Origin: an uncultured Flavobacteriales bacterium
GTDB lineage: Bacteria; Bacteroidota; Bacteroidia; Flavobacteriales_D; CAJJDF01
Length of the DNA stretch: 64,000 nt
Reading direction: 5' to 3'
Assembly: GCA_937129365.1 (NCBI GenBank)
Contig: CAKZNB010000049.1
Span: 133,498 to 197,497, forward strand
In this document: positions 1 to 64,000 of the stretch, piece after piece
How positions within the stretch are numbered: position 1 is the stretch's first letter
Layout: each line of letters starts with the position of its first letter
The notes under the pieces: model-generated
Databases searched by the model: none
What the model was told of the DNA's origin: nothing
What the model saw: the letters and a program-made list of their open reading frames with translations, nothing else
Program-made: the position numbers and the translations under genes

Positions 1-516
1 AGTTTGTGCGAAAAATCTGTTCCTAAAGAGTTTCCGCCTGATGCATTGAAATACGAATTAGAAAATTCGTGCAAGGTGTTGGGTATAAAACAAGAAAATG
101 TAACTATATTTAGCTATGAGGTGAGGGAATTTCCAAAATATAGGCAAGAGATTTTAGAAGATTTAGTCAAGCTTAATAAGCAAATTAAGCCTGATTTAGT
201 ATTTCTTCCTTCTTCAAGTGATATACACCAAGATCACTTTACAATATATCAAGAAGGAGTGAGGGCGTTTAAGTTTTGTAATTTATTGGGTTATGAGATG
301 CCTTGGAATAATTTTTCTTTCTCTTCATCAATATATGTTGTTGTTAGTAAGGATAATATAAACAAAAAAATAGCTGCAATTGATGAGTATGAAACTCAAA
401 AATTCAGACCCTATAGTGGTGAAGAATTTGTAGTTTCTTTGTCAAAATTGAGGGGGATTCAAATAAAAGAGACTTATGCAGAATCATTTGAGCTGATAAG
501 ATGGATAGTAAAATAA
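1..516 (+). CDS. PIG-L/LmbE-family sugar deacetylase (5' end outside window)
   Basis: The frame is open from base 1; the track lists 4..516 from an internal TTG. C-terminal part of a PIG-L-like fold including [17 protein letters not shown]. Overlaps the next gene by 16 nt and sits in a glycan locus. Confidence 0.7.
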
Positions 517-1469
517 AAGTAAAAAATATATTAGAATACTTCGAGAAGTTTAACTTTTCGATGCATCCTCATGGAGCTACTGTCAATAATTTAATTGATG
601 GACCAAGGGATGTTTTTAATGCGGAATCTAATAATGTAACTTTTTTATCTAATAAATTAATAGATACTGCTGAGAGTGTAGTTGAAAATTGTAAGGCTTC
701 TTTGATTTTTTTAAGTAAAGAGATTTATGATAAAGTAAAAGATAAGAACCTTAATTTTTCAATCGTTATAAGTAATGATCCTAAAAAAGAAATGATTACT
801 TGTCTGACGGAGTTTTTTAGTGACAAAAGCACATGTTATATAAGCGAGAAGTCTGAGATTATGAATGGAGCTATTATTGGTAAAAACGTATCAATAGGAG
901 CTTTTTCATTTATAGACTCAAATGTTATAATAGGAGATAACTCGATTGTAGAGGAGGGTGTGATTATTAAGAACTCTACGATTGGTAACAACTGTATAAT
1001 TAAATCAAACTCAGTTATTGGAAATTCTGGATTTGGATTTTCTAAAAATGAAAAAGGTGAACAAGTTGAATTTCCTCATTTTGGTAGAGTACTTATAGGT
1101 GATAGTGTACAAATAGGAAGTAACACTTGTGTTGATAGGGGAGCACTTAGCGACACTGTAATAAAAGATGGAGTTAAGGTTGATAATTTGGTTCATATTG
1201 CTCACAATGTAGTAATAGGTGAAAATTCATTAATTATTGCAAATTCTTTAATTGGAGGGAGTACAATTATTGGCAAAAATTGCTGGGTAGCTCCAACTGC
1301 TACTATTAAGAATGGAATTAATATTGGTGATAATTGCCTTATTGGAATGGCAAGTGTTGTAACCAAAAACATAGAGAGCGATCAAATTATTGCAGGTTCG
1401 CCAGGAATTAATATTCAAGATTTCAAGAAATGGTCTAGTTTTAAAAAAGATATTATTAAAAAAATGTAG
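501..1469 (+). CDS. LpxD-like hexapeptide-repeat N-acyltransferase (UDP-amino-sugar acyltransferase)
   Basis: 322 aa. Long run of left-handed beta-helix hexapeptide repeats (IGxN..IG..) after an LpxD-like N-terminal domain. Polysaccharide-locus context. Confidence 0.8.
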
Positions 1470-1476
1470 TTTCCTT

Positions 1477-2958
1477 TTATCTTCTGAATACTCTTGAAAT
1501 AGCTGTGTTGATTATCCTATTAATCTCTAATGACATTTTTGTAAAATATAATACTACTATAAAAACGGTCACCATTATAAAAGATTTGCCAATTATATTT
1601 AAGAATGGGTTTTCTATTGTTATAAATGTTCCTAAAAATAAAACGAGTGTAATAAGGCCCCCCACAAAGAGGTGTCTAAAATTTATTGAGTTCATTTTTA
1701 ATTTGTTGTATACCACAATACTAGTTACACTGTTGTAAAGAAAAATGGAAATTGCAGTTGCAACAGCCGTTCCAACAATTCCATATTCAGTAATAAAATA
1801 CCAATTAGTTAGGATAGCTATTATTGCTAAGAAAGGTGTAAGAAAAATATTCCACTTGTAATATTTTGAATATTGAATTATTTCGAAATTTATTCCTACC
1901 GCTAAATCAAACAGTTTGGACAAACCAATAAAAAACACCACATATTTTCCTTCAACATAATTGTCCCCATTAGGAATAATGCTAAAAATGGAATCTATAT
2001 TTCCCCAAATCAAAATAAAGATTATTCCACCAAGTATCAATAAATTAATAGCAGATTTTTTAAATAAATCCTCCACTTTATGATTTTCTCCATCAGCCAG
2101 ATATTTGGATATTAATGGGATGGTTAATTGGATAACAGGTCTCTTTGGTATTTCAATAACTACTCCCATAAAAAAAGCAATGGTATAGATACCCACCTTA
2201 CCAAGACTCTCAGTTATAGATCCAATCATTAACGTGTCAATTTGTGCCACAATAACACCGCTTAAGCTTCCAAAAACTACATAAGATGAATAGATTGAAA
2301 ACCCTTTGAATTTCTTATTTTTATTGAATCCAAATTTAATTTTATAAGGATTTTGATAGAAATAATATATTGCCAGTATTATTACATTTAATATGTGTAG
2401 TGTAATATAAAATATAAGGAGTGTGTTAAAATTGATAAGCCCAGTTGTGTAAAGGATGACCAAGCCAATAAGATAAAGTCTTGAGACTACACTCTTTAAA
2501 AAATTAGATAAAATAATTTGAGTCTTAATGGTAAGGAGTGATTCAAATAAATTTAAATACACATAATGAAAAACCATACCAGGCAATAGATATATGATAT
2601 TTGCTAAATAGGGTGAGTCTTTAAAAAAGTAATCGTCAATCCACCCTTTTAACATTAAACTTGCTATGGTAAATATTATTAAAATGAAGAGAGGTAATAG
2701 TATAACAAAGGTTAGAAATTGATTTTTTTCCTTCTCATTATTTACAAAATAATGGTAATAGCGGTATACAGCGCTTCCAAAGCCCATAAGAACAAATGGA
2801 AAAATTATTAATGAAATTGCATTAAGCGTTTTAATTGTTCCAATTTCTTCTTGAGAAAGGTACTTTGTTTGGATATAGAGAATCCCAAAAGCAGCAATAA
2901 CAATTCCCAAAAAGTTTATTATGGTAACGGCTGCACTTTTATTTGTGATAACTCCCAT
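1477..2958 (-). CDS. Wzx-type oligosaccharide flippase (MOP superfamily polysaccharide biosynthesis protein)
   Basis: 493 aa, about 12-14 hydrophobic helices throughout, typical length and position in a glycan locus. Confidence 0.8.
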   Translation of the reverse strand: MGVITNKSAAVTIINFLGIVIAAFGILYIQTKYLSQEEIGTIKTLNAISLIIFPFVLMGFGSAVYRYYHYFVNNEKEKNQFLTFVILLPLFILIIFTIASLMLKGWIDDYFFKDSPYLANIIYLLPGMVFHYVYLNLFESLLTIKTQIILSNFLKSVVSRLYLIGLVILYTTGLINFNTLLIFYITLHILNVIILAIYYFYQNPYKIKFGFNKNKKFKGFSIYSSYVVFGSLSGVIVAQIDTLMIGSITESLGKVGIYTIAFFMGVVIEIPKRPVIQLTIPLISKYLADGENHKVEDLFKKSAINLLILGGIIFILIWGNIDSIFSIIPNGDNYVEGKYVVFFIGLSKLFDLAVGINFEIIQYSKYYKWNIFLTPFLAIIAILTNWYFITEYGIVGTAVATAISIFLYNSVTSIVVYNKLKMNSINFRHLFVGGLITLVLFLGTFITIENPFLNIIGKSFIMVTVFIVVLYFTKMSLEINRIINTAISRVFRR

Positions 2959-2960
2959 TC

Positions 2961-4274
2961 TTATTTTTTATATTTTTTTGCTACTGCTCCCAAGGTAGTA
3001 GTATTGAATTTATTTTTATCAATTTGAACTAAAAGGTTGGAGTAAAAAATCCTCCATTCAGGATTTAAATACTCACTGATAAAGGTGTTGTGCCAGTTAA
3101 ACACTAAAGTTCCATTCCATTTTTCAACTTCATTAATCATAGAGTTAGCTTCAATTTTTGCTTCTGACACCGAAACTCCCATATAGTTTTCGAAAGCTAA
3201 CGAACAATCCATAATAGTGAGTGGTATTTCTAAAAAATTATAGGGCGTGTCATTTTCAAAATCATATAAATAAAACGGATTACAAATTCCATTTCTGAAA
3301 CCTATTTGCTCCTGAAAGCCAAGAGAAGTGTCATATTCTAGTCCTGATTGTTCAATTATTGAAGGAGTTTTTGACATGTCCCATTGTAGGAAATGAAATC
3401 TATTTCCGAGGATTGGGTTATTAATTCTTGAACTCAATTGATTTAAATCCCCCATAAATTCTTTTTCAATATCATGAGTTCTATAGCTTCCATGCAGTCC
3501 AATTTCAGAGTTATTACTAATTATTTTTTTAATAGATGAATTTATATAATTATTCGTTAAACTATAATCTGCATTTTTAATTTCTCCAACTTTGTTATCA
3601 TTTGTTAAAAAGAAAAATGTAGACTTTACTCCATATTTACTTTCAATATCAATAATATCCTCAATGTTTTTCCATGGTTGAAAAGGGGAAATACAATGAT
3701 TAATAAATTGGGATATACTTTTTCTGATTTTTTTGTTTTGTAATGAAATTCTTATTCTATGCTTCCAAGCAGAAGTCACCTCATCTATATCATGGGATAA
3801 GCATATGGTAAAACCATGATTAAAGTCTAATTTAATAGAATAGACTTTTTCAATGGCCGTTTTTAAAATATCAAAGTAGTAATTTACTAGAGGGTAATCA
3901 ACAAAGTTTAGTTTTTTTTGAAGACTCTCATTAAATTCGAACCTATCATGTTTGTCTCTTTTTTTACAATCAATTTCTTGTTTTCCGCTAAGTAAATAGA
4001 AACTTGCAGACAATATATCGTAGTTTATAATACATTGATTATTAGAGCAATTAAGTATATCTCCGTTATCTTCATTATTAAATAAAAAGGGTATTTTTCT
4101 TTTGCTCCATTCTCTATAATATGGGCTTGAGCTTAACGAAGAGTTTGTGTTAATTATAATTTTAGCCTCAGAATTTTTATCGCCATTAAAATCTATATCC
4201 AACTCTTTAACCTTATCTAATTGATAAATAAGAGCAAAGTTCTTTAATATATAATTGAATTTATTCTGATTCAT
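2961..4274 (-). CDS. Polysaccharide deacetylase-like protein (NodB/CE4-superfamily-like)
   Basis: Track ORF is 2961..4340. I prefer the ATG at 4274 (MNQNKFNY...), which leaves a 126-bp divergent promoter region with pseB. The SHDIDEV and GLHGSY motifs resemble metal-dependent sugar deacetylases. The family call is tentative. Confidence 0.55.
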   Translation of the reverse strand: MNQNKFNYILKNFALIYQLDKVKELDIDFNGDKNSEAKIIINTNSSLSSSPYYREWSKRKIPFLFNNEDNGDILNCSNNQCIINYDILSASFYLLSGKQEIDCKKRDKHDRFEFNESLQKKLNFVDYPLVNYYFDILKTAIEKVYSIKLDFNHGFTICLSHDIDEVTSAWKHRIRISLQNKKIRKSISQFINHCISPFQPWKNIEDIIDIESKYGVKSTFFFLTNDNKVGEIKNADYSLTNNYINSSIKKIISNNSEIGLHGSYRTHDIEKEFMGDLNQLSSRINNPILGNRFHFLQWDMSKTPSIIEQSGLEYDTSLGFQEQIGFRNGICNPFYLYDFENDTPYNFLEIPLTIMDCSLAFENYMGVSVSEAKIEANSMINEVEKWNGTLVFNWHNTFISEYLNPEWRIFYSNLLVQIDKNKFNTTTLGAVAKKYKK

Positions 4275-4400
4275 AGTAAACAACTTGAATTTAATTCTTT
4301 TTGAATTGAAGACACTGTTTTTGAAATGTAATGTTAACAATATTTAGGTAAATAAGCGACTATATTAGTATATTTAGCACTTCGTAAAAAAAATGAATGT

Positions 4401-5417
4401 ATGTTAGATTTAAATAATAAATCAATTTTAATAACTGGAGGGACTGGATCTTTAGGAAAACAACTCACAAAAAGGATATTTACACAGTTTCCTAATGTTA
4501 AGAGATTAGTGATATTTTCTAGAGATGAGCAGAAACAATTTCAGATGGCTCAAGAATATCCTGGGTCTGAATATCCTGCAATTCGTTTTTTTATAGGCGA
4601 TGTAAGAGATAAAGATAGATTAGTTAGAGCTTTTCAAGGAGTGGAATACGTAATTCATGCAGCAGCTATGAAACACGTTCATTTAGCTGAGTTTAATCCA
4701 TCTGAATGTATAAAGACTAATGTGACTGGAGCAGAAAATGTAATATACGCTTCGCTTGAAACAGGAGTAAAAAATGTTGTAGCACTTTCTACAGATAAGG
4801 CTTGTGCACCAATTAATTTGTATGGGGCTACTAAGCTTACTTCTGATAAATTATTTGTTGCAGCAAATAATATAAAGGGATCAAATTCTATTAAGTTCTC
4901 TGTGGTAAGATATGGGAATGTAATGGGTTCAAATGGTTCTGTTATCCCATTTTTTCTTAAAAAGAAGAAGGATGGATTTCTTCCAATTACCGATCCTCAA
5001 ATGACTCGTTTCAATATATCATTGGATGGCGGAGTAGATATGGTAATGCATGCAATGGAAAATGCTTGGGGTGGTGAAATTTTTATTCCTAAAATTCCAT
5101 CATACAAAATTACTGATGTAGCTGTGGCTGTAGCACCAGAAATAGAACATAGAATTATAGGAATAAGACCAGGAGAAAAAATTCATGAAGAGATGATTAC
5201 TTCTTCAGATTCTTTTCTAACCTATGATATGGGTAAATATTATGTAATCCTTCCTAGCAGAACTAATTGGAGTTTGGAGGAATTTACTAATAAGTTTGGA
5301 GCTACTAAAGTTAAAGAAGGGTTTCAATATAACTCAGGTGATAATACTGAGTGGGAAACAGTAGATTCTTTGAGAAACTTAATTGTAAAACATGTTGATA
5401 GCGATTTTTCGGTATAA
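4401..5417 (+). CDS. pseB: UDP-N-acetylglucosamine 4,6-dehydratase (inverting), PseB/FlaA1-type
   Basis: 338 aa. N-terminal ILITGGTGSLGK Rossmann motif, FSRDEQKQ, IGDVRD and YGATK (YxxxK) motifs characteristic of PseB/CapD-short enzymes. Nonulosonic-acid genes are adjacent. Confidence 0.85.
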   Translation: MLDLNNKSILITGGTGSLGKQLTKRIFTQFPNVKRLVIFSRDEQKQFQMAQEYPGSEYPAIRFFIGDVRDKDRLVRAFQGVEYVIHAAAMKHVHLAEFNPSECIKTNVTGAENVIYASLETGVKNVVALSTDKACAPINLYGATKLTSDKLFVAANNIKGSNSIKFSVVRYGNVMGSNGSVIPFFLKKKKDGFLPITDPQMTRFNISLDGGVDMVMHAMENAWGGEIFIPKIPSYKITDVAVAVAPEIEHRIIGIRPGEKIHEEMITSSDSFLTYDMGKYYVILPSRTNWSLEEFTNKFGATKVKEGFQYNSGDNTEWETVDSLRNLIVKHVDSDFSV

Positions 5418-5418
5418 G

Positions 5419-5946
5419 TTAATCGTCCTTTAGTTTTGATATTATTAAAGAATCCCAATACTTGCCATCTTCAAAACAGTTTTGCCTTAAAGTTCCATCA
5501 ATTTTAAAATTGAATTTATTTTGGAAGAATGCTATTTTTTGAGAATCAAATTCATATAATTCCATCCAAATTTTATTTAAATTTAGGTTCTTAAATCCGT
5601 AATCAATTAAAAGCTTTGCTGCTTCATCAGTTCTTTTATCGTCTCCAATATATATCTTGTCTTCTCCAATATAGAATGAGAAATCACCTGACCTATTAAT
5701 CCAATTAATATACAAAATACCTGCCGCACCAATTGGTTCGTTTGTTTTTAAATCTACAATTACAAACATGTAATTAATGTGCTTAGTTTTTTTTAAACTC
5801 TCTAGCCATTGCTCCTGATCCATCAAAGATAACTCACGAACTTCCCTGAAATTTCTTCTGAAACTAGTCTCGTTCCTCCAATCTCTTAAGGTTTGTAAGT
5901 CCTCTTTTTCAACAGCTCTTAATCCAATTAGATTTCCTTTTATCAT
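5419..5946 (-). CDS. GNAT N-acetyltransferase, PseH-like (amino-sugar N-acetyltransferase of nonulosonate pathway)
   Basis: 175 aa. LRAVEKEDLQTLRDWRN start typical of the PseH/SpsD-like GNAT subgroup. Directly downstream of the NeuB-family synthase. Confidence 0.65.
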   Translation of the reverse strand: MIKGNLIGLRAVEKEDLQTLRDWRNETSFRRNFREVRELSLMDQEQWLESLKKTKHINYMFVIVDLKTNEPIGAAGILYINWINRSGDFSFYIGEDKIYIGDDKRTDEAAKLLIDYGFKNLNLNKIWMELYEFDSQKIAFFQNKFNFKIDGTLRQNCFEDGKYWDSLIISKLKDD

Positions 5947-5952
5947 AGCTTT

Positions 5953-7017
5953 CTAGTTTATTAATGATTTTGTTAAATGTTCCCCGGCTTCAATAGATTC
6001 TTTTAAAGTTTCCCCAATCACAATATCTTTCTGGTAAGGGTGAAGCCCATCTTCTGAGATTGGTCTTAAATATATTAAATCTTCTTCTGTTATAACATGA
6101 CCAGCAGATAAATCTTTATTTACCCTTATACATCTTCTTTGTACAAGTTGAGCATCCTCTTCATTTGGTTCAACTCTTTTTGTTCCATCTCCTAATGCTT
6201 TTAATAATTCATAGGACCTATCAACCATGTTTCTCCATGAAGTTGGATTCATAGCAAAAGCATGATCTGGTCCTTCTTGGTTATTATCATCAGTAAAGTG
6301 TTTTTCTATAATTCTTGCTCCATAAGCTATACTTCCTAGTGTAGTTGCATGTTTTTTTGTGTGGTCAGACAATCCTAGCATTACATCTGGATATTCTTTT
6401 TTAAATAAATTAAGCACATTTAAATTGCAATAATTAAAGTTTTCATCACTTCCAGAGTAGTTTGTGTTACATTGCATAAGAACCACATCTTTGGTTTTAG
6501 ATAGAACTAGGTCCATAACTCTTTTTACATCTTTCATATTAGAAGCACCTGTTGCAATAATTATCGGTTTTCCCTTTTCACAGATATATTCAATAATATC
6601 AAGCCAAGAAATATCTCCCGAACCAATTTTGTATAAATCTACATAAGGATCAACTAGATCTACAGATTCGTAATCATAAGGGCTTGTAAAGTAATCGATT
6701 CCTATTTTATTACATTCTTCTTTAAGAATTTTTGTCCAATCTTTTTGAATACTAGCATCTTCGTATACTTCAAACACTGATTTCTTCCATTTTGATTGAT
6801 GGGAAAGTTTACCTTTCATTTTATCAAAACCTACTTTGCTTACAATTTTATTTGCTTGAAAATTTTGAAATTTTGCAGCATCAGCACCTGCTTGTTTAGC
6901 TAAACGAATTAATTCTTTGGCTTTTTCAAGTGAGCCATTGTGATTTGCTCCAATATCAGCAATAAAATATAGTGAGTTAGAATCAATAGTTTTACTTCCT
7001 AATTTTATGCTATTCAT
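5953..7017 (-). CDS. Nonulosonic acid synthase (NeuB/PseI/LegI family)
   Basis: 354 aa. FIADIGANHNGSLEKAKELI and AKFQ motifs of the NeuB TIM barrel plus a C-terminal SAF-like domain. 4-nt overlap with the upstream gene. Confidence 0.85.
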   Translation of the reverse strand: MNSIKLGSKTIDSNSLYFIADIGANHNGSLEKAKELIRLAKQAGADAAKFQNFQANKIVSKVGFDKMKGKLSHQSKWKKSVFEVYEDASIQKDWTKILKEECNKIGIDYFTSPYDYESVDLVDPYVDLYKIGSGDISWLDIIEYICEKGKPIIIATGASNMKDVKRVMDLVLSKTKDVVLMQCNTNYSGSDENFNYCNLNVLNLFKKEYPDVMLGLSDHTKKHATTLGSIAYGARIIEKHFTDDNNQEGPDHAFAMNPTSWRNMVDRSYELLKALGDGTKRVEPNEEDAQLVQRRCIRVNKDLSAGHVITEEDLIYLRPISEDGLHPYQKDIVIGETLKESIEAGEHLTKSLIN

Positions 7018-7907
7018 GATGTATGATTTTTAATTATAGATTCAATCGTTTTATTTAGTGTAGGAAGTTTTCTTCCTGTTTCTATTTGGTATAATGAGCA
7101 ATCAAGCGATTGATCATTAGCTCTTTTAGCTCTTTTAGTAAAATCGGAGATAGATCCTTTATTTACGGAGGAAGTTTTTAGTTCTAGAGCCTTAATTAGT
7201 TTTATCCCAAACTCATATTTTGTGGATATTTCTGATCCAGAAATATGGTAAATACTTTTATCCATTTTGTTATCAATGATATGTTTTATCTCATTTCCTA
7301 AATCCCAAACAGAGATAGGGTTGAACTTCACATCATCAAAAAGATTGATTTCTTCTCCTTTTTTTACTGAATTTATAATCCATTCTACAAATCCAGATTT
7401 TGCAGGATTTAAGTTTAAACCCACTATTGTTGTTCTGATTATGGTATAATCTCTATCACTTGTTCTAAGAAAAAACTCCCCTAATTCTTTTGATTTTCCA
7501 TATACATTTTGAGGACTTACACAGTCTTTTTCAGATGCGTTATGAGTTTCAGATGAGAATACAGCATCTGTTGAAATATAAATTATTTTAATATGATTTT
7601 CTGTTGAATCTAACAATTTTTTTATCGAAACCCCATTTATATCAAAAGCTTCAATTGGCTCTTCGTTACAAGTATTTCCATTGGTAAGAGCACCACAATG
7701 AATTATTATATCAGGTTTGCTCCAAGCTATTAGTTCATTGTAATTTTTACTCTTTAAATCCCATGTTTTATAGTTTGAGTGAGACTTAAAAGAGCTTCCT
7801 CCCGTTGCAAATATTTCATAAAAAGGAGATAATTGGGATGCTAAATTGGCTCCGAGCATCCCAGATGCTCCAGTAATTAAAATTTTTTTATTTCCTTTAT
7901 TATTCAA
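7014..7907 (-). CDS. Extended-SDR NAD(P)-dependent sugar reductase/epimerase (RmlD-like)
   Basis: 297 aa. ILITGASGMLG Rossmann motif and YGKSK (YxxxK). ATGA-type overlap with the synthase gene. Confidence 0.7.
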   Translation of the reverse strand: MNNKGNKKILITGASGMLGANLASQLSPFYEIFATGGSSFKSHSNYKTWDLKSKNYNELIAWSKPDIIIHCGALTNGNTCNEEPIEAFDINGVSIKKLLDSTENHIKIIYISTDAVFSSETHNASEKDCVSPQNVYGKSKELGEFFLRTSDRDYTIIRTTIVGLNLNPAKSGFVEWIINSVKKGEEINLFDDVKFNPISVWDLGNEIKHIIDNKMDKSIYHISGSEISTKYEFGIKLIKALELKTSSVNKGSISDFTKRAKRANDQSLDCSLYQIETGRKLPTLNKTIESIIKNHTS

Positions 7908-7910
7908 TAT

Positions 7911-9110
7911 TTAGTTTTTTTTAAACTCATTTAAAGTTTTCTTCAAAATATCAGCTTGAACTTTAGCTTCCTCTAAATCCCAATAATTCGTTTTCATTTG
8001 AATCATTCTTTTTTGTAAGAATTCTGCATTTGGACATAAGCCTGCCTCATATTTTTGTGTAATACCGGGGTAATGTTGAATTTTTTGGATAAATAAATCT
8101 TCTTCGTAGGTTAATTTCCAAGCTGCATAATATCCATCTCCACCATTTTTTTGGAATAAATCTCTGAACTTATACCAGTCAAACTCTGGGTTATCTGTAT
8201 TAAGAATCATGCTATATCCCCAGTAAGAATTTACGCAATAATCAGGTGTGTGTTGTTTTGTAACCAAATCACTTCCTTCAATAGCTTTGTCAAATAACTC
8301 AGCTACTTTCATTCTAATTCCAACTAATTCTTCTATCCTTTCCAATTGTCCAAGCATTACTGCAGATTGAACTTCTGACATGCGGTAATTGTACCCAACA
8401 GAAATATGTCTTGTATAATTTGGGTCTTGAATATCATTTCTTGTAATTTTTGCTTGTTTTCCACTAACACCGGCATATCCTAATGAGGTGAATCTTCTTG
8501 CAGTATCAGCATATTCAGGATTGTTTGTAGTTAACATACCACCTTCACCACATGATATATGCTTGCTGGCTTGAAAGCTGTAACTTGAAAAATCCCCAAA
8601 CGTACCTACTAATTTGTTTTTGTAGTATCCAAGAAAACATTCTGCATTATCTTCAATAAGGTGTAGGTTGTATTCTTTACATATTTCTAAAATCTCATCA
8701 TATTCGGGAGATAACCCGTAAAGAGCTACAGTAATTATAGCTTTAGTTTTTGGAGTGATTTTATCTCTAATAGATTTTGGATCTATATTAAATGTATTGA
8801 TATCAACATCAGCAAATACTGGAACAGAATTATTTTGCAATACACACAATGAAGTACTTGCCATAGTTAGAGGTGGTACAATAACTTCGTCTCCTTCTTT
8901 TACACCCAATGCATGTAAAGCTGTGTGCATTGTAGCTGTTCCATTTACATGACTGATTGAATATTCGTATTCAAAAATTTCAGTAAATTTTGCTTCCATT
9001 CTATTTGTAAAAGTTCCGTTTTTAGAAGTAGCAAACTCATTATCAAGTGCTTCTAAAACGTATTTTCTTTCTAAGTCAGATATTCTTTTCATGTTATTTG
9101 TACATTTCAC
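7911..9110 (-). CDS. DegT/DnrJ/EryC1/StrS-family PLP-dependent sugar aminotransferase
   Basis: 399 aa. Conserved aminotransferase core including the SFQASKHIS lysine region. Longer C-terminal tail than classical PseC. Confidence 0.85.
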   Translation of the reverse strand: MKCTNNMKRISDLERKYVLEALDNEFATSKNGTFTNRMEAKFTEIFEYEYSISHVNGTATMHTALHALGVKEGDEVIVPPLTMASTSLCVLQNNSVPVFADVDINTFNIDPKSIRDKITPKTKAIITVALYGLSPEYDEILEICKEYNLHLIEDNAECFLGYYKNKLVGTFGDFSSYSFQASKHISCGEGGMLTTNNPEYADTARRFTSLGYAGVSGKQAKITRNDIQDPNYTRHISVGYNYRMSEVQSAVMLGQLERIEELVGIRMKVAELFDKAIEGSDLVTKQHTPDYCVNSYWGYSMILNTDNPEFDWYKFRDLFQKNGGDGYYAAWKLTYEEDLFIQKIQHYPGITQKYEAGLCPNAEFLQKRMIQMKTNYWDLEEAKVQADILKKTLNEFKKN

Positions 9111-9834
9111 TTCTCTTTACAGTGTTATTTATAAGAGAAATTTCTGGTTTATTTTTTAATAGTTTATATATATCCTGAGGAGTAAAAATTCTGTCCTCAT
9201 TATAAAGTTCATTGTATATTGCCTGAGTATAATTTAAATCTTCTTTGGTATCAATAGTCCACCTATGAAAAGATAAATTTACATCATTTGCTATGTTTTG
9301 AACCTTGAACTCATTTATGTTTTTGTGAATATATTGAGTTACGTGTTCTTTTTCAAAGTCTGAGTCAGCTTTTTTTTTTGATTTTTCTAAAGCTTTAAAA
9401 GTCAGCACTTCTACATCAAGCCCTTCAGGGAAAGTTGCTGGGTTATTGTTGCAGACAAAATCCAATTCTTCATTTATCAATAATGATATAGCTTCATCGA
9501 TTAAATTAGCATCTTTAAAAGGGTCGTCAGCAGTAATTCTTACAACAATATCAGCATCATGTTTTTTTGCGCAATCGTAATATCTTTTCAGCACATTTTC
9601 TTCAGAACCTCTAAAGTAACTAACCATGTTGTCCTTTGCCCATTTCTCAATAGAATCATCATTTTTATTGGTGGTAGTGGCAATAATTGTATCATCAATT
9701 AACTTTGATACTTTAAGTCTATCAACTACATGAGCTATCAGAGGTTTTTCAGCCAATTCCAAAAAAATTTTATTTGGAAGCCTTGTTGATCCTGTTCTAG
9801 CCTGTATTATTGCTGCTGTTTTCATGGCTTCCAT
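9094..9834 (-). CDS. Cytidylyltransferase (CMP-nonulosonate synthetase / SpsF-NeuA family)
   Basis: 246 aa. AIIQARTGSTRLPNK N-terminal nucleotide-binding motif typical of the CTP_transf_3 family. Overlaps both neighbours. Confidence 0.75.
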   Translation of the reverse strand: MEAMKTAAIIQARTGSTRLPNKIFLELAEKPLIAHVVDRLKVSKLIDDTIIATTTNKNDDSIEKWAKDNMVSYFRGSEENVLKRYYDCAKKHDADIVVRITADDPFKDANLIDEAISLLINEELDFVCNNNPATFPEGLDVEVLTFKALEKSKKKADSDFEKEHVTQYIHKNINEFKVQNIANDVNLSFHRWTIDTKEDLNYTQAIYNELYNEDRIFTPQDIYKLLKNKPEISLINNTVKRSEMYK

Positions 9835-10700
9835 TTTGATGGATTTAATAAATCTGTGTTCTTAACTTTTAATGTATTGATGGAATCTAAAATTTTATTT
9901 TGGTTGTTAATATCTAGTGAGTTAAGATTTTGTTTTAATTGGGATACATTATCAACTCCTATCAATACGTAATCAATTAGGTTTTGGTTAACTACATAAT
10001 TCAAACAAATTGAACCAACTGTTTCATTGTATTTTTTTGAAAAATCTCCAATTGAATTAAGTTGAGGTTTTAGTTCAGAAATATTACCAGTAAGTGTTTC
10101 AGGATTTTTAAAAAATAGACCTTGTAAAAAAACCGATCTTGTATGTACTTCAATTCCTTTTTGTTTCATTAATTCAAGTGATTTTCCTCTTAAATTAGAA
10201 TTGTCAAGAATATTAAATGGAAGCTGAATTATCTCTATTAAATCATTTTTTAATACTTCGTTTATTTCTTCATTGTTATAAACTGAAACACCAAATTTTA
10301 ATATTTTGCCTTCTTTCTTTAATCTGCTAATATCTTCTTCAAATAATGGAAAGTATTCTTCGTAATCACTAAACGAGTGAAATAGATAGCCGTATAAATA
10401 GTTTAAATTTAATGTGTTTAAATTAGCTACAATACGCTCATATAAATTTTTAGGCAAATCTTTTCTAGAGGGAGAAAACTTAGTTACCACCTCAAATTTA
10501 TTCCCAGAATCCTTAATGTACTCCCCAATTCTTGATTGAGAATCGCCATATGCCTCGGCTGTATCTAATAAACTAACATTATTGAGAAAAGCATAATCTA
10601 AAATTTCTTTTATTTTTTCTTTAGATGGTTTTCCTTCATTATTATTTATTCCGTAATTAAGTCCAAATTGAACAGTGCCAAGAATAAATTTATTAGTCAT
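9822..10700 (-). CDS. Aldo/keto reductase
   Basis: 292 aa. GTVQFGLNYGI start and DTAEAYG motif of the AKR family. First gene of the minus-strand operon. Confidence 0.85.
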   Translation of the reverse strand: MTNKFILGTVQFGLNYGINNNEGKPSKEKIKEILDYAFLNNVSLLDTAEAYGDSQSRIGEYIKDSGNKFEVVTKFSPSRKDLPKNLYERIVANLNTLNLNYLYGYLFHSFSDYEEYFPLFEEDISRLKKEGKILKFGVSVYNNEEINEVLKNDLIEIIQLPFNILDNSNLRGKSLELMKQKGIEVHTRSVFLQGLFFKNPETLTGNISELKPQLNSIGDFSKKYNETVGSICLNYVVNQNLIDYVLIGVDNVSQLKQNLNSLDINNQNKILDSINTLKVKNTDLLNPSKWKP

Positions 10701-10853
10701 TTAATATCTGGTATAAAGTGTTAGTCTATAGCGGAGTAAATATATTTTGTTTAAATATTGAAAAATATTATTTGCTCCTTAACAAAAATACTATATTTTT
10801 TGATTTAGAGAAGAAATTATTTATTTTTACTTGTTATCAAAAAGCTACTATTC

Positions 10854-12653
10854 TTGAATAAAATCCACATTGTCTTAAGACCATTAACCAAAGTTGAAAA
10901 CGAAAAATTAGTATTTAATTTAGAGGTTAATGACAGGGTTATTTCAGTTGATGAATCTTATTTAGAATTTAGTAAAGTTGAGTTGATTGAGGTTCCTACT
11001 CAAGTCAAAAAAGACATACTGGATAATTGTTTTGCTGAGGTTCTTAATTTTCCAACATCTAAATTAGATGGAGTTGAGGTTAAAGAAAGATTTAAATTTA
11101 AAGAGATAAACTATTGGTACTATTTTAAGTTTTCCGTTTTCAATACTTATTTTCCTGTAGAGTTTGATAGTCAAATTATTGAATATGTTTTGAGTGAATC
11201 AAGTTTTTTAGTTGAAGATGAATTCATCATCTATTCTTTGAATAATTTGAATCGTGAAAAATCAGTGTGTATAACACCAGCTTCAAAAAAGAAAAAATCA
11301 GGAGTATTAAACTTAATTGGGTTTTCAGTTGTATTCTTCTTTAGGTTTTTAATAGGATTTTTTCAATCCATTTTTATATTTAATAAAACACATGTCTTTT
11401 TAAAATGGCCCTTTGTCAAATCTAAAATTATTAACCCTGACGATATAACAAAGAAAATATATGGGAATATCATTGTTGAGTATGCTACACTAGAAATGAA
11501 CAAAAATAAAAAGTTTGCTTTCGTTTCAGATGTTTTTTTACCAAATAAATCTGGCGAAAAATATAAACTGAACCAAGTGATTAACCGTTATACAATGAAA
11601 TCTTTTTATTTAGAGTTTTTTCTTGTAATATCCCTTTTTAATCCCTTTTTCTGGTTAAAATTCAGGAAATTTTATCAAAAAATGAAATATGCCTTTTTAG
11701 TAAAAGATAAGGAATCTAAATCGAACGTAATTTTCAAGATTTTTAATTCTAAAAAGAAAATGATTTATGTTCTTTTTTGGAGAGAAGAAAGTTTTAAAAC
11801 TCTATTATTTTTCAAGAAAAAATTAAAAACATTAGGTACAGTATCAGAATATGATTTTAATAATGCCTCTCTTTATAGAGCAGCTTTGGTTAAAGGATTA
11901 AAAGTTGTTGCTGTTCAGCACGGAACTGTTCATGATAGACATATGCACTATGTTTTTACTCAAAATGATAAAGATTCGGTTTTGATTCCAACTTCGACTA
12001 TTGTTTGGGGAGATTATTGGAAAGAGGTTCTAAAAAAAAACTCTATTTATACGGATGATAATTTAGAAGTTTTAGGTCAATTAAGGACTGATGTGATTCA
12101 TAAAATTCAAGATAAATATCCTGCGAGTTCTGATTTTTCTATTTTGTATGTCTCCAGTGGAATTGAATTGGGACTAGATACGAGAGGAATGATGATAAGA
12201 GAAGTAATGAAGTTATGTAATTTGTTTCCTGACATTAGGTTTTTCGTTAGACCCCATCCCAATGAATTTGACGCAGAAGAATATTACAGTAAAATTGCTA
12301 ATGAATATGGTGTTACAAACTATACATTAGACACTGATGATTTGTATGTTAGTTTGAATCGGCATCAGGTTGTGATGATTTATGATAGCACAGTGGGAGG
12401 AGAGGCTATATATTTTGACAAAACAGTAATTATTATGGATTATCTGGATAATGATAAATCTAACTACTCTGTTTATTCTTCAATTTTTCACAAAGGGAAA
12501 AATGTGAATGAGATAGCAGCCTTAATAGCTAAGATTAAAAATAAAGAGTTAATCAGCGATAAAGAAGAGCGTGCAAAATTCATTAAAGAATATGTATACA
12601 AGATTGATGGTGAAACAACAAAAAGGTATGTAGACTTTATTGAAAAAAGTTAA
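10854..12653 (+). CDS. Hypothetical membrane-associated protein; candidate GT-B-like glycosyl (nonulosonate?) transferase
   Basis: 599 aa, TTG start. Central hydrophobic segments. The C-terminal half has VQHGTVHD and RPHPNE (HP-type) motifs reminiscent of capsule/sialyl-type transferases. The function is inferred only. Confidence 0.5.
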   Translation: MNKIHIVLRPLTKVENEKLVFNLEVNDRVISVDESYLEFSKVELIEVPTQVKKDILDNCFAEVLNFPTSKLDGVEVKERFKFKEINYWYYFKFSVFNTYFPVEFDSQIIEYVLSESSFLVEDEFIIYSLNNLNREKSVCITPASKKKKSGVLNLIGFSVVFFFRFLIGFFQSIFIFNKTHVFLKWPFVKSKIINPDDITKKIYGNIIVEYATLEMNKNKKFAFVSDVFLPNKSGEKYKLNQVINRYTMKSFYLEFFLVISLFNPFFWLKFRKFYQKMKYAFLVKDKESKSNVIFKIFNSKKKMIYVLFWREESFKTLLFFKKKLKTLGTVSEYDFNNASLYRAALVKGLKVVAVQHGTVHDRHMHYVFTQNDKDSVLIPTSTIVWGDYWKEVLKKNSIYTDDNLEVLGQLRTDVIHKIQDKYPASSDFSILYVSSGIELGLDTRGMMIREVMKLCNLFPDIRFFVRPHPNEFDAEEYYSKIANEYGVTNYTLDTDDLYVSLNRHQVVMIYDSTVGGEAIYFDKTVIIMDYLDNDKSNYSVYSSIFHKGKNVNEIAALIAKIKNKELISDKEERAKFIKEYVYKIDGETTKRYVDFIEKS

Positions 12654-12654
12654 A

Positions 12655-13407
12655 CTATTTCTGTGCAATAATAAAATACCAACTCATTAATAGTGGTCCA
12701 GAACGCTGAATTTTAGTTCCGTTTTTTAACTCCTCTGTGTAAGTTTGCATATGAGAATGCTCAGGCTTTGCTAACTCAATGTCAATTTCAAAAGGAATAA
12801 ATTGAAATTTTGTGTACCCTCTTTCAGCAAAAAAATGTTTGATTTTAGGTAATGAATATATATTATAAAAAGTTTTATTGCTTGGAGTATCCGTACTTTC
12901 GTTCTCAAACTCACTCAATTCAATTTTACAGTCAACTAAGCCATCATAGAATAGTGATGAGAATGCAAGCCAATTAGAGTTTAACTTGGTCAGTTCTTCA
13001 AGAGGCTTTTCATACCCTGGAAGCCAAGATAGAGTTTGATAACTTATTATGCCATCGTATTTATTTGCTAATTTTTCGCGATCAAGTTTGTAAATGTCAC
13101 CAAATTCCAATTTGCACGAATCAATTTTTTCATTTTTAAAAAATAGATTTCCCTCTTCTACAAAATCATTGTTTATATCCAGTCCTAAATACTCACAATT
13201 AGGATAGAGTTTTTTCATGTAGTATAAATTGGAGCCTTTTCCGGTTCCAATATCCAATATTTTTTGGTTTGATTCAGAATCAATTATTTTAATTTTTTCA
13301 AGCCATTCACAAAACTTAACCGTACTTCTGTAAGGTGTTTTAAACTGTCTATTGAAATAATCGTCATTATAACTCTTAGTCCATTCTTCTGTTCTTTGTT
13401 TTGTCAT
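12655..13407 (-). CDS. Class I SAM-dependent methyltransferase
   Basis: 250 aa; ILDIGTGKGSN motif I. Confidence 0.75.
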   Translation of the reverse strand: MTKQRTEEWTKSYNDDYFNRQFKTPYRSTVKFCEWLEKIKIIDSESNQKILDIGTGKGSNLYYMKKLYPNCEYLGLDINNDFVEEGNLFFKNEKIDSCKLEFGDIYKLDREKLANKYDGIISYQTLSWLPGYEKPLEELTKLNSNWLAFSSLFYDGLVDCKIELSEFENESTDTPSNKTFYNIYSLPKIKHFFAERGYTKFQFIPFEIDIELAKPEHSHMQTYTEELKNGTKIQRSGPLLMSWYFIIAQK

Positions 13408-13474
13408 TTCTTGTTTATTTTACGCTCCTAAGTTACTAAAGTTAAAATTATGAAAACAAAAAGTTAGATTACTA

Positions 13475-15121
13475 TCAAATGATTTTATAAACAAAAATTG
13501 ATTTAGATTCATCTTTGAATTCCTTAAGTATTTGTAGTCTCTGGTTTTTATTTGTATTAATAGATACTGCCGAGAAAATATATTGACAATTCATTTGTAA
13601 CAACAAGTCATAATTGAAATCAAGATTTTCTATTTTTTCATTATTTAATTTATCTGGATTTGAACCCAACTCAGCAGAGAAACCATAACACCTAGATCCC
13701 CAATTATCAAAATTAGTTTTGATGACTTGATTTTTTTCTAATTCATTTTTAATAATCCTCCTGAATCTATGTTTGTAAGAAAGAGGATAGCTAGTAATGT
13801 AGCCATCGATAGTGTAAAAACCATTGTATTGTGCAACTGCTGGATGGAATCCAACGCTGATTACTTTGTAGGTTTTTATATCCTTATCAATTGCGTTTTT
13901 TACATTTTCAAATAAATTCTCCGCATAAAAGGATTTAAAAGTTGAGTTCTTATTTCCATAATTAACAATAAACTCATTGTTATAAAAAGCAAAAATTAAT
14001 TGAAAAGCAATGAAAAAAGCAGCAAATTTTTTGCCCCATTTATATTTAGTAATAATTTCTTTAAGTGATATAAATAATAAAATATACCAGCAAATACTAT
14101 GTAGAAAATGAAACCGCTGGAATTGTAGAGGTATAACTTTCATTATCCTTTCGTTTAATGAGTTGATTGGGCCATAATGAATAAACCCATAAAAAATAGA
14201 AGAAAGACCTATAAACAAAAGAAGTTTGACTAATATAGAATTTACTTTTTTGGATAAAATTTGTTTAGTCAACACAAAAAATACAGGAAAAATTATCAGT
14301 AAATTTAAACTTCGAGCGTGGTGTTGATTGAATAGGAATTGAATAATAGATTTCTTTATTGCTTTAAAAAAACTGATTGATTCTGAGTGAAATTCTACTC
14401 TGTGAGAAACTATATTGTTTTCAAATAGAAAAGTATATATCAAGGGATAATGACTTATTAAGTAAGATATTCCTAGTAGAAATATCCCTAAGAGAAAAAA
14501 AAATGATTTTTTCTTTCTGATTAATAAATCAGTTAGCCATATTATTCCTAAAACTATAATAAGAAAGACTCCTACTAAAATTAAAGAAGATGAAAATGCA
14601 TAAAAAACAATAAGTAACCAGTTGTAAATTTTTATGTTTCCATTTCTAAGATTAAACAACGCAAATAATACTAATGGGATCCCTGCAACACTCATCATAT
14701 AGGACCAAAATGGTAAAATAGAAAATGCCAAAGAACACATGATAAGAATAAAGTGCTGGTTTTTGTTGACAGAGAATTGATTTTTTAAAAGTAAATACAT
14801 TCCCAAAAAGGCTATAAGAGCCATTAAGACTCTGTTTACTAAATACCCCCAATACATTCCAAAAGCATTGAAAATAAGCAGGGAAAAATCATACGAAGCC
14901 ATAATAGATGAAGAAGGAATCCCATTCATTACTTGAGGAATGTTTACTCCAGTTTCTGGAAAAACCATCCCATTATTCACTAGTATTTTTACATAAGGCA
15001 CATTAGCATCTAAATTATCTATTATCTGCACATAAGAATCTTTACCTGTTATTATAAATAATAGATAATATAGTATGATAATTCCAAAAGAGATTATCAG
15101 ATATTTATTAGATGATTTCAT
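13475..15121 (-). CDS. Polytopic membrane protein, GT-C-like (resembles DUF6044-type proteins of Bacteroidota glycan loci)
   Basis: 548 aa. About 10 TM helices in the N-terminal two thirds plus a soluble C-terminal domain. Divergent from a GT2 gene. Confidence 0.65.
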   Translation of the reverse strand: MKSSNKYLIISFGIIILYYLLFIITGKDSYVQIIDNLDANVPYVKILVNNGMVFPETGVNIPQVMNGIPSSSIMASYDFSLLIFNAFGMYWGYLVNRVLMALIAFLGMYLLLKNQFSVNKNQHFILIMCSLAFSILPFWSYMMSVAGIPLVLFALFNLRNGNIKIYNWLLIVFYAFSSSLILVGVFLIIVLGIIWLTDLLIRKKKSFFFLLGIFLLGISYLISHYPLIYTFLFENNIVSHRVEFHSESISFFKAIKKSIIQFLFNQHHARSLNLLIIFPVFFVLTKQILSKKVNSILVKLLLFIGLSSIFYGFIHYGPINSLNERIMKVIPLQFQRFHFLHSICWYILLFISLKEIITKYKWGKKFAAFFIAFQLIFAFYNNEFIVNYGNKNSTFKSFYAENLFENVKNAIDKDIKTYKVISVGFHPAVAQYNGFYTIDGYITSYPLSYKHRFRRIIKNELEKNQVIKTNFDNWGSRCYGFSAELGSNPDKLNNEKIENLDFNYDLLLQMNCQYIFSAVSINTNKNQRLQILKEFKDESKSIFVYKII

Positions 15122-15289
15122 ATCTAAATACTAAGAATTTATAAAAATAGAGAATAAATAATTGAATCAAAATTTAAGTTAGCTCTATTCATTCGGCAAA
15201 CTTATTAGGTTTAATGGATTTTATCAAAAGTATTTGTAAAGTGATTTAATAAGATTTAACTTTACCATTAATAATTTAAATAACATTCT

Positions 15290-16282
15290 ATGTTTTCAAT
15301 TTCAACTATAACGCCAGTATATAAAGGAGAGAAGTATGTTTCTGAACTGGTTGAAGAAATTGAAATTGTTAGAAACAATTGGAATGAAAAGTATGAAGGG
15401 CTTAAGTTAGTAGAATCAATATTTGTTATTGATGATGCATCAGATAAATCTTTAGAAATACTTTCAAAGATTTCTGAAACAAAAGATTGGGTTCATGTAA
15501 TTGAATTATCAAAAAACTTTGGTCAACATCCCGCTACTGTTTCTGGAATACTTCATTCAGTTGGTGATTGGGTTGTAACATTGGATGAAGATTTGCAGCA
15601 TAGTCCCGATTATATTGATGAGTTAATACTTAAGGCGCTTGAGAGTAACCAAGATATTTGCTATGCTAAATCAATTGATAATACTCACAATTCATTTGTA
15701 AGAGACAAAATCTCATCACTTTTTAAAAGTATAATAGCTTATTTATCAGGGGATAAAAACATAAAAAAGTATAATAGTTATAGAGTCATTAGAGGAAATA
15801 TAGCTAGGGGAGCAGCTTCAATAGCTGGTCACGGAAGTTATTTTGATATTGTACTTAGTTGGTTTACAAGTAGATCTATTACTCATGAAATTCCCATGGA
15901 AGATGATAGAAATCAAACCGGAAATGGAAAGAGTGGTTATTCAGTTATTCAATTAATAAAACACGGTAAAAGAATGATAATGACTTCTAAAGTCAAGTTT
16001 TTAAGGCTAGGTATTATTATCGGTGGAATAGCATTTTTAGCAAGTATTTTGTTATCCTTTTATGCAATATATGCCAGAATGAATAATGCTGGAGCTATTG
16101 AAAATCAGGGCTGGGCTTCACAAATATTAGCAACTGTTTTCTTTGGTGGATTAACTATATTATTAGTTGGATTTGTTTTAGAATCTGTTTCTGATATTCT
16201 ATTAACTAGCAAGGGTAAACCTAATTTTTTTGTAGTTGATAGGTCATCTGATACAGAACTCAAAAAGATATTGAAAAAATAG
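15290..16282 (+). CDS. Family 2 glycosyltransferase, polyprenyl-phosphate sugar synthase type (GtrB/ArnC/DPM1-like)
   Basis: 330 aa. VIDDASDKS and TLDEDLQH (DxD) motifs. Two C-terminal TM helices. Confidence 0.85.
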   Translation: MFSISTITPVYKGEKYVSELVEEIEIVRNNWNEKYEGLKLVESIFVIDDASDKSLEILSKISETKDWVHVIELSKNFGQHPATVSGILHSVGDWVVTLDEDLQHSPDYIDELILKALESNQDICYAKSIDNTHNSFVRDKISSLFKSIIAYLSGDKNIKKYNSYRVIRGNIARGAASIAGHGSYFDIVLSWFTSRSITHEIPMEDDRNQTGNGKSGYSVIQLIKHGKRMIMTSKVKFLRLGIIIGGIAFLASILLSFYAIYARMNNAGAIENQGWASQILATVFFGGLTILLVGFVLESVSDILLTSKGKPNFFVVDRSSDTELKKILKK

Positions 16283-16283
16283 A

Positions 16284-17213
16284 ATGTATTATTACTATTC
16301 CAAAAATATTAATGGAGACAATGTTGGAATTATCCATTTTGGAATTGGCTTGCTAGGTAAATCGATTCAAAATAATATTTTTCAAGGACATTTTTTTGAT
16401 ACTGTCGAAAGTTCTAACTATAGAATTCATTGGGAAGATAATGAAGCTATAATTAGAAAAAACATTACAAATAGTTTTGAATCTAATAAAGCATTGTTGA
16501 ATAAATGCAGTAGAGTATATGTTATATGGAGTGCCGGAAAAATTGGATTTTCAGCAACTAATGAGGAAGCTAATTTGCAATTAGTTTCTTTTAAAAACAT
16601 TGTATCTCATTTATCTTTTTTGTTAAAAAATATTTCGGTCAAGACTAAATTTACACTTTTAGGTTCAGCGGGAGGATTATTTGAAGGTCAAATCTCTGTT
16701 TCAAGTATTACTGAACCCCGCCCAATAAGACCCTATGGTATAATGAAGTTAAATGAAGAGGAATTTCTTAAGGGTAATGATCTGTTTAATGCTATAGAGA
16801 TATGCAGAATAAGCTCAGTCTACTCTGTTAATAAGAGTAATGGAAGAAAGGGCTTAGTTCAAGTATTGGTTGAAAATGGAATTTTAAATAAAGAAACCCA
16901 TATTTTTGGTGATGAAAATACACTTAGAGATTATGTTTTAGATGATGATATCGCAAAATATATTGTATCAATAATATTCAACGATAGTACCACAAGTGAA
17001 ATAAGTTTTTTAATAAACGGGAAACCAAGTTCTATCTTTGAAATAAGAAAATTAATAGAACATATATTGAATAAGAAGCTTTACATAGTCAACTCGACTA
17101 GAAAGGCAAATTCTAAGAATATCAGCTTTAATAGTAATATATCTGCAAAAAACTTTCATTCAAGTAACTATAGTGCTAATATTGCAAAATTTATAATCAA
17201 TTTTAACAGATAA
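16284..17213 (+). CDS. SDR-fold NAD-dependent epimerase/dehydratase-like protein (divergent)
   Basis: 309 aa. GIIHFGIGLLGKS glycine-rich start and YGIMK (YxxxK). 1-nt gap to the GT2 gene. Confidence 0.55.
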   Translation: MYYYYSKNINGDNVGIIHFGIGLLGKSIQNNIFQGHFFDTVESSNYRIHWEDNEAIIRKNITNSFESNKALLNKCSRVYVIWSAGKIGFSATNEEANLQLVSFKNIVSHLSFLLKNISVKTKFTLLGSAGGLFEGQISVSSITEPRPIRPYGIMKLNEEEFLKGNDLFNAIEICRISSVYSVNKSNGRKGLVQVLVENGILNKETHIFGDENTLRDYVLDDDIAKYIVSIIFNDSTTSEISFLINGKPSSIFEIRKLIEHILNKKLYIVNSTRKANSKNISFNSNISAKNFHSSNYSANIAKFIINFNR

Positions 17214-17214
17214 T

Positions 17215-17970
17215 ATGGACAGTCTTTATTACCGTGAATACTATAAGCTAGAAAGGAATCATTGGTTTTTTCAAGTAAGAGCTAAAATAATAATGACTCA
17301 TATTGAATCAATTCTTGAGAAAAATGGAAGTTGTAAAATTTTAAATATTGGGCCTGCAACTGGTTACACATCAGAGCTCCTAGAAAAGTATGGAGAAGTT
17401 TTATCAGTTGAGTATGATAATGAATGTTATGAATTTGTAAAAGAGAAATTAGATATCAAAATAATACAAGGAACTATTCTGGATTTGGATTTTGAGGATA
17501 ATTCTTACGATTTGGTATGTGCTTTTGATGTTATTGAGCATGTTGAAGATGATCAATTAGCTGTTGATGAAATGAAGAGAGTTTGCAATAATGATGGATT
17601 TGTTGTGGTTACTGTTCCTGCGTTTCAATCATTGTGGAGTAAACATGATGAAATAAACCATCATTTCAGAAGATATAAAAAGAAACCATTATTAAATCTT
17701 TTTAATGATAAGGATGGAATTGAATATAACACTTATTTTAACTTCTTTTTGTTTCTGCCAATTGCTTTAATAAGAATAATTTCATACCGTATTTTAAGAA
17801 AAAGATTTAATAAAAATGAAGAGCAAACTGGTTCTGATTTAGAAATTGGTAATAGTTCTTTTGTTTCAAAAATAATGTATTTCATTTTTTCTATGGAACT
17901 TCCATTTATAAGAAAAAGATTGAAATTACCTTTTGGAGTATCTCTACTTGTCTCTTGGAAAAAAAAGTAA
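17215..17970 (+). CDS. Class I SAM-dependent methyltransferase with C-terminal hydrophobic tail
   Basis: 251 aa. ILNIGPATGYTS motif I, FDVIEHVEDD, hydrophobic C-terminal segment. Confidence 0.8.
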   Translation: MDSLYYREYYKLERNHWFFQVRAKIIMTHIESILEKNGSCKILNIGPATGYTSELLEKYGEVLSVEYDNECYEFVKEKLDIKIIQGTILDLDFEDNSYDLVCAFDVIEHVEDDQLAVDEMKRVCNNDGFVVVTVPAFQSLWSKHDEINHHFRRYKKKPLLNLFNDKDGIEYNTYFNFFLFLPIALIRIISYRILRKRFNKNEEQTGSDLEIGNSSFVSKIMYFIFSMELPFIRKRLKLPFGVSLLVSWKKK

Positions 17971-17974
17971 TTTT

Positions 17975-18871
17975 TTATTTAGAAAGTTTACCTAGCACAT
18001 ACCCAATCATCTTATCCACAGTTTTTTTATAATCCTTGCTGTATTGTTTAAGATGTCTGTTGGCAATTATTGCACAGATAGTTGCAGTTTTATGTCCCAT
18101 CATGCCTCCTAGAGCATACAATGCTGAAGTTTCCATTTCAAAATTCATCATTTTCAATCCATTGAATTCAAAATTAGCTAATTGTTCGTTGAGGTTTTTT
18201 TGCTTGGTTTGTACCCTTAATACTCGTCCTTGAGGACCATAAAACCCATTTCCAGTAATGGTAATTCCAGAGCTAGCTTTTTCTTTCAGTAAGTCAATCA
18301 ATTCAACGTTTCCCTGAGAAATATAGGGCTTTACAGTGGCAACACTCCAATTTACTTGCGAGAAAAATGCTTTTTCAATATCCAGTTCTACCTCGCTTGA
18401 AAGATGCTTATAAAAACCAGCCAACCCATCAAATCCCAATCCAAAATCTGAAACCACATAGCTATCCACAGGTATGTTGGGTTGCAAAGCCCCAGAAGTT
18501 CCAATTCTAATAATTGTTAGAGATTTTTTCTCTTTTTTAATTTTACGAGTCTGCAAATCGATATTCACCAAAGCGTCTAATTCATTGATAACTATATCAA
18601 TATTATCTGCTCCAATTCCTGTAGATAATGCCGAAATTCGTTTTCCTTTGTAAGTCCCAGTATGGGTTACAAACTCCCTATTGGCTACTTTATGCTCAAT
18701 GTTGTCAAAGTATTTTGATATTTGCTCCACTCTACCTTGGTCACCAACAATCAACACAGTATCTGCAAGTTGATGTGGCAATAAATGAAGATGAAATATA
18801 CTTCCATCATCATTTATTACTAATTCAGATTCCTCAAGCGGAAGCTCTGACTCATTTAAGGTAGCATCCAT
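17975..18871 (-). CDS. Nucleoside phosphorylase (PNP/UDP family 1)
   Basis: 298 aa; IRIGTSGAL and FEMETSALY motifs. Confidence 0.8.
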   Translation of the reverse strand: MDATLNESELPLEESELVINDDGSIFHLHLLPHQLADTVLIVGDQGRVEQISKYFDNIEHKVANREFVTHTGTYKGKRISALSTGIGADNIDIVINELDALVNIDLQTRKIKKEKKSLTIIRIGTSGALQPNIPVDSYVVSDFGLGFDGLAGFYKHLSSEVELDIEKAFFSQVNWSVATVKPYISQGNVELIDLLKEKASSGITITGNGFYGPQGRVLRVQTKQKNLNEQLANFEFNGLKMMNFEMETSALYALGGMMGHKTATICAIIANRHLKQYSKDYKKTVDKMIGYVLGKLSK

Positions 18872-18877
18872 AAATTA

Positions 18878-19612
18878 TTATTTATCTAATGTGCTAAATA
18901 CTTTTTTCAAAATATCTGTAACCCTTGCAGCTGGGTCTTTTCTTATTTTATTTTCTTCAATAGCCATCATTGTGAATAAACCATCTACAGCTTTGTTAGT
19001 TACATATTGATCAAGATCTGGGTTTACTTTTCCCTTCCCGTGAATAAAATCCATTGCATTATATTTACTCACAATTGGATTCCAATATTTAGTCAACTCT
19101 ACTTTTTCGATTGAGTTTTTTGCAACTGGAGAAAAAGCTTCAATTAATCTTTGTGTAGTTTTTTTCTTCAAAAAGTTTGTTGCTGCACCTTCACCACCTT
19201 TTAATATTTCAAACCCATCTTGAATACTCATACTCTTAATAGCATCCAAAAAAATAGGAGTGGCTTTTGCAGAAGCATCCTCAGCAGCTCTATTTAGTGT
19301 AGTTTCAAATGTTGCGATTTGATTTTGAAATAGACCTTTATCAGTCAAAAAGTTTTTTACTTGAATTGCATCTTCAGGAAAAGGAAGTTTGATTAAGTTA
19401 TTTCCATTAAATCCATCTAATTTTGAAGTTAATGCCGTAGAATTATTAATTGCAACGCCTAAAGCCTCTTTCAATCCAGAAATAACTTCCGTATTCGTTA
19501 ATCCAGTTTCACTTCCCTCAGTAGGGATTAAAATTTCACCTGCTACTTGTTTTGCTACATCACATGAGTGTATTGTAAATAGGGCTACTGCTAATATTAT
19601 TATCTTTTTCAT
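18878..19612 (-). CDS. Lipoprotein of unknown function (DUF4197-like)
   Basis: 244 aa. Signal peptide plus Cys (IHSC). SGLKEALGVAI ... IKLPFPED pattern as I recall it for DUF4197. Confidence 0.65.
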   Translation of the reverse strand: MKKIIILAVALFTIHSCDVAKQVAGEILIPTEGSETGLTNTEVISGLKEALGVAINNSTALTSKLDGFNGNNLIKLPFPEDAIQVKNFLTDKGLFQNQIATFETTLNRAAEDASAKATPIFLDAIKSMSIQDGFEILKGGEGAATNFLKKKTTQRLIEAFSPVAKNSIEKVELTKYWNPIVSKYNAMDFIHGKGKVNPDLDQYVTNKAVDGLFTMMAIEENKIRKDPAARVTDILKKVFSTLDK

Positions 19613-19802
19613 TCTAAGTTGTTTTGTCTGTACTATTCAATTATTGTACCAAATTACTAAAATACTTTGTGATGGCTTGTTTACCTCTTTCAATTTTATA
19701 CACAAATAGTCATAGTTTTTCAATTTCATCAGTCAAAAAGACATTTTAAAAACAAAATTAATGACAAAACGTCTTGTTTTCAGTGTTTTATCCATTTGGT
19801 TT

Positions 19803-19810
19803 TAGTTTTG
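19803..19810 (+). promoter_or_regulatory. Candidate Bacteroidota -7 box (TAGTTTTG = TAnnTTTG) upstream of clpB
   Basis: Exact match to the TAnnTTTG consensus 35 nt upstream of the clpB ATG. No well-spaced -33 TTTG was seen. Confidence 0.3.
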
Positions 19811-19844
19811 ATGCTTATAGATTGAATTCAAAAAAAGATATAAA

Positions 19845-22430
19845 ATGAATCCAGAAAAATTTACAATAAAAACACAAGAAGCTTTACAAGAAGCTCATCA
19901 TATAGCAGAAAACAACGGACACCAATTGATTGAAAATGGGCATTTGCTCCTTGGTTTGATTCAAGTGGACACCACTATTTTACCTTTTATGTTAAAGGAA
20001 GAAAATGTTGATGTACTTTCTTTTGAGAATGAGGTAAAATCTTTGGTAGAAACATACCCTAAAGTTTCAGGAGGAAACATTCAACTTTCTTCGGGAACTG
20101 CTAAAGTATTATCAAATGCACAACAATTTGCCACAAAAATGGAAGATGAATTTGTGTCATTAGACCATCTCCTTTTTGCGTTAAGCGAAAGTAGAGACCG
20201 AGTTTCTGATATTTTGAAAAATAATAACCTAACAACAAAACAACTTAAAAGACACAGTATGGACTTAAGAAATGGAGATAAAGTAACTTCTCAGTCTCAG
20301 GAAGATACTTATAAATCTCTCGAAAAATATGCCAATAATTTGAACGAAATGGCAAAAACTGGAAAATTAGATCCAGTAATAGGACGAGACGAAGAAATAA
20401 GAAGAGTACTTCAGATATTATCGAGAAGGACAAAAAATAATCCCATATTAATTGGAGAACCAGGAGTTGGTAAAACAGCGATTGCCGAGGGAATTGCCCA
20501 CAGAATTATAAGCAATGATGTGCCAGAGAATTTACAATCGAAACAACTGTATTCTTTAGATTTGAGTGCCTTGGTTGCAGGGGCAAAATTCAAAGGAGAA
20601 TTTGAAGAAAGGCTAAAAGCAGTGGTGAAAGAAGTAACCAAAAGCGAAGGAGAAATTATCCTATTTATAGACGAGATTCATACGCTAGTTGGTGCTGGTG
20701 GCGGACAAGGAGCAATGGATGCTGCCAATATTTTGAAGCCAGCTTTGGCTCGTGGAGAACTACGTTCAATTGGTGCAACTACCTTGGATGAATACCAAAA
20801 ACATTTTGAAAAAGACAAAGCTCTGGAAAGAAGATTTCAAAAAGTATTGGTGGATGAACCGACTACGGAAGATGCGATTTCGATATTAAGAGGGATTAAA
20901 GAAAAGTACGAAAATCACCATAAGGTGATGATTTTGGACTCAGCAATTATTTCTGCAGTAGAATTGTCTCAACGCTATATTTCAGATAGATTTTTGCCAG
21001 ATAAAGCCATTGATTTGATTGATGAGGCTTCTTCGAAATTGAGAATGGAAATAAACTCTAAACCCGAAGAGCTGGATGAAGTAGATAGAAAAATAATGCA
21101 ATTGGAGATTGAACGTGAAGCAATTAAGAGAGAGAAAGATAAGAAGAAGCTGGATCAACTGAGTGAAGATATTGCCAATTTGAAAGAGAAATCTCAAGAA
21201 TTGAGGGTGCAATGGCAAAGTGAAAAAGATGCGATTGAGAAAATTCAAAGTGCCAAAGAAGAGATTGAAAACTTGAAATTTGAGGCTGAAAGAGCTGAGC
21301 GTGAAGGAGATTTTGAGAAAGTAGCTGAAATTCGTTACGGAAAAATCACTCAGCTTCAACAAGAAATGGAGGAAGGAAAAGCCAAATTGAATGCTATTGA
21401 AAGTAAAGTGATAAAAGAAGAAGTGGATGTAGAAGACATTGCCGATGTGGTGAGCAAATGGACTGGAATTCCTGTGAACAAAATGTTGGCAAGTGAACGA
21501 GAAAAATTACTACAATTGGAATCCGTACTTGAAAATAGAGTAGTGGGACAAGAAGATGCTGTGGAAGCAGTGAGTGATGCAATACGAAGAAGTAGAGCAG
21601 GAGTGCAGGATGAAAAAAAGCCGATTGGTTCATTCATTTTCCTAGGAACTACAGGAGTTGGAAAAACAGAATTGGCAAAAACGCTAAGCGAATATTTGTT
21701 CAATGACGAAAACTCCATGACTCGAATTGATATGAGTGAATACCAAGAGAAACATGCAGTTTCCCGATTGGTGGGAGCTCCTCCAGGCTATGTTGGTTAC
21801 GAAGAGGGCGGACAATTGACCGAAGCTGTGCGAAGAAAGCCTTATTCTGTAATTCTGTTGGATGAAATTGAAAAAGCACATTCTGATGTGTTCAATATCT
21901 TGCTACAAGTATTGGATGATGGACGATTAACTGACAACAAAGGAAGAGTAGTAGATTTTAAAAACACCATTATCATCATGACTTCGAATATTGGTTCGCA
22001 CATTATTCAGGCAAATTTTGAAGGGATAGAGGAAAGTAACAAAGAGGAAATTGAGCGGAAAACAAAACTGGAAGTGTTTGATTTATTGAAGAAATCTGTC
22101 CGACCAGAGTTCTTGAACAGAATTGACGAAACGATTATGTTTCATCCTTTAACTCGAGAAAACGTAACCAAAATTACCAAGATTCAATTGGAATTATTGG
22201 CAAAGCGATTACAAAAAAATGGATTGCAAATTTCTACAACTCCCGAAGCTATTGAGTGGCTAGCTCAATTGGGTTACGATCCACAATTTGGAGCAAGACC
22301 AATTAAACGAGTTATCCAGAAAAAAGTGATGAACGAATTGTCAAAAGAAATTCTGTCAGGAAAAATAGACTCCGAAGAACCTATAATTATCGATAGTTTT
22401 GAGAACGATATTGTGTTTAGGAAAGGCTAA
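19845..22430 (+). CDS. clpB: ATP-dependent chaperone/disaggregase ClpB
   Basis: 861 aa. Clp N-domain, two AAA+ modules (GEPGVGKT and GTTGVGKT Walker A), long coiled-coil M-domain. Confidence 0.97.
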
Positions 22431-22466
22431 ATCATTTGTGTAATTAAAAGATAAAGGAATTGAATC

Positions 22467-22512
22467 AAAACAGAAAGCCGAACAATGAATTCATTGTTCG
22501 GCTTTCTGTTTT
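22467..22512. terminator. Bidirectional intrinsic terminator between convergent clpB and the fasciclin gene
   Basis: Perfect 23-bp palindrome AAAACAGAAAGCCGAACAATGAA/TTCATTGTTCGGCTTTCTGTTTT, flanked by an A-run and a T-run. Confidence 0.85.
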
Positions 22513-22570
22513 GGATTTATTCTTTAATAATCAATTTTGGATTATTAAATGTAAATGATATGTCCAATTA

Positions 22571-23563
22571 TTATGGTAATAATACTTCATTAATAAGGTG
22601 AACCACTCCGTTTGTTGCATAGTTATCAGTTCCTGAAATTCCTACAGTAGTTGAACTTCCACCTGTTAAAGTAGTTCCAGTTGCATTGAATGTTAAGTCA
22701 GTTCCTTGAAGTGTGTTTATCACTTGTCCGTCAGATAATTGTCCTGCTTGAACAGTTCCGTTGGCTACATGGAAAGTTAATACTGATGTTAAAGTGGTAT
22801 TATCAATGTCACTAATTGCGTTCCATGCAGGATTTGTTGCTAATAAGTTTACAAACGCAGTATTTGATGGTGCAAAAACTGTATAGAAGTTACCATTTGA
22901 ACCGTCAAAAGTAGTTACTAAACCGGCTTCGCTAAGTGCAACAACTAAACTGTCAAGTCCAGCAGCTACTGCTAACTGAGAAATTGATTGTGTTGGTACT
23001 GTAGAAGGTATAGCTGGTACCAATACTTGGTCAACTACGTGAATTACACCATTTGATGCTGCTACATCCGTAGCTGAAACTGGGATTCCTGTTCCTGTTG
23101 TAGCGTTTACGTCAATTGTTACGCTTCCTGTTGTATTAATTTTGAATGTGAATCCTGACAATGTGTTTACGAAGTTTCCGTCTACAATATCAGCAGCCAT
23201 CACTTTACCATCCAATACATGGTATTTTAAAACAGTTGTTAATAAAGCATTATCAATATCACTGATACTATTCCAAGCTGGGTTAGTACCTAATAAAGTT
23301 ACGAAAGCTGCGTTTGTAGGAGCGAAAACAGTGAAAGGCCCAGAACTTGCTCCTTGGAAAGTAGAGACTAAGTTTGCTTCTGTTAGGGCTATAGCTAGGC
23401 TATCAAATCCTTGAGCAATAGCCACATCAATTATATCACCCTGAGCTGGAGCTGGAGTTGGAACCGGAACCGGATCGGTTGTTTCATCTTCTTTCTTACA
23501 AGATGCTAAAATTAGGCTTCCTGCTAATAGCAAGAATGATACTTTTAAAGTTAATTTTTTCAT
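22571..23563 (-). CDS. Fasciclin (FAS1) domain lipoprotein, two FAS1 repeats
   Basis: 330 aa. Lipobox LASC. Two internally repeated FAS1 units (TVFAPTNAAF.. / TVFAPSNTAF.., each ending NGVIHVxD/NGVVHLI). Confidence 0.85.
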   Translation of the reverse strand: MKKLTLKVSFLLLAGSLILASCKKEDETTDPVPVPTPAPAQGDIIDVAIAQGFDSLAIALTEANLVSTFQGASSGPFTVFAPTNAAFVTLLGTNPAWNSISDIDNALLTTVLKYHVLDGKVMAADIVDGNFVNTLSGFTFKINTTGSVTIDVNATTGTGIPVSATDVAASNGVIHVVDQVLVPAIPSTVPTQSISQLAVAAGLDSLVVALSEAGLVTTFDGSNGNFYTVFAPSNTAFVNLLATNPAWNAISDIDNTTLTSVLTFHVANGTVQAGQLSDGQVINTLQGTDLTFNATGTTLTGGSSTTVGISGTDNYATNGVVHLINEVLLP

Positions 23564-23891
23564 GATTTATTTGTTTAATGTTTTTATTAATGCTTCGAAG
23601 ATATGTCAAAAATATTTTTGTTTCACAATTTTATAAAAAGATTAAACAAAATAATTTTTATCTTTTTAAAATATGATTAATAGTTCAATAAAAATTTTAT
23701 TGGTTAAAGTATTGTAATTACTGAAAAAATGAAAGTTTTACTGCTTTTTTAATCTTCTTTTTTTAGAAGAATATTTTTTTATTTTTTTCAAAATTTGTCA
23801 AATAGACCTCTTAATTCGATTCAATTTTGATGAAAAAAGTTTATTATGAATTAACGAAAGATATTTTTCCAATAATTTTAATCTATTATCT

Positions 23892-24323
23892 TTATTTTTC
23901 AATCTCTATTTCTCCAGTTTCAGTAACTTTTAATAAATAGTTTGAGGAATCAATATTTTCGAGTTTGTAATCATAATAATGATAATTAAACTCTTTGATT
24001 ATTAAAAGATTATAATCTAGTGTTGTATATAATTTTCTCTTAGTAGAATTATAGCCTTCGTCAAGTATTTCTTTTTTTCTCACAAAGTAGATAGGGTGTT
24101 CTTTTATTACAGAATCATTTTTGAAAACACAAATATTTCGTTTAATAGCATTATTCAAATCATATTCTTTGATTCTAAATTCAATAGAATCATTAAGTCT
24201 AATGTGGTCTAGAAATTCTTTTTCGTCTATTTTTTTCTTTTTTACTCCGTTTTTTTCCTCAGACTCTTGAAGACAAGACGAGAAGATGGTTAAAGTAAAT
24301 AAGAATAGATAGGTTTTCTTCAT
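23892..24323 (-). CDS. Hypothetical lipoprotein
   Basis: 143 aa, signal peptide with FSSC lipobox, no recognisable domain. Confidence 0.5.
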   Translation of the reverse strand: MKKTYLFLFTLTIFSSCLQESEEKNGVKKKKIDEKEFLDHIRLNDSIEFRIKEYDLNNAIKRNICVFKNDSVIKEHPIYFVRKKEILDEGYNSTKRKLYTTLDYNLLIIKEFNYHYYDYKLENIDSSNYLLKVTETGEIEIEK

Positions 24324-24330
24324 TAGGTTT

Positions 24331-24951
24331 TTATTTTCTCTGGAAACTCATTTCAAAAGGAGTTCTATTTAGTATCGAATTTCCTAATGTCAATTCATCT
24401 GCATAAGCAAGTTCATCACCTACTGCTACGCCTCTAGATAGGATAGAAGTTTTGATTCCTGTTTCTTCAATTTTTTTGTAAATATAAAAATTAGTAGTAT
24501 CACCTTCCATGGTTGCACTTAAAGCAAAAATCAATTCTTTAGTTTCATTGGTTTTTACTTTTGTCACCAATTCTTCTATTTTCAGATCATTTGGACCAAT
24601 TCCGTCCATTGGGGAGATTAGTCCGCCCAGCACATGGTACACTCCTTTAAACTGAAGAGTGTTTTCAATTGCCATTACATCTCTTACATCTTCTACAACA
24701 CAAATAAGTGAATGGTCACGATTTGGGTTTGAACAGATTTCACATACAGTAGAATCTGCAATGTTTTGGCATTTAGAACAATATTGAATATCGCTTTTTA
24801 ATTTAAAAATTGCTTTTGCCAGGTCTTCAATATCTTCAGGATCTTGTTTAAGTAGGTGAAGCACAAATCGTAAGGCACTTCTTTTGCCAATGCTTGGTAA
24901 TGAAGAAAATTCTTCAACTGCTTGTTCTACTATTTTCGAAGGAATATTCAT
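24331..24951 (-). CDS. recR: Recombination protein RecR
   Basis: 206 aa; HhH N-terminus, C4 zinc finger CSKC..CEIC, Toprim domain. Confidence 0.95.
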
Positions 24952-25074
24952 ATTTGTAAAGATAAAAAGTTTGAATTGAAAAAAATCTTATTTAGAATAA
25001 TCTTTCAATCTCTATTTTGTTCAAGTTAGTTTCTTTATTTTTGGATATCATAATACAATGAAAACAAACAAATA

Positions 25075-26136
25075 ATGAGAAAAATAATCTATCTTCTTTT
25101 ACTGGTTGGGATTGCAGCATGTAGCTTAGGAGAAAAATCTACCAAAAATAATAGTAAAAACATGAATCAAACTGAACTAAAGTCCCCAATAGGAAAAGCA
25201 TTTGGTTTTTATAATGTTGAAAATTTATTTGATACAATTGATAGTAAGTATACTATAGATGAGCAGTTTTTACCTTCTTCAGAGAAAGCTTGGAATACTA
25301 AAAAGTATTTTGAAAAATTGAACAATTTAGCAAAAGTGATTACTGCTATTGATAAGAAGTTGCCAATATTCATGGGGTTTGCTGAAATTGAAAATAAACT
25401 AGTAATTCAGGATTTGATTACGAATACAAACTTAAGAGAAGGAAATTATGGGATAGTTCATCATGAAAGCCCTGATAAACGAGGAATCGATTTGGGATTA
25501 ATTTATCGTAAGGAGTATATGAAGATTTTAAAAACTCAAAACATAAGAGTTAAAATAGCTTCTGAGCCAGATTTTGCAACCAGAGATATTATTTATGCAA
25601 AAGGGGAGTTAGCAGATAATGACATTATTCATATCTTTCTAAATCATTGGTCTTCAAGAAGAAGTGGGCAAGTAGAATCTGAATACAAAAGAGTGAGAGC
25701 AGCCACAATATTGCGTCAACAAGTAGATGTTTTGTTAGAAGAAGATCCTATGGCAAAAATTGTGATCATGGGAGATTTTAATGATTACCCAACTAACAAA
25801 AGCATCTATGTAACACTTAATGCCAAGGGAACACCCGATTTTAGTAATGGGCAATTATTTAATATGGCTTACAAATTAGAGAAAGAAGATAAAGGAACTT
25901 ACAACTATCGAGGAGATTGGGGAATGTTGGATCAGATGATAATTAGCAAAGGATTGTATAGTCCAGAGAAAGGAGTGGAAGTTTCGTATGACCAATGCTT
26001 AGTTTTGAGGAAAGAGTGGATGCTATATACCGATAAAAAATATGGAGACCAAAAACCTAGCAGAAGTTACGGAGGTCCAAAGTATTATGGAGGATATTCT
26101 GATCACCTTCCAATTTATTCAAAATTTGAAAAATAA
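25075..26136 (+). CDS. Endonuclease/exonuclease/phosphatase (EEP) family lipoprotein
   Basis: 353 aa. Lipobox AACS, FYNVENLFD N-terminal EEP motif, C-terminal GYSDHLP. Confidence 0.8.
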   Translation: MRKIIYLLLLVGIAACSLGEKSTKNNSKNMNQTELKSPIGKAFGFYNVENLFDTIDSKYTIDEQFLPSSEKAWNTKKYFEKLNNLAKVITAIDKKLPIFMGFAEIENKLVIQDLITNTNLREGNYGIVHHESPDKRGIDLGLIYRKEYMKILKTQNIRVKIASEPDFATRDIIYAKGELADNDIIHIFLNHWSSRRSGQVESEYKRVRAATILRQQVDVLLEEDPMAKIVIMGDFNDYPTNKSIYVTLNAKGTPDFSNGQLFNMAYKLEKEDKGTYNYRGDWGMLDQMIISKGLYSPEKGVEVSYDQCLVLRKEWMLYTDKKYGDQKPSRSYGGPKYYGGYSDHLPIYSKFEK

Positions 26137-26139
26137 AAT

Positions 26140-26511
26140 ATGGGACTTTTTAATTTTGGTTCATCTAAAAAAAACGAAATGAACTGGCATAGATTAAATT
26201 CTATGGAAGATTTAGATGCTGCAGTGAAATTATCTTTTGAAAAACCTGTTATGCTATTCAAGCACAGTACAAGATGTTCAATAAGCTCAATGGCACTAAA
26301 CAGAACTGAGAGTGGTTGGAATTTATCTGAAGATAAGGTAGTTCCCTATTATTTAGATTTAATTGCTCATAGAGATGTATCTGATGCTATTGCTGATAAG
26401 TTGAATGTATTTCATCAATCGCCACAAATGATTTTGGTAAAAAATGGGGAGGCCGTTATGGATGCTTCTCATAACGAAATAAGAGTGGAGTTGGTAAAAA
26501 AGGCTCTTTAA
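26140..26511 (+). CDS. ytxJ: Bacillithiol-system redox-active protein YtxJ (thioredoxin-like, DUF2847)
   Basis: 123 aa. LFKHSTRCSIS single-Cys TxxC-like motif typical of YtxJ. Confidence 0.8.
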   Translation: MGLFNFGSSKKNEMNWHRLNSMEDLDAAVKLSFEKPVMLFKHSTRCSISSMALNRTESGWNLSEDKVVPYYLDLIAHRDVSDAIADKLNVFHQSPQMILVKNGEAVMDASHNEIRVELVKKAL

Positions 26512-26518
26512 TTGAATT

Positions 26519-26552
26519 TTATAAAAGTTGTTATTCCTGCGAAGGCAGGAAT
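26519..26552. repeat. REP-like hairpin repeat, copy 1 (TTATAAAAGTTGTTATTCCTGCGAAGGCAGGAAT)
   Basis: Perfect 8-bp hairpin ATTCCTGC-GAAG-GCAGGAAT. A near-identical copy lies at 26847..26880. Confidence 0.8.
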
Positions 26553-26846
26553 CTTCGTGAATTAGTTGATGCTCGTTTTATCAGATTCTCTGTTTTCTTT
26601 TGGCTTGAACCAAAAAGAAACAAAAGTTCAAGACTTATTTTCAATTGTCTTTAAATATCTACAATTAAATCCCTCCTCAAAACCCAATCCCTGATAAGTT
26701 TAGAGTGTTTAATTGTTGGTTTTGAGGATTAACCTTTTGGTTTATTAATTGGGTATGTAGTTCAAGGATTTCTTTCACAAAGCCATCACACAATTTAATT
26801 GTGAATTTATACGAAATTAAAAAGAAATCGAGAAGAATATTCTCTG

Positions 26847-26880
26847 TTATAAAAGTTGTCATTCCTGCGAAGGCAGAAAT
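26847..26880. repeat. REP-like hairpin repeat, copy 2 (TTATAAAAGTTGTCATTCCTGCGAAGGCAGAAAT)
   Basis: Direct repeat of 26519..26552 with 2 mismatches. Lies 20 nt past the stop of the minus-strand thioesterase gene. Confidence 0.8.
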
Positions 26881-26900
26881 GATAGATGAATAGATTGGGT

Positions 26901-27317
26901 CTAATTTTGTTTTTTTCCAACAAACACAGTCAATCTTCCAGTAGAAACCAATTTTTCTTCCTCGTTAGTAATATTAACTTGCCACACATGGGTAGTTTTT
27001 CCTTTGTGGACTATTACAGCTTTTGCATACACAAACCCAGAACGGACAGCTCGTATGTGATTGATATTCAAATCCAATCCTGAAGAAAATGCAATTTCGT
27101 TATCTATTAATAAATGAGAACCAATACTTCCTAATGTCTCAATTAAAGCAGCTGAAGCACCGCCATGCATAATTCCCATAGGTTGGTGAGTTCTATTATC
27201 CACAGACATTTTACCACAGATATAATCTTCGCCTATTTCGGTGTATTCAATTCCTAAAGTCTCCATCATGGTATTTTTGGAAGAAGCATTCAATTGTGAT
27301 AAATCAGTGTTTTTCAT
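26901..27317 (-). CDS. Hotdog-fold acyl-CoA thioesterase (PaaI/YbdB family)
   Basis: 138 aa. HQPMGIMHGGASAAL motif. 4-nt overlap with rsmE. Confidence 0.85.
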   Translation of the reverse strand: MKNTDLSQLNASSKNTMMETLGIEYTEIGEDYICGKMSVDNRTHQPMGIMHGGASAALIETLGSIGSHLLIDNEIAFSSGLDLNINHIRAVRSGFVYAKAVIVHKGKTTHVWQVNITNEEEKLVSTGRLTVFVGKKQN

Positions 27318-28003
27318 AGTAAATTATAATGTGTGCAAGCAACAATAGCAGCAGTTTCGGTTCTCAATCTGGTTTCGCCCAAAGATAATTCATTAAATCC
27401 AGCTTGTTTTGCCAAGTCTATTTCTTTGGGAGTGAAATCTCCTTCGGGACCAATTAAAATAAGAGTAGATTTAGTTGAGGGTAGAGCATAAGAAAGTAAA
27501 TTTTTTTTCTCTCCATTTTCTTCGCAATGTGCAATGTATTTATTTGTAGAATTATCTTTTAGTAATTCTTTAAAAGTAATTATAGGATTCAACACAGGTA
27601 AATGAAAACTCTTGGATTGTTTCCCGGCAGAAACAATAATTTTCTCCATTCTTTCAGCTTTCAGTACTTTCCGCTCAGAGCGTTCGCAGAGGATAGGAGT
27701 AACTTGAGAAATGCCAATTTCGGTAGCTTTTTCTAGAAAAAACTCCATGCGGTTGTTGTTTTTGGTAGGAGCAATGGCAATGTGCAAATGGTTGTGTTGA
27801 AGAAAACTCTGTTTACTTTTTATAGCAACATGGCTTTTTTTTGAGCCAATTTGAGTGAGTTCACATTCAAATAAATCGCCAGTTCCATTCATTATCCATA
27901 TAGAATCACCTACTTGCTTTCTCAGTACTCTTGTGACATGAGTATGTTCTTCTTTTTCAAGAAAAAGTTCTGTTTCTATTTTGGGATTGTAGAATAATTG
28001 CAT
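27314..28003 (-). CDS. rsmE: 16S rRNA (uracil1498-N3)-methyltransferase RsmE
   Basis: 229 aa. MQLFY start, PUA-like N-domain, SPOUT C-domain with LIGPEGDF. Confidence 0.9.
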   Translation of the reverse strand: MQLFYNPKIETELFLEKEEHTHVTRVLRKQVGDSIWIMNGTGDLFECELTQIGSKKSHVAIKSKQSFLQHNHLHIAIAPTKNNNRMEFFLEKATEIGISQVTPILCERSERKVLKAERMEKIIVSAGKQSKSFHLPVLNPIITFKELLKDNSTNKYIAHCEENGEKKNLLSYALPSTKSTLILIGPEGDFTPKEIDLAKQAGFNELSLGETRLRTETAAIVACTHYNLL

Positions 28004-28004
28004 G

Positions 28005-28128
28005 GTAACGCAAAGATGGGGATTTTTTCATTAGTCGTTCACCTGTAGCCATTAAAACTCAGTCTTTTTTTTAAATTTATCTTGATATTATTGGTCCCAA
28101 AGTCTTTGAATAAGCGTCTGTTTTAGTG
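28005..28128. repeat. Degenerate attC-like palindrome (element Z) between the GNAT stop and the rsmE start
   Basis: On the + strand GTAACG-CAAAGA-TGGGGA (28005-28022) pairs imperfectly with TCCCA..TCTTTG..GTT (28095-28122). TTAGTG at 28123-28128 is complementary to CACTAA at 28664-28669. Much weaker than elements A and B. Confidence 0.3.
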
Positions 28129-28659
28129 ATGCTTATTTTTTATTATAAGTTTTTTGTCACACCAATACCAGACTACATCTTCACCTCCAGGTTCATAAGG
28201 CGCAAATTTATCAAATTCCATCCCAACTTTTTCCATAACTTTTATAGATGCTTTATTTTCCTTCATAGCAATTGCTATTATCTGTCTTAATTCGAGTTTA
28301 TCAAATCCATATGTTAAAATTGCTTGAGATGCTTCTGTTGCAAAACCCATCCCCCAATATTGAGGGGAGAATCTATAACCAAGATCAATTTCATCAAATT
28401 CAGGTAGATACGCTAAACCAGCCCAGCCAACAAAATGCATTCCATTTTTTAGAAAGGTAGCCCATCTTCCGTATCCATAATTCTCATAGTCGTTAATTCT
28501 TGTTTTTATTGCCTGTTCCATTTCTTCTAAAGATTCAACCAGAGGTTCTCCTGTGTACTTTTGTACATCAGAATTAGAATGCAACTTAAAAAGTTCCTCT
28601 TTATCATCTAAGGTGATTTTCCTTAATAATAATCTCTTTGTTTCTATCAAAATTTTCAT
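28123..28659 (-). CDS. GNAT-family N-acetyltransferase (RimJ/RimL-like, Acetyltransf_3-type)
   Basis: 178 aa. ETKRLLLRKITLDD start and QYWGMGFATEA acetyl-CoA region. Confidence 0.85.
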   Translation of the reverse strand: MKILIETKRLLLRKITLDDKEELFKLHSNSDVQKYTGEPLVESLEEMEQAIKTRINDYENYGYGRWATFLKNGMHFVGWAGLAYLPEFDEIDLGYRFSPQYWGMGFATEASQAILTYGFDKLELRQIIAIAMKENKASIKVMEKVGMEFDKFAPYEPGGEDVVWYWCDKKLIIKNKHH

Positions 28660-28665
28660 TTTTCA

Positions 28666-28857
28666 CTAACGGTTGGTATAAGAAACGTAGGGCAGGGTAA
28701 AAGTACTATCGTTTCGGTTTATTACTTAGCTAAATATAAATATTTTGCTTTTATCTTATCGATTTTAAATGCCAAATTTTATATTTGGCGGACTTTGTAA
28801 ATAAACACAGACCTTTAGGCAAGCCAAGAATGCCCTATGTTTTTTATACATTGTTAG
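28666..28857. repeat. attC-like structured palindrome, element A (192 bp)
   Basis: + strand CTAAC(28666-70)...GTTAG(28853-57). Long imperfect stem of 5 bp, a 5x3-nt internal loop, 6 bp, G-T, 4 bp, G-T, 7 bp. Conserved core hairpin GCCAAAT-N5-ATTTGGC followed by GGAC. Confidence 0.6.
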
Positions 28858-29934
28858 CTAAAGTACTTTTTTCGTTAATATTGTATATAATCTATGGTTG
28901 ATGTAATAATTTCCTGTTCCTAATTTCTGTTTTATTAGGATTCCATCTTTCGATAATCTATTCAAATAGTTTCCTGCTGTTATTCTTGATACTCCTAAAT
29001 CTCTTTCTATAAATTCAATTTTAGTGTATGGATGTTGAAATAAATTATTCAATAAATCTTGACTATAAAATTTATAATTATCTCTAATTAAGTGTTTGTA
29101 CTCAAGCATTAGAACTTGAATTTCTTTAATTAATATAATTGTTTGTTTAGCAGTTTGTTCAACTGCTTTGATGATATAAATTAACCAATTTTCCCAATTA
29201 TCTGTAATTCTAACTTCTTGTAATAATTCGTAGTATTTCACCTTATTTTGAATAATGTATCGACTCAGGTAAAGTATTGGTAAGTCTAGTAAATCTTTCA
29301 TTACAAGGTATAGTACATTAATTATTCTTCCTGTTCTTCCGTTTCCGTCATAAAATGGATGAATACTCTCAAATTGAAAGTGAATAATAGCCATTTTAAC
29401 AATTGGGTCAAAATCAGATAAATCATCATCATTGATGAATGTTTCAAGATTAGACATTAAGTTCTTAATAGTGTCATAGTCTTGAGGAGGAGTGTATACA
29501 ACTTCTCCCGTTGTTGCATTTTTTAAAGCAGTACCTGGAACTTTTCTAAATCCAGCATTGTTTTTTTCAAGCTCAGATTGAATTTGAATTATATCGTTGT
29601 TTGTTAATATATTTCTCTTGGAGATTAATGAGTAGCCAGTTTTTAATGCTGATATATAATTTTGAACCTCTTTAGCATCCAATGACTTCAATCCATCTAA
29701 GTTTAATTCAGCTTTGTAAAGATCATCGTGAGTTGTAATGATGTTTTCAATTTCAGAACTATCTTTAGCTTCCTGAAGTCCTAAAGTATTGATTAGTATA
29801 CTCTCGTTAGGAATACTTGAAACTAAACCTTTTAATTCGGCTAGTGCTCTGTGAGCTTCGTTAAGCTTTTTTAAAACACGTTTTGTTTCAATATCTTTTG
29901 TAAGAGGTAATTTTTCAAGCTTGAAATTATTCAT
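28858..29934 (-). CDS. Fic-family protein (AMPylase-type, N-terminal inhibitory helix, C-terminal winged helix)
   Basis: 358 aa. Catalytic HPFYDGNGRTGR, N-terminal SSEIEN matching the (S/T)xxxE(G/N) auto-inhibition motif, C-terminal GVSRITAGNYLNRLSKDGIL wHTH. Confidence 0.92.
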   Translation of the reverse strand: MNNFKLEKLPLTKDIETKRVLKKLNEAHRALAELKGLVSSIPNESILINTLGLQEAKDSSEIENIITTHDDLYKAELNLDGLKSLDAKEVQNYISALKTGYSLISKRNILTNNDIIQIQSELEKNNAGFRKVPGTALKNATTGEVVYTPPQDYDTIKNLMSNLETFINDDDLSDFDPIVKMAIIHFQFESIHPFYDGNGRTGRIINVLYLVMKDLLDLPILYLSRYIIQNKVKYYELLQEVRITDNWENWLIYIIKAVEQTAKQTIILIKEIQVLMLEYKHLIRDNYKFYSQDLLNNLFQHPYTKIEFIERDLGVSRITAGNYLNRLSKDGILIKQKLGTGNYYINHRLYTILTKKVL

Positions 29935-29936
29935 AA

Positions 29937-30056
29937 TGATAAGAAAATCTATTTTTCTTTACAAAGATAGTTCTTTTGATAAGAAATATTAATTTTCTTT
30001 ACATATAAAATATATGTGATAAGATTTTAAGTTAATCTTTACATTCAATTTTTCTA
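29937..30056. repeat. Three exactly phased 40-bp direct repeats (iteron/operator-like) abutting the Fic start codon
   Basis: Units are 29937-76, 29977-30016 and 30017-56. Each is TGAT-AAGAxx-N7-xxTCTT-TACA on the + strand. The inner 6-N7-6 inverted repeat is kept by paired changes in unit 3 (AAGATT/AATCTT versus AAGAAA/TTTCTT). Confidence 0.8.
29962..29969 (-). promoter_or_regulatory. Candidate -7 box TATCTTTG (TAnnTTTG) for the Fic gene, inside repeat unit 1
   Basis: Exact consensus match on the minus strand about 28 nt upstream of the Fic ATG. Confidence 0.35.
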
Positions 30057-30075
30057 GGGTGCTTCCGTATTTTAG

Positions 30076-30272
30076 CTAACGTCTCGGCTATGATTAGTAC
30101 GGGAATTAAAAGTAGTGAACTTTCGATTAAGCACTTAGCCAAAACTTTTTATTTTGTTTTAATTTTTTCATTTTAAAAGCCAAATCAAAAGATTTGGCGG
30201 ACATTATAAAAACACACTAAACTTTGGATTAAACACTAAAACCCGTATTAATTATAGCCATTGTTGTGTGTA
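30076..30272. repeat. attC-like structured palindrome, element B (~195 bp)
   Basis: + strand CTAAC(30076-80)...GTTGTGTGTA(30263-72). Same stem architecture as element A but with different stem sequences. Same core hairpin GCCAAATC-N4-GATTTGGC followed by GGAC. Confidence 0.6.
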
Positions 30273-30276
30273 GTAC

Positions 30277-31695
30277 TTAGTCTTTACCTTTAATTATTCT
30301 AACATCATCTTGATAGTTATATCTAATAGCACCTTTTTCCAGTTTCATACCTTGGTTTCCAGTTATATCATCTGTAATTGGCCCAACATTATGCAACATA
30401 AAATCGAGATGATTGTATCTTTCGTTTGCAACAAGATTTGAGAAATTTATTTCATCAGAATAAAATCTTTGATTAGAACTTGTCTTTATCTCAATAACAC
30501 CAAAGGTATCTAAACTTGTGTTTTTGAATTCATAATCGTGTTCCCAAAAATAAGTTCCACCTTTTTCCATATGAAGTTTTCCACCTGATTTGCCATCCTT
30601 TCTTTTTGGAAAGCAGATAAATTTTGTTCCTACTTTCTGAGTTTGATTTGGTTTAATACACAAAGGGAATTCTGTATCTGCGTAAAGACTTTCTATCGGA
30701 AAGAAAAATACTAATTGCTTTGAAGTTAGTACTTCTATACTTTCTATATAAACATTCTGCTTACCATCATTAATAATGCTGATTTCGATTATAGGTTCAG
30801 TTATTTTTTGTTTTTTTCTATTCAGTAGTAAATCAATTTTCTTAGGTTCTTTAAACCAATGAAATTTATTTTTGTGTTCAAAGATTTGATGTCTTAAAAT
30901 AATTTTGTCTTTATTATTTATGGGTATCTTTTCTGAGTTTTCCTCTACATTAATAAAAATCTCCTGTGTTACAGTTAAACCGTTATGGTCTTTGAACTCC
31001 TTAAGATAATTAGAAAAAGGTGGTAATTCTGGACTTAATGTATTCAACATAGCAGACAACAACATCGCAATCTCGAAATTATTTTCTTGTGAAATAGATT
31101 CATAATAAAATGAAGATTTTGCTAATTGTCTTGATTCTTGAAAGGCATAATTACGTTTTGTATGACTCCAGTATCCTTTTCCAATGACAAGTAAGACATC
31201 AATAGCTGGATGAGTATGAAATTCCGAATCATATTTTTTTATACGTTCTATTTCATTCTCTTTTGTCATATCGGATGCATAGGCAAAAAGAACTCTAATC
31301 GGTCTTTTTTGACCTTTGGAATCAAACTTTTTAAGAAGGTTAAATTTCTTAATAGTACTTTTTATTTCCGTTGCGTTTATTGTTGATTTTACTTCAAAAG
31401 CGTAGCGACAACTTTCAATGGGAAAAACTCCAACATTTGAGCTTAACATAGCTTTAGGAAGTGAATCCTCGTTATATATAATTAAATCTGTTTCTGCTGA
31501 TAAACTTCCATTGCCATCGGCAATTTTTCCATTTCCTATATTCCATTTGCGAGGAAGGTATTTTAAGAAAAAGTCACTTAGATGTTCTTCTTTAACTTTT
31601 CCTTTAAGCCCATCGTGTTCTATTGAAGAACCTAAATTAGCAGATTCTACTAAAGTATTTATGTTGTTCAATAAGACTTTTAATACAGGTGTCAT
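30277..31695 (-). CDS. Hypothetical protein with N-terminal PD-(D/E)xK nuclease-like domain (DUF6602-like) and unknown C-terminal domain
   Basis: 472 aa. D70 (ETDLIIY) ... E101-V-K103 (AFEVKS) spacing typical of the restriction-endonuclease fold. The C-terminal ~240 aa have no motif I recognise. Confidence 0.6.
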   Translation of the reverse strand: MTPVLKVLLNNINTLVESANLGSSIEHDGLKGKVKEEHLSDFFLKYLPRKWNIGNGKIADGNGSLSAETDLIIYNEDSLPKAMLSSNVGVFPIESCRYAFEVKSTINATEIKSTIKKFNLLKKFDSKGQKRPIRVLFAYASDMTKENEIERIKKYDSEFHTHPAIDVLLVIGKGYWSHTKRNYAFQESRQLAKSSFYYESISQENNFEIAMLLSAMLNTLSPELPPFSNYLKEFKDHNGLTVTQEIFINVEENSEKIPINNKDKIILRHQIFEHKNKFHWFKEPKKIDLLLNRKKQKITEPIIEISIINDGKQNVYIESIEVLTSKQLVFFFPIESLYADTEFPLCIKPNQTQKVGTKFICFPKRKDGKSGGKLHMEKGGTYFWEHDYEFKNTSLDTFGVIEIKTSSNQRFYSDEINFSNLVANERYNHLDFMLHNVGPITDDITGNQGMKLEKGAIRYNYQDDVRIIKGKD

Positions 31696-31887
31696 TATTT
31701 TTGATGTTCGTTTGGTGTATTACACACAACTTGTTTGTATGCGGAAGTTAAGAAAAATACTTTGTAATTAGCTAGTACACATGGTGTAATATATGTTTTT
31801 ATTTATTTTTTAGTACATTTGATAGGTGCTGATTAGCGCACTCAATCGGATGTAAACGTCACCTTTATGAAAATAGAAAATTATTTA

Positions 31888-32412
31888 TCAATCTTTTTTC
31901 TTCCTTTTCCTCCATTTAAAATTTCGGTTGTTTATCAGAACTAATCTAAGTGAAACAAAAAGAGTGTTGGTGTTTTTAAAGGTATCAAAAGGGGTTAGAA
32001 TATTATACCCAATCTGTAGGTGAGCCAAAGAAATTTTGTACCCAATGGTAGGGGAAAGCCCAATTCGATTTTGGTCAAAGTTGGATTTAAACACCAAGTT
32101 TCCTCCGTAGGTTAAATCTAACCTGCCTTTCTTTTGCCAATACCCAGCCGAAAATCCCAAAATGTTTTCTGTAAGGTTGTAATCAAAACCTACATTAAAA
32201 GCATGAGTTGTAGGTTTTATCAATTTCACTGCCTTTCTCTGAAACTCATAACCTAATTCTAAGTTATTGTATTTTCCTCTTTGTAACCCAATGTAAGGAC
32301 CACTTTTGGTGATTTTTACCAAGGGGTCTTTTTTGTATAAACTAGCTTCTAACCCTTGAGAAAAAGAATTAGTGCCGAGTATAGCTAAACAGATAAAAAA
32401 GAAAATTCTCAT
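31888..32412 (-). CDS. Hypothetical outer-membrane beta-barrel-like protein
   Basis: 174 aa, signal peptide, alternating beta-strand pattern, basic C-terminal tail. Confidence 0.5.
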   Translation of the reverse strand: MRIFFFICLAILGTNSFSQGLEASLYKKDPLVKITKSGPYIGLQRGKYNNLELGYEFQRKAVKLIKPTTHAFNVGFDYNLTENILGFSAGYWQKKGRLDLTYGGNLVFKSNFDQNRIGLSPTIGYKISLAHLQIGYNILTPFDTFKNTNTLFVSLRLVLINNRNFKWRKRKKKD

Positions 32413-32505
32413 AAAGTGAAATTACTGAAACTGTGTATTTGTAAACGGTAAATTTAGTTGTTATATTTATTGTTCATTAAATAATTAACCTAAAAACAAC
32501 AAATT

Positions 32506-32709
32506 ATGGCAATTTTAAAAGTAATAGAAGTATTAGCAAATTCAGAAAAAAGCTGGGAAGATGCAACCAGAAAAGCAGTAAAAGAGGCTTCAAAAACAGT
32601 AAAAAACATCTCATCAGTATATGTGCAAGAACAAAGTGCAGTAGTAGAAGGAGGTGAGGTAAGTGAATTTAGAGTAAATGTGAAAATTACCTTTGCGGTG
32701 TACAAGTAA
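32506..32709 (+). CDS. Dodecin-family flavin-binding protein
   Basis: 67 aa. VIEVLANSEKSWEDATRKAVKEASKTVKNI ... FRVNVKITF pattern of dodecins. The antisense ORF 32490..32705 is a shadow. Confidence 0.8.
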   Translation: MAILKVIEVLANSEKSWEDATRKAVKEASKTVKNISSVYVQEQSAVVEGGEVSEFRVNVKITFAVYK

Positions 32710-32787
32710 TTTAAACTTCTATTTTATTTTGAAAAGCTTTAAGATTTATTCTTAAAGCTTTTTCTATTTATTCCTTACTTTTGTACC

Positions 32788-33465
32788 ATGCGCATAGATA
32801 TTCTAACGATACTGCCACAATTACTTGAAAGTCCATTTTCGGATTCTATACTCAAACGAGCTCAAAACAAAGGATTGGTTGAATTACACCTGCATGATTT
32901 GAGGAGTTACTCAACCAACAAACACAAAAAAGTGGATGATTATGCTTTTGGTGGTGGAGCAGGCATGGTAATGACTATTCAGCCAATTGCCGATTGTATT
33001 GAAAAACTGAAATCTGAGAGAGAGTATGACGAAATTATGTACATGACTCCTGATGGGGAAGTGTGGAATCAACAAACTGCCAACACAATGTCTATGTATA
33101 ACAATGTGATGTTACTTTGTGGACACTATAAAGGGATTGATGAGAGAATAAGAGAGAAATACATTACGAAAGAAGTTTCTATTGGGGATTATGTACTTTC
33201 TGGTGGAGAATTAGCAGCAGCAGTAGTTTCCGATTCATTGATTCGATTGATACCAGGAGTTTTGAATGATGAGACCTCTGCATTGACTGATTCATTTCAA
33301 GATAATCTGTTGGCACCACCAGTTTACACTCGTCCAGCTAATTATGAGGGTATGGAAGTGCCATCAGTATTGCTTTCTGGGAATTTTAAGGAGATCGAAA
33401 AATGGCGAAATAAAAAGGCTCTGGAACGTACTAAAACCCGTAGGCCAGACATTTTGGAGGATTGA
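32788..33465 (+). CDS. trmD: tRNA (guanine37-N1)-methyltransferase TrmD
   Basis: 225 aa. MRIDILTI start, SPOUT knot motifs ([21 protein letters not shown]). Confidence 0.95.
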
Positions 33466-33578
33466 TTTTAGAAAAACTTCAAAAAAATAAGAAAAAAACG
33501 TATATTGTATAGCTTATTTACAAAATAATATTTGTAATATTGCAGTCCGAAAATTGAGGAGATAAACACAATATAGTT

Positions 33579-33935
33579 ATGAATTTAGTTAACGATTTAC
33601 ACAAAGAATTAGGAACGGCTCACAATCTACCAGAATTTAGCTCTGGAGATACTATTGCTGTAACATATAAAATTAAAGAAGGAGACAAAGAAAGACTTCA
33701 GGTTTTTCAAGGAATTGTTATCCAAAAAAGAGGAGGAAATAATACACCTACTGAAACATTTACCGTAAGAAAAATGTCAGGAACTGTAGGAGTAGAAAGA
33801 ATTTTCCCGATGGCTTCTCCACTTATTGAAGAAGTGAAAGTGTTGAAGAAAGGTAAAGTAAGAAGATCAAGAATTTTTTACCAAAGAGAGAGAACAGGAA
33901 AATCAGCTAGAATTAAAGAAAAAAAGAGATTTTAG
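33579..33935 (+). CDS. rplS: 50S ribosomal protein L19
   Basis: 118 aa. FSSGDTIAV ... [11 protein letters not shown] ... VRRSRIFY. Classic trmD-rplS synteny. Confidence 0.95.
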
Positions 33936-33968
33936 TATTTCATATATTTTAATTTCAATCAAGAAAAG

Positions 33969-34003
33969 ACCTCATTCCGTAAGACTCGGAGTGAGGTTTT
34001 TTT
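33969..34003 (+). terminator. Intrinsic terminator after rplS
   Basis: ACCTCATTCCG-TAAGACT-CGGAGTGAGGT (11-bp stem with one G-U) followed by T7. Confidence 0.85.
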
Positions 34004-34047
34004 ATGACCGTTCGTGTAATTTTTCTTATTGATTAAACTTTTTGAAA

Positions 34048-34055
34048 TACTTTTG
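34048..34055 (+). promoter_or_regulatory. Candidate -7 box TACTTTTG with TTG at 34029-31, upstream of the OM barrel gene
   Basis: Exact TAnnTTTG match. A TTG lies 16 nt upstream. 82 nt before the ATG. Confidence 0.35.
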
Positions 34056-34136
34056 TCTAAGTTTCATAATCAAAGTAAAGGAACTAAAAAAGTAAATCGT
34101 CAAACAGGCAATTTACAAAACAATAATTAAATAGAG

Positions 34137-36932
34137 ATGCAAAAACTGTTTACCCTACTATTTTCAATAATCACAGTTGCCTCTTTTTCCCAAATGGGAA
34201 GAGTAGGAGGAATTGTAATCGATAAATCTGAGCAAGAGCCGATAATTGGAGCTACTGTATTTATCAAAAGTACTTCTCTTAAAAAAGGGATGTCAACTAA
34301 CGAAAGAGGATTGTTTTTCTTTGATTCTATTCCTTACGGAGAATATACCATTGAAATATCAGCTGTAGGTTTCACCAAAATTGAAAAAAAAATAACAGTA
34401 GATGAACCAAGAAATTTTGTTGGTAAAACTGAAATGGAAGTTTCTACTACACAATTAAAAACTTTAAAAGTAGAAGAGAAACAACCTCTTGCAGTAATGA
34501 AAGGAGACACGACTGAATATAATTCGAGTGCTTATAAAACTAACAAAGATGCATCTGCTGGGGATTTGGTTGAAAAAATGCCAGGAATTACCAACAAGAA
34601 TGGACAAATAAATGCTCAAGGAGAACAAGTAAAACAAGTGTTAGTGGATGGTAAGCCTTATTTTGGGCAAGATCCAAAATCTGCGATGAGTAATATTCCT
34701 GCTGAGGTGGTTCAGAAAATACAAGTATTTGATGATGAAAGTGATGAGAGTAAAGCTACTGGATTGAAAGATGGAAATACTACAAAAACCATTAATATCA
34801 TTACAAAACCAGAATACAGAAATAGTAAATTTGGGAATGTGTATGCTGGATACGGAACTGATAACCGATACAATGCAGGAGGAAACTATAACATTTTTAA
34901 TGGAGATCAGCGTATGTCTTTTGTTGGGTTATTCAATAATGTGAATCAACAGAATTTCTCAAGTGAAGATTTGGTGGGAGTTACTGCTGGTTCTGGAAAA
35001 AGGAGATGGGGAAATAGGGGAGCAATACGAGCCAACTCCAATAGTTTTATTGTTCCTCAACAAAATGGAATCGCACAAACAGCTGCAGGTGGAATTAATT
35101 TTCAAGATACTTGGGGAAAGACAGAATTTATAGGGAGTTATTTTTACAATAACACTCAAACTGATGCTTTAGAAAACAAAGTGCAGACTTATTTTTCTAA
35201 CAGAGAAGATAATCAGCTGTATGAAGAAACAGACTCAAGCTATACACAAGACGCTAACAGGAAGCTTTCTATACAAGTAAAACATCAATTTAATAAGAAA
35301 AGTTCACTAACACTTAGAGCAAATGGAAGTATGCAAATTAACTATGGTGAGGCTTTTACCAAAGGATTGACCTCTTTTGGTTCTAGTTCAATTAATCAAT
35401 TATCCAGAGATTTCAATTCAGATTTATTGGGGTACAATTCTAACGCGAGGTTATTTTATAATTATAGGTTTAAGAAAAGAGGAAGGTCATTTTTTGTGAT
35501 GGCTACCAATCAGTTAAATGGGAGTGATGGAGTGAGTAATTTATTTTCTACTGAGAATGATTTTACAAACCCAATTGACACACTGAATCAACAATCTAAG
35601 TTAAATACCAGAACAAACTCTTATGGTGGAAAAATAAGATATACTGAGCCTGTTGGGAAAAGTGGAGGAGTGATGTTTGATGTGGATATGGAAAAAACAG
35701 AAGGAAAAACAGATAATATTGCCAATAGTTTTTCGGTTTCTGATGATGATTATACCTTTTTGATGCCACAGTTTTCTTCGCAATTTACCTCTGATAATTT
35801 TACTCAAGGGTATTCTTTTGGATATAGGTTTTTTAGTAAAAAGGTGTTCTCTTTTATAAGAGCCAAATATCAAGTGACTGATTTAAAAACAAATAGTGTG
35901 TTTCCTGCTGCAGCAAATACGCAAAACACATTTCAAGCAATTTTGCCATTTGGGATGATAAAGTATACAATTTCCAGAAGTAAACATGTGTTTTTTATGT
36001 ACCGAACTTCTACGGATGATCCAAGTGTAAATCAATTACAGAATTTTTTAGATAATTCCAATCCGTTGCAATTACAGATAGGAAATGATGATTTGGCTCA
36101 GAATTATACGCATAGATTAATGACGAGATATATCTCTACTAATACAAAAAAAGCAACCACTTTTTTTATAATGGGGAGTTATAGTTTTTCTAATAATTAC
36201 ATTAGCTCAACAGCTGACTTTTATAGGAATGATACAACTATCAATGGAGTATTTCTTGAAAAAGGAAAGATATTGAATAGCTATGCAAACCTTTCTGGTT
36301 TTCAAAGTTTAAGACTGTATACTTCTTACGGAATGCCAATTAAATTTTTGAAAAGTAACCTGAATCTTGATGGAGGAGTTTCCTATAACCGAACTCCATC
36401 TTTAGTAAATAATGAAAAAATATTAGCTAACTCAACTGAGTATGAGGCAGGAGCTGTGGTGAGTAGTAACATTAGCGAGAATGTAGATTTTACTTTGTCA
36501 GGAAGAGCTACTGTCAATTCTATTTCTAATCAAAATGGAGATGGAAACTCTATGTTCTTGAATCAAGAATACAAAGCAAAGATTACCTTAACAATGCCCG
36601 ATAGATTTATTTTTAGAACACAAGCAAGTTATCAAATGAATTCTGGATTTAGTGATGCATTAGGAGTTAATTTTTTGATGTGGAATGCTTCCATAGCAAA
36701 GAAAATTTTTAAAAGTAAGAAAGGTGAAATTAGCTTAGGAGTGTATGATGTGTTGAATCAAAATGACCAATTGAGTGTGACTACTAGTAACACCTATGTG
36801 GAGCAATTGAGATCTCGTTCTTTGCAGAGATATGCATTATTGACTTTCCGTTATACGTTCAGACAATTTAAGAAAGCCAAAAAAGATCCTATGGATCAGT
36901 TTTACAGAAGAGGAGGAAAACCTAGACGATAA
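34137..36932 (+). CDS. Outer-membrane beta-barrel protein with N-terminal carboxypeptidase-regulatory-like domain (TonB-dependent-receptor-like, OMP_b-brl_3 type)
   Basis: 931 aa. Signal peptide, CarbopepD_reg-like GIVIDKSEQEPIIGATVFI..GEYTIEISAVGF, plug-like region, long barrel ending ..LTFRYTF. Confidence 0.8.
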   Translation: MQKLFTLLFSIITVASFSQMGRVGGIVIDKSEQEPIIGATVFIKSTSLKKGMSTNERGLFFFDSIPYGEYTIEISAVGFTKIEKKITVDEPRNFVGKTEMEVSTTQLKTLKVEEKQPLAVMKGDTTEYNSSAYKTNKDASAGDLVEKMPGITNKNGQINAQGEQVKQVLVDGKPYFGQDPKSAMSNIPAEVVQKIQVFDDESDESKATGLKDGNTTKTINIITKPEYRNSKFGNVYAGYGTDNRYNAGGNYNIFNGDQRMSFVGLFNNVNQQNFSSEDLVGVTAGSGKRRWGNRGAIRANSNSFIVPQQNGIAQTAAGGINFQDTWGKTEFIGSYFYNNTQTDALENKVQTYFSNREDNQLYEETDSSYTQDANRKLSIQVKHQFNKKSSLTLRANGSMQINYGEAFTKGLTSFGSSSINQLSRDFNSDLLGYNSNARLFYNYRFKKRGRSFFVMATNQLNGSDGVSNLFSTENDFTNPIDTLNQQSKLNTRTNSYGGKIRYTEPVGKSGGVMFDVDMEKTEGKTDNIANSFSVSDDDYTFLMPQFSSQFTSDNFTQGYSFGYRFFSKKVFSFIRAKYQVTDLKTNSVFPAAANTQNTFQAILPFGMIKYTISRSKHVFFMYRTSTDDPSVNQLQNFLDNSNPLQLQIGNDDLAQNYTHRLMTRYISTNTKKATTFFIMGSYSFSNNYISSTADFYRNDTTINGVFLEKGKILNSYANLSGFQSLRLYTSYGMPIKFLKSNLNLDGGVSYNRTPSLVNNEKILANSTEYEAGAVVSSNISENVDFTLSGRATVNSISNQNGDGNSMFLNQEYKAKITLTMPDRFIFRTQASYQMNSGFSDALGVNFLMWNASIAKKIFKSKKGEISLGVYDVLNQNDQLSVTTSNTYVEQLRSRSLQRYALLTFRYTFRQFKKAKKDPMDQFYRRGGKPRR

Positions 36933-37010
36933 TTGTAAAGTCTGTTATTTTATAGATTAAGATTGATTTGAATAATTAAATTATTTACCTTTGTGTAAAG
37001 AAATTTTACA

Positions 37011-37220
37011 ATGAAATTAGCACTTATAGCCATAGCACTTTTGGGATTAGGAATAGCAGGAATGGCTATTAAAATGTTTTTTAATAAAGGATATTTGGAG
37101 AAATCTTGTGCTAGTGCAAGCCGAATGTTTGATGAAGAAGGGGATGGAAGCTGCCAGTTTTGTGGAGCTACCGAAGACGAAAAGTGTAAAGCAGAGGATA
37201 TGCCTACCCCGGTGAAATAA
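37011..37220 (+). CDS. Small membrane-anchored Cys-rich protein (hypothetical)
   Basis: 69 aa. N-terminal TM helix, C-x15-CxxC-x7-C pattern. Competes with antisense ORF 37047..37250, which lacks such features. Confidence 0.45.
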   Translation: MKLALIAIALLGLGIAGMAIKMFFNKGYLEKSCASASRMFDEEGDGSCQFCGATEDEKCKAEDMPTPVK

Positions 37221-37968
37221 TTTGTTGAGGTATTGGCTCAATAACTTCAATGGTATCTTCTAGGAATTCTTCCTGTGGAATTTCAAACCCTACAAAAAGT
37301 ATATAAAGTCCCACTCCTAACATAATTAGCCCTATGCTAATTCCGATTATTTGTAAAACTTTTGGTTTTATGTATTGTTGTAATTTACTGGCAAAGTAAA
37401 TTTTTAATACATCTACAGCGAACATCATACCTAGTGTTGCACTAAAGAAAATGATGATTCCTTGATTGTCAAGGTGTAATTTTTTGATACTAGAGGTACA
37501 TACAACTATCCAAAATACAAGTACTGAAGGATTTAGAGAATTAAGAGCTATTCCTTTCATCAAGTTTCCAATGTAATTCACTTTTATCTCATCAGGGATA
37601 TTTAGGGATTCGAGGTTATCGAGTATTTCATCTTCTTTGTCTTCCTCACATTCTTCATCACAATTATTAAAATCTACTTTTGGTGGTTTAAGATTTTTTA
37701 TAATCGAAAATATCCCAAAAATGATGAAAATAGCTCCAAAAATATAGTTTATCCAAGTGTATTTATTTAAGTATTCAAGTGCTTTGGATGCACTGAAAAG
37801 GGCTAAGAATAAATAGATTAAATCACTTAGCAGAACACCAACTTCCATTAGCATGGCAGCTTTAAATCCTTTTCTGAGACTAGTATTTATTAGCTCAAAA
37901 AAAACTGGGCCTAGTGAGAAACTAAGAACAAATCCTAAAATAAGTGCTGTGGTAATTATATCAAACAT
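37204..37968 (-). CDS. LysE-family amino-acid/metabolite exporter with acidic loop insertion
   Basis: 254 aa. LysE-type helices. Unusual CDEECEEDKEDE loop. 8-nt overlap with the GH3 gene upstream. Confidence 0.7.
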   Translation of the reverse strand: MFDIITTALILGFVLSFSLGPVFFELINTSLRKGFKAAMLMEVGVLLSDLIYLFLALFSASKALEYLNKYTWINYIFGAIFIIFGIFSIIKNLKPPKVDFNNCDEECEEDKEDEILDNLESLNIPDEIKVNYIGNLMKGIALNSLNPSVLVFWIVVCTSSIKKLHLDNQGIIIFFSATLGMMFAVDVLKIYFASKLQQYIKPKVLQIIGISIGLIMLGVGLYILFVGFEIPQEEFLEDTIEVIEPIPQQIISPG

Positions 37969-39493
37969 CCCCTAAATTTAGAAAATTTTCCCATTTCTTG
38001 TGGAGTTCTCCTTTAATAACTCTTGGAAATTTAATTTGTGCTCCTTTTTTACCAATATAATCAAGAAACCCATAAAATTTATTGGTTGGAATATGTTCTA
38101 TAAATACTTCCTTTAATGCTGAAGTTCTTTCAGTAGCATAATCATCATTCAATTTACATAAGTGAGTATCTAGTATTTGTTTGAATTTTTCTTTATCAAA
38201 TGTATCGTCTGAGCCTACATACCATTTGTGAGCAAATAAATTTTCATAAGCAAAAGCTGTTACCGTAAATTCCGGAATTTTTATTTCCATTTCACTGCAA
38301 GTAAGTTCCAGAGCTTTATTCATGTTATCCACAGATAAATGTTCTCCGCAAATTGTTAAATAATGCTTGGTTCTGCCAGTGATAATAATTTCGCAATTTT
38401 CTTTATCTATAAATTGAATAGTGTCTCCCAAAATATATCTCCATGAACCTGAGCAAGTTGACAATACAATAGCGTAATTGGTATTTTCTTTTACTTTATC
38501 AACTGTAATTATTTCAGGATAACTTACTAGCTCTCCATCTTGATTAAAATTATCATCGTTAAAAGGAATAAACTCAAAGAAAATCCCATTATTGAGCATC
38601 AATTTGAGGGGAGTTTCTTGACCATAACTAATTGCCATAAAACCCTCTGATGCTAGGTAGGTTTCCATGTATTCAATTTTTTTGCTTAGTAGTTTTTCAA
38701 AATTCTCTTTGTAAGGCCCAAAAGCAACACCGCCATGAACAAGCACCCTAAATTCTGGCCATATATCATGGATAGAATTAAGGTTATACCGTTCTATTAT
38801 TTTCTCTAATAAAATCTGAATCCAAGAAGGAATGCCGGCAATAATCCCAATATTCCAATTTGGGGCTTGTTCCACCATTTTTTCAATTTTCAAATCCCAA
38901 TCTGTAATGTCTGTAATTTCCTTTTCGGGCTTGTAGACTACATTCATAAAACCCGGCAGATTTGCATTTATGATTCCACTTAAATCTCCTTCTTTTCGTT
39001 TGTCAATTTTTGTAAGAGAAGTTGAACCTCCTACGCCCAATATACTTGTGTCAAAAAATTCTTTTGGGAAATCGAAGTTATTTAAATTTTGAATTTGTCT
39101 CAAACTAGCTCTTCTTATTTTTCTTAATAGTGAGCGAGAAACAGGAAGGTATTTACTTGGACTACCAGAAGTTCCAGAGCTAAGAGCAAATTTATTTATT
39201 ACTCCAGGCCATGCTACATCTTCTTTGCCTTCAAGGGTTTTGTTCCACCATTTGTCAAACATCGAATCGTAATCGTGTATAGGTACAAAACGCTGGTAGG
39301 TTACCAAAGGATCATCTGAGGCTAAAATTTTATTAAATCTGTAGGATTTACCAAATTCGGTGTCTTTTGCTCTTCTAAGCAATCGTTTTAAAGCTCTTCG
39401 CTGAAGTTGGATAGGAGATTTATTCTCTTTCCTTGTACCAATTTTATTGGTTCGTTTAAGTACGTTTTGTAATATATTTCCTTTTACAGCCAA
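37961..39493 (-). CDS. GH3-family acyl-acid amido synthetase-like protein (GH3 auxin-responsive promoter family)
   Basis: 510 aa, TTG start (an in-frame TAG lies immediately upstream). ALSSGTSGSPSKYLP adenylation motif. Family-typical N-terminus ..QRRALKRLLRRAKDTEFG. Confidence 0.85.
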   Translation of the reverse strand: MAVKGNILQNVLKRTNKIGTRKENKSPIQLQRRALKRLLRRAKDTEFGKSYRFNKILASDDPLVTYQRFVPIHDYDSMFDKWWNKTLEGKEDVAWPGVINKFALSSGTSGSPSKYLPVSRSLLRKIRRASLRQIQNLNNFDFPKEFFDTSILGVGGSTSLTKIDKRKEGDLSGIINANLPGFMNVVYKPEKEITDITDWDLKIEKMVEQAPNWNIGIIAGIPSWIQILLEKIIERYNLNSIHDIWPEFRVLVHGGVAFGPYKENFEKLLSKKIEYMETYLASEGFMAISYGQETPLKLMLNNGIFFEFIPFNDDNFNQDGELVSYPEIITVDKVKENTNYAIVLSTCSGSWRYILGDTIQFIDKENCEIIITGRTKHYLTICGEHLSVDNMNKALELTCSEMEIKIPEFTVTAFAYENLFAHKWYVGSDDTFDKEKFKQILDTHLCKLNDDYATERTSALKEVFIEHIPTNKFYGFLDYIGKKGAQIKFPRVIKGELHKKWENFLNLGDV

Positions 39494-39565
39494 CTATGAA
39501 TTTAATAATGGTTTGTTAAATATACCATTACCATATCAAAAATCAAATCTCTTATTTAATTAAAA

Positions 39566-39603
39566 CAAAAAAATAGCCCTTTCAACTGAAAGGGCTATTT
39601 TAA
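39566..39603 (-). terminator. Intrinsic terminator after the 187-aa gene (structurally bidirectional)
   Basis: ATAGCCCTTTC-AACT-GAAAGGGCTAT, an 11-bp perfect stem flanked by A7 and T4. Confidence 0.8.
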
Positions 39604-39607
39604 AAAT

Positions 39608-40171
39608 TTATTTAGTGGGTTCTTTACCCCCATCAAGATAATCTTGTAAGTTTTTTAATTCATTCCATTTTCCTTCATATGCAAGCAAAGCCTGCTTAGA
39701 CCAAGTATCAGGTTTATGAAGAAGAAATCGATCTCCTCCATTTTTTAAAATAGTTTGTAGTCTAGAAACAGGAGCTTTAGCCAACTGATTCCAGGTTGAA
39801 ATGCCATCTTTGTTTAATAATTCTTCAATTTTAGGACCTATTCCTTCTACTATTTTCAAATCATTTTCTTTAATGGTTTTTCCTAAAGCAAGTTTTGCAT
39901 TATTGCTATCAAAGTTAGATTCAAAACTACTAGTCATAGGTTCTTCTGCGATTCGTGAGGAAGGCATGTGCGTAGATTGAATTTTTGTGGCTGTAGTATT
40001 GTTAAGTTGTCTTTTAAGCTCTTCATTTGATTTGTAGCAAGCGTCCAATGATTTTTTCATTGTTGCAAGTTTCATGCTTTTCATTAATCTTCCAATCAAA
40101 AATCCTAGAAGTGCGGCAATGATTAATGCTAAAAGGACATAAAATAAATCAGTGTAAAATCTCTCTGGCAT
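39608..40171 (-). CDS. Membrane-anchored protein with C-terminal helix-hairpin-helix-like domain (hypothetical)
   Basis: 187 aa. N-terminal TM helix, coiled segment, C-terminal LKIVEGIGPKIEELLNKDGI HhH-like motif. Confidence 0.55.
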   Translation of the reverse strand: MPERFYTDLFYVLLALIIAALLGFLIGRLMKSMKLATMKKSLDACYKSNEELKRQLNNTTATKIQSTHMPSSRIAEEPMTSSFESNFDSNNAKLALGKTIKENDLKIVEGIGPKIEELLNKDGISTWNQLAKAPVSRLQTILKNGGDRFLLHKPDTWSKQALLAYEGKWNELKNLQDYLDGGKEPTK

Positions 40172-40177
40172 GGCTTA

Positions 40178-41149
40178 TTATTTAATTAAACTGAATATTA
40201 CCTTTCTGTTTCTTGCTTTATCCAAATCATCAGATTGAGGCGATTGCGAAGATGAACCTTTGGTTCTTAAATTTCTCGGATTCATTTTGTGCTCTTTGAT
40301 TAGGTATCTTTTTACCATTTCAGCTTTTTCTCTTCCTACGCTCTTGATATCATAATCAGCATCACTATATCCTTTAATCTCGATAATTCCTTCAGGATTT
40401 TGTTTAAAATACTTAGTAAGATATTTAAAATATCTCTCCATTTCGCTAGTTGTGTTAACATAATCAGAGTTTGGAGCATAATACATAGTGTATTTTCTTT
40501 TTACTTTTCTAAGTACAGCAGCATCTACATTTGAATGATTAGTTTCAGTTGCGGAAGTCACTGGTTCTTCAATTGGTTCAATAGTCTCTACAATAATTTC
40601 TGTTGTGTCTTCATCAATGAGTTCAGGAGAAACTATTGAATAACTTAAAGCACCTATTGTGGTATTATCCTCTGTATACAATTCCTGAACTTCTTGAGAG
40701 CTTGTGGTGATTTTTTCACTATTTACACCATAATTTGTTATTAAAAAACTCTTTAGAGATTCAGATCTTTCTAAAGCAATTTTTGAATTACTTGGTTCAG
40801 ATTTAGAAAATAGTCCTTCAATGTTTAAAGTTTTTTGATCATTATTGTTCAAGAATTCAGCCAACTTAGCAAAATCACTAGAAAAAGAATCGGGAACAGT
40901 TATTTCACTTTTTCCTCTAGAAAAACTTATATTTTGATTATTTGAGATAGAAAAAGATTCGCCATCACTTATTGTGAATAGTGGCTTTTCCATTTTTATA
41001 AGGATTGGGTCAATTGTATCTTGGATTTCAGTAATTGGTTCGCAATCTCCACAATTTTTTCTAATCTTACATACGTACCAATAACTGTTTCCGGCAATCC
41101 AACCAATAAGAAGGAATATTAATAGAAATATAATGCCTCTCTTACCCAT
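40178..41149 (-). CDS. OmpA-family peptidoglycan-binding protein, membrane anchored
   Basis: 323 aa. N-terminal TM. C-terminal OmpA_C-like IEIKGYSD...ARNRKVIFSLIK. A second degenerate OmpA-like repeat lies mid-protein. Confidence 0.7.
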   Translation of the reverse strand: MGKRGIIFLLIFLLIGWIAGNSYWYVCKIRKNCGDCEPITEIQDTIDPILIKMEKPLFTISDGESFSISNNQNISFSRGKSEITVPDSFSSDFAKLAEFLNNNDQKTLNIEGLFSKSEPSNSKIALERSESLKSFLITNYGVNSEKITTSSQEVQELYTEDNTTIGALSYSIVSPELIDEDTTEIIVETIEPIEEPVTSATETNHSNVDAAVLRKVKRKYTMYYAPNSDYVNTTSEMERYFKYLTKYFKQNPEGIIEIKGYSDADYDIKSVGREKAEMVKRYLIKEHKMNPRNLRTKGSSSQSPQSDDLDKARNRKVIFSLIK

Positions 41150-41249
41150 AACTTTTTTCTTATTTTACATAGCAATATTAATTTAGTATTACTGATAATG
41201 CAAGATTTTTATATATTACACCAACGAATTACCTTTATTGTTTATTAAA

Positions 41250-42674
41250 ATGCAATTTATGCAGAAATCAATTACTTTTTTTCAGGCTCTTATTCCCGTT
41301 TTGGTTTTAATGTCTTTGCTTGCTTTCAATATTTTTGTCAAAAAAGGAGAATGGTTAGGAGATTACTCCAATCAGTATATTTTGCTTTTTTCTGGTTTTG
41401 TAGCTTTTGTTATTGGATTGATTTACAAAGTTCGTTTGCGAAAAATATGGGCAGAAGTTTACGAAAATCTCAAGAGTGTTTTTATCCCAATTATTATCTT
41501 GGCATTGGTAGGAGCATTAACTGGAGCTTGGCTTATTAGTGGAATTATCCCAGCAATGGTGTACTATGGATTAAACATTTTGAGTCCAGAAATTTTTCTT
41601 CCAGCATCAGTCATTATTTCGGCAATTTTATCGCTTGCAACAGGAAGTTCTTGGACTACCACAGCCACAGTTGGTATTGCATTAATTGGAATAGGAACTG
41701 CTATGGGTATTTCAGCAGGAATGATTGCAGGAGCAGTAATTTCTGGAGCTTATTTTGGGGATAAATTATCTCCATTGAGTGACACCACAAACCTTGCACC
41801 CGCAATGGCTGGAACAGATTTGTATACTCATATAAAATATATGACTTATACTACAGTGCCAAGCATTGTAGTTACACTTATTGTGTTTTCAATTTTGAGT
41901 TTTACAATAGAAACAAAAGGAGATGCAGATATTGATTCTATATTGAATTCTATTGGTAGTTATTTTACTATTACTCCTTGGTTATTTATGGTTCCTAGTG
42001 TGGTTGTATTGTTAATTTTATTAAAAGTAAAACCAATTTTAGCTCTATTTTCTGGAGTTGCATTAGCTATGGTTTTTGCTTATTTTTTTCAACCTCAAAT
42101 GATAACTAATAATTTAGAGAGTGAAGGTTGGTTAGGTTTTTTAGGAGAAACATTATTTCTTGAAAATAGCATTGAAACTAAAAGTGATTTGTTGAATGAA
42201 TTGTTTGTTTCTAAGGGAGTTGTTGGGATGATTTCTACGATCCTGTTGATTTTATCTGCCATGATTTTTGGAGGAATAATGGATGGAGTAGGAGCTTTAT
42301 CCAAAATTACTGAAGTATTATTAAAAGGAGCTAAAACAGTATTTGGATTATTTACAAGTACCGTGTTAAGTTGCTTGGGATTAAATGCAATCGCATCCGA
42401 TCAATATTTGGCAATTGTAATTCCTGGACGTATGTACCGAAAAGCTTATGCGGATAGAGGCCTAGCCCCAGAAAATTTGAGTAGAACATTGGAAGATTCT
42501 GGAACTGTAACCTCAGTGCTTATTCCTTGGAATACCTGTGGAGCTTACCAATCGAGTGTACTTGGGGTAGGAGTTGCAGAATATTTTTTCTTTGCAATTT
42601 TTAATTGGATAAGCCCAATTGTAACGCTTGTTTTTGCCTATTTTATTATAAAAATTAGAAAATTGGTAACTTAA
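41250..42674 (+). CDS. nhaC: Na+/H+ antiporter NhaC family
   Basis: The track ORF starts at TTG 41238. The first ATG is 41250 and the next is 41259. About 12 TM helices with NhaC-type motifs (GSSWTTTATVGIAL, SPLSDTTN). Confidence 0.88.
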   Translation: MQFMQKSITFFQALIPVLVLMSLLAFNIFVKKGEWLGDYSNQYILLFSGFVAFVIGLIYKVRLRKIWAEVYENLKSVFIPIIILALVGALTGAWLISGIIPAMVYYGLNILSPEIFLPASVIISAILSLATGSSWTTTATVGIALIGIGTAMGISAGMIAGAVISGAYFGDKLSPLSDTTNLAPAMAGTDLYTHIKYMTYTTVPSIVVTLIVFSILSFTIETKGDADIDSILNSIGSYFTITPWLFMVPSVVVLLILLKVKPILALFSGVALAMVFAYFFQPQMITNNLESEGWLGFLGETLFLENSIETKSDLLNELFVSKGVVGMISTILLILSAMIFGGIMDGVGALSKITEVLLKGAKTVFGLFTSTVLSCLGLNAIASDQYLAIVIPGRMYRKAYADRGLAPENLSRTLEDSGTVTSVLIPWNTCGAYQSSVLGVGVAEYFFFAIFNWISPIVTLVFAYFIIKIRKLVT

Positions 42675-44230
42675 TCTACCAAATAAAAACTCTTAGCATT
42701 TCTTCCTTTTCCAATTCTTATCGCTTTATTAAAGTTGAAAAAATTATACTCTTCAAGTCCGCCATTTTCATATTCTGCCCAAATGTACTCATCAGAAGCT
42801 GAATACATAAAATACTCATAAGTAATCCCTTCCTTCTCAGCTATCTGCCCTTTTTTTATGGCTTCTCTTGCATGTTTGTATTCATTTTGAGTACAAGTTA
42901 GTTTTACTCCTTTGTTGTTTTCAAAAAGCAAGATAAATTCATAGTTATTATCTGCTCTATTTTTATAAGAATAAGCCCCAAATACAAAAGGTTGTCCATT
43001 TTTATAAGTAAAACGAAAACTCTCATATCCATTTTTCATTTCGTCAATAAGTGTGTCATCTTCATTGTATAAAAACATCACACCGTTTTTAATACAGTAA
43101 TTCCATTGGGCTAAAGTGTCTTTAAATTCAATGTTAGAGGTAGAGTAGGCTTTGCTTGCAGTAAAATAAAGCGATTCTTTTTTTAGCTTGTTTCCATTGA
43201 GCGATTGATAGTAGTTTGAATAAAATCCGCCAATAGAATTTTTGAATTTTACCATCTCCATAAATACAGAATTTGTAACCCATAATGTGTCTCCTTCTCT
43301 ATATAAATAGAAATTTGAAGCTATTGGATAATTAGTCAGAAATTTATCTTTTTCACCCTTAAATTCCATTGTAGTAAAATTGATTTTAGCAGGATTAAAT
43401 TCTTGATATTGAACATACGCAGTGTCATATTTTAGCTGAATTTTTCCATACACTTTGTGAGTATAATTAGATACTAAAGGAAAAGAAGCGTCAAAAGTAG
43501 AATGAGAAAATAAGGTGTAAAAGTCTCCTTTTTGTTGCAAAAATAAATGTCCAAATGGAGATGAATTTTTATTTAATAAATTTATCTGTCTACCATTTCT
43601 AGAAAATTTTCCCACAAAGTAATTATAAGAAATAGCTGATTTATATTCAGCTATTCTAGATTTTAATTCTTCATTTAATTGCTCCCTTCGCTCTTTATTT
43701 CTAATGTTTTTATAAATTGAATCGATCATCAAAATACTATCTGTAAACAATAAATCTCGCTGAGATTGCAGAAAGGATTGTGAATAAATTACCGAATCAA
43801 ACCCATAAAAAAAAGCATACGAATTATTATCAAAAACTCCCTGTGGAGTATTGTTGAAGCGTACCATGTTATTGTCTTCGTTTAAAAAACGATAAAAACA
43901 AGTATCCGAATAATCCTCGTTAGTAATAACAAAACTAGTATCAGTTATAAGCTCATAATCGCACTCAATTGTTTTTGAGTTTTGATCCGAATTAAGAAAA
44001 ATCTTTAGGTTTTTTAATTCCTCTTTTTCATAGCTGAAAGTTACTCTGCACTCAGAATCTGATTCAAAAAAAATAGTACCACATTCTCTTGTTCTTAAAT
44101 CAAATAATGAAAGTGTTTTTCCAATTATTTTTTTGTTTTGTTTTCTAACTTTTATGGTGCCATTTGTGAGTTGAGTATTTCCTAAAAACACAACAAGAAT
44201 AAAAAATATTGAAAATAAATATCTAACCAT
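42671..44230 (-). CDS. Hypothetical secreted protein (last gene of the ECF-sigma operon)
   Basis: 519 aa. Signal peptide followed by GTIKVRKQNKK. No recognisable domain. 3-nt gap to the upstream gene. Confidence 0.6.
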   Translation of the reverse strand: MVRYLFSIFFILVVFLGNTQLTNGTIKVRKQNKKIIGKTLSLFDLRTRECGTIFFESDSECRVTFSYEKEELKNLKIFLNSDQNSKTIECDYELITDTSFVITNEDYSDTCFYRFLNEDNNMVRFNNTPQGVFDNNSYAFFYGFDSVIYSQSFLQSQRDLLFTDSILMIDSIYKNIRNKERREQLNEELKSRIAEYKSAISYNYFVGKFSRNGRQINLLNKNSSPFGHLFLQQKGDFYTLFSHSTFDASFPLVSNYTHKVYGKIQLKYDTAYVQYQEFNPAKINFTTMEFKGEKDKFLTNYPIASNFYLYREGDTLWVTNSVFMEMVKFKNSIGGFYSNYYQSLNGNKLKKESLYFTASKAYSTSNIEFKDTLAQWNYCIKNGVMFLYNEDDTLIDEMKNGYESFRFTYKNGQPFVFGAYSYKNRADNNYEFILLFENNKGVKLTCTQNEYKHAREAIKKGQIAEKEGITYEYFMYSASDEYIWAEYENGGLEEYNFFNFNKAIRIGKGRNAKSFYLVD

Positions 44231-44233
44231 TAG

Positions 44234-45220
44234 TTATTTGACTATTGGGTATTGATAGTACTCGTCTAGTGAACTTGTCCATAATCTTTTGGAATAGCCA
44301 ACTTGTTTTCGGGAATAAAAAGTATAGTTTTTTCTATTGTCTCTAAACTTTATTTTATTCATTTTACGAGCTATTTTTCCTGTATGGATTTCTCCAGCAG
44401 GCGAATTTAATACAAATAATGAGTCTTTTTTTATCTCAAAACCAACATAATACCTATCTCTGGAATTTTGAATTAATATTGCTTTTCTGCACAATTGACT
44501 CTCAAAGTTGAGATACAAATTATAACGATTTCCATCAATTTTTGACCCTAATTTATAATGCCCAAAGGGTCTAGAAGTTTTATAGTTTCTTTCTAATTGT
44601 GCTACTAAGCTCGTAAATAGGCAATATTTGTAGTTTTTTGAACTTGCGCAGAAAAATTGATTTTGCCTTAAATTAACTAAGGTAATAGTATCATATTCAG
44701 AAACATACTCATAAGTTTTATAAAAATAACTAAAAGTACCTGTGTCACTGTTGATTATAACAGATTCATCAAGTGTTATTTGTCCAGTTTCTCGGTTTCT
44801 AATCTGAAAATGGGTATTAGTAATTGTATCAATTCTGTAACTGTTGGTTACATCAAGAAAAGCATATTTTACCTGATACACTGATAGTTTATTGTTTTTT
44901 ATTTTTCTGTTTATTTTCTTCCAAAAATCTTCAGGTCTTTTTTTAGCAAGCCGTTTGTTTCTTTTGTTTATTCCCGAAGAAAATATGTACAAAGAATCAT
45001 TATTAAAAAATACATTGTTGTACCAATATCCATTTTTTCTCTCGCTAAATTGAGGCAGAATACTGTCTACAAATCTGGTTTCAACAAAGCTAGAATCCCA
45101 GGTTTTGGTGGTGTAAAAACTAGTATCATATTGTACCTTTCGCACTCGCAGTATATTCCCTTCCTGTGCACTTGCACAGAAGGAAATAAGGAACAATATG
45201 ATACATAGTTTTGTTTTCAA
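44234..45220 (-). CDS. Hypothetical secreted protein (ECF-sigma operon)
   Basis: 328 aa. Signal peptide followed by GNILRVRKVQYD, similar to the start of the downstream protein. Confidence 0.6.
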   Translation of the reverse strand: MKTKLCIILFLISFCASAQEGNILRVRKVQYDTSFYTTKTWDSSFVETRFVDSILPQFSERKNGYWYNNVFFNNDSLYIFSSGINKRNKRLAKKRPEDFWKKINRKIKNNKLSVYQVKYAFLDVTNSYRIDTITNTHFQIRNRETGQITLDESVIINSDTGTFSYFYKTYEYVSEYDTITLVNLRQNQFFCASSKNYKYCLFTSLVAQLERNYKTSRPFGHYKLGSKIDGNRYNLYLNFESQLCRKAILIQNSRDRYYVGFEIKKDSLFVLNSPAGEIHTGKIARKMNKIKFRDNRKNYTFYSRKQVGYSKRLWTSSLDEYYQYPIVK

Positions 45221-45226
45221 CTTGTG

Positions 45227-46936
45227 TTATGATTTAAGTAATTTTTTTATTTCTGAAGTAGTTTTGTCTTTCACATCAAACACTATCATTCTGAAAGTGT
45301 GTGATTTACTTCTTTTGTCAATGTTTTTGAACTCACTTGGTTTAGCAACAGCAATCATGCCATTTTCTGTGACTCCCCAAAGAGCATTTTTTCTTCTTGG
45401 GTTAAAGGGCATTCTCGCCATTCTAGCAAAATCTAATGGGTAACAAGCGTTGGTTGATTTTTCGATTAAATCTAGCTTAGAAAAACTCAATTCCTCGCCA
45501 GTAGTTTCGTCTACATAATTTGCGTTTACCATCATTCCACTTGGTGGTTTTACGGGGTAATCTGCATTCCAAGTTCCAAATTTCCTGATTTTAAATACGC
45601 GTTGCATTTCTGCTGTACTTGTCTGTTGCACTGTCATGTTTCTTTTCATGGCTTGCAGAGTTCTTTCTCTAGCTTCTTGTTGTTTAGCATATTTTTCTTT
45701 AAGCTTCGCCAATTTCTTTTCTTCTACTTTTTGGGCAGCCACTTTATCCTTCAATTTGGTTTCATATTCTCCAAATTTCTGTTTAAATTTTTTAATTGCC
45801 ACTTCATAATCTTCGCCTTCTAACACAGGAGTTACGGCAATTTCTTCTTTTCTATCATCCTTTATTAATTGAATGATGTAATCTCCTTTTTTCTCTTTCA
45901 GTTTAATGTCATTCCATGTAACTTGGTAGGTGTCATCAGGTAAATCTTGGTTGCCAGTTACTTCAAAAATAGTTCCTGAATACACTACTAACTCTGGATA
46001 TTCCCCGTCAATTACATCAATTTTAAAATTCTTTTTTTCCTTGTTTGCTTTTTTGGGTTTACGAGGTTTAGTTTCTTTAATTGTTGTTACTTCCTTTTTA
46101 ATTACCTCAATTTTTTCTTCTACAAGTTCAATTTCAGATGGAGTTTCATCAATTGGATATTTGGTATCTACAATTCTTATCTCAACAGAGTTTGTGTCTG
46201 CAATTGCAATTTCAGGTTTTATTTCTTTTGTTACAGAAATAGAATCCTTCCCTTCATAATCCCATTTTCTTTTTTCTTCATCCAAATAATAGATGTTGAA
46301 TTTTGGGTCAGGATTTTTGGTGTGCATACAAATCACAAAGTTTTTTTCAGGAGTAATTTTCAGTCTTTTTCCATTCTGAAAACCTCTAATCTCCATCATG
46401 CCAGCCGATTCAAAAATATGTTTCTCGCCAAGTGTGTCATAATCCATAGGAATTCCACTTAAAAATATATCTGCTTGATCATGAAACTCTCGGTATTGTA
46501 CTTCTACTTCTCCCTCCACAATATTTCCTTCTTCATCCATAAAAGCACCTTTAGGTATGGTAATTTCTGTTCCGGTGTGGTGTTTTATTTTTCCACCCTT
46601 ATCAGCATTCACAAAATAGGATTCTTTCTTAATATCCAATTCAGGAATTGGTGGATTTACAAAAGGTTTTTCTTCAGTAGAATCAACTTGCTCAACAACG
46701 GTTAAAGTTTCTTGTGCTTCAGTAGTAGCTGTGTTTTCTTGTGTTCCAACATAAATTCCAGTAGCAATAGCTATAGCAGCTATTCCACCAACAAACCAGC
46801 TCATTTTACTGCCGTTTGGCTTGGGAGAAGTTGCACCTGCACCTCCAACTTTGCTCATCAAAGACCCAAAGTCTTTAGTCGCATTTATTTCATCACTGGC
46901 AAGTGGTTTTCTGTCAATATTTACTTTTCTTTTCAT
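45227..46936 (-). CDS. Single-pass membrane protein, putative anti-sigma factor/sensor
   Basis: 569 aa. Short cytoplasmic N-terminus, one TM (WFVGGIAAIAIATGIYVG), large external domain with a K/E-rich coiled coil. Lies 28 nt downstream of the ECF sigma gene. Confidence 0.5.
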   Translation of the reverse strand: MKRKVNIDRKPLASDEINATKDFGSLMSKVGGAGATSPKPNGSKMSWFVGGIAAIAIATGIYVGTQENTATTEAQETLTVVEQVDSTEEKPFVNPPIPELDIKKESYFVNADKGGKIKHHTGTEITIPKGAFMDEEGNIVEGEVEVQYREFHDQADIFLSGIPMDYDTLGEKHIFESAGMMEIRGFQNGKRLKITPEKNFVICMHTKNPDPKFNIYYLDEEKRKWDYEGKDSISVTKEIKPEIAIADTNSVEIRIVDTKYPIDETPSEIELVEEKIEVIKKEVTTIKETKPRKPKKANKEKKNFKIDVIDGEYPELVVYSGTIFEVTGNQDLPDDTYQVTWNDIKLKEKKGDYIIQLIKDDRKEEIAVTPVLEGEDYEVAIKKFKQKFGEYETKLKDKVAAQKVEEKKLAKLKEKYAKQQEARERTLQAMKRNMTVQQTSTAEMQRVFKIRKFGTWNADYPVKPPSGMMVNANYVDETTGEELSFSKLDLIEKSTNACYPLDFARMARMPFNPRRKNALWGVTENGMIAVAKPSEFKNIDKRSKSHTFRMIVFDVKDKTTSEIKKLLKS

Positions 46937-46964
46937 TTTATTATTGGTGTTTACTTTGTGTATT

Positions 46965-47534
46965 CTAGTTATTTAATTTTTGCATTTTTTTGATTACTCT
47001 GTGCGTTTTTACTTTTGCATTATTCTCAGTCAACTCAAGGATTTCTGCAATTTCTTTAAAACTTCTTTGTTCAAAAAATCTCATTTCGATCAGTTCTATT
47101 TCATTGTCTTCAAGCTCACTTAGTGCATTTATTAAGTCCTGATTTCCAATAGAAACTGGCACATCAATTTCTTCCGAAAGCTGTTCCAAATATTCGGTTT
47201 GCACATTTAGAGTAGGGGACTTAGATTGATTTTTAAGAAACTGATACGTTTCACTTTTGGCAATTCGGTACAACCATGAGCTAAATTTGAATCCCATAAA
47301 TTTGTACTTTTTGATGTTAGTCATAGCTTTTATAAAAACCTGCGAAGTAACATCTGCCGCATCTTCTTTGCTATCCATTCGTTGGTAGGCATACCTAAAA
47401 ATAGCTTCGTAATGTTTGTCGTATAGTTTCTCAAAGGCTTTTAAATCCTTTTGAGCAGCTTTTATCCAAGAGTCTTCCAGAGAATCTGTCTTGGTTTGTT
47501 GCGTTATAGGTTGGGTAATACTCATTGAATTCAT
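46965..47534 (-). CDS. ECF-type RNA polymerase sigma-70 factor
   Basis: 189 aa. Region 2 (FEKLYDKHYEAIFRYAY..DVTSQVFIKA) and region 4 HTH (SFKEIAEILELTENNAKVKTHR). Confidence 0.9.
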   Translation of the reverse strand: MNSMSITQPITQQTKTDSLEDSWIKAAQKDLKAFEKLYDKHYEAIFRYAYQRMDSKEDAADVTSQVFIKAMTNIKKYKFMGFKFSSWLYRIAKSETYQFLKNQSKSPTLNVQTEYLEQLSEEIDVPVSIGNQDLINALSELEDNEIELIEMRFFEQRSFKEIAEILELTENNAKVKTHRVIKKMQKLNN

Positions 47535-47555
47535 TTTAATTCGGTATTAAGTTAT

Positions 47556-47623
47556 AAAAAAAGAGTAGAAGCTGGGCGATACCGCAGTATCTATTTATTC
47601 ACTTGCCCTTGCTCCCAACTTCC
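47556..47623 (-). promoter_or_regulatory. Terminator-like stem-loop plus U7 in the 5' leader of the ECF sigma gene (attenuator or small-RNA terminator candidate)
   Basis: Minus-strand RNA GGAAGUUGGG...(inner GAUAC-UGCG-GUAUC)...CCCAGCUUCU-ACUC-U7. All 10 outer pairs form only on the minus strand (2 G-U). Ends 22 nt before the ATG. Confidence 0.45.
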
Positions 47624-47714
47624 CTCTTACATACTATAACGCGAAGTGGTGGATTGGTTACATGATTCTATTTAAAAATTTTGAGTTAAATATTTTTCAC
47701 TAATTTTAATCTCG

Positions 47715-48518
47715 ATGAGAGTCTTTATTTCCATATTATTAATAATTCTATTTATTTCTTCTTTTTCTCAAGATACCTTAGTTGAAACTGAATTAGTGTT
47801 GACAAAAAAAGAAAGAAGGGTAGAGAAAAGGTTTGTGCATCCTAAAAGTGTATTTATTCAAGTTGGTTCAGCTATGTTTGCCAATAAAGTAAAAATGTCA
47901 AGAGAGAATGATGTTTTTCAAAGAAGTTTTTTTATGTATAGTGCTTTAAATTTTTCACTAAAAGCTGAAATTGGAACAAAAAATAATTTTTTTTATGAGA
48001 TAGGATGTAACTATAATACCTATGATGAATTTTATATTTTAAAGGATATTGGATTTTACACTGCAAAAAGACATGCTTTTAATTCTTTAAATTTCCATGG
48101 AGGATATGGAAAACGAATTATCTTAAAGAACAACATTAATTTATTTAATGTGCAAATTGGTGGTTCTATAGGTTTTAATTTAAAAAGCCCTGTCAAATCT
48201 AATTCTATTGATAATAATGAGCCTATTTATGCTTCTAGAAATCCTTTTGTTTTCGGAGATAAACCAAGTACAGTTAGGAGAGTATTTCCCACAATTTATA
48301 TTGAGATAAGTAAAGATATTAGAGTTTACAAACGATTTTATGTAACGATGAGTTATAGATATGACCAAGGTTTTATATCTACATATCAGCAAAAATTTAG
48401 ATACGTCAATAATTCATCAGAAACTGAAGAGGTAGATAATAATATTACAGGAACTGCTCATTCTTTAATGTTTGGTTTTAAATACAGATTCTTACCCAAA
48501 AAATACCGTAAAAACTAA
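47715..48518 (+). CDS. Hypothetical outer-membrane beta-barrel protein
   Basis: 267 aa. Signal peptide, alternating strands, C-terminal ..LMFGFKYRF aromatic terminus. Confidence 0.55.
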   Translation: MRVFISILLIILFISSFSQDTLVETELVLTKKERRVEKRFVHPKSVFIQVGSAMFANKVKMSRENDVFQRSFFMYSALNFSLKAEIGTKNNFFYEIGCNYNTYDEFYILKDIGFYTAKRHAFNSLNFHGGYGKRIILKNNINLFNVQIGGSIGFNLKSPVKSNSIDNNEPIYASRNPFVFGDKPSTVRRVFPTIYIEISKDIRVYKRFYVTMSYRYDQGFISTYQQKFRYVNNSSETEEVDNNITGTAHSLMFGFKYRFLPKKYRKN

Positions 48519-48928
48519 ACTTTCCATTCCTTCCCATTCCGATAAACAGTTCCTTTAAACAAAGCCACTTTTTCATTATTTTGATTAAGAATAGTAATAG
48601 AGTAAATTCCAATTTTAGAAGTCAGACTTTCTTCAACTACTTGAGTTTTCAATATATTTCCAGCTTTTACTGGTTTGGTGTGCGAGATAGAAGTTTCAAT
48701 AGAAACGGATTGTATTCCATGTCCGTTTGCTGAGAAAGCCAAAGCACTATCTGCCAGTGAATAAGTAATTCCTCCATGGGCGATGCCAAATCCATTAAGC
48801 ATTTCTTCCCGCACAGTTAATTGCAACACAACGGCCCCTGCTTTTTCTTCAATGCGTTCAATCCCGAGCCATTTACTAAATGGATCGTTGTTGAACATCT
48901 TGTCTATGACTGTGGTTACTTTGCTCAT
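48515..48928 (-). CDS. PaaI-family hotdog thioesterase
   Basis: 137 aa. NGFGIAHGGITYSLADSA motif. 4-nt overlaps at both ends. Confidence 0.85.
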   Translation of the reverse strand: MSKVTTVIDKMFNNDPFSKWLGIERIEEKAGAVVLQLTVREEMLNGFGIAHGGITYSLADSALAFSANGHGIQSVSIETSISHTKPVKAGNILKTQVVEESLTSKIGIYSITILNQNNEKVALFKGTVYRNGKEWKV

Positions 48929-51321
48929 TTTTCTACTCCCATTTCTGAGATTTTATTCAAATAACTGGTAGTTGATTTTAAACTTTTTACGTACTTAGGT
49001 TTAGGGTCTAGACTCACAGCCTTGGTGTAATCCACTTCTGCACGAGTTAAATTTCCCATACTAAAATAGGTATTTCCTCTTTTGTAGTATAAAGAAGCAT
49101 CATTAGGCTTTGCCTTCAATTCTTCGTTTATTTCTTTGAGAATTGCTTTTTGATCCTCCATTTTCTTTTCCTGCGGAGTAGGACTTCTAACTAATTTCAT
49201 TTCGTCAATCAATCGAGTTGCTCCTGCGTATTTATCAATCACAAACAATACATAGCGAATATCAACAGTGATATTTCTGCAAATTTCTTCGCTAAACATA
49301 ATGTCACTCATGGTACTTTCCCAACTACGGTCAAAGTTTATTCCGATTAACTCTCCTTTTGCATTAAGCACCGGGCTTCCAGAGTTACCTCCAGTAGTAT
49401 GATTGGAACCAGTGAAACAAATTACCAAGTCGTTGTTTGTATTTCCATACATCCCATAATCTTTATTCTTGATTAGATTTATCAATTTTTCTGGCACATC
49501 AAATTCATCATTTCCAGGAATGTATTTTTCCATAATTCCCTCAGCAGTCGTAAAGTATTTATATTCCATTCCGTCTTTAGGGGCAGAACCTTCTATTTGT
49601 CCGTAAGAAACTCTTAAGGTTCCATTTGCATCATACCAATATTTTTCGGTAGGGAAAGCAATTTGAATAGCTTTAGAGTATTCTTTCATTAATGCTCCAA
49701 CTTTATCTTTGTGGGTAAAGTAAGAAGGTAAAATGGTGTTGTTCCATTTTTTGTAAAAATCCCTTACCATAATGTATGCAGGGTCTTTTTTAATTTTTTT
49801 TATATTTCTTGAATTTGGTTTGTTCAATCTTTTCAATAGTTTCCCGTCATTCAATAGCATTGATTTATCAAACATGGTATTTATTTTACCATCTACAGTA
49901 GATGGAGTTACACCAGGATGATATTTTTTTTGAACATTTTTGATAGCAACAGGATACATATTCATCCACATATTCTTTTCAAATTCATTCTGGTTAGATT
50001 TAATGTAACTCTTGTAGCTTTTCTTTAATTTTTCTAATTCATCTTCCCATTTTCCAGCTTCTTTTAGCTTTTCTTCAGCTTCTATCACTCTTACAAAATT
50101 ACCAATGTAACCCAATGTTCTTGGCCCAGAATAAATCATTTCGATAAAATAATCGAAAGCTCGTTGGTCTTCAATGTTAGATTCGTAAAGACTTTTTAAC
50201 TGAGGCAATAAATTTCCATATTGAGCTTTGAGAGTTGCATTGTTGTTGATTCGTTTTGTAAACTCTTTCTCTTTGGCTCTCTTTTTTTCAAGTGCTTTTT
50301 CTCTTATCAATCCAAAGTTTTGTCCTTTCCATTTTTTCCAAGCATTACTCACTCTCGATTGGTAAGAAGCATATTTTATTCTCAATTCCTCACTTTGTTT
50401 CATGGTAGCGTTTATCACTTCAAGCGATTTATCTCTCATCAAAATTCTAGCTGGGTTACTTCTGTTAATCGTTTGGTCTACCGCATAAGAAGATAAAAAC
50501 TGTTGAGTTCTTCCAGGAAATCCATACACCATCGAAAAATCTCCTTTTTTCACTCCTTTAAGAGAAATTGGGAAGAAATGTTTTGGAGAATAAGGCATAT
50601 TATCTTTTGAATAATCAGCAGGTTTATTGTCTTTATTTGCATAGATTCTGAACACTGAAAAATCTCCAGTATGCCTTGGCCACACCCAGTTATCCGTATC
50701 AAATCCAAATTTACCAATAGCAGAGGGTGGTGCTCCCACTAACCGAACATCCGTAAATCTTTCTATCACAAATGCAAAATATTTATTTCCATAATTGAAA
50801 GGCTTAATTTTTACCAAATACTTTGTTCCTTGCACCAATTCTTTAGTAATTGATTCTGATTTTCTTTTGATAAAAGCCTCTTCGCTTTCTCCATTTGCCT
50901 TTGTTCCGCCTAGCATTTTTGAAGTAACGTCATCAATTCGCACAATAAAATCAACATATAAATTTTTACTTTGTAGTTCTTCTTCAAAACTTTTTGCCCA
51001 AAATCCATCTCTCAAGTAGTTTTTCTCAACCGAACTGTGGCTTGCAATTTGCCCATACCCACAATGATGGTTGGTAAATAACAATCCTTTGCTCGAAACC
51101 ACTTCCGAAGTACAACCTCCGTTAAAGTGAGCCACAGCATCTTTCATACTCGAATTATTTACGGAATAAATATCCTCAGCAGAAATCACCATTCCTTTGG
51201 ATTGCATATCGCTCAAGTTCAATGCTTTAATCAGGTTTGGGAGCCACATTCCCTCGGTGGCAAGAGCCTGAGAAGAAATAAATACAATGGAAACGAAAAA
51301 TAGGATTCTTTTTAAACTCAT
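48925..51321 (-). CDS. S46-family dipeptidyl-peptidase (DPP7/DPP11-like) with C-terminal TPR tail
   Basis: Track ORF runs to TTG 51345. I prefer ATG 51321 (MSLKRILFF.. signal peptide). EGMWLP N-terminal motif, catalytic GGNSGSPV, C-terminal TPR-like YYKRGNTYFSMGNLTRAEVDYTKAVSLDP. Confidence 0.9.
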   Translation of the reverse strand: MSLKRILFFVSIVFISSQALATEGMWLPNLIKALNLSDMQSKGMVISAEDIYSVNNSSMKDAVAHFNGGCTSEVVSSKGLLFTNHHCGYGQIASHSSVEKNYLRDGFWAKSFEEELQSKNLYVDFIVRIDDVTSKMLGGTKANGESEEAFIKRKSESITKELVQGTKYLVKIKPFNYGNKYFAFVIERFTDVRLVGAPPSAIGKFGFDTDNWVWPRHTGDFSVFRIYANKDNKPADYSKDNMPYSPKHFFPISLKGVKKGDFSMVYGFPGRTQQFLSSYAVDQTINRSNPARILMRDKSLEVINATMKQSEELRIKYASYQSRVSNAWKKWKGQNFGLIREKALEKKRAKEKEFTKRINNNATLKAQYGNLLPQLKSLYESNIEDQRAFDYFIEMIYSGPRTLGYIGNFVRVIEAEEKLKEAGKWEDELEKLKKSYKSYIKSNQNEFEKNMWMNMYPVAIKNVQKKYHPGVTPSTVDGKINTMFDKSMLLNDGKLLKRLNKPNSRNIKKIKKDPAYIMVRDFYKKWNNTILPSYFTHKDKVGALMKEYSKAIQIAFPTEKYWYDANGTLRVSYGQIEGSAPKDGMEYKYFTTAEGIMEKYIPGNDEFDVPEKLINLIKNKDYGMYGNTNNDLVICFTGSNHTTGGNSGSPVLNAKGELIGINFDRSWESTMSDIMFSEEICRNITVDIRYVLFVIDKYAGATRLIDEMKLVRSPTPQEKKMEDQKAILKEINEELKAKPNDASLYYKRGNTYFSMGNLTRAEVDYTKAVSLDPKPKYVKSLKSTTSYLNKISEMGVEK

Positions 51322-51467
51322 AATTTTTTTGATTTTGTGAAACAAATATAATGAAACTCTAAGTTTTTATTAGTTTAGTATCTAATGGAAAATAATTTAT
51401 TTTGTAATCAATTATTATTGAACTTACAAAATAGAAATTGTACTTTTGAAGCTAGTCAAAAATTACC

Positions 51468-52142
51468 ATGTTTAAATTTGCTTTTTTATTAGGAATAGTT
51501 TTTATCTGTTTCAATATTATTTGGTTTCTATTTTCAACTTTGCTCAAGGCAATTTTAGGAAAAACTGGTAATGTAGAAAAATATATTTTGAGAATTTCTC
51601 AGAGTTATTTTTTGGCTTCGGTTGCTGCACTTGCCACTATTAATTATTCTTGTCCTATTTATTCAATAGGTGGTTTAGTTGTGTTGGGTTCAATTATTTT
51701 GTTTTTATACCTTATTAATAAAATTGAACAAAGGAGAAAAGTGATGCAATTTAACATGCAATTGAATAAGGATTATGTGAGTTTTAATAGTTCTACTCTC
51801 AAGTATGATGTTATTATTGCAATACTTACAGTCTGTTTTTATATCTATGCTTCCTACTATCCATCGTGTGTGCAGAACGGTGTAAATGATTGGTTGTATG
51901 CTTCTATTAATAGTCTATACAATGCTTTTTTTATTGGTTGGATAATTGGAATTATTGGCGTGTTTTTTATAATCAGTATCTTTATGAAAGGATTTATCTC
52001 TTTTCAGTTGATTTACAGACAGTTTTCTGAGATGATTAACGGAAAAAAAGCTCCGGCATTTGACGAGAATGAAGGATTTACTGATTTTGAAATCGTAGAA
52101 GAGGATGATGAGTCCGATCATTATATTGAAGATAAAGAATGA
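51468..52142 (+). CDS. Hypothetical integral membrane protein with acidic C-terminus
   Basis: 224 aa, about 5 TM helices. ATGA overlap with the next gene. Confidence 0.55.
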   Translation: MFKFAFLLGIVFICFNIIWFLFSTLLKAILGKTGNVEKYILRISQSYFLASVAALATINYSCPIYSIGGLVVLGSIILFLYLINKIEQRRKVMQFNMQLNKDYVSFNSSTLKYDVIIAILTVCFYIYASYYPSCVQNGVNDWLYASINSLYNAFFIGWIIGIIGVFFIISIFMKGFISFQLIYRQFSEMINGKKAPAFDENEGFTDFEIVEEDDESDHYIEDKE

Positions 52143-53278
52143 CAAACCACTGGGAAAAACACAAGTACATAGCCAAAACCTTAAAGGGATTGGAAGAGCC
52201 ATTAAAAGCAGAATTAGCTGAAATTGGAATTGGTAAATGCCGAGTTACAAATAGAGCAATTGAGTTTCATGCAACAAAAGAACAGCTGTACAAAGCCAAT
52301 TATTTATTCAGAAACGCCATCAATATTTTAAAACCTTTGTACCAATTTACTGCAATAAACGAGCAGGAATTATACGATAGAGTAAAAGAATTTGAATGGG
52401 AAAACATCTTTGGATTAGAAAAGACTTTTGCAATTTCACACTCTGTAAATTCAGATATTTTTACTCATTCTCAATATATTTCTTTAAAAACTAAGGACGC
52501 AATTGTAGATAGATTCAGAGATAAATTCAACAGTCGACCAAGTGTTGACCCTAAGCAACCTGATGTAAAATTTAATTTATTTATCAGAGGCGAAAAATGC
52601 TCTATTTTATTAGATACTTCTGGAGATGCTTTGTTCAAAAGAGGATACCGAATAGAAACTAACCAAGCACCGCTAAATGAAGTAATGGCTGCGGGTTTAA
52701 TTTCTCTTTCGGGTTGGGATAAAAATTCTACTTTGGTAGACCCAATGTGTGGTTCGGGAACTATTTGTATTGAAGCTGGGATGATGTTGTGTAATATTCC
52801 TGCAGGTTATTACCGTACAGATTTTGGTTTTTTCAATATGGAGGATTTTGATTTAGACTTGTGGAAGAAAGTAAGAAACGAAGCCAAAGACAAGATTGAT
52901 TTACGAAAAGGAATTACCATTTATGGTTCGGATTTAGCTATGAAATCAATCCGTATTTCTCAGAAAAATTTGGATAATGTGCCCGATTTAAAACGAATTA
53001 TAAGATTTAAAGGACAGGATGTGTTGGATATGTCTGCACCAGATGAAAAAGGAACCATGATAATTAATCCCCCCTACGGAGAAAGAATCTACAAAGATGA
53101 AGTAGCCATTCTTTATCAAAGATTAGGCGAGCATCTTGAGGAAGAATTCAAAGGATATACTCTAGGAATTTTAAGTTCTAATAAAGAAGCATTAGATTTA
53201 ATTCATTTAGATAAACAACGAAAAGTAGATTTAATGAATGGTTCTATTGAATGTGATTATAGGATTTATACGGTGTAG
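52139..53278 (+). CDS. THUMP-domain class I SAM-dependent RNA methyltransferase (RlmL/RlmK N-terminal-module-like)
   Basis: 379 aa. THUMP N-domain, DPMCGSGT motif I, NPPYGER motif IV. Confidence 0.88.
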   Translation: MTNHWEKHKYIAKTLKGLEEPLKAELAEIGIGKCRVTNRAIEFHATKEQLYKANYLFRNAINILKPLYQFTAINEQELYDRVKEFEWENIFGLEKTFAISHSVNSDIFTHSQYISLKTKDAIVDRFRDKFNSRPSVDPKQPDVKFNLFIRGEKCSILLDTSGDALFKRGYRIETNQAPLNEVMAAGLISLSGWDKNSTLVDPMCGSGTICIEAGMMLCNIPAGYYRTDFGFFNMEDFDLDLWKKVRNEAKDKIDLRKGITIYGSDLAMKSIRISQKNLDNVPDLKRIIRFKGQDVLDMSAPDEKGTMIINPPYGERIYKDEVAILYQRLGEHLEEEFKGYTLGILSSNKEALDLIHLDKQRKVDLMNGSIECDYRIYTV

Positions 53279-53463
53279 ATTATTAAATGTGTTTTAGGGA
53301 TTAAGGGAGATGACTGAAAAAGTAAAAGTCACCCACCTAACCTCCCTCAAGGGGGGAAAAATTAAAATACCATAATTATTTATCTAGCTTCTTTTTTAGC
53401 AAATATTAACACCATAAAATCAAATACTTTCGTTTCTTTGCAGGAGATAACACAACTTATATA

Positions 53464-54804
53464 ATGAATAAATTTCTTTTAATCGCCCTTTCTTTTTTAT
53501 CCTCAACTATAATTTTTTCTCAAAAAGAGGATAACTTAATTGATGGAACTATCGGAGTTATAGGTAATAAAGTGATTCTTCATTCCGAAATTGAATCACA
53601 ATTAGTACAGGCAAAGCAAGAAGGATATGATTTAGGTGCTGACGCAAGATGCTTGGTGTATGAGCAAGTTATGTTTCAATCTTTATTGATGTACCAGGCT
53701 GATGTAGATAGTATTGAAATTTCTGCTGAGCAAGTGAATGGAGAATTGAATAACAGAATTAGATATTTTGAAAACCAAATTGGTGGAAGAAAAAAGCTAG
53801 AAGAATTTTACGGAAAATCAATAGAAGAAATAAAGGCAGAATTTTATACTACGATTGAAGACAGAATGAAAGCTGAGCAAATGCGAGGAAAAATTACTTC
53901 TGGAATTAATATTACTCCTTCAGAAGTAAAAAAATATTACAATAGCCTAAATCCTGACAGTATTCCTTTGGTAGGTTCAAAAGTTGAAGTGGCACACATT
54001 ACAATAGCACCAAAGGTTTCTGAATCTGAAAAAGCAGCTACAAAAGCTAAATTAGAAAAATGGAGAACTGAAATTTTGAGTGGAGAGAGAACTTTCTCAA
54101 CTACTGCAGTATTATATTCAAACGACCCGGGAAGTAGAGGAGATGGTGGTGAATTTGATTGGGTAACAAGAGGAACTTTTGTTCCAGAATTTGATAGAAT
54201 TGCTTTTAGTATCAAGGAAGGAGAGGTTTCTCAGGTATTTGAAACTGAATACGGGTTTCATATTTTAGAATTATTTGAAAGAAGAGGGGACCAATATAGA
54301 GGAAGGCATATTTTATTGATTCCAAAAATAAATGAAAGTGAGGTTTACAAAGCAAAATTAAAATTAGATAGTATCTCCAATCTAATCAAAACAGGAGTTT
54401 ATACCTTTGAAGAAGCTGCGAAAAAGTTCTCTGACGATAAAGAAACAAGATACAATGGAGGATTGATTTACAACCAACAAGGAGGTTCGTCATTATTTGA
54501 AATGAATGAATTGGATAAGCAAATTTTCTTAATTATTGATGATTTGAAAGAAGGGGAATACTCAAGTCCAACATTATCTCAATCTAGAGAAGGTAAATTT
54601 TATCAAATTGTGAAGCTTAAAACCATCACTAAACCTCACAAAGCAAATCTTAAAGAGGATTATCAATTGATATTGCAAAGTGCTACTAATGATGCAAGAT
54701 CTGAGGCTGTAAAAGAATGGATTAAAGATAAATCTAAATCAACTTACATCAAATTACACCCAGATTATATGGGTTGTGAATTTGTTCAGGATTGGATAAA
54801 ATAA
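53464..54804 (+). CDS. SurA-like periplasmic chaperone / PpiC-type peptidyl-prolyl isomerase
   Basis: 446 aa. Signal peptide, SurA_N-like region, parvulin domain (FSNDPGSRGDGGEFDWVTRG..YGFHILE). Confidence 0.88.
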   Translation: MNKFLLIALSFLSSTIIFSQKEDNLIDGTIGVIGNKVILHSEIESQLVQAKQEGYDLGADARCLVYEQVMFQSLLMYQADVDSIEISAEQVNGELNNRIRYFENQIGGRKKLEEFYGKSIEEIKAEFYTTIEDRMKAEQMRGKITSGINITPSEVKKYYNSLNPDSIPLVGSKVEVAHITIAPKVSESEKAATKAKLEKWRTEILSGERTFSTTAVLYSNDPGSRGDGGEFDWVTRGTFVPEFDRIAFSIKEGEVSQVFETEYGFHILELFERRGDQYRGRHILLIPKINESEVYKAKLKLDSISNLIKTGVYTFEEAAKKFSDDKETRYNGGLIYNQQGGSSLFEMNELDKQIFLIIDDLKEGEYSSPTLSQSREGKFYQIVKLKTITKPHKANLKEDYQLILQSATNDARSEAVKEWIKDKSKSTYIKLHPDYMGCEFVQDWIK

Positions 54805-54882
54805 AGAACAAAGTTTTTTTATTGGAACAAACCCAATTCTTTTTCTATTTTTACGTTCAAACTTTTCAAGAACAAGTAAACT

Positions 54883-55848
54883 ATGACTCAATTTAATTCC
54901 GATGCCGAAGCTATTGACCATTTGGTGGTTAAATATGGCGAACTTAACAAAGAGATTAGCAAAGTAATTATTGGTCAGGATGATGTAATTGAAAAAGTAC
55001 TAATCGCCATTTTGAGTAACGGGCACAGTTTGTTAGTTGGAGTTCCTGGATTGGCTAAAACTTTATTAGTAAACACTATATCTGAAGTATTGGGATTAAG
55101 CTTCAATCGTATCCAATTTACTCCAGATTTAATGCCTTCGGATATTGTAGGGTCTGAAATTTTGGATGAATCTCGAAATTTTAAGTTTGTAAAAGGACCA
55201 CTTTTTGCCAACATTATTTTGGCAGATGAGATTAACAGAACACCTCCAAAAACACAATCTGCATTACTTGAAGCCATGCAAGAAAGAGCTGTAACAGCAG
55301 CTGGTGCAACTTACAAATTGGATAAACCATTTTTTGTGTTGGCAACTCAAAACCCAATAGAACAAGAAGGAACTTACCCACTACCAGAAGCTCAGCTGGA
55401 TAGATTTATGTTTAATATTTGGGTAGACTACCCAACTTACGAAGAGGAATTATCGATTGTAAAAGCTACTACAGCAAACCACACAGTTCAGCTAAATAAT
55501 GTGTTGACTGGAGAAGAAATTTTGTTTTATCAAAACCTAATCAGTAAAATTCCTGTGGCTGACAATGTAATGGAATACGCAGTGAAATTAGCTTCTAAAA
55601 CCAGACCAAATACAGGTCATTCAACAGAAATGGTGAATAAATATTTATCTTGGGGAGCTGGGCCAAGAGCTTCACAATATTTAATAATTGGAGCCAAAAC
55701 TCATGCAGCAATCAAAGGGAAATACTCCCCAGATATTGAGGATGTGCAGGTAGTTGCGGAATCAATTCTTAGACACAGAATTGTAAGGAATTACATTGCT
55801 GAGGCTGAAGGATATTCAATTGAAAGGATTATTAAAGAATTGTTATAA
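54883..55848 (+). CDS. MoxR-family AAA+ ATPase
   Basis: 321 aa. GVPGLAKT Walker A, ILADEINR Walker B, MoxR-typical C-terminal lid. Confidence 0.92.
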   Translation: MTQFNSDAEAIDHLVVKYGELNKEISKVIIGQDDVIEKVLIAILSNGHSLLVGVPGLAKTLLVNTISEVLGLSFNRIQFTPDLMPSDIVGSEILDESRNFKFVKGPLFANIILADEINRTPPKTQSALLEAMQERAVTAAGATYKLDKPFFVLATQNPIEQEGTYPLPEAQLDRFMFNIWVDYPTYEEELSIVKATTANHTVQLNNVLTGEEILFYQNLISKIPVADNVMEYAVKLASKTRPNTGHSTEMVNKYLSWGAGPRASQYLIIGAKTHAAIKGKYSPDIEDVQVVAESILRHRIVRNYIAEAEGYSIERIIKELL

Positions 55849-55940
55849 TCCCTTAATTCAAAAACTATTCTTGATATAGAACCTTACAAAGAGCAACTTA
55901 CCTTCGTTATTTATCGTATATTTAGCATACAATAAACTCA

Positions 55941-58900
55941 ATGAAGCAGTTACTATTTTTTTTATTCCTTTCTCTTTCCATTTTGGGATTTTCTCAAAAC
56001 AATAAAGTCTATAATTTTATCGAAAATAATGGACAGTGGAATAAGAATGTTCAGTATAAAGCAGAATTAAACGGAGGTTATTTATATTTAGAAAACAACC
56101 AATTGACCTATGATTTTTATGATGAAGATGGGTTGGAAAAATACTTTCATGCTCATCATCACAAAGAACCTAGAAAAGAATTGGATAGGCTTGATTGTCA
56201 TTCTTATAAAGTAGAATTTATTGGGGGTAATTCAACTCAAATAATTCCAAGAAAAAAGCAAAAAACTTATTACAACTATTTTTTAGGTTCCGATAAAACC
56301 AAATGGGCGAGTAGAGTTGGTAGTTATGAAGTGATTAATTATCAGAATATGTATAACCAGATTGATTTGGTGTTTTATTCCGCTTCAAAATCCCTCAAGT
56401 ATGATTTTAATGTAAAACCTCAAGGAAATCCTTCACAGATTAAATTTAAGTATAAAGGAGTTAATTCTATTGACTTGTCAAAGGGAAGGTTGATTATCAA
56501 AACCTCTGTAAATAAAGTAATTGAAGATAAACCGTATGCTTACCAAACCATAAATGGAGTGATAACTAAAGTGGAATGTAACTATACGTTGAAGAATGGT
56601 GTGGTAGGCTTTGAATTTCCAAACGGCTACAACAAAAATCTTGATTTAGTAATTGACCCAACTTTAATATTTTCTACTTTCTCAGGTTCAACTTCAAATA
56701 ACTTTGGATACACAGCAACTTTCGATAGAGATGGATTTTTGTATTCTGGGTCCACAGCTTTTGGCGGTACTTATCCTACAACCACAGGAGCTTATGATAG
56801 ATCATTTAATGGAGGAATTGTAGATGTGGCGATTTCAAAATATGACACTACTGGAATGACGATGGTTTATTCCACTTTTGTAGGTGGTTCAAGTGATGAA
56901 TTGCCTCATAGTATGATTACTAATTCCAACGATGAATTGTTTGTTTACGGGACCACTAGTTCTCTTGACTTTCCATACACGACTGGGTGTTATGATTCAA
57001 TTTTTAACGGAGGAACAGCTCTTAATTTAACTTCAGGATTGGGGGTTAACTTTATTAATGGTTCAGATATTTTTGTTATTCGTTTAAGTCAGCCTGGCGA
57101 TAGTTTAATGGGAGGAACTTTGGTAGGAGGAAGTGGAAATGATGGCTTAAACTCTTCATCTACAAACGATTTACGATATAACTATGCAGATGAAGTTCGA
57201 GGAGAAATCGAAATTGATAAGAACAACAATATTTATGTAGTTTCTTGCACTCGATCTTTGAATTTTCCAGTTTCTGGTTCAGCATTTCAGCGAATGCATG
57301 GAGGTTCTGATTTGGATGGAGTGGTTTTCAAGATGGATAATAAACTAACTACCATGATTTGGTCTTCCTATTTAGGAGGAAATGGAGATGATGCAGCTTA
57401 TTCGCTTGCTCTTGATAAAAATGACAATGCGTATGTGGCTGGAGGGACCAATTCGAGTGATTTTATAAAATCACCAGATGCAATTGATACCACCTACAAC
57501 GGTGTAAGGTGTGATGGTTTTATTACCAAAATAAATACAACGGGCTCTGTTGTTCTTCGGTCAACTTATTACGGTACAGATTTATATGATCAAATTTATT
57601 TTATAGAATTAGATAGGAAAGACAGTGTGTATGTATTTGGTCAAACCGATAAAATGGATTCTTCTTTTATAAAAAATGCTGCTTACTTTACTTTTAATAG
57701 CGGACAATTTATTACCAAAATGTCTTCAGATTTAGACACAATCGAGTGGTCAACGGTGTTTGGTTCTGGAGGTGGAGGACCTAATATTTCGCCCACAGCT
57801 TTTTTGGTGGATGTATGTAATAAAATCTATTTATCAGGTTGGGGAGGAACTACCAATCAATTTGGAACTACTAACAATGCTATTGCAACAACTGGTATGG
57901 ATACTACAGCAGGAGCTTTTCAAACAACTACTGATGGAAGTGATTTTTATCTTATGGTTCTTGAAAGTGATGCCTCTAATATTGTATATGGTTCTTATTT
58001 TGGAGGAAATGTAAGTGCAGAACATGTAGATGGCGGAACGAGTAGATTTGATAGAAATGGTAGAATGTATCAATCAGTATGTGCAGGATGTGGATTTAAT
58101 TCTGATTTTCCTATAAAACCTTCTCCCGGAGCAGTTTCAGCAACTAATGGGAGTAGCTGTAATAATGGAGTTTTTAAATTTGATTTCAACCTACCGATTA
58201 CTCTTGCCGATTTTGATGTGACTCCTTTTTTATGCAAAGGAGACACTACTTTTATTATTAATAGAAGTGTAAGAGGTACCTCTTTTCTTTGGAATTTTGG
58301 AGATGGAAATTTTTCTACTGCTGTCACCCCGTTTCATGTATATACCAATGCGGGAACCTACACTATAACTTTGGCAGTAGCTGATACAACTGCTTGTAAT
58401 TTTTCTGATACCATACGAAAGCAAGTAACAATTTTATCAGATTCTTCTTGGACATTGACTAATGATACGATTTGTGATAGTAGTTTCAAACAAATTGGGT
58501 TTCTTCCCTCATCAGATCCTTTAATTACTTATATTTGGTCACCCTCAACTGGATTAAGTGATACAACTATTTCAAATCCTGTTGCTTCGCCTGCCAACAC
58601 TACAACCTACACGTTGTTAGTTTCAAATGGAATTTGTACTGATACTCTTCAACTAACTGTTGTTGTGACCAAACTGAGGTTGTATGTTCCAACTGATACT
58701 ACACTTTGTGTTGCAGGAACTCCTATCAGTATAACAGCCAATGCTTTTGGTAGTACAAATTATTTTCAATGGTCATCTAATCCAAATTTTACTGACACTA
58801 TTAACAGTACAATTTTGAATCCAACACTAACTGTTTCACCAACTTCTTCTCAAGTGTATTATATTAGAATAGGTAACAATGGTTGCTATTTAGAAGATAG

Positions 58901-59687
58901 TGTAAGGGTTTCGGTGTTTGCTACTTCATTAACTATTCTTGGTCCTACGGGAATTTGTTTGGGAGATACTATTGTTTTATCTGTGGTAAATTCTACTGGC
59001 GATACTTTGACTTACGATTGGAACCCAAATCCCGAAATTATTTCAGGAGATTTTACTGATTCTATCCTTACGAGTCCCAATGCTACAACAGTTTATTCAG
59101 TTACAGCAACAAATTCTCAAGGATGCGTTGTTACGCTTACTCATAGAGTGTATGTGTCACCATTACCCACATTACCAATATTTGCTAATGCTGATAAAGA
59201 CACCATTTTTGCTGGAGAAACAGTCCAATTAAGTGTACTTCCAAATGGCTTTTCATATTTATGGTCTCCAGGAGGGACTTTAAGTAGTACAACTGCCCAA
59301 AACCCTACCGCAAATCCTACAAGCACAACAACTTACGGAGTTAGAGTAAGCGATAGCGGGTGTGTTAGAACTTCTGATGTAACTATTGTTGTGATTGATG
59401 TAATTTGCGGACCTCCAGATTTATATGTGCCAAATGCATTTACTCCAAATGGAGATGGTGATAATGATGTGCTTTATGTTCGTGGAAATAACATTACAGA
59501 TATGACTTTGAGAATATATCACCGTTGGGGAGAAAAAGTGTTTGAATCTACTAATCAATCCAAAGGTTGGGATGGAACTTACAAAGGCAAAGAATGTGAC
59601 CCAGCAGTATTTGTGTATTACCTTGATGTTACTTGTAGAGGTGGTGAAACCTATCAAGAGAAAGGAAATATTACTTTGATTAGATAG
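55941..59687 (+). CDS. Giant T9SS substrate: SBBP beta-propeller repeats, PKD domain, Ig-like repeats, C-terminal type-B (CHU_C/gliding-motility-associated) sorting domain
   Basis: 1248 aa. Signal peptide, repeated ..FGG..D.A..I..D..GN.Y..G.T.S.DFP.. units, PKD (FLWNFGDGNFS). C-terminus LYVPNAFTPNGDGDNDVLYV...GWDGTYKGK...VYYL. Confidence 0.88.
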   Translation: MKQLLFFLFLSLSILGFSQNNKVYNFIENNGQWNKNVQYKAELNGGYLYLENNQLTYDFYDEDGLEKYFHAHHHKEPRKELDRLDCHSYKVEFIGGNSTQIIPRKKQKTYYNYFLGSDKTKWASRVGSYEVINYQNMYNQIDLVFYSASKSLKYDFNVKPQGNPSQIKFKYKGVNSIDLSKGRLIIKTSVNKVIEDKPYAYQTINGVITKVECNYTLKNGVVGFEFPNGYNKNLDLVIDPTLIFSTFSGSTSNNFGYTATFDRDGFLYSGSTAFGGTYPTTTGAYDRSFNGGIVDVAISKYDTTGMTMVYSTFVGGSSDELPHSMITNSNDELFVYGTTSSLDFPYTTGCYDSIFNGGTALNLTSGLGVNFINGSDIFVIRLSQPGDSLMGGTLVGGSGNDGLNSSSTNDLRYNYADEVRGEIEIDKNNNIYVVSCTRSLNFPVSGSAFQRMHGGSDLDGVVFKMDNKLTTMIWSSYLGGNGDDAAYSLALDKNDNAYVAGGTNSSDFIKSPDAIDTTYNGVRCDGFITKINTTGSVVLRSTYYGTDLYDQIYFIELDRKDSVYVFGQTDKMDSSFIKNAAYFTFNSGQFITKMSSDLDTIEWSTVFGSGGGGPNISPTAFLVDVCNKIYLSGWGGTTNQFGTTNNAIATTGMDTTAGAFQTTTDGSDFYLMVLESDASNIVYGSYFGGNVSAEHVDGGTSRFDRNGRMYQSVCAGCGFNSDFPIKPSPGAVSATNGSSCNNGVFKFDFNLPITLADFDVTPFLCKGDTTFIINRSVRGTSFLWNFGDGNFSTAVTPFHVYTNAGTYTITLAVADTTACNFSDTIRKQVTILSDSSWTLTNDTICDSSFKQIGFLPSSDPLITYIWSPSTGLSDTTISNPVASPANTTTYTLLVSNGICTDTLQLTVVVTKLRLYVPTDTTLCVAGTPISITANAFGSTNYFQWSSNPNFTDTINSTILNPTLTVSPTSSQVYYIRIGNNGCYLEDSVRVSVFATSLTILGPTGICLGDTIVLSVVNSTGDTLTYDWNPNPEIISGDFTDSILTSPNATTVYSVTATNSQGCVVTLTHRVYVSPLPTLPIFANADKDTIFAGETVQLSVLPNGFSYLWSPGGTLSSTTAQNPTANPTSTTTYGVRVSDSGCVRTSDVTIVVIDVICGPPDLYVPNAFTPNGDGDNDVLYVRGNNITDMTLRIYHRWGEKVFESTNQSKGWDGTYKGKECDPAVFVYYLDVTCRGGETYQEKGNITLIR

Positions 59688-59824
59688 CTAAATCATCCTT
59701 TTGGGTGATATATTGAATAGCTTTTTTATAATAACTTTGAGTTTATTAAATATAGTTAATTGGCAACCATAAGTAATTGACAATGGTTATATTTACAACT
59801 TACAACAACAGTTTTTAATTTCCA

Positions 59825-62800
59825 TTGAAAAAAACTATTAAGCATATAATTTTTCTGTTATTTGGAATTCTTTTGTTTTTTAATAACAATAGTTTTTCAA
59901 CCCATTTAATGGGTTCAACACTTTCTTATTCATGTATTGGGCCAAATCAATACACTGTAACTTTTAAAGCTTATAGAGATTGTGGAGGAATAGCAATGCC
60001 GTCTTCATTTTTAATCTCATACAGTGGTTGCGGAAACACTGGTAGTTTAACTGCAACACAAATAAGTAGTGCTGATATTACACCAGTTTGCCCAAGCAAA
60101 TCTAGTAATTGTGGCGGAGGAACTGGACCAATAGGAGTAGAAGAATACATTTTTCAAGGAACAGTAACTGTTCCTGCTGGTTGTTCAAATATTTTATTTT
60201 CTGTTTCATCTTGTTGCCGAAATGGAAGTGTCACAAATATTACAAGTCCAAGTACAAATGGGTTTTACACAAGCTCATTACTTAACAACACTATTAGTCC
60301 TTGCAATAGTTCTCCAATATTTGCCTCAGCACCAACACTTTTTGCCTGTGTTAATCAACCAGTTTCTTTTCAACAATTAGCAACCGACCCTGATGGAGAT
60401 GTTTTGGTATATTCTCTGACCAACTGTAGGCAAACTACAGGAACTAGTGTAACTTATGGGGGCGGTTTTAGTGGAGCCTCTCCATTAACAACTCCTGTAA
60501 CTATAAATCCAAGTACAGGAGATTTATCTTTCACACCTAATTCGATTCAAATCGCAACAGTTTGTGTACTTGTAGAAGAATTTAGAGGTGCGGTTAAAAT
60601 AGGAGAAATAGTCCGAGATATGCAGATTGTAGTTCGAAACTGTTTCAACGCTTTACCTTCACTATCTGGAATAAATGGTGCATCTGGTGTCTATAGTACC
60701 AATATTTGTGAAGGAGCGCCACTTTGTTTTAATGTAAATGCTTCAGATACTAATTCTGCAGATAATCTAACAATGACTTTTTCTGGAATTATACCTGGGT
60801 CAACATTTACGCAATCTGGAACTGGTAATAATAAAACAGGAACTTTTTGTTGGACTCCACCAATAGGTTCTGTTGGTTCATATGTGTTTTCTGTTTTAGT
60901 TAATGATGATGCTTGTCCTATCATTGGGCAAAACTCAAAAACTTATACAGTTAATGTAGTTGCAAATTCCAATCCACCTATTGTTGCTAGTTCTGATGTA
61001 ACATTATGCGAAGGTAATTCTACAACACTTACAGCCACAAATGTAGCTCCAACAATAACCTGGTCGCCCTCATTGGGGCTCTCAACAACATCTGGAACTT
61101 CAACAACTGCAACTCCACTTTCAACTACAACTTATACAGCAACTGCAATTTATGCCGATGGTTGTCGATCCTCGGATGATGTAGTTTTAACTATTAATCA
61201 GGCTCCTACCACATTAATTACTCCCACATCTGCTAATGTCTGCCCAGGAGGTAATTTTACATTAACAGGCACAACAAATAGTACTGGAATGAGTTTCAGC
61301 TGGACTAGGTTAAACCCTTTTGCTATAGGGTTAGGGAGTGGAACAGTTTCTGGAACTTCTTCTACAATAGTTGTAACTGTCCCAACTACTCCTGGCACAT
61401 ATAATTTTAGATTAAGAGTCACAAATCCTATCTCAGGCTGTGTTTCTGAAGTTACCGTTCCACTAACAGTAGGTTCCGCTCCTCCATTAGGTAGTTGTGT
61501 CAATATATATGTTTCTCCTTCAGGATCATCTTCAGCAGCTGGTTCACAAGCAAACCCCACAAATTTGCCTGAAGCTCTTACTAGGAGTGCTTGTCAAAAT
61601 GCAGTTATAAAAATGGCTATGGGAACTTATAATTTCAGTAACCCTATCAATATTCCAAGCTTTGTAACTATTGAAGGAGGATTTAATCCTACTACTTGGG
61701 TAAAAACGAGTCAAGCTGGTGCCACTACAATAAATAGAAATACATTAAACCCTGAAGGAGTAACTAACGCTCGGAGGCTAGTTATGTTTTATGGGAATAG
61801 TGTTTCTGGATTTAGATTTCAAGACATTACAATAACTACCTCTGCTGCAAATCAAAGTGGCATGTCCACTTACGGAGTGCATTTAACATCTTGCTCTAAT
61901 TATGATTTTGTAAGAACGCAAATATTACCAGGAAATGCTTCTGCTGGTCAAGCAGGAGGAACTGGCCCAACAGGTGGATTTTCTGGTGGTACCGGACAAC
62001 ATGGGTCCAACTTCTCTACTTCTACTTCGGCTCAGGTAAATGGTGGAGCAGGAGGAGCTGGATGTAATAGTTCGGGCTCAGGAGGGAATGTATGTACCGC
62101 TCCAGGAATAAACAGGGGTTGTAATGGTTTTTCAGGGGGAGGGTCAGCCCTTTATTGGCGAGGAAGTGGTGGTGGTGGTGGTGGTGGTGGTGGTAACGAA
62201 GATAGAGATGGAGGAAGAGGAGGTTATGGAGGATCAATTGCTGCTGGAGGTGGGTTTGCAGGTAGGTCTCAAAATAATCAACCAGGTCCTGGACCAGGAT
62301 GTAGAAGTTTTGGAAACTGGTTTGGGAATGAAACCGGATGCATAAGTTCTGTATCATCAACTAGCACTGAATCTGGAAGATGTGGTAGAACTGGTATAAA
62401 TGGACAAAATGGGACTATAGGAGTTCTTGGTAGTGTAGGTACTTATGGAGTATTTTATACACCAGGTGGACAAGGTGGACAAGGAGGAAGAGGTCAAGGT
62501 GGTCAAGGCGGGTCAGGAGGAGGAGGAGGTGCAGGAGCTGATGGGTTTTTATGTGCTGATGGTACAGGTGCAGGAGGAGGAGGAGGAGGAGGAGGAGGCT
62601 GTGGAGGATATGGTGGTCTTGGTGGTCGTGGTGGTGGTGGTAGTTTTGGATTGTATTTAGTTTCTAATGGGACAAACGGGATCGTTTCACAAAGTTATAT
62701 TAATGCAGGAACAGCAGGTGCTGGTGGAAATGGAGGAACTGGTAGAATAGGTACAAATGGAGGCCTTGGAGGGAACGGAGGAAATGGAGGTACAAGTGGA

Positions 62801-64000
62801 GGTTATGGAGGAGATGGAGGAAGAGGAGGAAATGGAGGAAGAGGGGGGAATGGGGGGAATGGAAGAGCTGGTGTTTCAATTGATGTTTATAGGGTAAGTG
62901 GATCTTTATTAACAACTCAGGTTACTACTTTTAATCTTGCTGGTCAATCTACTATCAATGTTTCTAATGTTAATTGTACCCAGACTAATGTAAATTACTC
63001 AACAGCCTCTCCAAATTCATGGGACTTTGATAGGGTTACTAATTTTGCAACACCAGCAACATCTGGAGCAACAACCTCTGCAAATACACAATATTCTCAA
63101 ATAGCTAGGTATACAGTTTCTAGTGGTGCTGATATTTATGAAGGCTTTCATAATATTTCTTTTACTGGTTCGGTTGCTCCAGAAATATCAACAAGTGCAG
63201 ATTCTATAGGTGTTGATACATTTCAACTTTGTCAAGGAGATTATGCAACTTTTGCAAGTGTTTCTTCTGGATTAACTTATATCTGGAATTTTAATGGGGC
63301 AATTGCAAATCCTGGATCTGGAATTCAAGTAGTTCCTTCCACACAATTTAATACTCCAGGATTTTATACCATCACACTAAGAACAACAAACGATTGTTGT
63401 GGGCTTTCTCCTACCAAAACAATTTATCTTTATGTAGATGTATTACCAACTGTATTTGCATCTGGAGCTGGATCTATTTGTGAAGGGGATAATAGAACTT
63501 TAAGTTTATTTGGTTTAACTGCTAGTGATAGTGTTGTTTGGTCTCCCATTACAAGTATTGTTTCTTCAACATCAACATCAACATCAAAAACTATTACGGT
63601 TAGTCCGTCAACAACTACAACCTATACTGCATCTATTTATACAAAAATAACTACAAATGGCGTAACAAGATTAAGTTGCCCTATTAGTCGACCTCTTACA
63701 ATAACAGTGAGTCCTAATCCTATTCTTAGCATGTCATCAACACAAGTTATTTGTAATAATGATGGTACTTCAACAGCAACTATAAGTTCAGGAGGAGGTT
63801 TATATAATTTTGTATGGTCAAATGGAGGCACCACATTTAATACAACTACATCAACCATTACAGGTTTAGGTGTAGGAAAATATGTTGTAACTGCGACAAA
63901 TACTATTACAGGTTGCTCTGTTACAGATTCTGTTGATGTTCTTCCCTCAGCTTTAGCTCCTACTATAGTTCTTCAAAGTTCTACACCTGCAACTTGTGGT
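59825..64000 (+). CDS. Giant cell-surface adhesin-like protein, 3' end beyond window (at least 1392 codons); not in the supplied ORF track
   Basis: Frame 2 is open from the stop at 59816-18 to the window end. TTG start gives signal peptide LKKTIKHIIFLLFGILLFFNNNSFS. N-terminal HLMGSTLSY..YTVTFKAYRDCGG motif typical of Bacteroidota type-B-sorted giants. Ig-like repeats, beta-helix-like YVSPSGS..GTYNF, glycine-rich tract. Confidence 0.85.
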   Translation, partial: MKKTIKHIIFLLFGILLFFNNNSFSTHLMGSTLSYSCIGPNQYTVTFKAYRDCGGIAMPSSFLISYSGCGNTGSLTATQISSADITPVCPSKSSNCGGGTGPIGVEEYIFQGTVTVPAGCSNILFSVSSCCRNGSVTNITSPSTNGFYTSSLLNNTISPCNSSPIFASAPTLFACVNQPVSFQQLATDPDGDVLVYSLTNCRQTTGTSVTYGGGFSGASPLTTPVTINPSTGDLSFTPNSIQIATVCVLVEEFRGAVKIGEIVRDMQIVVRNCFNALPSLSGINGASGVYSTNICEGAPLCFNVNASDTNSADNLTMTFSGIIPGSTFTQSGTGNNKTGTFCWTPPIGSVGSYVFSVLVNDDACPIIGQNSKTYTVNVVANSNPPIVASSDVTLCEGNSTTLTATNVAPTITWSPSLGLSTTSGTSTTATPLSTTTYTATAIYADGCRSSDDVVLTINQAPTTLITPTSANVCPGGNFTLTGTTNSTGMSFSWTRLNPFAIGLGSGTVSGTSSTIVVTVPTTPGTYNFRLRVTNPISGCVSEVTVPLTVGSAPPLGSCVNIYVSPSGSSSAAGSQANPTNLPEALTRSACQNAVIKMAMGTYNFSNPINIPSFVTIEGGFNPTTWVKTSQAGATTINRNTLNPEGVTNARRLVMFYGNSVSGFRFQDITITTSAANQSGMSTYGVHLTSCSNYDFVRTQILPGNASAGQAGGTGPTGGFSGGTGQHGSNFSTSTSAQVNGGAGGAGCNSSGSGGNVCTAPGINRGCNGFSGGGSALYWRGSGGGGGGGGGNEDRDGGRGGYGGSIAAGGGFAGRSQNNQPGPGPGCRSFGNWFGNETGCISSVSSTSTESGRCGRTGINGQNGTIGVLGSVGTYGVFYTPGGQGGQGGRGQGGQGGSGGGGGAGADGFLCADGTGAGGGGGGGGGCGGYGGLGGRGGGGSFGLYLVSNGTNGIVSQSYINAGTAGAGGNGGTGRIGTNGGLGGNGGNGGTSGGYGGDGGRGGNGGRGGNGGNGRAGVSIDVYRVSGSLLTTQVTTFNLAGQSTINVSNVNCTQTNVNYSTASPNSWDFDRVTNFATPATSGATTSANTQYSQIARYTVSSGADIYEGFHNISFTGSVAPEISTSADSIGVDTFQLCQGDYATFASVSSGLTYIWNFNGAIANPGSGIQVVPSTQFNTPGFYTITLRTTNDCCGLSPTKTIYLYVDVLPTVFASGAGSICEGDNRTLSLFGLTASDSVVWSPITSIVSSTSTSTSKTITVSPSTTTTYTASIYTKITTNGVTRLSCPISRPLTITVSPNPILSMSSTQVICNNDGTSTATISSGGGLYNFVWSNGGTTFNTTTSTITGLGVGKYVVTATNTITGCSVTDSVDVLPSALAPTIVLQSSTPATCG
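62168..62191 (+). repeat. In-frame trinucleotide microsatellite (GGT)8 encoding Gly8
   Basis: Read directly; in frame with the 59825 ORF. Confidence 0.95.
62573..62596 (+). repeat. In-frame trinucleotide microsatellite (GGA)8 (plus GGC) encoding Gly9
   Basis: Read directly; in frame with the 59825 ORF. Confidence 0.95.

Follow-up and report, generated by a model that had tools for sequence, protein, structure and literature searches.

The gene described here encodes a 472-aa fusion of a nuclease domain, predicted to have the NucC fold with an intact active site, and a C-terminal β-sandwich found only in its own family. We regard the protein as a candidate self-contained, single-gene anti-phage DNA endonuclease of the abortive-infection type, in which the cyclic tri-AMP (cA3) switch of NucC would have been swapped for the fused β-sandwich module, and we give this reading a probability of about one half. 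The protein is probably a one-gene antiviral system because the parts that sense an alarm molecule appear to have been lost and a very rare domain of its own is carried. The coordinates of its features within the window (the whole 64-kb stretch of DNA that was analysed) are collected in Table 1.

Table 1. Features of the nuclease gene and its 3' side, in window coordinates.
Feature	Position	Strand	Basis
Entire gene for the 472-aa fusion of NucC-like nuclease and β-sandwich (stop codon at 30277-30279)	30277..31695	-	ORF list, homologue alignment, dN/dS
Residues 1-231, predicted complete NucC-type PD-(D/E)xK endonuclease domain (DUF6602), including an α0-like helix (residues 3-24)	31003..31695	-	Pfam, PADLOC, PDB profile, AF2, Foldseek
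Catalytic motif T69-D70-x30-E101-V-K103	31387..31488	-	Invariant; gap-free alignment to NucC
Residues 123-133, short loop where NucC has its gate loop	31297..31329	-	NucC alignments; loop-length table
Residues 232-298, Lys/Glu-rich linker	30802..31002	-	pLDDT below 50; dN/dS 0.052; alignment
Residues 299-451, predicted family-specific Ig-like/E-set β-sandwich domain	30343..30801	-	AF2 model, weak fold matches, profile search
Residues 452-472, variable C-terminal tail, probably disordered	30280..30342	-	pLDDT below 50; alignment
Terminator-like hairpin GCCAAATC-TTTT-GATTTGGC then TTTTAAAA	30179..30198	-	Read from sequence
Boundary of the strain-variable slot, beyond which a sister strain has GAPS4, not SoFic	30074..30074	.	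blastn, L007 vs window

The nuclease domain and the cA3 apparatus

The ORF opens with ATG and closes with TAA, and its start codon falls at a position common to all 13 homologues in a single alignment. Measured against the Lacinutrix orthologue, dN/dS is 0.076 for the whole gene and 0.044, 0.052, and 0.138 for the N domain, linker, and C domain, respectively. The gene is real, and all three of its parts are under purifying selection. Both Christiangramia copies of the gene are frameshifted.

The first-pass annotation had proposed a PD-(D/E)xK nuclease-like N-terminal domain with a resemblance to DUF6602, and both proposals are borne out; the motifs it quoted are likewise all present in the ORF. 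Pfam PF20247 (DUF6602) matches residues 23-123 over positions 5-103 of the 104 in the profile, with an E value of 1.3e-23 and 83.3 bits against a curated gathering threshold of 27, and the same family is present in the precomputed annotation of all homologues. Among PADLOC profiles, the best match was the Cas-associated PD_DExK (2e-31), and NucC also scored 4.5e-17, while a PDB profile search recovered Serratia NucC (3.4e-21) with similarity spanning residues 6-199. A nuclease fold was also what structure prediction returned for this half of the protein: the AF2 model of the domain (pLDDT 70-90) found only NucC chains among its top 14 Foldseek matches, the best at E 7e-12, with 225-257 aligned columns and TM scores of 0.58-0.71 (normalised to NucC). 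Secondary matches were to the type II restriction endonucleases Bse634I and SgrAI, at E about 1e-2. The predicted elements comprise a helix at 28-44, strands at 51-59, 69-75 (with D70), and 96-106 (with E101 and K103), a helix at 108-122, and a strand at 133-141, which is the αβββαβ core of the PD-(D/E)xK fold with D70 opening β2 and the ExK motif inside β3. D70, E101, and K103 (codons at 31486-88, 31393-95, and 31387-89) are invariant across the 13 family members as well as 37 wider relatives, and the stretch T69-D70-x30-E101-V102-K103 aligns without gaps to NucC residues 72-106 (I72-D73-x30-E104-A-K106), such that the x30 spacing of the NucC active-site motif IDx30EAK is identical. Conservation is likewise very strong in the second half of the domain (KGYW, R181, Y183, Y198, and NTL). 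From the modeled structure, we can conclude that residues 1-230 most probably form a nuclease domain of specifically the NucC fold, with an active site that is intact as judged by its residues.

The trimer axis of NucC has a pocket for cyclic tri-AMP, and a gate loop shuts over the bound ligand; binding leads to trimer-to-hexamer assembly and then to double-strand DNA cleavage, with the N-terminal helix mediating hexamer packing by stacking two trimers (bioRxiv 10.1101/694703). R53 and Y81 are cA3-binding residues shown by mutagenesis to be essential, and T226/V227 are further cA3-binding residues (bioRxiv 10.1101/694703). The position of R53 is occupied here by K50, and by K or Q family-wide, while that of Y81 is occupied by S78, and by S or G family-wide, with Tyr found at this position in 0 of 37 relatives. 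The loop at residues 123-133 is 14 residues shorter than its counterpart in E. coli NucC and is missing the H136/Y141 latch, as NucC residues 131-149 (SLPIPH136AGGTY141PAKPLI) fall on an 11-column stretch deleted in the family, and the segment from the catalytic lysine to the SD motif measures 38 residues vs 52 in E. coli NucC. Sequence alignments to NucC end near residue 205, and T219-L220, which are invariant, lie at a location similar to NucC T226/V227, which makes them candidate equivalents only. PADLOC detected no CD-NTase or Cas10 among the 51 ORFs of at least 110 aa in the window; no cyclase was found within ±30 kb of the gene or at the remaining family loci, and Pfam and PADLOC found no CARF, SAVED, STING-type, or other nucleotide-sensor domain in residues 232-472. 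The substitution of R53 and Y81, the deletion of the gate loop, and the absence of a cyclase within ±30 kb indicate that the protein is not a NucC orthologue and that its cA3 apparatus has been lost.

Loop loss accompanies module gain in the DUF6602 relatives. Among them, a short (34-38 aa) K103-to-S141 segment occurs in 19, every one of which has at least 57 extra residues; a long (45-61 aa), NucC-like one occurs in 18, of which 17 are single-domain. These counts perhaps reflect three or four independent evolutionary events. The pattern provides a simple sequence rule by which DUF6602 proteins can be divided into a probable signalling type and a probable autonomous type.

The linker and the C-terminal β-sandwich

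The linker is poorly conserved in sequence and modeled with low confidence, but is still under purifying selection. The C-terminal tail is missing or different in one subfamily (P0010-P0013). Between them, the β-sandwich domain has conserved LTS, FF, FxFPK, GG, HxYxF, and YSxE positions and, modeled alone by AF2, reaches a pLDDT of 70-88 and a pTM of 0.67. The C-terminal half had previously been described as unrecognisable, and this holds at the level of sequence: no significant match was obtained in Pfam, NCBIfam, PADLOC, PHROGs, or PDB sequences, with Pfam offering sub-threshold Ig-like hints alone (MOV-10_Ig-like and DUF1573) and a PDB sequence profile search with the C domain returning zero matches. 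The predicted fold, however, is an all-β sandwich, for which Foldseek searches of PDB and BFVD yielded generic β-sandwiches only (E ≥8e-4, TM 0.2-0.5). When 1.84 billion protein representatives were searched exhaustively with a profile, the C domain was seen in this family only, the sole match outside it being one repeat-Ig protein at E 6e-4. Thus, on the strength of the model, residues 299-451 probably form a generic Ig-like β-sandwich rather than an enzyme. The dN/dS values of 0.05-0.14, together with motifs kept between subfamilies no more than 25-30% identical, argue that the C-terminal module is functional.

The family to which this domain is private comprises about 14 clusters, with named members in Flavobacteriaceae only. 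A genome scan with the full-length alignment identified full-length copies in two species only, and two scans of metagenome contigs for more genomic contexts yielded nothing. We also considered a T9SS C-terminal sorting domain because the host is flavobacterial and the C-terminus is a β-sandwich, but NCBIfam reported no family at E ≤1 (including TIGR04183/TIGR04131) and the N-terminus, rather than being a signal peptide, corresponds in alignment to the α0 helix of NucC, which is cytoplasmic.

In many type IV enzymes, a PD-(D/E)xK domain is coupled to a reader domain rich in β-structure, and this architecture counts in favor of an alternative in which the protein is a constitutively competent, restriction-like nuclease whose β-sandwich and basic linker recognise its target, such as modified phage DNA. 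It would accord with the conserved linker lysines K282, K286, and K294, the secondary fold matches to Bse634I and SgrAI, and the kinship of NucC itself to type II restriction endonucleases, among which the NgoMIV/SgrAI/Bse634I group has been named (bioRxiv 10.1101/694703). However, a DNA-binding role for the β-sandwich, as judged by charge, is unsupported because its net charge is not conserved, ranging from -4 to +7 and often negative. Similarity to SRA, YTH, PUA, or other known modified-DNA readers was not found either, and the gene lacks an adjacent methyltransferase. We consider this alternative unlikely.

The locus and its strain-variable slot

The gene is located in strain-variable, defence-rich DNA. 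The adjacent gene, on the same strand, encodes a SoFic-like Fic protein (PADLOC 5.6e-119), and the nuclease gene had been proposed to occupy its own cassette beside it as a single-gene system. Both parts of this proposal are upheld by comparison of strains and loci. By blastn, a sister strain (L007) is 98.6% identical to the window from 33192 down to 30074, a point between the two genes at which homology stops; its DUF6602 gene is identical, and it has GAPS4 where the window has SoFic, an assignment made from precomputed Pfam PF26115 and PF26110 that the local Pfam and PADLOC copies did not reproduce. The terminator-like hairpin lies about 80 nt past the nuclease stop codon and forms in both the MFE and centroid folds, although it narrowly misses the T-run rule of terminator prediction. 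It should be noted that the 3' inverted repeat does not behave as a repeated mobile element, as it occurs as a single copy in the window and at 0 unrelated loci, and that the window has no Rfam matches. Among the six loci compared, no neighbour gene is conserved, and none of the homologues resides in a conserved metabolic operon. The Christiangramia copies sit amid HigBA, ThsB/TIR, HEPN, SLFN, DUF4411/M78, IS110, and integrase genes, while the Nonlabens and Lacinutrix neighbourhoods consist of hypothetical unannotated genes with 0 PADLOC matches. Some copies are flanked by IS110 transposase, integrase, or rve transposase genes.

These surroundings bear upon a second alternative, namely that the protein does not act against phage and is instead a nuclease of mobile DNA (serving addiction or as a toxin, competitor exclusion, or recombination) or a decaying passenger gene. 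The transposase and integrase genes beside some copies, the two frameshifted Christiangramia copies, the Nonlabens and Lacinutrix surroundings devoid of recognised defence genes, and the extreme rarity of the family would all fit such a role. On the other hand, each of the three parts of the protein is under purifying selection, every recovered strain of the population represented by the window stably carries the gene, the genes immediately beside it belong to exchangeable defence cassettes, and no antitoxin-like partner gene is conserved, which together make a role outside phage defence improbable.

A third alternative retains the logic of second messengers: the protein would be an orphan effector answering to a nucleotide signal, not necessarily cA3, produced by a cyclase elsewhere in the genome, with the β-sandwich as an accessory. 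The NucC fold is complete, its conserved KGYW, R181, Y183, Y198, and NTL could line a ligand pocket, its top PADLOC profile is a Cas-associated one, and NucC homologues act in both CBASS and type III CRISPR (bioRxiv 10.1101/694703). Against this, of the three side-chain contacts to cA3 that mutagenesis proved essential, two are replaced, the loop that would enclose the ligand is deleted, the gene travels as a single cassette, and a cyclase is absent from the 64-kb window; nor is one common to the loci of the ~250-aa DUF6602 relatives among the 25 of 73 families listed. We judge an orphan effector to be quite improbable. Lastly, a two-gene system with the SoFic-like protein, for which one could cite the adjoining same-strand genes in the window and a Fic gene about 3 kb from a distant DUF6602 relative (P0015), is effectively refuted by the GAPS4-bearing sister strain and the break at 30074, because SoFic is exchanged as a cassette of its own and the nuclease gene has no conserved neighbour; a 342-bp spacer with the terminator-like hairpin also separates the two genes, and Fic is absent beside the Lacinutrix, Nonlabens, Christiangramia, and L033 copies.

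A proposed one-gene defence nuclease and its relation to known systems

In the preferred reading of a self-contained one-gene defence nuclease, the NucC-type domain would provide a Mg2+-dependent active site (D70, E101, and K103) together with a trimer-stacking N-terminal helix, while the linker and family-specific β-sandwich, fused at the C-terminus in place of the cA3 switch, would form a regulatory or sensing part that holds the nuclease inactive. On encountering a cue of phage origin, in all likelihood a protein, this part would permit oligomerisation, which would in turn lead to non-specific DNA cleavage. We infer the defence role, the oligomerisation-dependent activation, and the function of the β-sandwich as sensor or autoinhibitor; the sensor role is argued purely by exclusion, since the β-sandwich has no specific structural relative. 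As defence context in favor of the preferred reading, we count the SoFic/GAPS4 swap and the surroundings of both the Christiangramia copies and the ~250-aa relatives, whereas the hypothetical neighbours in Nonlabens and Lacinutrix and the Christiangramia frameshifts are counted against it. With about 14 clusters, the family is too rare for defence-island enrichment to be tested statistically. A pocket for a different small molecule is possible because the second half of the nuclease domain, with its KGYW and NTL motifs, is so strongly conserved. 

CBASS and type III CRISPR effectors are usually viewed as slaves of a cyclase. More tentatively, the protein may be a "signal-free NucC", in which the β-sandwich directly recognises a phage protein and thereby replaces cyclic tri-AMP in driving trimer-to-hexamer assembly. 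If so, the loop loss and module gain observed among DUF6602 proteins would represent a general evolutionary path along which effectors of second messengers turn into autonomous immune sensors encoded by one gene. The family presents the NucC scaffold stripped of its cyclic-nucleotide switch and hard-wired to a domain that is private to it among 1.84 billion protein representatives. Were the β-sandwich to sense the trigger, the family would also offer a compact 472-aa model for rewired allosteric control of an oligomerisation-dependent suicide nuclease, as well as one more candidate among the defence genes of marine Flavobacteriaceae, a group in which phage defence has, to our knowledge, received little experimental study. 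The claim is a modest one, as the protein taken alone is another candidate of the "known effector plus unknown domain" kind.

Several known systems resemble parts of this protein. The NgoMIV/SgrAI/Bse634I group shares the PD-(D/E)xK core and supplies the secondary fold matches, but differs in showing no sequence similarity, in the cognate methyltransferase that is lacking here, and in its oligomeric logic. Closer in sequence are single-domain DUF6602 proteins of ~250-270 aa from Proteobacteria and Klebsiella prophages (L017-L024 and H1), which are 30-35% identical over residues 2-228. They have the GKGYW, MNTL, and SD motifs and the catalytic triad, are likewise missing the R53 and Y81 equivalents, and are located in defence islands, adjoining QatABCD, DRT, PifA, ThsA, and similar systems; however, they retain a loop of NucC length behind the catalytic lysine, and a C-terminal module is lacking.

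Damona is a single-gene DUF6602 system from the Vibrio cholerae chromosomal integron with reported phage protection (bioRxiv 10.1101/2024.07.02.601686), and we count it as a precedent for the preferred reading. Like the protein described here, it is encoded by one gene, has no cyclase, and contains a DUF6602 domain matching the Cas PD_DExK and CBASS small-endonuclease profiles. Damona has been found in Vibrio integron cassettes and Acinetobacter prophages rather than in Flavobacteriaceae (bioRxiv 10.1101/2024.07.02.601686), and its description gives no indication of the β-sandwich domain seen here. With NucC (PDB 6p7o, 6q1h, 6uxf, and 7zgv), the 472-aa protein shares the whole ~230-residue fold, the D-x30-ExK spacing, the conserved SD motif, and the N-terminal helix, which is likewise conserved. 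NucC has R53, Y81, and a gate loop with H136/Y141, which the 472-aa protein does not, whereas the latter adds a 240-residue C-terminal linker and β-sandwich and has no CD-NTase or Cas10 nearby. On this comparison, the protein appears to be built upon the NucC scaffold while standing outside the cA3-responsive NucC family.

The reading frame and its nuclease domain

The DUF6602 gene is a real gene, as its start codon is common to 13 aligned homologues of the 472-aa product. The surrounding G+C content (~29%) is the same as in the remainder of the window. The sequence strings quoted in the first-pass annotation are all found in the ORF, with D70, E101, and K103 where it had placed them. That annotation had also likened the domain to DUF6602 and proposed a PD-(D/E)xK nuclease fold, and both proposals were borne out. 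Pfam matches DUF6602 (PF20247) to residues 23-123 (E 1.3e-23, 83 bits, cut-off 27), while the PADLOC matches are a Cas-associated PD_DExK profile at 2e-31 and, for the NucC effector, two profiles at 4.5e-17 and 3.4e-16. NucC proteins were the sole relatives of the N-domain among PDB sequences: a single-sequence search returned Serratia NucC (7zgv) at 1.6e-10, which improved to 3.4e-21 with a profile including single-domain relatives, and the same enlarged profile aligned to other NucC chains as far as ~residue 200. The AlphaFold2 model has a pLDDT of 70-90 across residues 1-230, and its top 14 Foldseek matches in the PDB are 14 NucC chains (best E 7e-12; TM 0.58-0.71 normalized to NucC). These alignments span 225-257 columns of ~240-residue targets, indicating that the entire N-terminal half, beyond its first 120 residues, forms a complete NucC fold. 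The predicted secondary structure contains an αβββαβ core in which D70 opens β2 and E101-x-K103 lies within β3. The active-site motif of NucC is IDx30EAK, comprising D73, E104, and K106 (bioRxiv 10.1101/694703); the 472-aa protein has the identical D-x30-ExK spacing, and its triad is invariant throughout the fusion family (proteins joining a NucC-like nuclease to this C-terminal half) and in 37 wider relatives. We are highly confident that the 472-aa protein is a NucC-fold nuclease.

The nearest relatives of the N-domain are single-domain proteins of 250-270 aa from Proteobacteria and Klebsiella prophages (30-35% identity over residues 2-228), which have the motifs GKGYW, MNTL, and SD in common with the 472-aa protein and adjoin QatABCD, DRT, PifA, ThsA, and other systems. 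We also considered whether the gene might encode a mobile-element nuclease with no role in defense, or might simply be decaying. Relative to the Lacinutrix himadriensis orthologue (86% amino acid identity), dN/dS is 0.076 for the whole gene and 0.044, 0.052, and 0.138 for residues 1-231, 232-298, and 299-472, respectively. Since the ratio is low in each of the three segments, all three are under maintaining selection, and we regard this alternative as unlikely.

The C-terminal half and the cA3 switch

The C-terminal half had been described from sequence as beta-rich and matching nothing recognizable, which proved correct. Pfam yielded nothing significant, apart from sub-threshold Ig-like hints (MOV-10 Ig-like, 0.0033; DUF1573, 0.086), a profile of this half had zero matches among PDB sequences, and there was no match in NCBIfam or PHROGs. 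An exhaustive HMM search of 1.84 billion representative proteins, using a profile built from the C-terminal halves, returned just four proteins. Two were known family members, and one, P0026, was full-length and newly identified (480 aa, E 6.6e-23). The last, of 976 aa, contained repeated Ig domains of the ASH/DUF1573 type and was matched only at profile positions 68-127 (E 6e-4). In a domain-only AlphaFold2 model, residues 299-451 form an all-β sandwich (pTM 0.67, pLDDT 70-88), while confidence is low for residues 232-298, a Lys/Glu-rich linker, and for residues 452-472. Foldseek searches of the PDB and viral models matched the sandwich to generic Ig-like/E-set sandwiches only (E >= 8e-4, TM 0.2-0.5), including ApaG, FixG-related, TRAP-β, arrestin/TXNIP N-domain, and AP2 appendage structures. 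The modeled C-domain is a family-private β-sandwich and not an enzyme. Positions kept between subfamilies of only 25-30% identity include LTS, FF, FxFPK, GG, HxYxF, and YSxE; net charge of the domain is not conserved among members. A restriction-like enzyme, in which the C-domain would recognize target DNA, is improbable in our estimation, and we instead favor a sensor or regulator, a tentative assignment at somewhat less than even odds.

NucC contacts cyclic tri-AMP (cA3) through R53, Y81, and T226/V227 and encloses it with a gate loop, for which H136 and Y141 form the latch; mutation of any of these residues abolishes activation (bioRxiv 10.1101/694703). Our sequence alignments to NucC end near residue 205, short of T226, such that the pocket comparison covers R53 and Y81. 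In gap-free alignments, R53 is replaced by K50 in the 472-aa protein (K or Q across the family) and Y81 by S78 (S or G across the family); the 250-270-aa relatives likewise have no equivalents of either residue. The E. coli gate loop, SLPIPH136AGGTY141PAKPLI, faces an 11-column stretch deleted in every fusion-family member, and the segment linking the catalytic lysine with the conserved SD motif has 38 residues, compared with 52 in NucC. From these substitutions and the deletion, the 472-aa protein is predicted not to be a cyclic-trinucleotide-responsive NucC. Its effector-type fold could still suggest an orphan effector responding to a signal made in trans. A PADLOC scan of the 64-kb window, covering its 51 ORFs of 110 aa or longer, identified no CD-NTase or Cas10 (AAA+ and other matches were single matches, not assigned to particular ORFs), Pfam and PADLOC found no CARF, SAVED, or similar sensor domain in the protein, and no cyclase occurred near the 250-270-aa relatives among the 25 families listed of 73 matched. 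We consider such an orphan quite improbable.

Among 37 relatives compared, a short K-to-SD segment (34-38 residues) is always accompanied by at least 57 additional residues; the proteins concerned are the fusion family, the relatives P0014 and P0015, and a 336-366-aa group (L010, L025, and L026). Where the segment is of NucC length (45-61 residues), the protein has a single domain, P0019 alone excepted. The extra module thus tends to appear where the gate-loop equivalent has been lost, although this sequence pattern is suggestive only, because it reflects few independent events. The 336-366-aa proteins constitute a second DUF6602 architecture, encoded on IMG/VR contigs (L010-L012), including contigs classed as viral, and in Giesbergeria (L025) and Halarcobacter (L026). 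Their loop behind the catalytic lysine is equally short; the hairpin linking the GKGYW-like and NTL motifs contains an insertion of 70-90 residues, and the C-terminal tail, ~60 residues long, differs from that of the fusion family.

Genomic setting

Coordinates of features in the window
Feature	Position	Strand	Remarks
SoFic-like gene	28858-29934		bounded by homology breaks 30074 and 28841
27-nt direct repeats (two)	29937-30003		40 bp apart
23-nt inverted repeat	30086-30108 and 30237-30259		3' of DUF6602 gene
Terminator-like hairpin of DUF6602 gene	30179-30198		~80 nt past stop codon
DUF6602 gene	30277..31695	-	472 aa, ATG start, TAA stop
174-aa ORF	31888-32412	-	directly upstream of DUF6602 gene, same strand
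Very long ORF	59819-64000	+	>1,390 aa, continues past window end

In the window, housekeeping genes flank the locus, with dodecin, trmD, and rplS on one side and rsmE, a thioesterase gene, and recR on the other. The first-pass annotation had assigned the gene its own cassette next to Fic. Indeed, a SoFic-like Fic protein (PADLOC SoFic, 5.6e-119) is the immediate neighbor, and the gene has its own terminator-like hairpin. Two sister-strain contigs define the boundaries of this slot. L007 is 98.6% identical to the window down to position 30074, where homology ends and SoFic is replaced by two genes with precomputed Pfam assignments PDDEXK_GAPS4 and GAPS4b_N (PF26115 and PF26110), a two-gene GAPS4 system. 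Homology to L006 ends at 28841, just beyond SoFic, with an M43 peptidase with PKD domains in place of the window's GNAT gene. This exchange and the homology breaks indicate a strain-variable slot (28841-30074) that exchanges defense cassettes. The DUF6602 gene next to it is a module in its own right. A two-gene system with the adjoining Fic is effectively refuted by the same SoFic-to-GAPS4 replacement.

Six metagenome contigs, L006 and L007 among them, encode the identical 472-aa protein, and the gene is present in every recovered strain carrying the identical upstream 174-aa protein. This 174-aa ORF, which always accompanies the gene in the window population and is absent from other family loci, has a signal-peptide-like N-terminus, a strongly basic C-terminal end, and no Pfam family. 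The 27-nt repeats (TGATAAGAAAATCTATTTTTCTTTACA and TGATAAGAAATATTAATTTTCTTTACA, 85% identity) are each partly palindromic and lie directly upstream of the SoFic start codon. They resemble tandem operator sites, possibly for SoFic's own winged-helix C-terminal domain. Between the arms of the 23-nt inverted repeat (83% complementary) lie the terminator-like hairpin and a direct repeat of 18 nt; region 30086-30259 folds as RNA with z = -3.5, is unique in the window, is not found at unrelated loci, and is kept at 93% identity in the GAPS4-bearing strain. The very long ORF has a signal-peptide-like start and extensive GGxGG-type glycine-rich tandem repeats (periods 18, 33, and 39 nt), which account for the local jump in G+C (0.47) and GC skew (0.52).

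The full-length architecture is rare, with about 14 clusters among ~15 billion proteins and only two species among 185,579 scanned (one genome each). All named members are Flavobacteriaceae (Lacinutrix, Christiangramia, and Nonlabens), and no neighboring gene is conserved across the six family loci compared. Neighbors of the Christiangramia copies include HigBA, TIR/ThsB, HEPN, SLFN, M78/DUF4411, DUF3800, IS110, and integrase genes, whereas the Nonlabens and Lacinutrix loci have unannotated ORFs with no PADLOC match. Despite these bare loci, the SoFic/GAPS4 exchange and the Christiangramia neighbors support a defense role, in a family whose roughly 14 clusters are below the reach of statistical testing. 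It should be noted that Christiangramia sp. LLG6405-1 (CP159330) has two copies (L015 and L016), 100% identical, ~87 kb apart, and close to IS110 elements; both contain the same 1-nt frameshift (~10940-10960 of each locus), yielding 319-aa and 163-aa ORFs, consistent with either a recently duplicated pseudogene or a systematic assembly error. On the metagenome contig carrying the family member P0007, a 475-aa protein (L033, 669-2096) with weak Polβ-type nucleotidyltransferase matches and a Y_phosphatase3 domain is encoded two genes upstream. Nucleotidyltransferases are able to make signaling nucleotides. This protein is probably unrelated to the family member, since no counterpart was seen at any other family locus.

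A candidate mechanism and its known counterparts

In the 472-aa protein, the NucC-type scaffold and active site are intact, the cA3 apparatus is missing, and the C-terminal half carries a private β-sandwich under selection, all encoded by a single-gene cassette in variable, defense-rich DNA. We estimate a probability of roughly 0.6 that this is a defense gene. NucC is active only once its ligand has driven trimers to assemble into a hexamer, an arrangement in which active sites are paired for double-strand cleavage (bioRxiv 10.1101/694703). Here, control would pass from ligand and gate loop to the linker and β-sandwich, which would keep the nuclease inactive. Only a cue derived from the phage, most probably a protein, would allow assembly, which would then trigger non-specific DNA cleavage and abortive infection.

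In the searchable literature on DUF6602 and 'NucC-like' proteins, we found no fusion to this private β-sandwich, nor did the searchable literature describe the loss of the cA3 switch or the pattern of loop loss and module gain. The protein is both a well-supported, testable candidate and one of many genes pairing a known effector with an unknown domain. The DUF6602/NucC domain family and the idea of single-gene nuclease defense are already known, with phage protection reported for Damona, a single-gene DUF6602 system of a Vibrio cholerae integron (bioRxiv 10.1101/2024.07.02.601686).

Follow-up and report, generated by a model that had tools for sequence, protein, structure and literature searches.

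A gene for a giant, adhesin-like surface protein of a Flavobacteriales bacterium includes a conserved beta-helix and glycine-rich module

The window, which is the whole stretch of 64,000 nucleotides that was analysed, ends within a genuine gene for a giant, adhesin-like cell-surface protein of Flavobacteriales. The gene is of an ordinary kind, and the analysis supports the sequence-only reading of this region. The product is an ordinary giant T9SS surface protein, a new representative of a known kind. The one unusual part of the gene is a conserved module that has no Pfam or NCBIfam model, which is only a modest novelty. With a probability of roughly 75%, the product is exported by Sec and then by the T9SS, is anchored at the cell surface, and acts as a long filamentous adhesin of ~3,412 aa. 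The features of the region are as follows, with the basis of each in brackets.

55941..59687, + strand: upstream T9SS type B substrate, 1,248 aa, 137 nt away (Pfam, NCBIfam)
59688..59824, no strand: AT-rich intergenic spacer that separates the giant gene from the upstream cargo gene (sequence)
59825..64000 and past the window end, + strand: coding sequence of the giant surface protein, first 1,392 of ~3,412 codons (open frame, codon-position GC, homologues, contig L001)
59825..59899, + strand: Sec signal peptide, residues 1-25, LKKTIKHIIFLLFGILLFFNNNSFS, with TTG start (sequence features, homologue leaders)
59900..60979, + strand: Cys-rich head, residues 26-385, three tandem Ig/cadherin-like beta-sandwiches (AlphaFold, Foldseek, Pfam)
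60977..61456, + strand: Ig-like pair, Ig_7 (CHU_C-associated, residues 385-461) and PKD (472-544) (Pfam)
61481..61939, + strand: right-handed parallel beta-helix, residues 553-705 (AlphaFold, Foldseek)
61940..62884, + strand: Gly-rich part of the module, residues 706-1020, with (GGX)n tracts and conserved cysteines (composition, homologues, AlphaFold)
62885..63262, + strand: conserved post-module segment, residues 1021-1146, FNLxGQ..I..NVNCT..WDFD (alignments A1 and A2)
63263..64000, + strand: PKD_4-like domain (residues 1147-1200), Ig-like units and start of the SprB-repeat stalk (Pfam PF18911, E 2.7e-6)

Reading frame and start codon

Translation of 59816-64000 in frame 2 gives a TAA at 59816-59818 followed by 1,394 sense codons up to base 64000. 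Exactly 1,392 of these are counted from the TTG at 59825, and the earliest ATG is at 59909, all of which agrees with the sequence-only reading. From 59825 to 64000 this frame has no stops, versus 52 to 119 in each of the remaining five frames, and the 0.068 stops per codon expected from the base composition of the region give a probability of ~1e-42 that none would occur. The GC content at the three codon positions is 0.44, 0.59 and 0.15 (GC3 0.15), the window as a whole having 32% GC. The supplied ORF track lacks the frame for a simple reason: list-style ORF finders pass over frames that are open at the end of a sequence. The ORFs that the track does show here (60691, 61198, 62022, 62124, 62445, 62700 and 63637), which had been dismissed as shadows, are all present and encode low-complexity poly-H/V/E/L, as would be expected when GGN repeats are read out of frame.

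Extension of the contig, which had been proposed as a check, was achieved with a near-identical public metagenome contig (L001), in which 5 of 18,060 bases differ from the window, these differences being concentrated in GGN repeats. The frame stays open, without interruption, across the 3,287 codons covered by the DNA read from this contig. The public gene call starts from ATG 59909 and is 3,384 aa long, its final 125 aa (376 nt) lying beyond the DNA read. Counted from TTG 59825 the protein has ~3,412 aa, and the window encodes the 5' 41% of it. The occurrence of the same frame in an independent metagenome contig, together with homologues that match the N-terminal half at 46-66% identity, confirms that the large coding region is real.

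The leader, LKKTIKHIIFLLFGILLFFNNNSFS, begins with basic residues, continues in a hydrophobic core and ends in polar residues, and TTG 59825 is the sole in-frame start after the stop at 59816 and before the mature domain that preserves the whole of it. In 20 aligned homologues, a signal peptide of 25-30 aa directly precedes the motif 'ASH.xG..Y.C.GPNQY.V.L..YRDC.G', and these leaders align with the TTG-initiated leader, whereas the Met of ATG 59909 sits within the conserved motif, at a variable position. Since the homologue leaders precede the 'ASHxxG' part of this motif, TTG 59825 is the right start, as had been suggested, and ATG 59909 is within the mature protein, which means that the public gene call is without the signal peptide. 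The N-terminal Sec signal peptide of T9SS cargo is therefore found here, on both the features of the leader and the 20 homologues.

Head and module

The motifs quoted from the sequence alone lie at the positions given for them, that is, the leader at residues 1-25, THLMGS..YRDCGG at 26-55 and IYVSPSGSSSAAGSQANPTNL..GTYNF at 561-604. The AlphaFold model of the head is all-beta (pLDDT 93.5, pTM 0.87), with Foldseek matches to protocadherin EC1-4, KIT, titin and Dscam (E ~1e-8). The HxxG..Y..YRDCGG motif, located in the first head domain, had been noted as one seen in giant Bacteroidota surface proteins, and it is indeed common to hundreds of large T9SS proteins of Bacteroidota. The Pfam search returned no model for this first domain, while domain 3 clears the cut-off for Big_9 and domains 2-3 give sub-threshold matches to Cadherin_4 and He_PIG. 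In the pair that follows, Ig_7 is matched by PF19081 (E 3.8e-4) and PKD by PF00801 (E 1.9e-5), and units of the C.G...L.A...Y.WS type begin near residues 393, 473, 1136 and 1219. The Ig-like Cys repeats of the earlier description are thus recovered as Ig_7, PKD and PKD_4 by HMM search, and AlphaFold adds the three beta-sandwiches.

The module of ~490 aa consists of a right-handed beta-helix followed by ~310 aa with ~40% Gly. The beta-helix opens in a DUF1565-like manner (IYVSPSG..NPTNL..A....C..VIKMA.GTY) and is modelled by AlphaFold with regular strands and a pLDDT of 95-98. Foldseek identifies the right-handed parallel beta-helix fold through matches to the PL9 rhamnogalacturonan lyase 5olq (E 1e-5), Pel9A 1ru4, GH136, GH82, CE8 pectin methylesterases and tailspikes, with E between 1e-5 and 1e-3 and probabilities that reach 1.0. 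DUF1565 and pectate-lyase-superfamily phage proteins are matched as well. The beta-helix-like module noticed in the sequence is therefore borne out at the level of the fold, with PL9 lyases, pectin methylesterases, tailspikes and DUF1565 as the top matches. Searches of Pfam and NCBIfam at E up to 1 gave no match to the beta-helix and no enzyme family.

The Gly-rich half holds 32 overlapping GGxGG matches and (GGX)n tracts of 7-9 triplets, and its DNA contains short GGN tandem repeats. Across 19 homologues its length is kept at 275-335 aa and its Gly content at 37-44%. The AlphaFold pLDDT is above 90 across most of residues 855-1035, where helix and strand are nearly absent, and the Pfam search found no model for this half. 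RTX or collagen-like repeats were considered and rejected, since 350 aa contain just one match of the RTX type and two of the Gly-Pro type. The segment at residues 1021-1146, which has no Pfam match even at E 10, also trails the module in small stand-alone module proteins.

A beta-helix is also a typical fold of enzymes that cleave glycans. The protein might accordingly be an enzyme carrier, the module being a polysaccharide lyase, hydrolase or esterase that is displayed or released by the T9SS, with the Ig, SprB and FG-GAP domains as spacers or carbohydrate-binding aids. The top structural matches are CAZyme beta-helices (PL9, Pel9A, GH136, GH82 and CE8), and in the homologue alignments E617, K627, R638, D667 and R697 are invariant or almost so, four of them (E617, R638, D667 and R697) being spaced by about one helix turn within or beside predicted strands. 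Ladders of acidic and basic residues are known in pectate lyases, and the pattern of these four residues is reminiscent of them. In T9SS cargo proteins of 650-920 aa no other sizeable domain accompanies the module, as is typical for secreted enzymes, and its occurrence in such small cargo suits an enzyme no less than an adhesin tip. Nonetheless, the identity to the CAZymes is 10-17%, with query-normalised TM-scores of ~0.2 and only ~170-260 columns aligned, and no Pfam or NCBIfam enzyme family is matched, not even weakly. The beta-helix has just about six turns before the Gly-rich part, and the Foldseek list that contains the enzymes also contains the non-enzymatic beta-helix adhesin PfbA (4mr0), tailspikes, phage tail fibres and DUF1565 proteins. 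The enzyme carrier is an unlikely reading. Members of the family have no known ligand or binding activity.

Stalk, sorting domain and genomic context

In the 3,287 aa translated from the public contig, SprB repeats (PF13573, E 8e-25) occur in four stretches. Beyond the window there are ~37 two-cysteine repeats of 50 aa and, at residues ~1780-2200, seven consecutive FG-GAP_2 repeats (E 4e-98). A collinear relative (L002) is 59% identical to this protein across the last 510 residues read and runs exactly 125 aa past the point where the contig stops, which equals the residues outstanding in the 3,384-aa call. Given that the relative terminates in CHU_C (E 1e-13) and TIGR04131 (E 8e-11), the present protein probably also has a type B (CHU_C) sorting domain at its C-terminus. 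The 409 significant homologues are large without exception, and most of those with recorded domains have a Por_Secre_tail (type A; PF18962 / TIGR04183) or a CHU_C (type B; PF13585 / TIGR04131) tail along with SprB, Ig_7 or PKD domains. The closest homologues of the N-terminal half have tails of either type, with P0001-P0004 being type A, and close relatives of the head bear quite different stalks and tails. Because the tail type varies among the closest homologues, the prediction of type B is not automatic.

The preceding gene had been described as another T9SS substrate of 1,248 aa, and both a signal peptide (MKQLLFFLFLSLSILGFSQ) and a CHU_C / TIGR04131 tail (E 5e-18 and 3e-14) were found in it, together with DUF7948, SBBP beta-propeller repeat, PKD and Ig_7 domains. 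In the spacer between the two genes, a search for a terminator-like hairpin found none, and the single sigma-70-like match is fewer than shuffled sequence yields. The upstream genes encode a MoxR ATPase, a rotamase and the DUF7948 cargo protein. Neither a scan of 20 window ORFs nor the annotated genes 14 kb upstream revealed a PorP/SprF-like gene, nor does one follow directly downstream in the relative L002, which has a dipeptidase gene there; likewise, sprC/D/F-like and PorP/PorE-like genes were not found upstream. PorP-like proteins bind type B cargo (PMC9143113), and orphan type B substrates are documented whose shuttle is encoded at another locus (PMC12618676), so the lack of a nearby PorP/SprF-like gene is compatible with type B membership.

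From these features, a route to the cell surface may be proposed in which the protein would be exported via Sec by its TTG-initiated signal peptide and then moved across the outer membrane by the T9SS through the predicted type B sorting domain. A PorP/SprF-like partner would retain it at the cell surface, with the C-terminus at the membrane. In the stalk, the SprB repeats, Ig-like repeats and two-cysteine 50-aa repeats would be split by the seven-blade FG-GAP (integrin-alpha-like) propeller. This stalk would project the N-terminal head, in which three Ig/cadherin-like and two Ig/PKD domains precede the beta-helix plus Gly-rich module. The head encoded in the window would thereby be the distal, ligand-contacting end. 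The presence of adhesin-type folds (three Ig/cadherin-like sandwiches, a beta-helix and seven FG-GAP_2 repeats) is consistent with an adhesive role. The proposal is also favoured by the type B substrate encoded directly upstream and by GhpA, a solved analogue that has a like body plan and whose stem repeats and sorting domain match the family profile.

A more specific role, either as an SprB-type gliding adhesin on helical tracks or as a GhpA-type multimeric grappling hook that catches other cells, appears very improbable. The SprB repeats and the probable type B tail would fit such a role, as would the shared architecture of a distal head, a stem of repeats and a sorting domain, and the family profile matches GhpA with an E of 8.8e-211. 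This match, however, is confined to two parts of the profile, positions 353-566, which hold the Ig-like pair with its edges and match repeatedly, and positions 1767-1848, so that, besides the sorting domain, the generic Ig_7/PKD pair, which occurs ~40 times along GhpA, is the only part of the profile that matches the GhpA stem repeats. The N-terminal head and the module have no match in GhpA, and a single-sequence search did not recover it. Furthermore, the protein has about half the length of SprB (6,497 aa) or GhpA (5,898 aa), the sprC/D/F-like and PorP/PorE-like genes are missing upstream, and the stalks and tails of close head homologues differ. Orthology was rejected for SprB, given four SprB stretches in 3,287 aa, ~3,412 versus ~6,500 aa and no sprC-sprD-sprB-sprF context upstream, and for GhpA, given the restricted profile match and no PorP/PorE seen nearby.

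A chance frame, pseudogene remnant or assembly chimera, to which the absence from the ORF track, a public record without a precomputed Pfam match for the 3,384-aa product and the clustering of the five inter-assembly differences in GGN repeats might point, is effectively refuted already by the improbability of the stop-free frame with its strong codon-position bias, by conservation, domain by domain, with hundreds of proteins, by confident AlphaFold models and by the uninterrupted frame in an independent assembly.

Comparison with known systems

Residues 553-705 share their fold with pectate-lyase-superfamily beta-helix proteins (5olq, 1ru4, CE8, GH136, tailspikes and DUF1565), and the N-terminal cap motif YVSPxG...P..T...A......I.....GTY is common to both. 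The likeness ends with the fold, identity being 10-17% and family HMMs giving no match, and the present beta-helix is short and runs into a Gly-rich region of ~310 aa, which none of the listed proteins has. The Gly tracts may be compared with reported polyglycine II (PGII) structures (PMC10216338, PMC12032242), namely those of snow-flea antifreeze protein, of adhesin tips of the phage S16/T4-type gp38 kind and of predicted PE_PGRS domains. The (GGX)n/Gly-X-X tracts appear alike, as do their location at a surface or adhesin protein's exposed tip and a confident AlphaFold model with neither helix nor strand. These proteins gave no sequence or Foldseek match, and the tracts described here are joined to a beta-helix and have conserved cysteines.

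With SprB there is no orthology outside generic repeats and no sprC/D/F-type operon was seen; the three-Ig head and the beta-helix/Gly-rich module were not found as SprB features. GhpA of Aureispira sp. CCB-QB1 (PDB 9flp and related entries) is the closest relative with a solved structure, and has a like plan, in which a signal peptide and a distal adhesin module at the N-terminus are followed by an Ig-like stem and a T9SS sorting domain (bioRxiv 10.1101/2024.01.29.577165). From what is seen here, GhpA differs in its 52 Ig-like repeats, its heptamers and the adjoining PorP/PorE homologues.

Integrin-alpha-type FG-GAP propellers have seven repeats, the usual count for a closed propeller, and the same count is found here, in a propeller that differs from those of integrin-alpha in being embedded mid-stalk in a bacterial T9SS protein. 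In overall design the protein resembles the T9SS type B cargo found in Flavobacteriia and Cytophagia, of which SprB of F. johnsoniae is an example and whose TIGR04131 tail is named 'gliding motility-associated C-terminal domain'. It shares with this cargo the Sec signal peptide, great size, SprB repeats, Ig_7 and PKD. As with such cargo, the collinear relative has a type B tail, and the adjacent gene also encodes a type B substrate.

Coding status of the open frame

The frame that begins with TTG at position 59825 of the forward strand belongs to a very large but otherwise ordinary Bacteroidota gene for a surface protein, cut at the end of the window. The sequence-only reading had proposed that frame 2 stays open to the window end for 1,392 codons, with its first ATG at 59909. 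Translation of 59816-64000 agrees in every particular: a TAA occupies 59816-59818, the frame is then uninterrupted to the last base, the stretch from TTG 59825 to 64000 measures exactly 1,392 codons, and the first in-frame ATG is at 59909. At the local base composition, 0.068 stops per codon are expected, which corresponds to a probability of approximately 1e-42 for the absence of any stop, and the remaining five frames contain 52-119 stops. The GC content at codon positions 1, 2 and 3 is 0.44, 0.59 and 0.15, in a window of 32% GC. The chance that the frame is non-functional is negligible.

The short ORFs of this region, previously regarded as shadows of the large frame, are all present and translate into poly-H, poly-V, poly-E and poly-L strings; they are GGN repeats read out of frame. 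The giant frame is absent from the ORF list because such lists omit frames running off the sequence end, and skipping open-ended frames in this way missed 4.2 kb of coding sequence here. The earlier observation is confirmed as a whole, and its interpretation is supported.

Extension of the gene and its start codon

Several public contigs carry the gene of the 1,248-aa protein encoded upstream; one of them is a near-identical metagenome contig, L001 (ENA ERZ928167 k127_2142), with 5 differences from the window over 18,060 overlapping bases. The frame carries on in L001, giving 3,287 codons from the TTG, with the L001 DNA read up to 125 codons (376 nt) short of the stop codon. The public gene call on L001 has 3,384 aa and starts at the ATG equivalent to 59909 (L001 13969), so that the protein is approximately 3,412 aa long from the TTG. 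All five differences between L001 and the window fall within 25 nt (window 62791-62815) of a GGN-repeat tract and turn GGTSGGYGGDGG into GGKRGGYGGEGG. They may stem from variation among strains, from gene conversion among the repeats, or from misassembly of the G-rich repeats.

In 20 aligned homologues, a signal peptide of 25-30 aa stands immediately ahead of the motif ASH.xG..Y.C.GPNQY.V.L..YRDC.G, and the methionine encoded at 59909 falls within this conserved motif, where the homologues vary. Among the in-frame starts, TTG 59825 alone retains the whole leader (KK..K, then IIFLLFGILLFF, then NNNSFS). Given the leaders of the homologues, TTG 59825 is the real start, and the signal peptide that had been attributed to it has its equivalent in all 20. 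The public call is therefore short by 28 codons and, beginning 84 nt late, loses the 25-aa signal peptide; a mis-called start of this kind would make a secreted surface protein be misclassified as cytoplasmic. The public product has no Pfam matches on record, although its FG-GAP_2 repeats score E 4e-98.

The protein itself was not among the results of the homology search, which gave 409 significant homologues, and the JGI metagenome collection contains no exact match to a 38-mer taken from the L001 end. When metagenome contigs were scanned with the protein, the matches were all distant relatives that have the 50-aa repeats listed below in common with it, at identities of <=50%, and the genome scan gave only a collinear relative on contig L002 (59% identical) and a relative in Salibacter halophilus (46% identical).

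Domain architecture

With the gene structure, the homology and the folds established, the protein is composed as follows.

Architecture of the giant protein (forward strand of the window; residues counted from TTG 59825)
Residues 1-25: signal peptide (leader aligned with homologues)
Residues 26-385: head, three tandem beta-sandwiches (AlphaFold, pLDDT 93.5)
Residues 385-461: Ig_7 (Pfam)
Residues 472-544: PKD (Pfam)
Residues 553-1040: beta-helix plus glycine-rich module (AlphaFold, Foldseek, composition)
Residues 1021-1146: conserved segment, no Pfam match
Residues 1147-1200: PKD_4 (Pfam)
Residues 1201-1392: Ig-like and SprB-type units (sequence)
Past the window end, on L001: SprB repeats (E 8e-25)
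Residues ~1560-3200 (L001 ~18500-23500): 50-aa two-cysteine repeat, ~37 copies, no Pfam or NCBIfam model
Residues ~1780-2200 (L001 ~19200-20500): seven FG-GAP_2 repeats (E 4e-98)
Beyond the window, after the repeat array and propeller: final SprB repeat (L001 protein)

The head is matched by Foldseek to protocadherin EC1-4, KIT and titin (E ~1e-8). Its third domain carries Big_9 above the Pfam cut-off, domains 2-3 give sub-threshold Pfam matches to Cadherin_4 and He_PIG, and the first domain is without a Pfam model. An NCBIfam scan of the window part and of the 3,287-aa protein returned no family. The 50-aa repeat has the consensus ..CDSL.SP.GK.W...G.Y.DT....GCDS..T.NLTVN.., and its array is split in the middle by the FG-GAP_2 (integrin-alpha-like) repeats, whose number, seven, is enough for a closed seven-blade propeller. 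Units similar to the 50-aa repeat are also found in the homologue P0008 and in loci L004-L031 from marine and freshwater metagenomes.

The beta-helix plus glycine-rich module

The module was modelled with AlphaFold over residues 545-1049 from 56 aligned homologues (pLDDT 86.8, pTM 0.79). Residues 553-705 form regular strands with pLDDT of 95-98, and Foldseek matched this half to the PL9 rhamnogalacturonan lyase 5olq (E 1e-5), to Pel9A, GH136, GH82 and CE8 enzymes, to phage tailspikes and the adhesin PfbA, and to DUF1565 and pectate-lyase-superfamily phage proteins. These matches bear out the beta-helix-like module suspected earlier, with a likeness that is confined to the fold; their identity to the query is 10-17% and the query-normalised TM is approximately 0.2. 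The module has no Pfam or NCBIfam match or model.

The ~310 aa that follow the beta-helix are 40% glycine, arranged in (GGX)n tracts of 7-9 triplets each. This half is conserved in 19 homologues (275-335 aa, 37-44% Gly), with invariant glycines and conserved cysteines in the alignment, and most of residues 855-1035 are modelled at pLDDT >90 with almost no helix or strand assigned. A confident model without helix or strand, together with the conserved length and glycine content, indicates that the glycine-rich half is folded and not a floppy linker. The RTX and collagen readings were rejected, given that there are just one RTX-type and two Gly-Pro motifs. A global period-3 Fourier test on glycine positions gave no more signal than shuffled sequence; since the tracts differ from one another in triplet phase, only local (G..)n runs are meaningful. 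From the model, we favour the inference that this half would be a bundle of polyglycine-II-type (PGII) helices; PGII proteins did not appear among the structural or sequence matches of the module.

HMMER, run exhaustively over 1.84 billion representative proteins (clusters at 50% identity), found the module in 639 clusters at E <=1e-3 and 336 at E <=1e-10. It occurs in two kinds of placement, either at approximately residues 540-1060 behind the same head or straight after a signal peptide. [quoted passage not shown] The module alone between signal peptide and type A tail is, therefore, an autonomous unit of T9SS cargo.

The charged residues E617, K627, R638, D667 and R697 show little or no variation, and the spacing of four of them is close to one helix turn; judging from this conservation, they could line a binding groove or form a catalytic ladder. 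The CAZyme-like fold, the ladder of conserved charged residues and the occurrence of the module alone in small cargo proteins would all suit a glycan-active enzyme, but the module carries no family signature and this reading is unlikely. A literature search found no relevant description of a glycine-rich beta-helix module in T9SS proteins. As a less probable reading, the module may be an undescribed autonomous T9SS cargo domain family, a short right-handed beta-helix with (GGX)n sequence, possibly a PGII bundle, at its far end. If the glycine-rich half is a PGII assembly, it would add a new structural class to the surface-recognition or glycan-active domains of bacteria, one that parallels, in cells, the gp38 adhesin tips of phages and the predicted PE_PGRS domains; a solved structure might add an example of a rare glycine-based fold. 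Only this uncatalogued module and the unmodelled 50-aa repeat are potentially new biology, and family models for the two would improve the annotation of hundreds of Bacteroidota surface proteins.

Secretion signal, gene context and proposed role

All of the 409 significant homologues are large proteins, and wherever Pfam domains or a name are on record, the protein has a Por_Secre_tail (type A) or a CHU_C (type B) tail. Type A occurs in P0001-P0004, the nearest relatives in the head, and type B in P0005, P0008 and P0010 among others, so that one kind of head goes with a variety of stalks and tails. Across P0001-P0020, a conserved N-terminal part of ~1,400 aa is joined to differing stalks, with a tail of either type.

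The best proxy for the tail of the giant protein is L002, a contig in the genome bin of an uncultured member of the Flavobacteriales. Over the last 510 available residues the two are collinear at 59% identity; L002 runs on exactly 125 aa further, the number of residues missing from the giant protein, and its C-terminus scores as CHU_C (E 1e-13) and TIGR04131 (E 8e-11). By this sequence comparison, the tail of the giant protein is probably of type B. The preceding gene (55941-59687), reported earlier as a T9SS substrate, indeed encodes a type B substrate with a signal peptide. No PorP/SprF-like gene was found in the 14 kb upstream or among the 20 window ORFs scanned. Type B cargo is anchored via PorP-like proteins (PMC9143113), and type B substrates using a shuttle encoded elsewhere are documented (PMC12618676).

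A dipeptidase gene lies downstream of the giant gene of L002, and an 88%-identical copy (P0273) is found in the ENA sample of L001. This copy, on contig L032 (ENA ERZ928167 k127_390146), adjoins MgtE and not a giant gene; gene order around the giant gene is therefore not conserved among related Flavobacteriales.

What we infer is the kind of tail, the way the protein is oriented and its adhesive role, and to the following scheme we assign a probability of roughly 0.75. The giant protein would be exported by Sec, secreted by the T9SS by means of a type B tail, and held in place by a PorP-like partner. Acting as an adhesin, it would extend outwards as a filament, with the window-encoded head at the distal end. 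The mid-stalk FG-GAP propeller may provide a second ligand site. Giant T9SS adhesins govern the attachment of aquatic Flavobacteriales to particles, algae and other cells, which makes this gene, like a great many others of its kind, a candidate attachment factor.

Other features of the window

Three further regions were noted.

Window 1-19000: surface-polysaccharide biosynthesis cluster
Window 28858-31695, minus strand: Fic/DOC-family protein with Fic_N, Fic and SoFic-like C domains, and a DUF6602 protein
Window 42671-47534, minus strand: consecutive ORFs of 519, 328 and 569 aa, and an ECF-type sigma-70 gene

The polysaccharide cluster includes a hexapeptide transferase, a Polysacc_synt_2 dehydratase and a NeuB-type sialic/nonulosonic acid synthase, as well as a GT2 glycosyltransferase, an epimerase and DUF6044. 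The Fic/DOC-family gene lies 343 nt from the gene of a DUF6602 protein on the same strand, and the pair may be a small toxin or defence-type island. The three consecutive ORFs have no Pfam match at E <=1e-5 and are directly downstream of an ECF-type sigma-70 gene (46965-47534); they may be an uncharacterised sigma-regulated operon.

Comparison with known systems

GhpA, the grappling-hook protein of Aureispira, whose structure is solved (PDB 9flp), is matched by the family profile with E 8.8e-211; a single-sequence search of the PDB gave only noise and did not find it. All of the ~40 matching stretches fall on the Ig_7/PKD pair, plus one on the sorting domain, and nothing in GhpA matches the head or the module in the profile comparison. 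GhpA and SprB consist of a signal peptide, a distal N-terminal adhesin module, an Ig-like stem and a T9SS sorting domain (bioRxiv 10.1101/2024.01.29.577165), and the giant protein is like both in body plan. Orthology to GhpA was rejected, given that the profile matches are limited to the Ig_7/PKD pair and the sorting domain, and orthology to SprB was rejected from the domain scan of the L001 protein. That the giant protein is an appendage of the SprB or GhpA type is very improbable, and it is best described as one more of the many giant surface proteins secreted by the T9SS.
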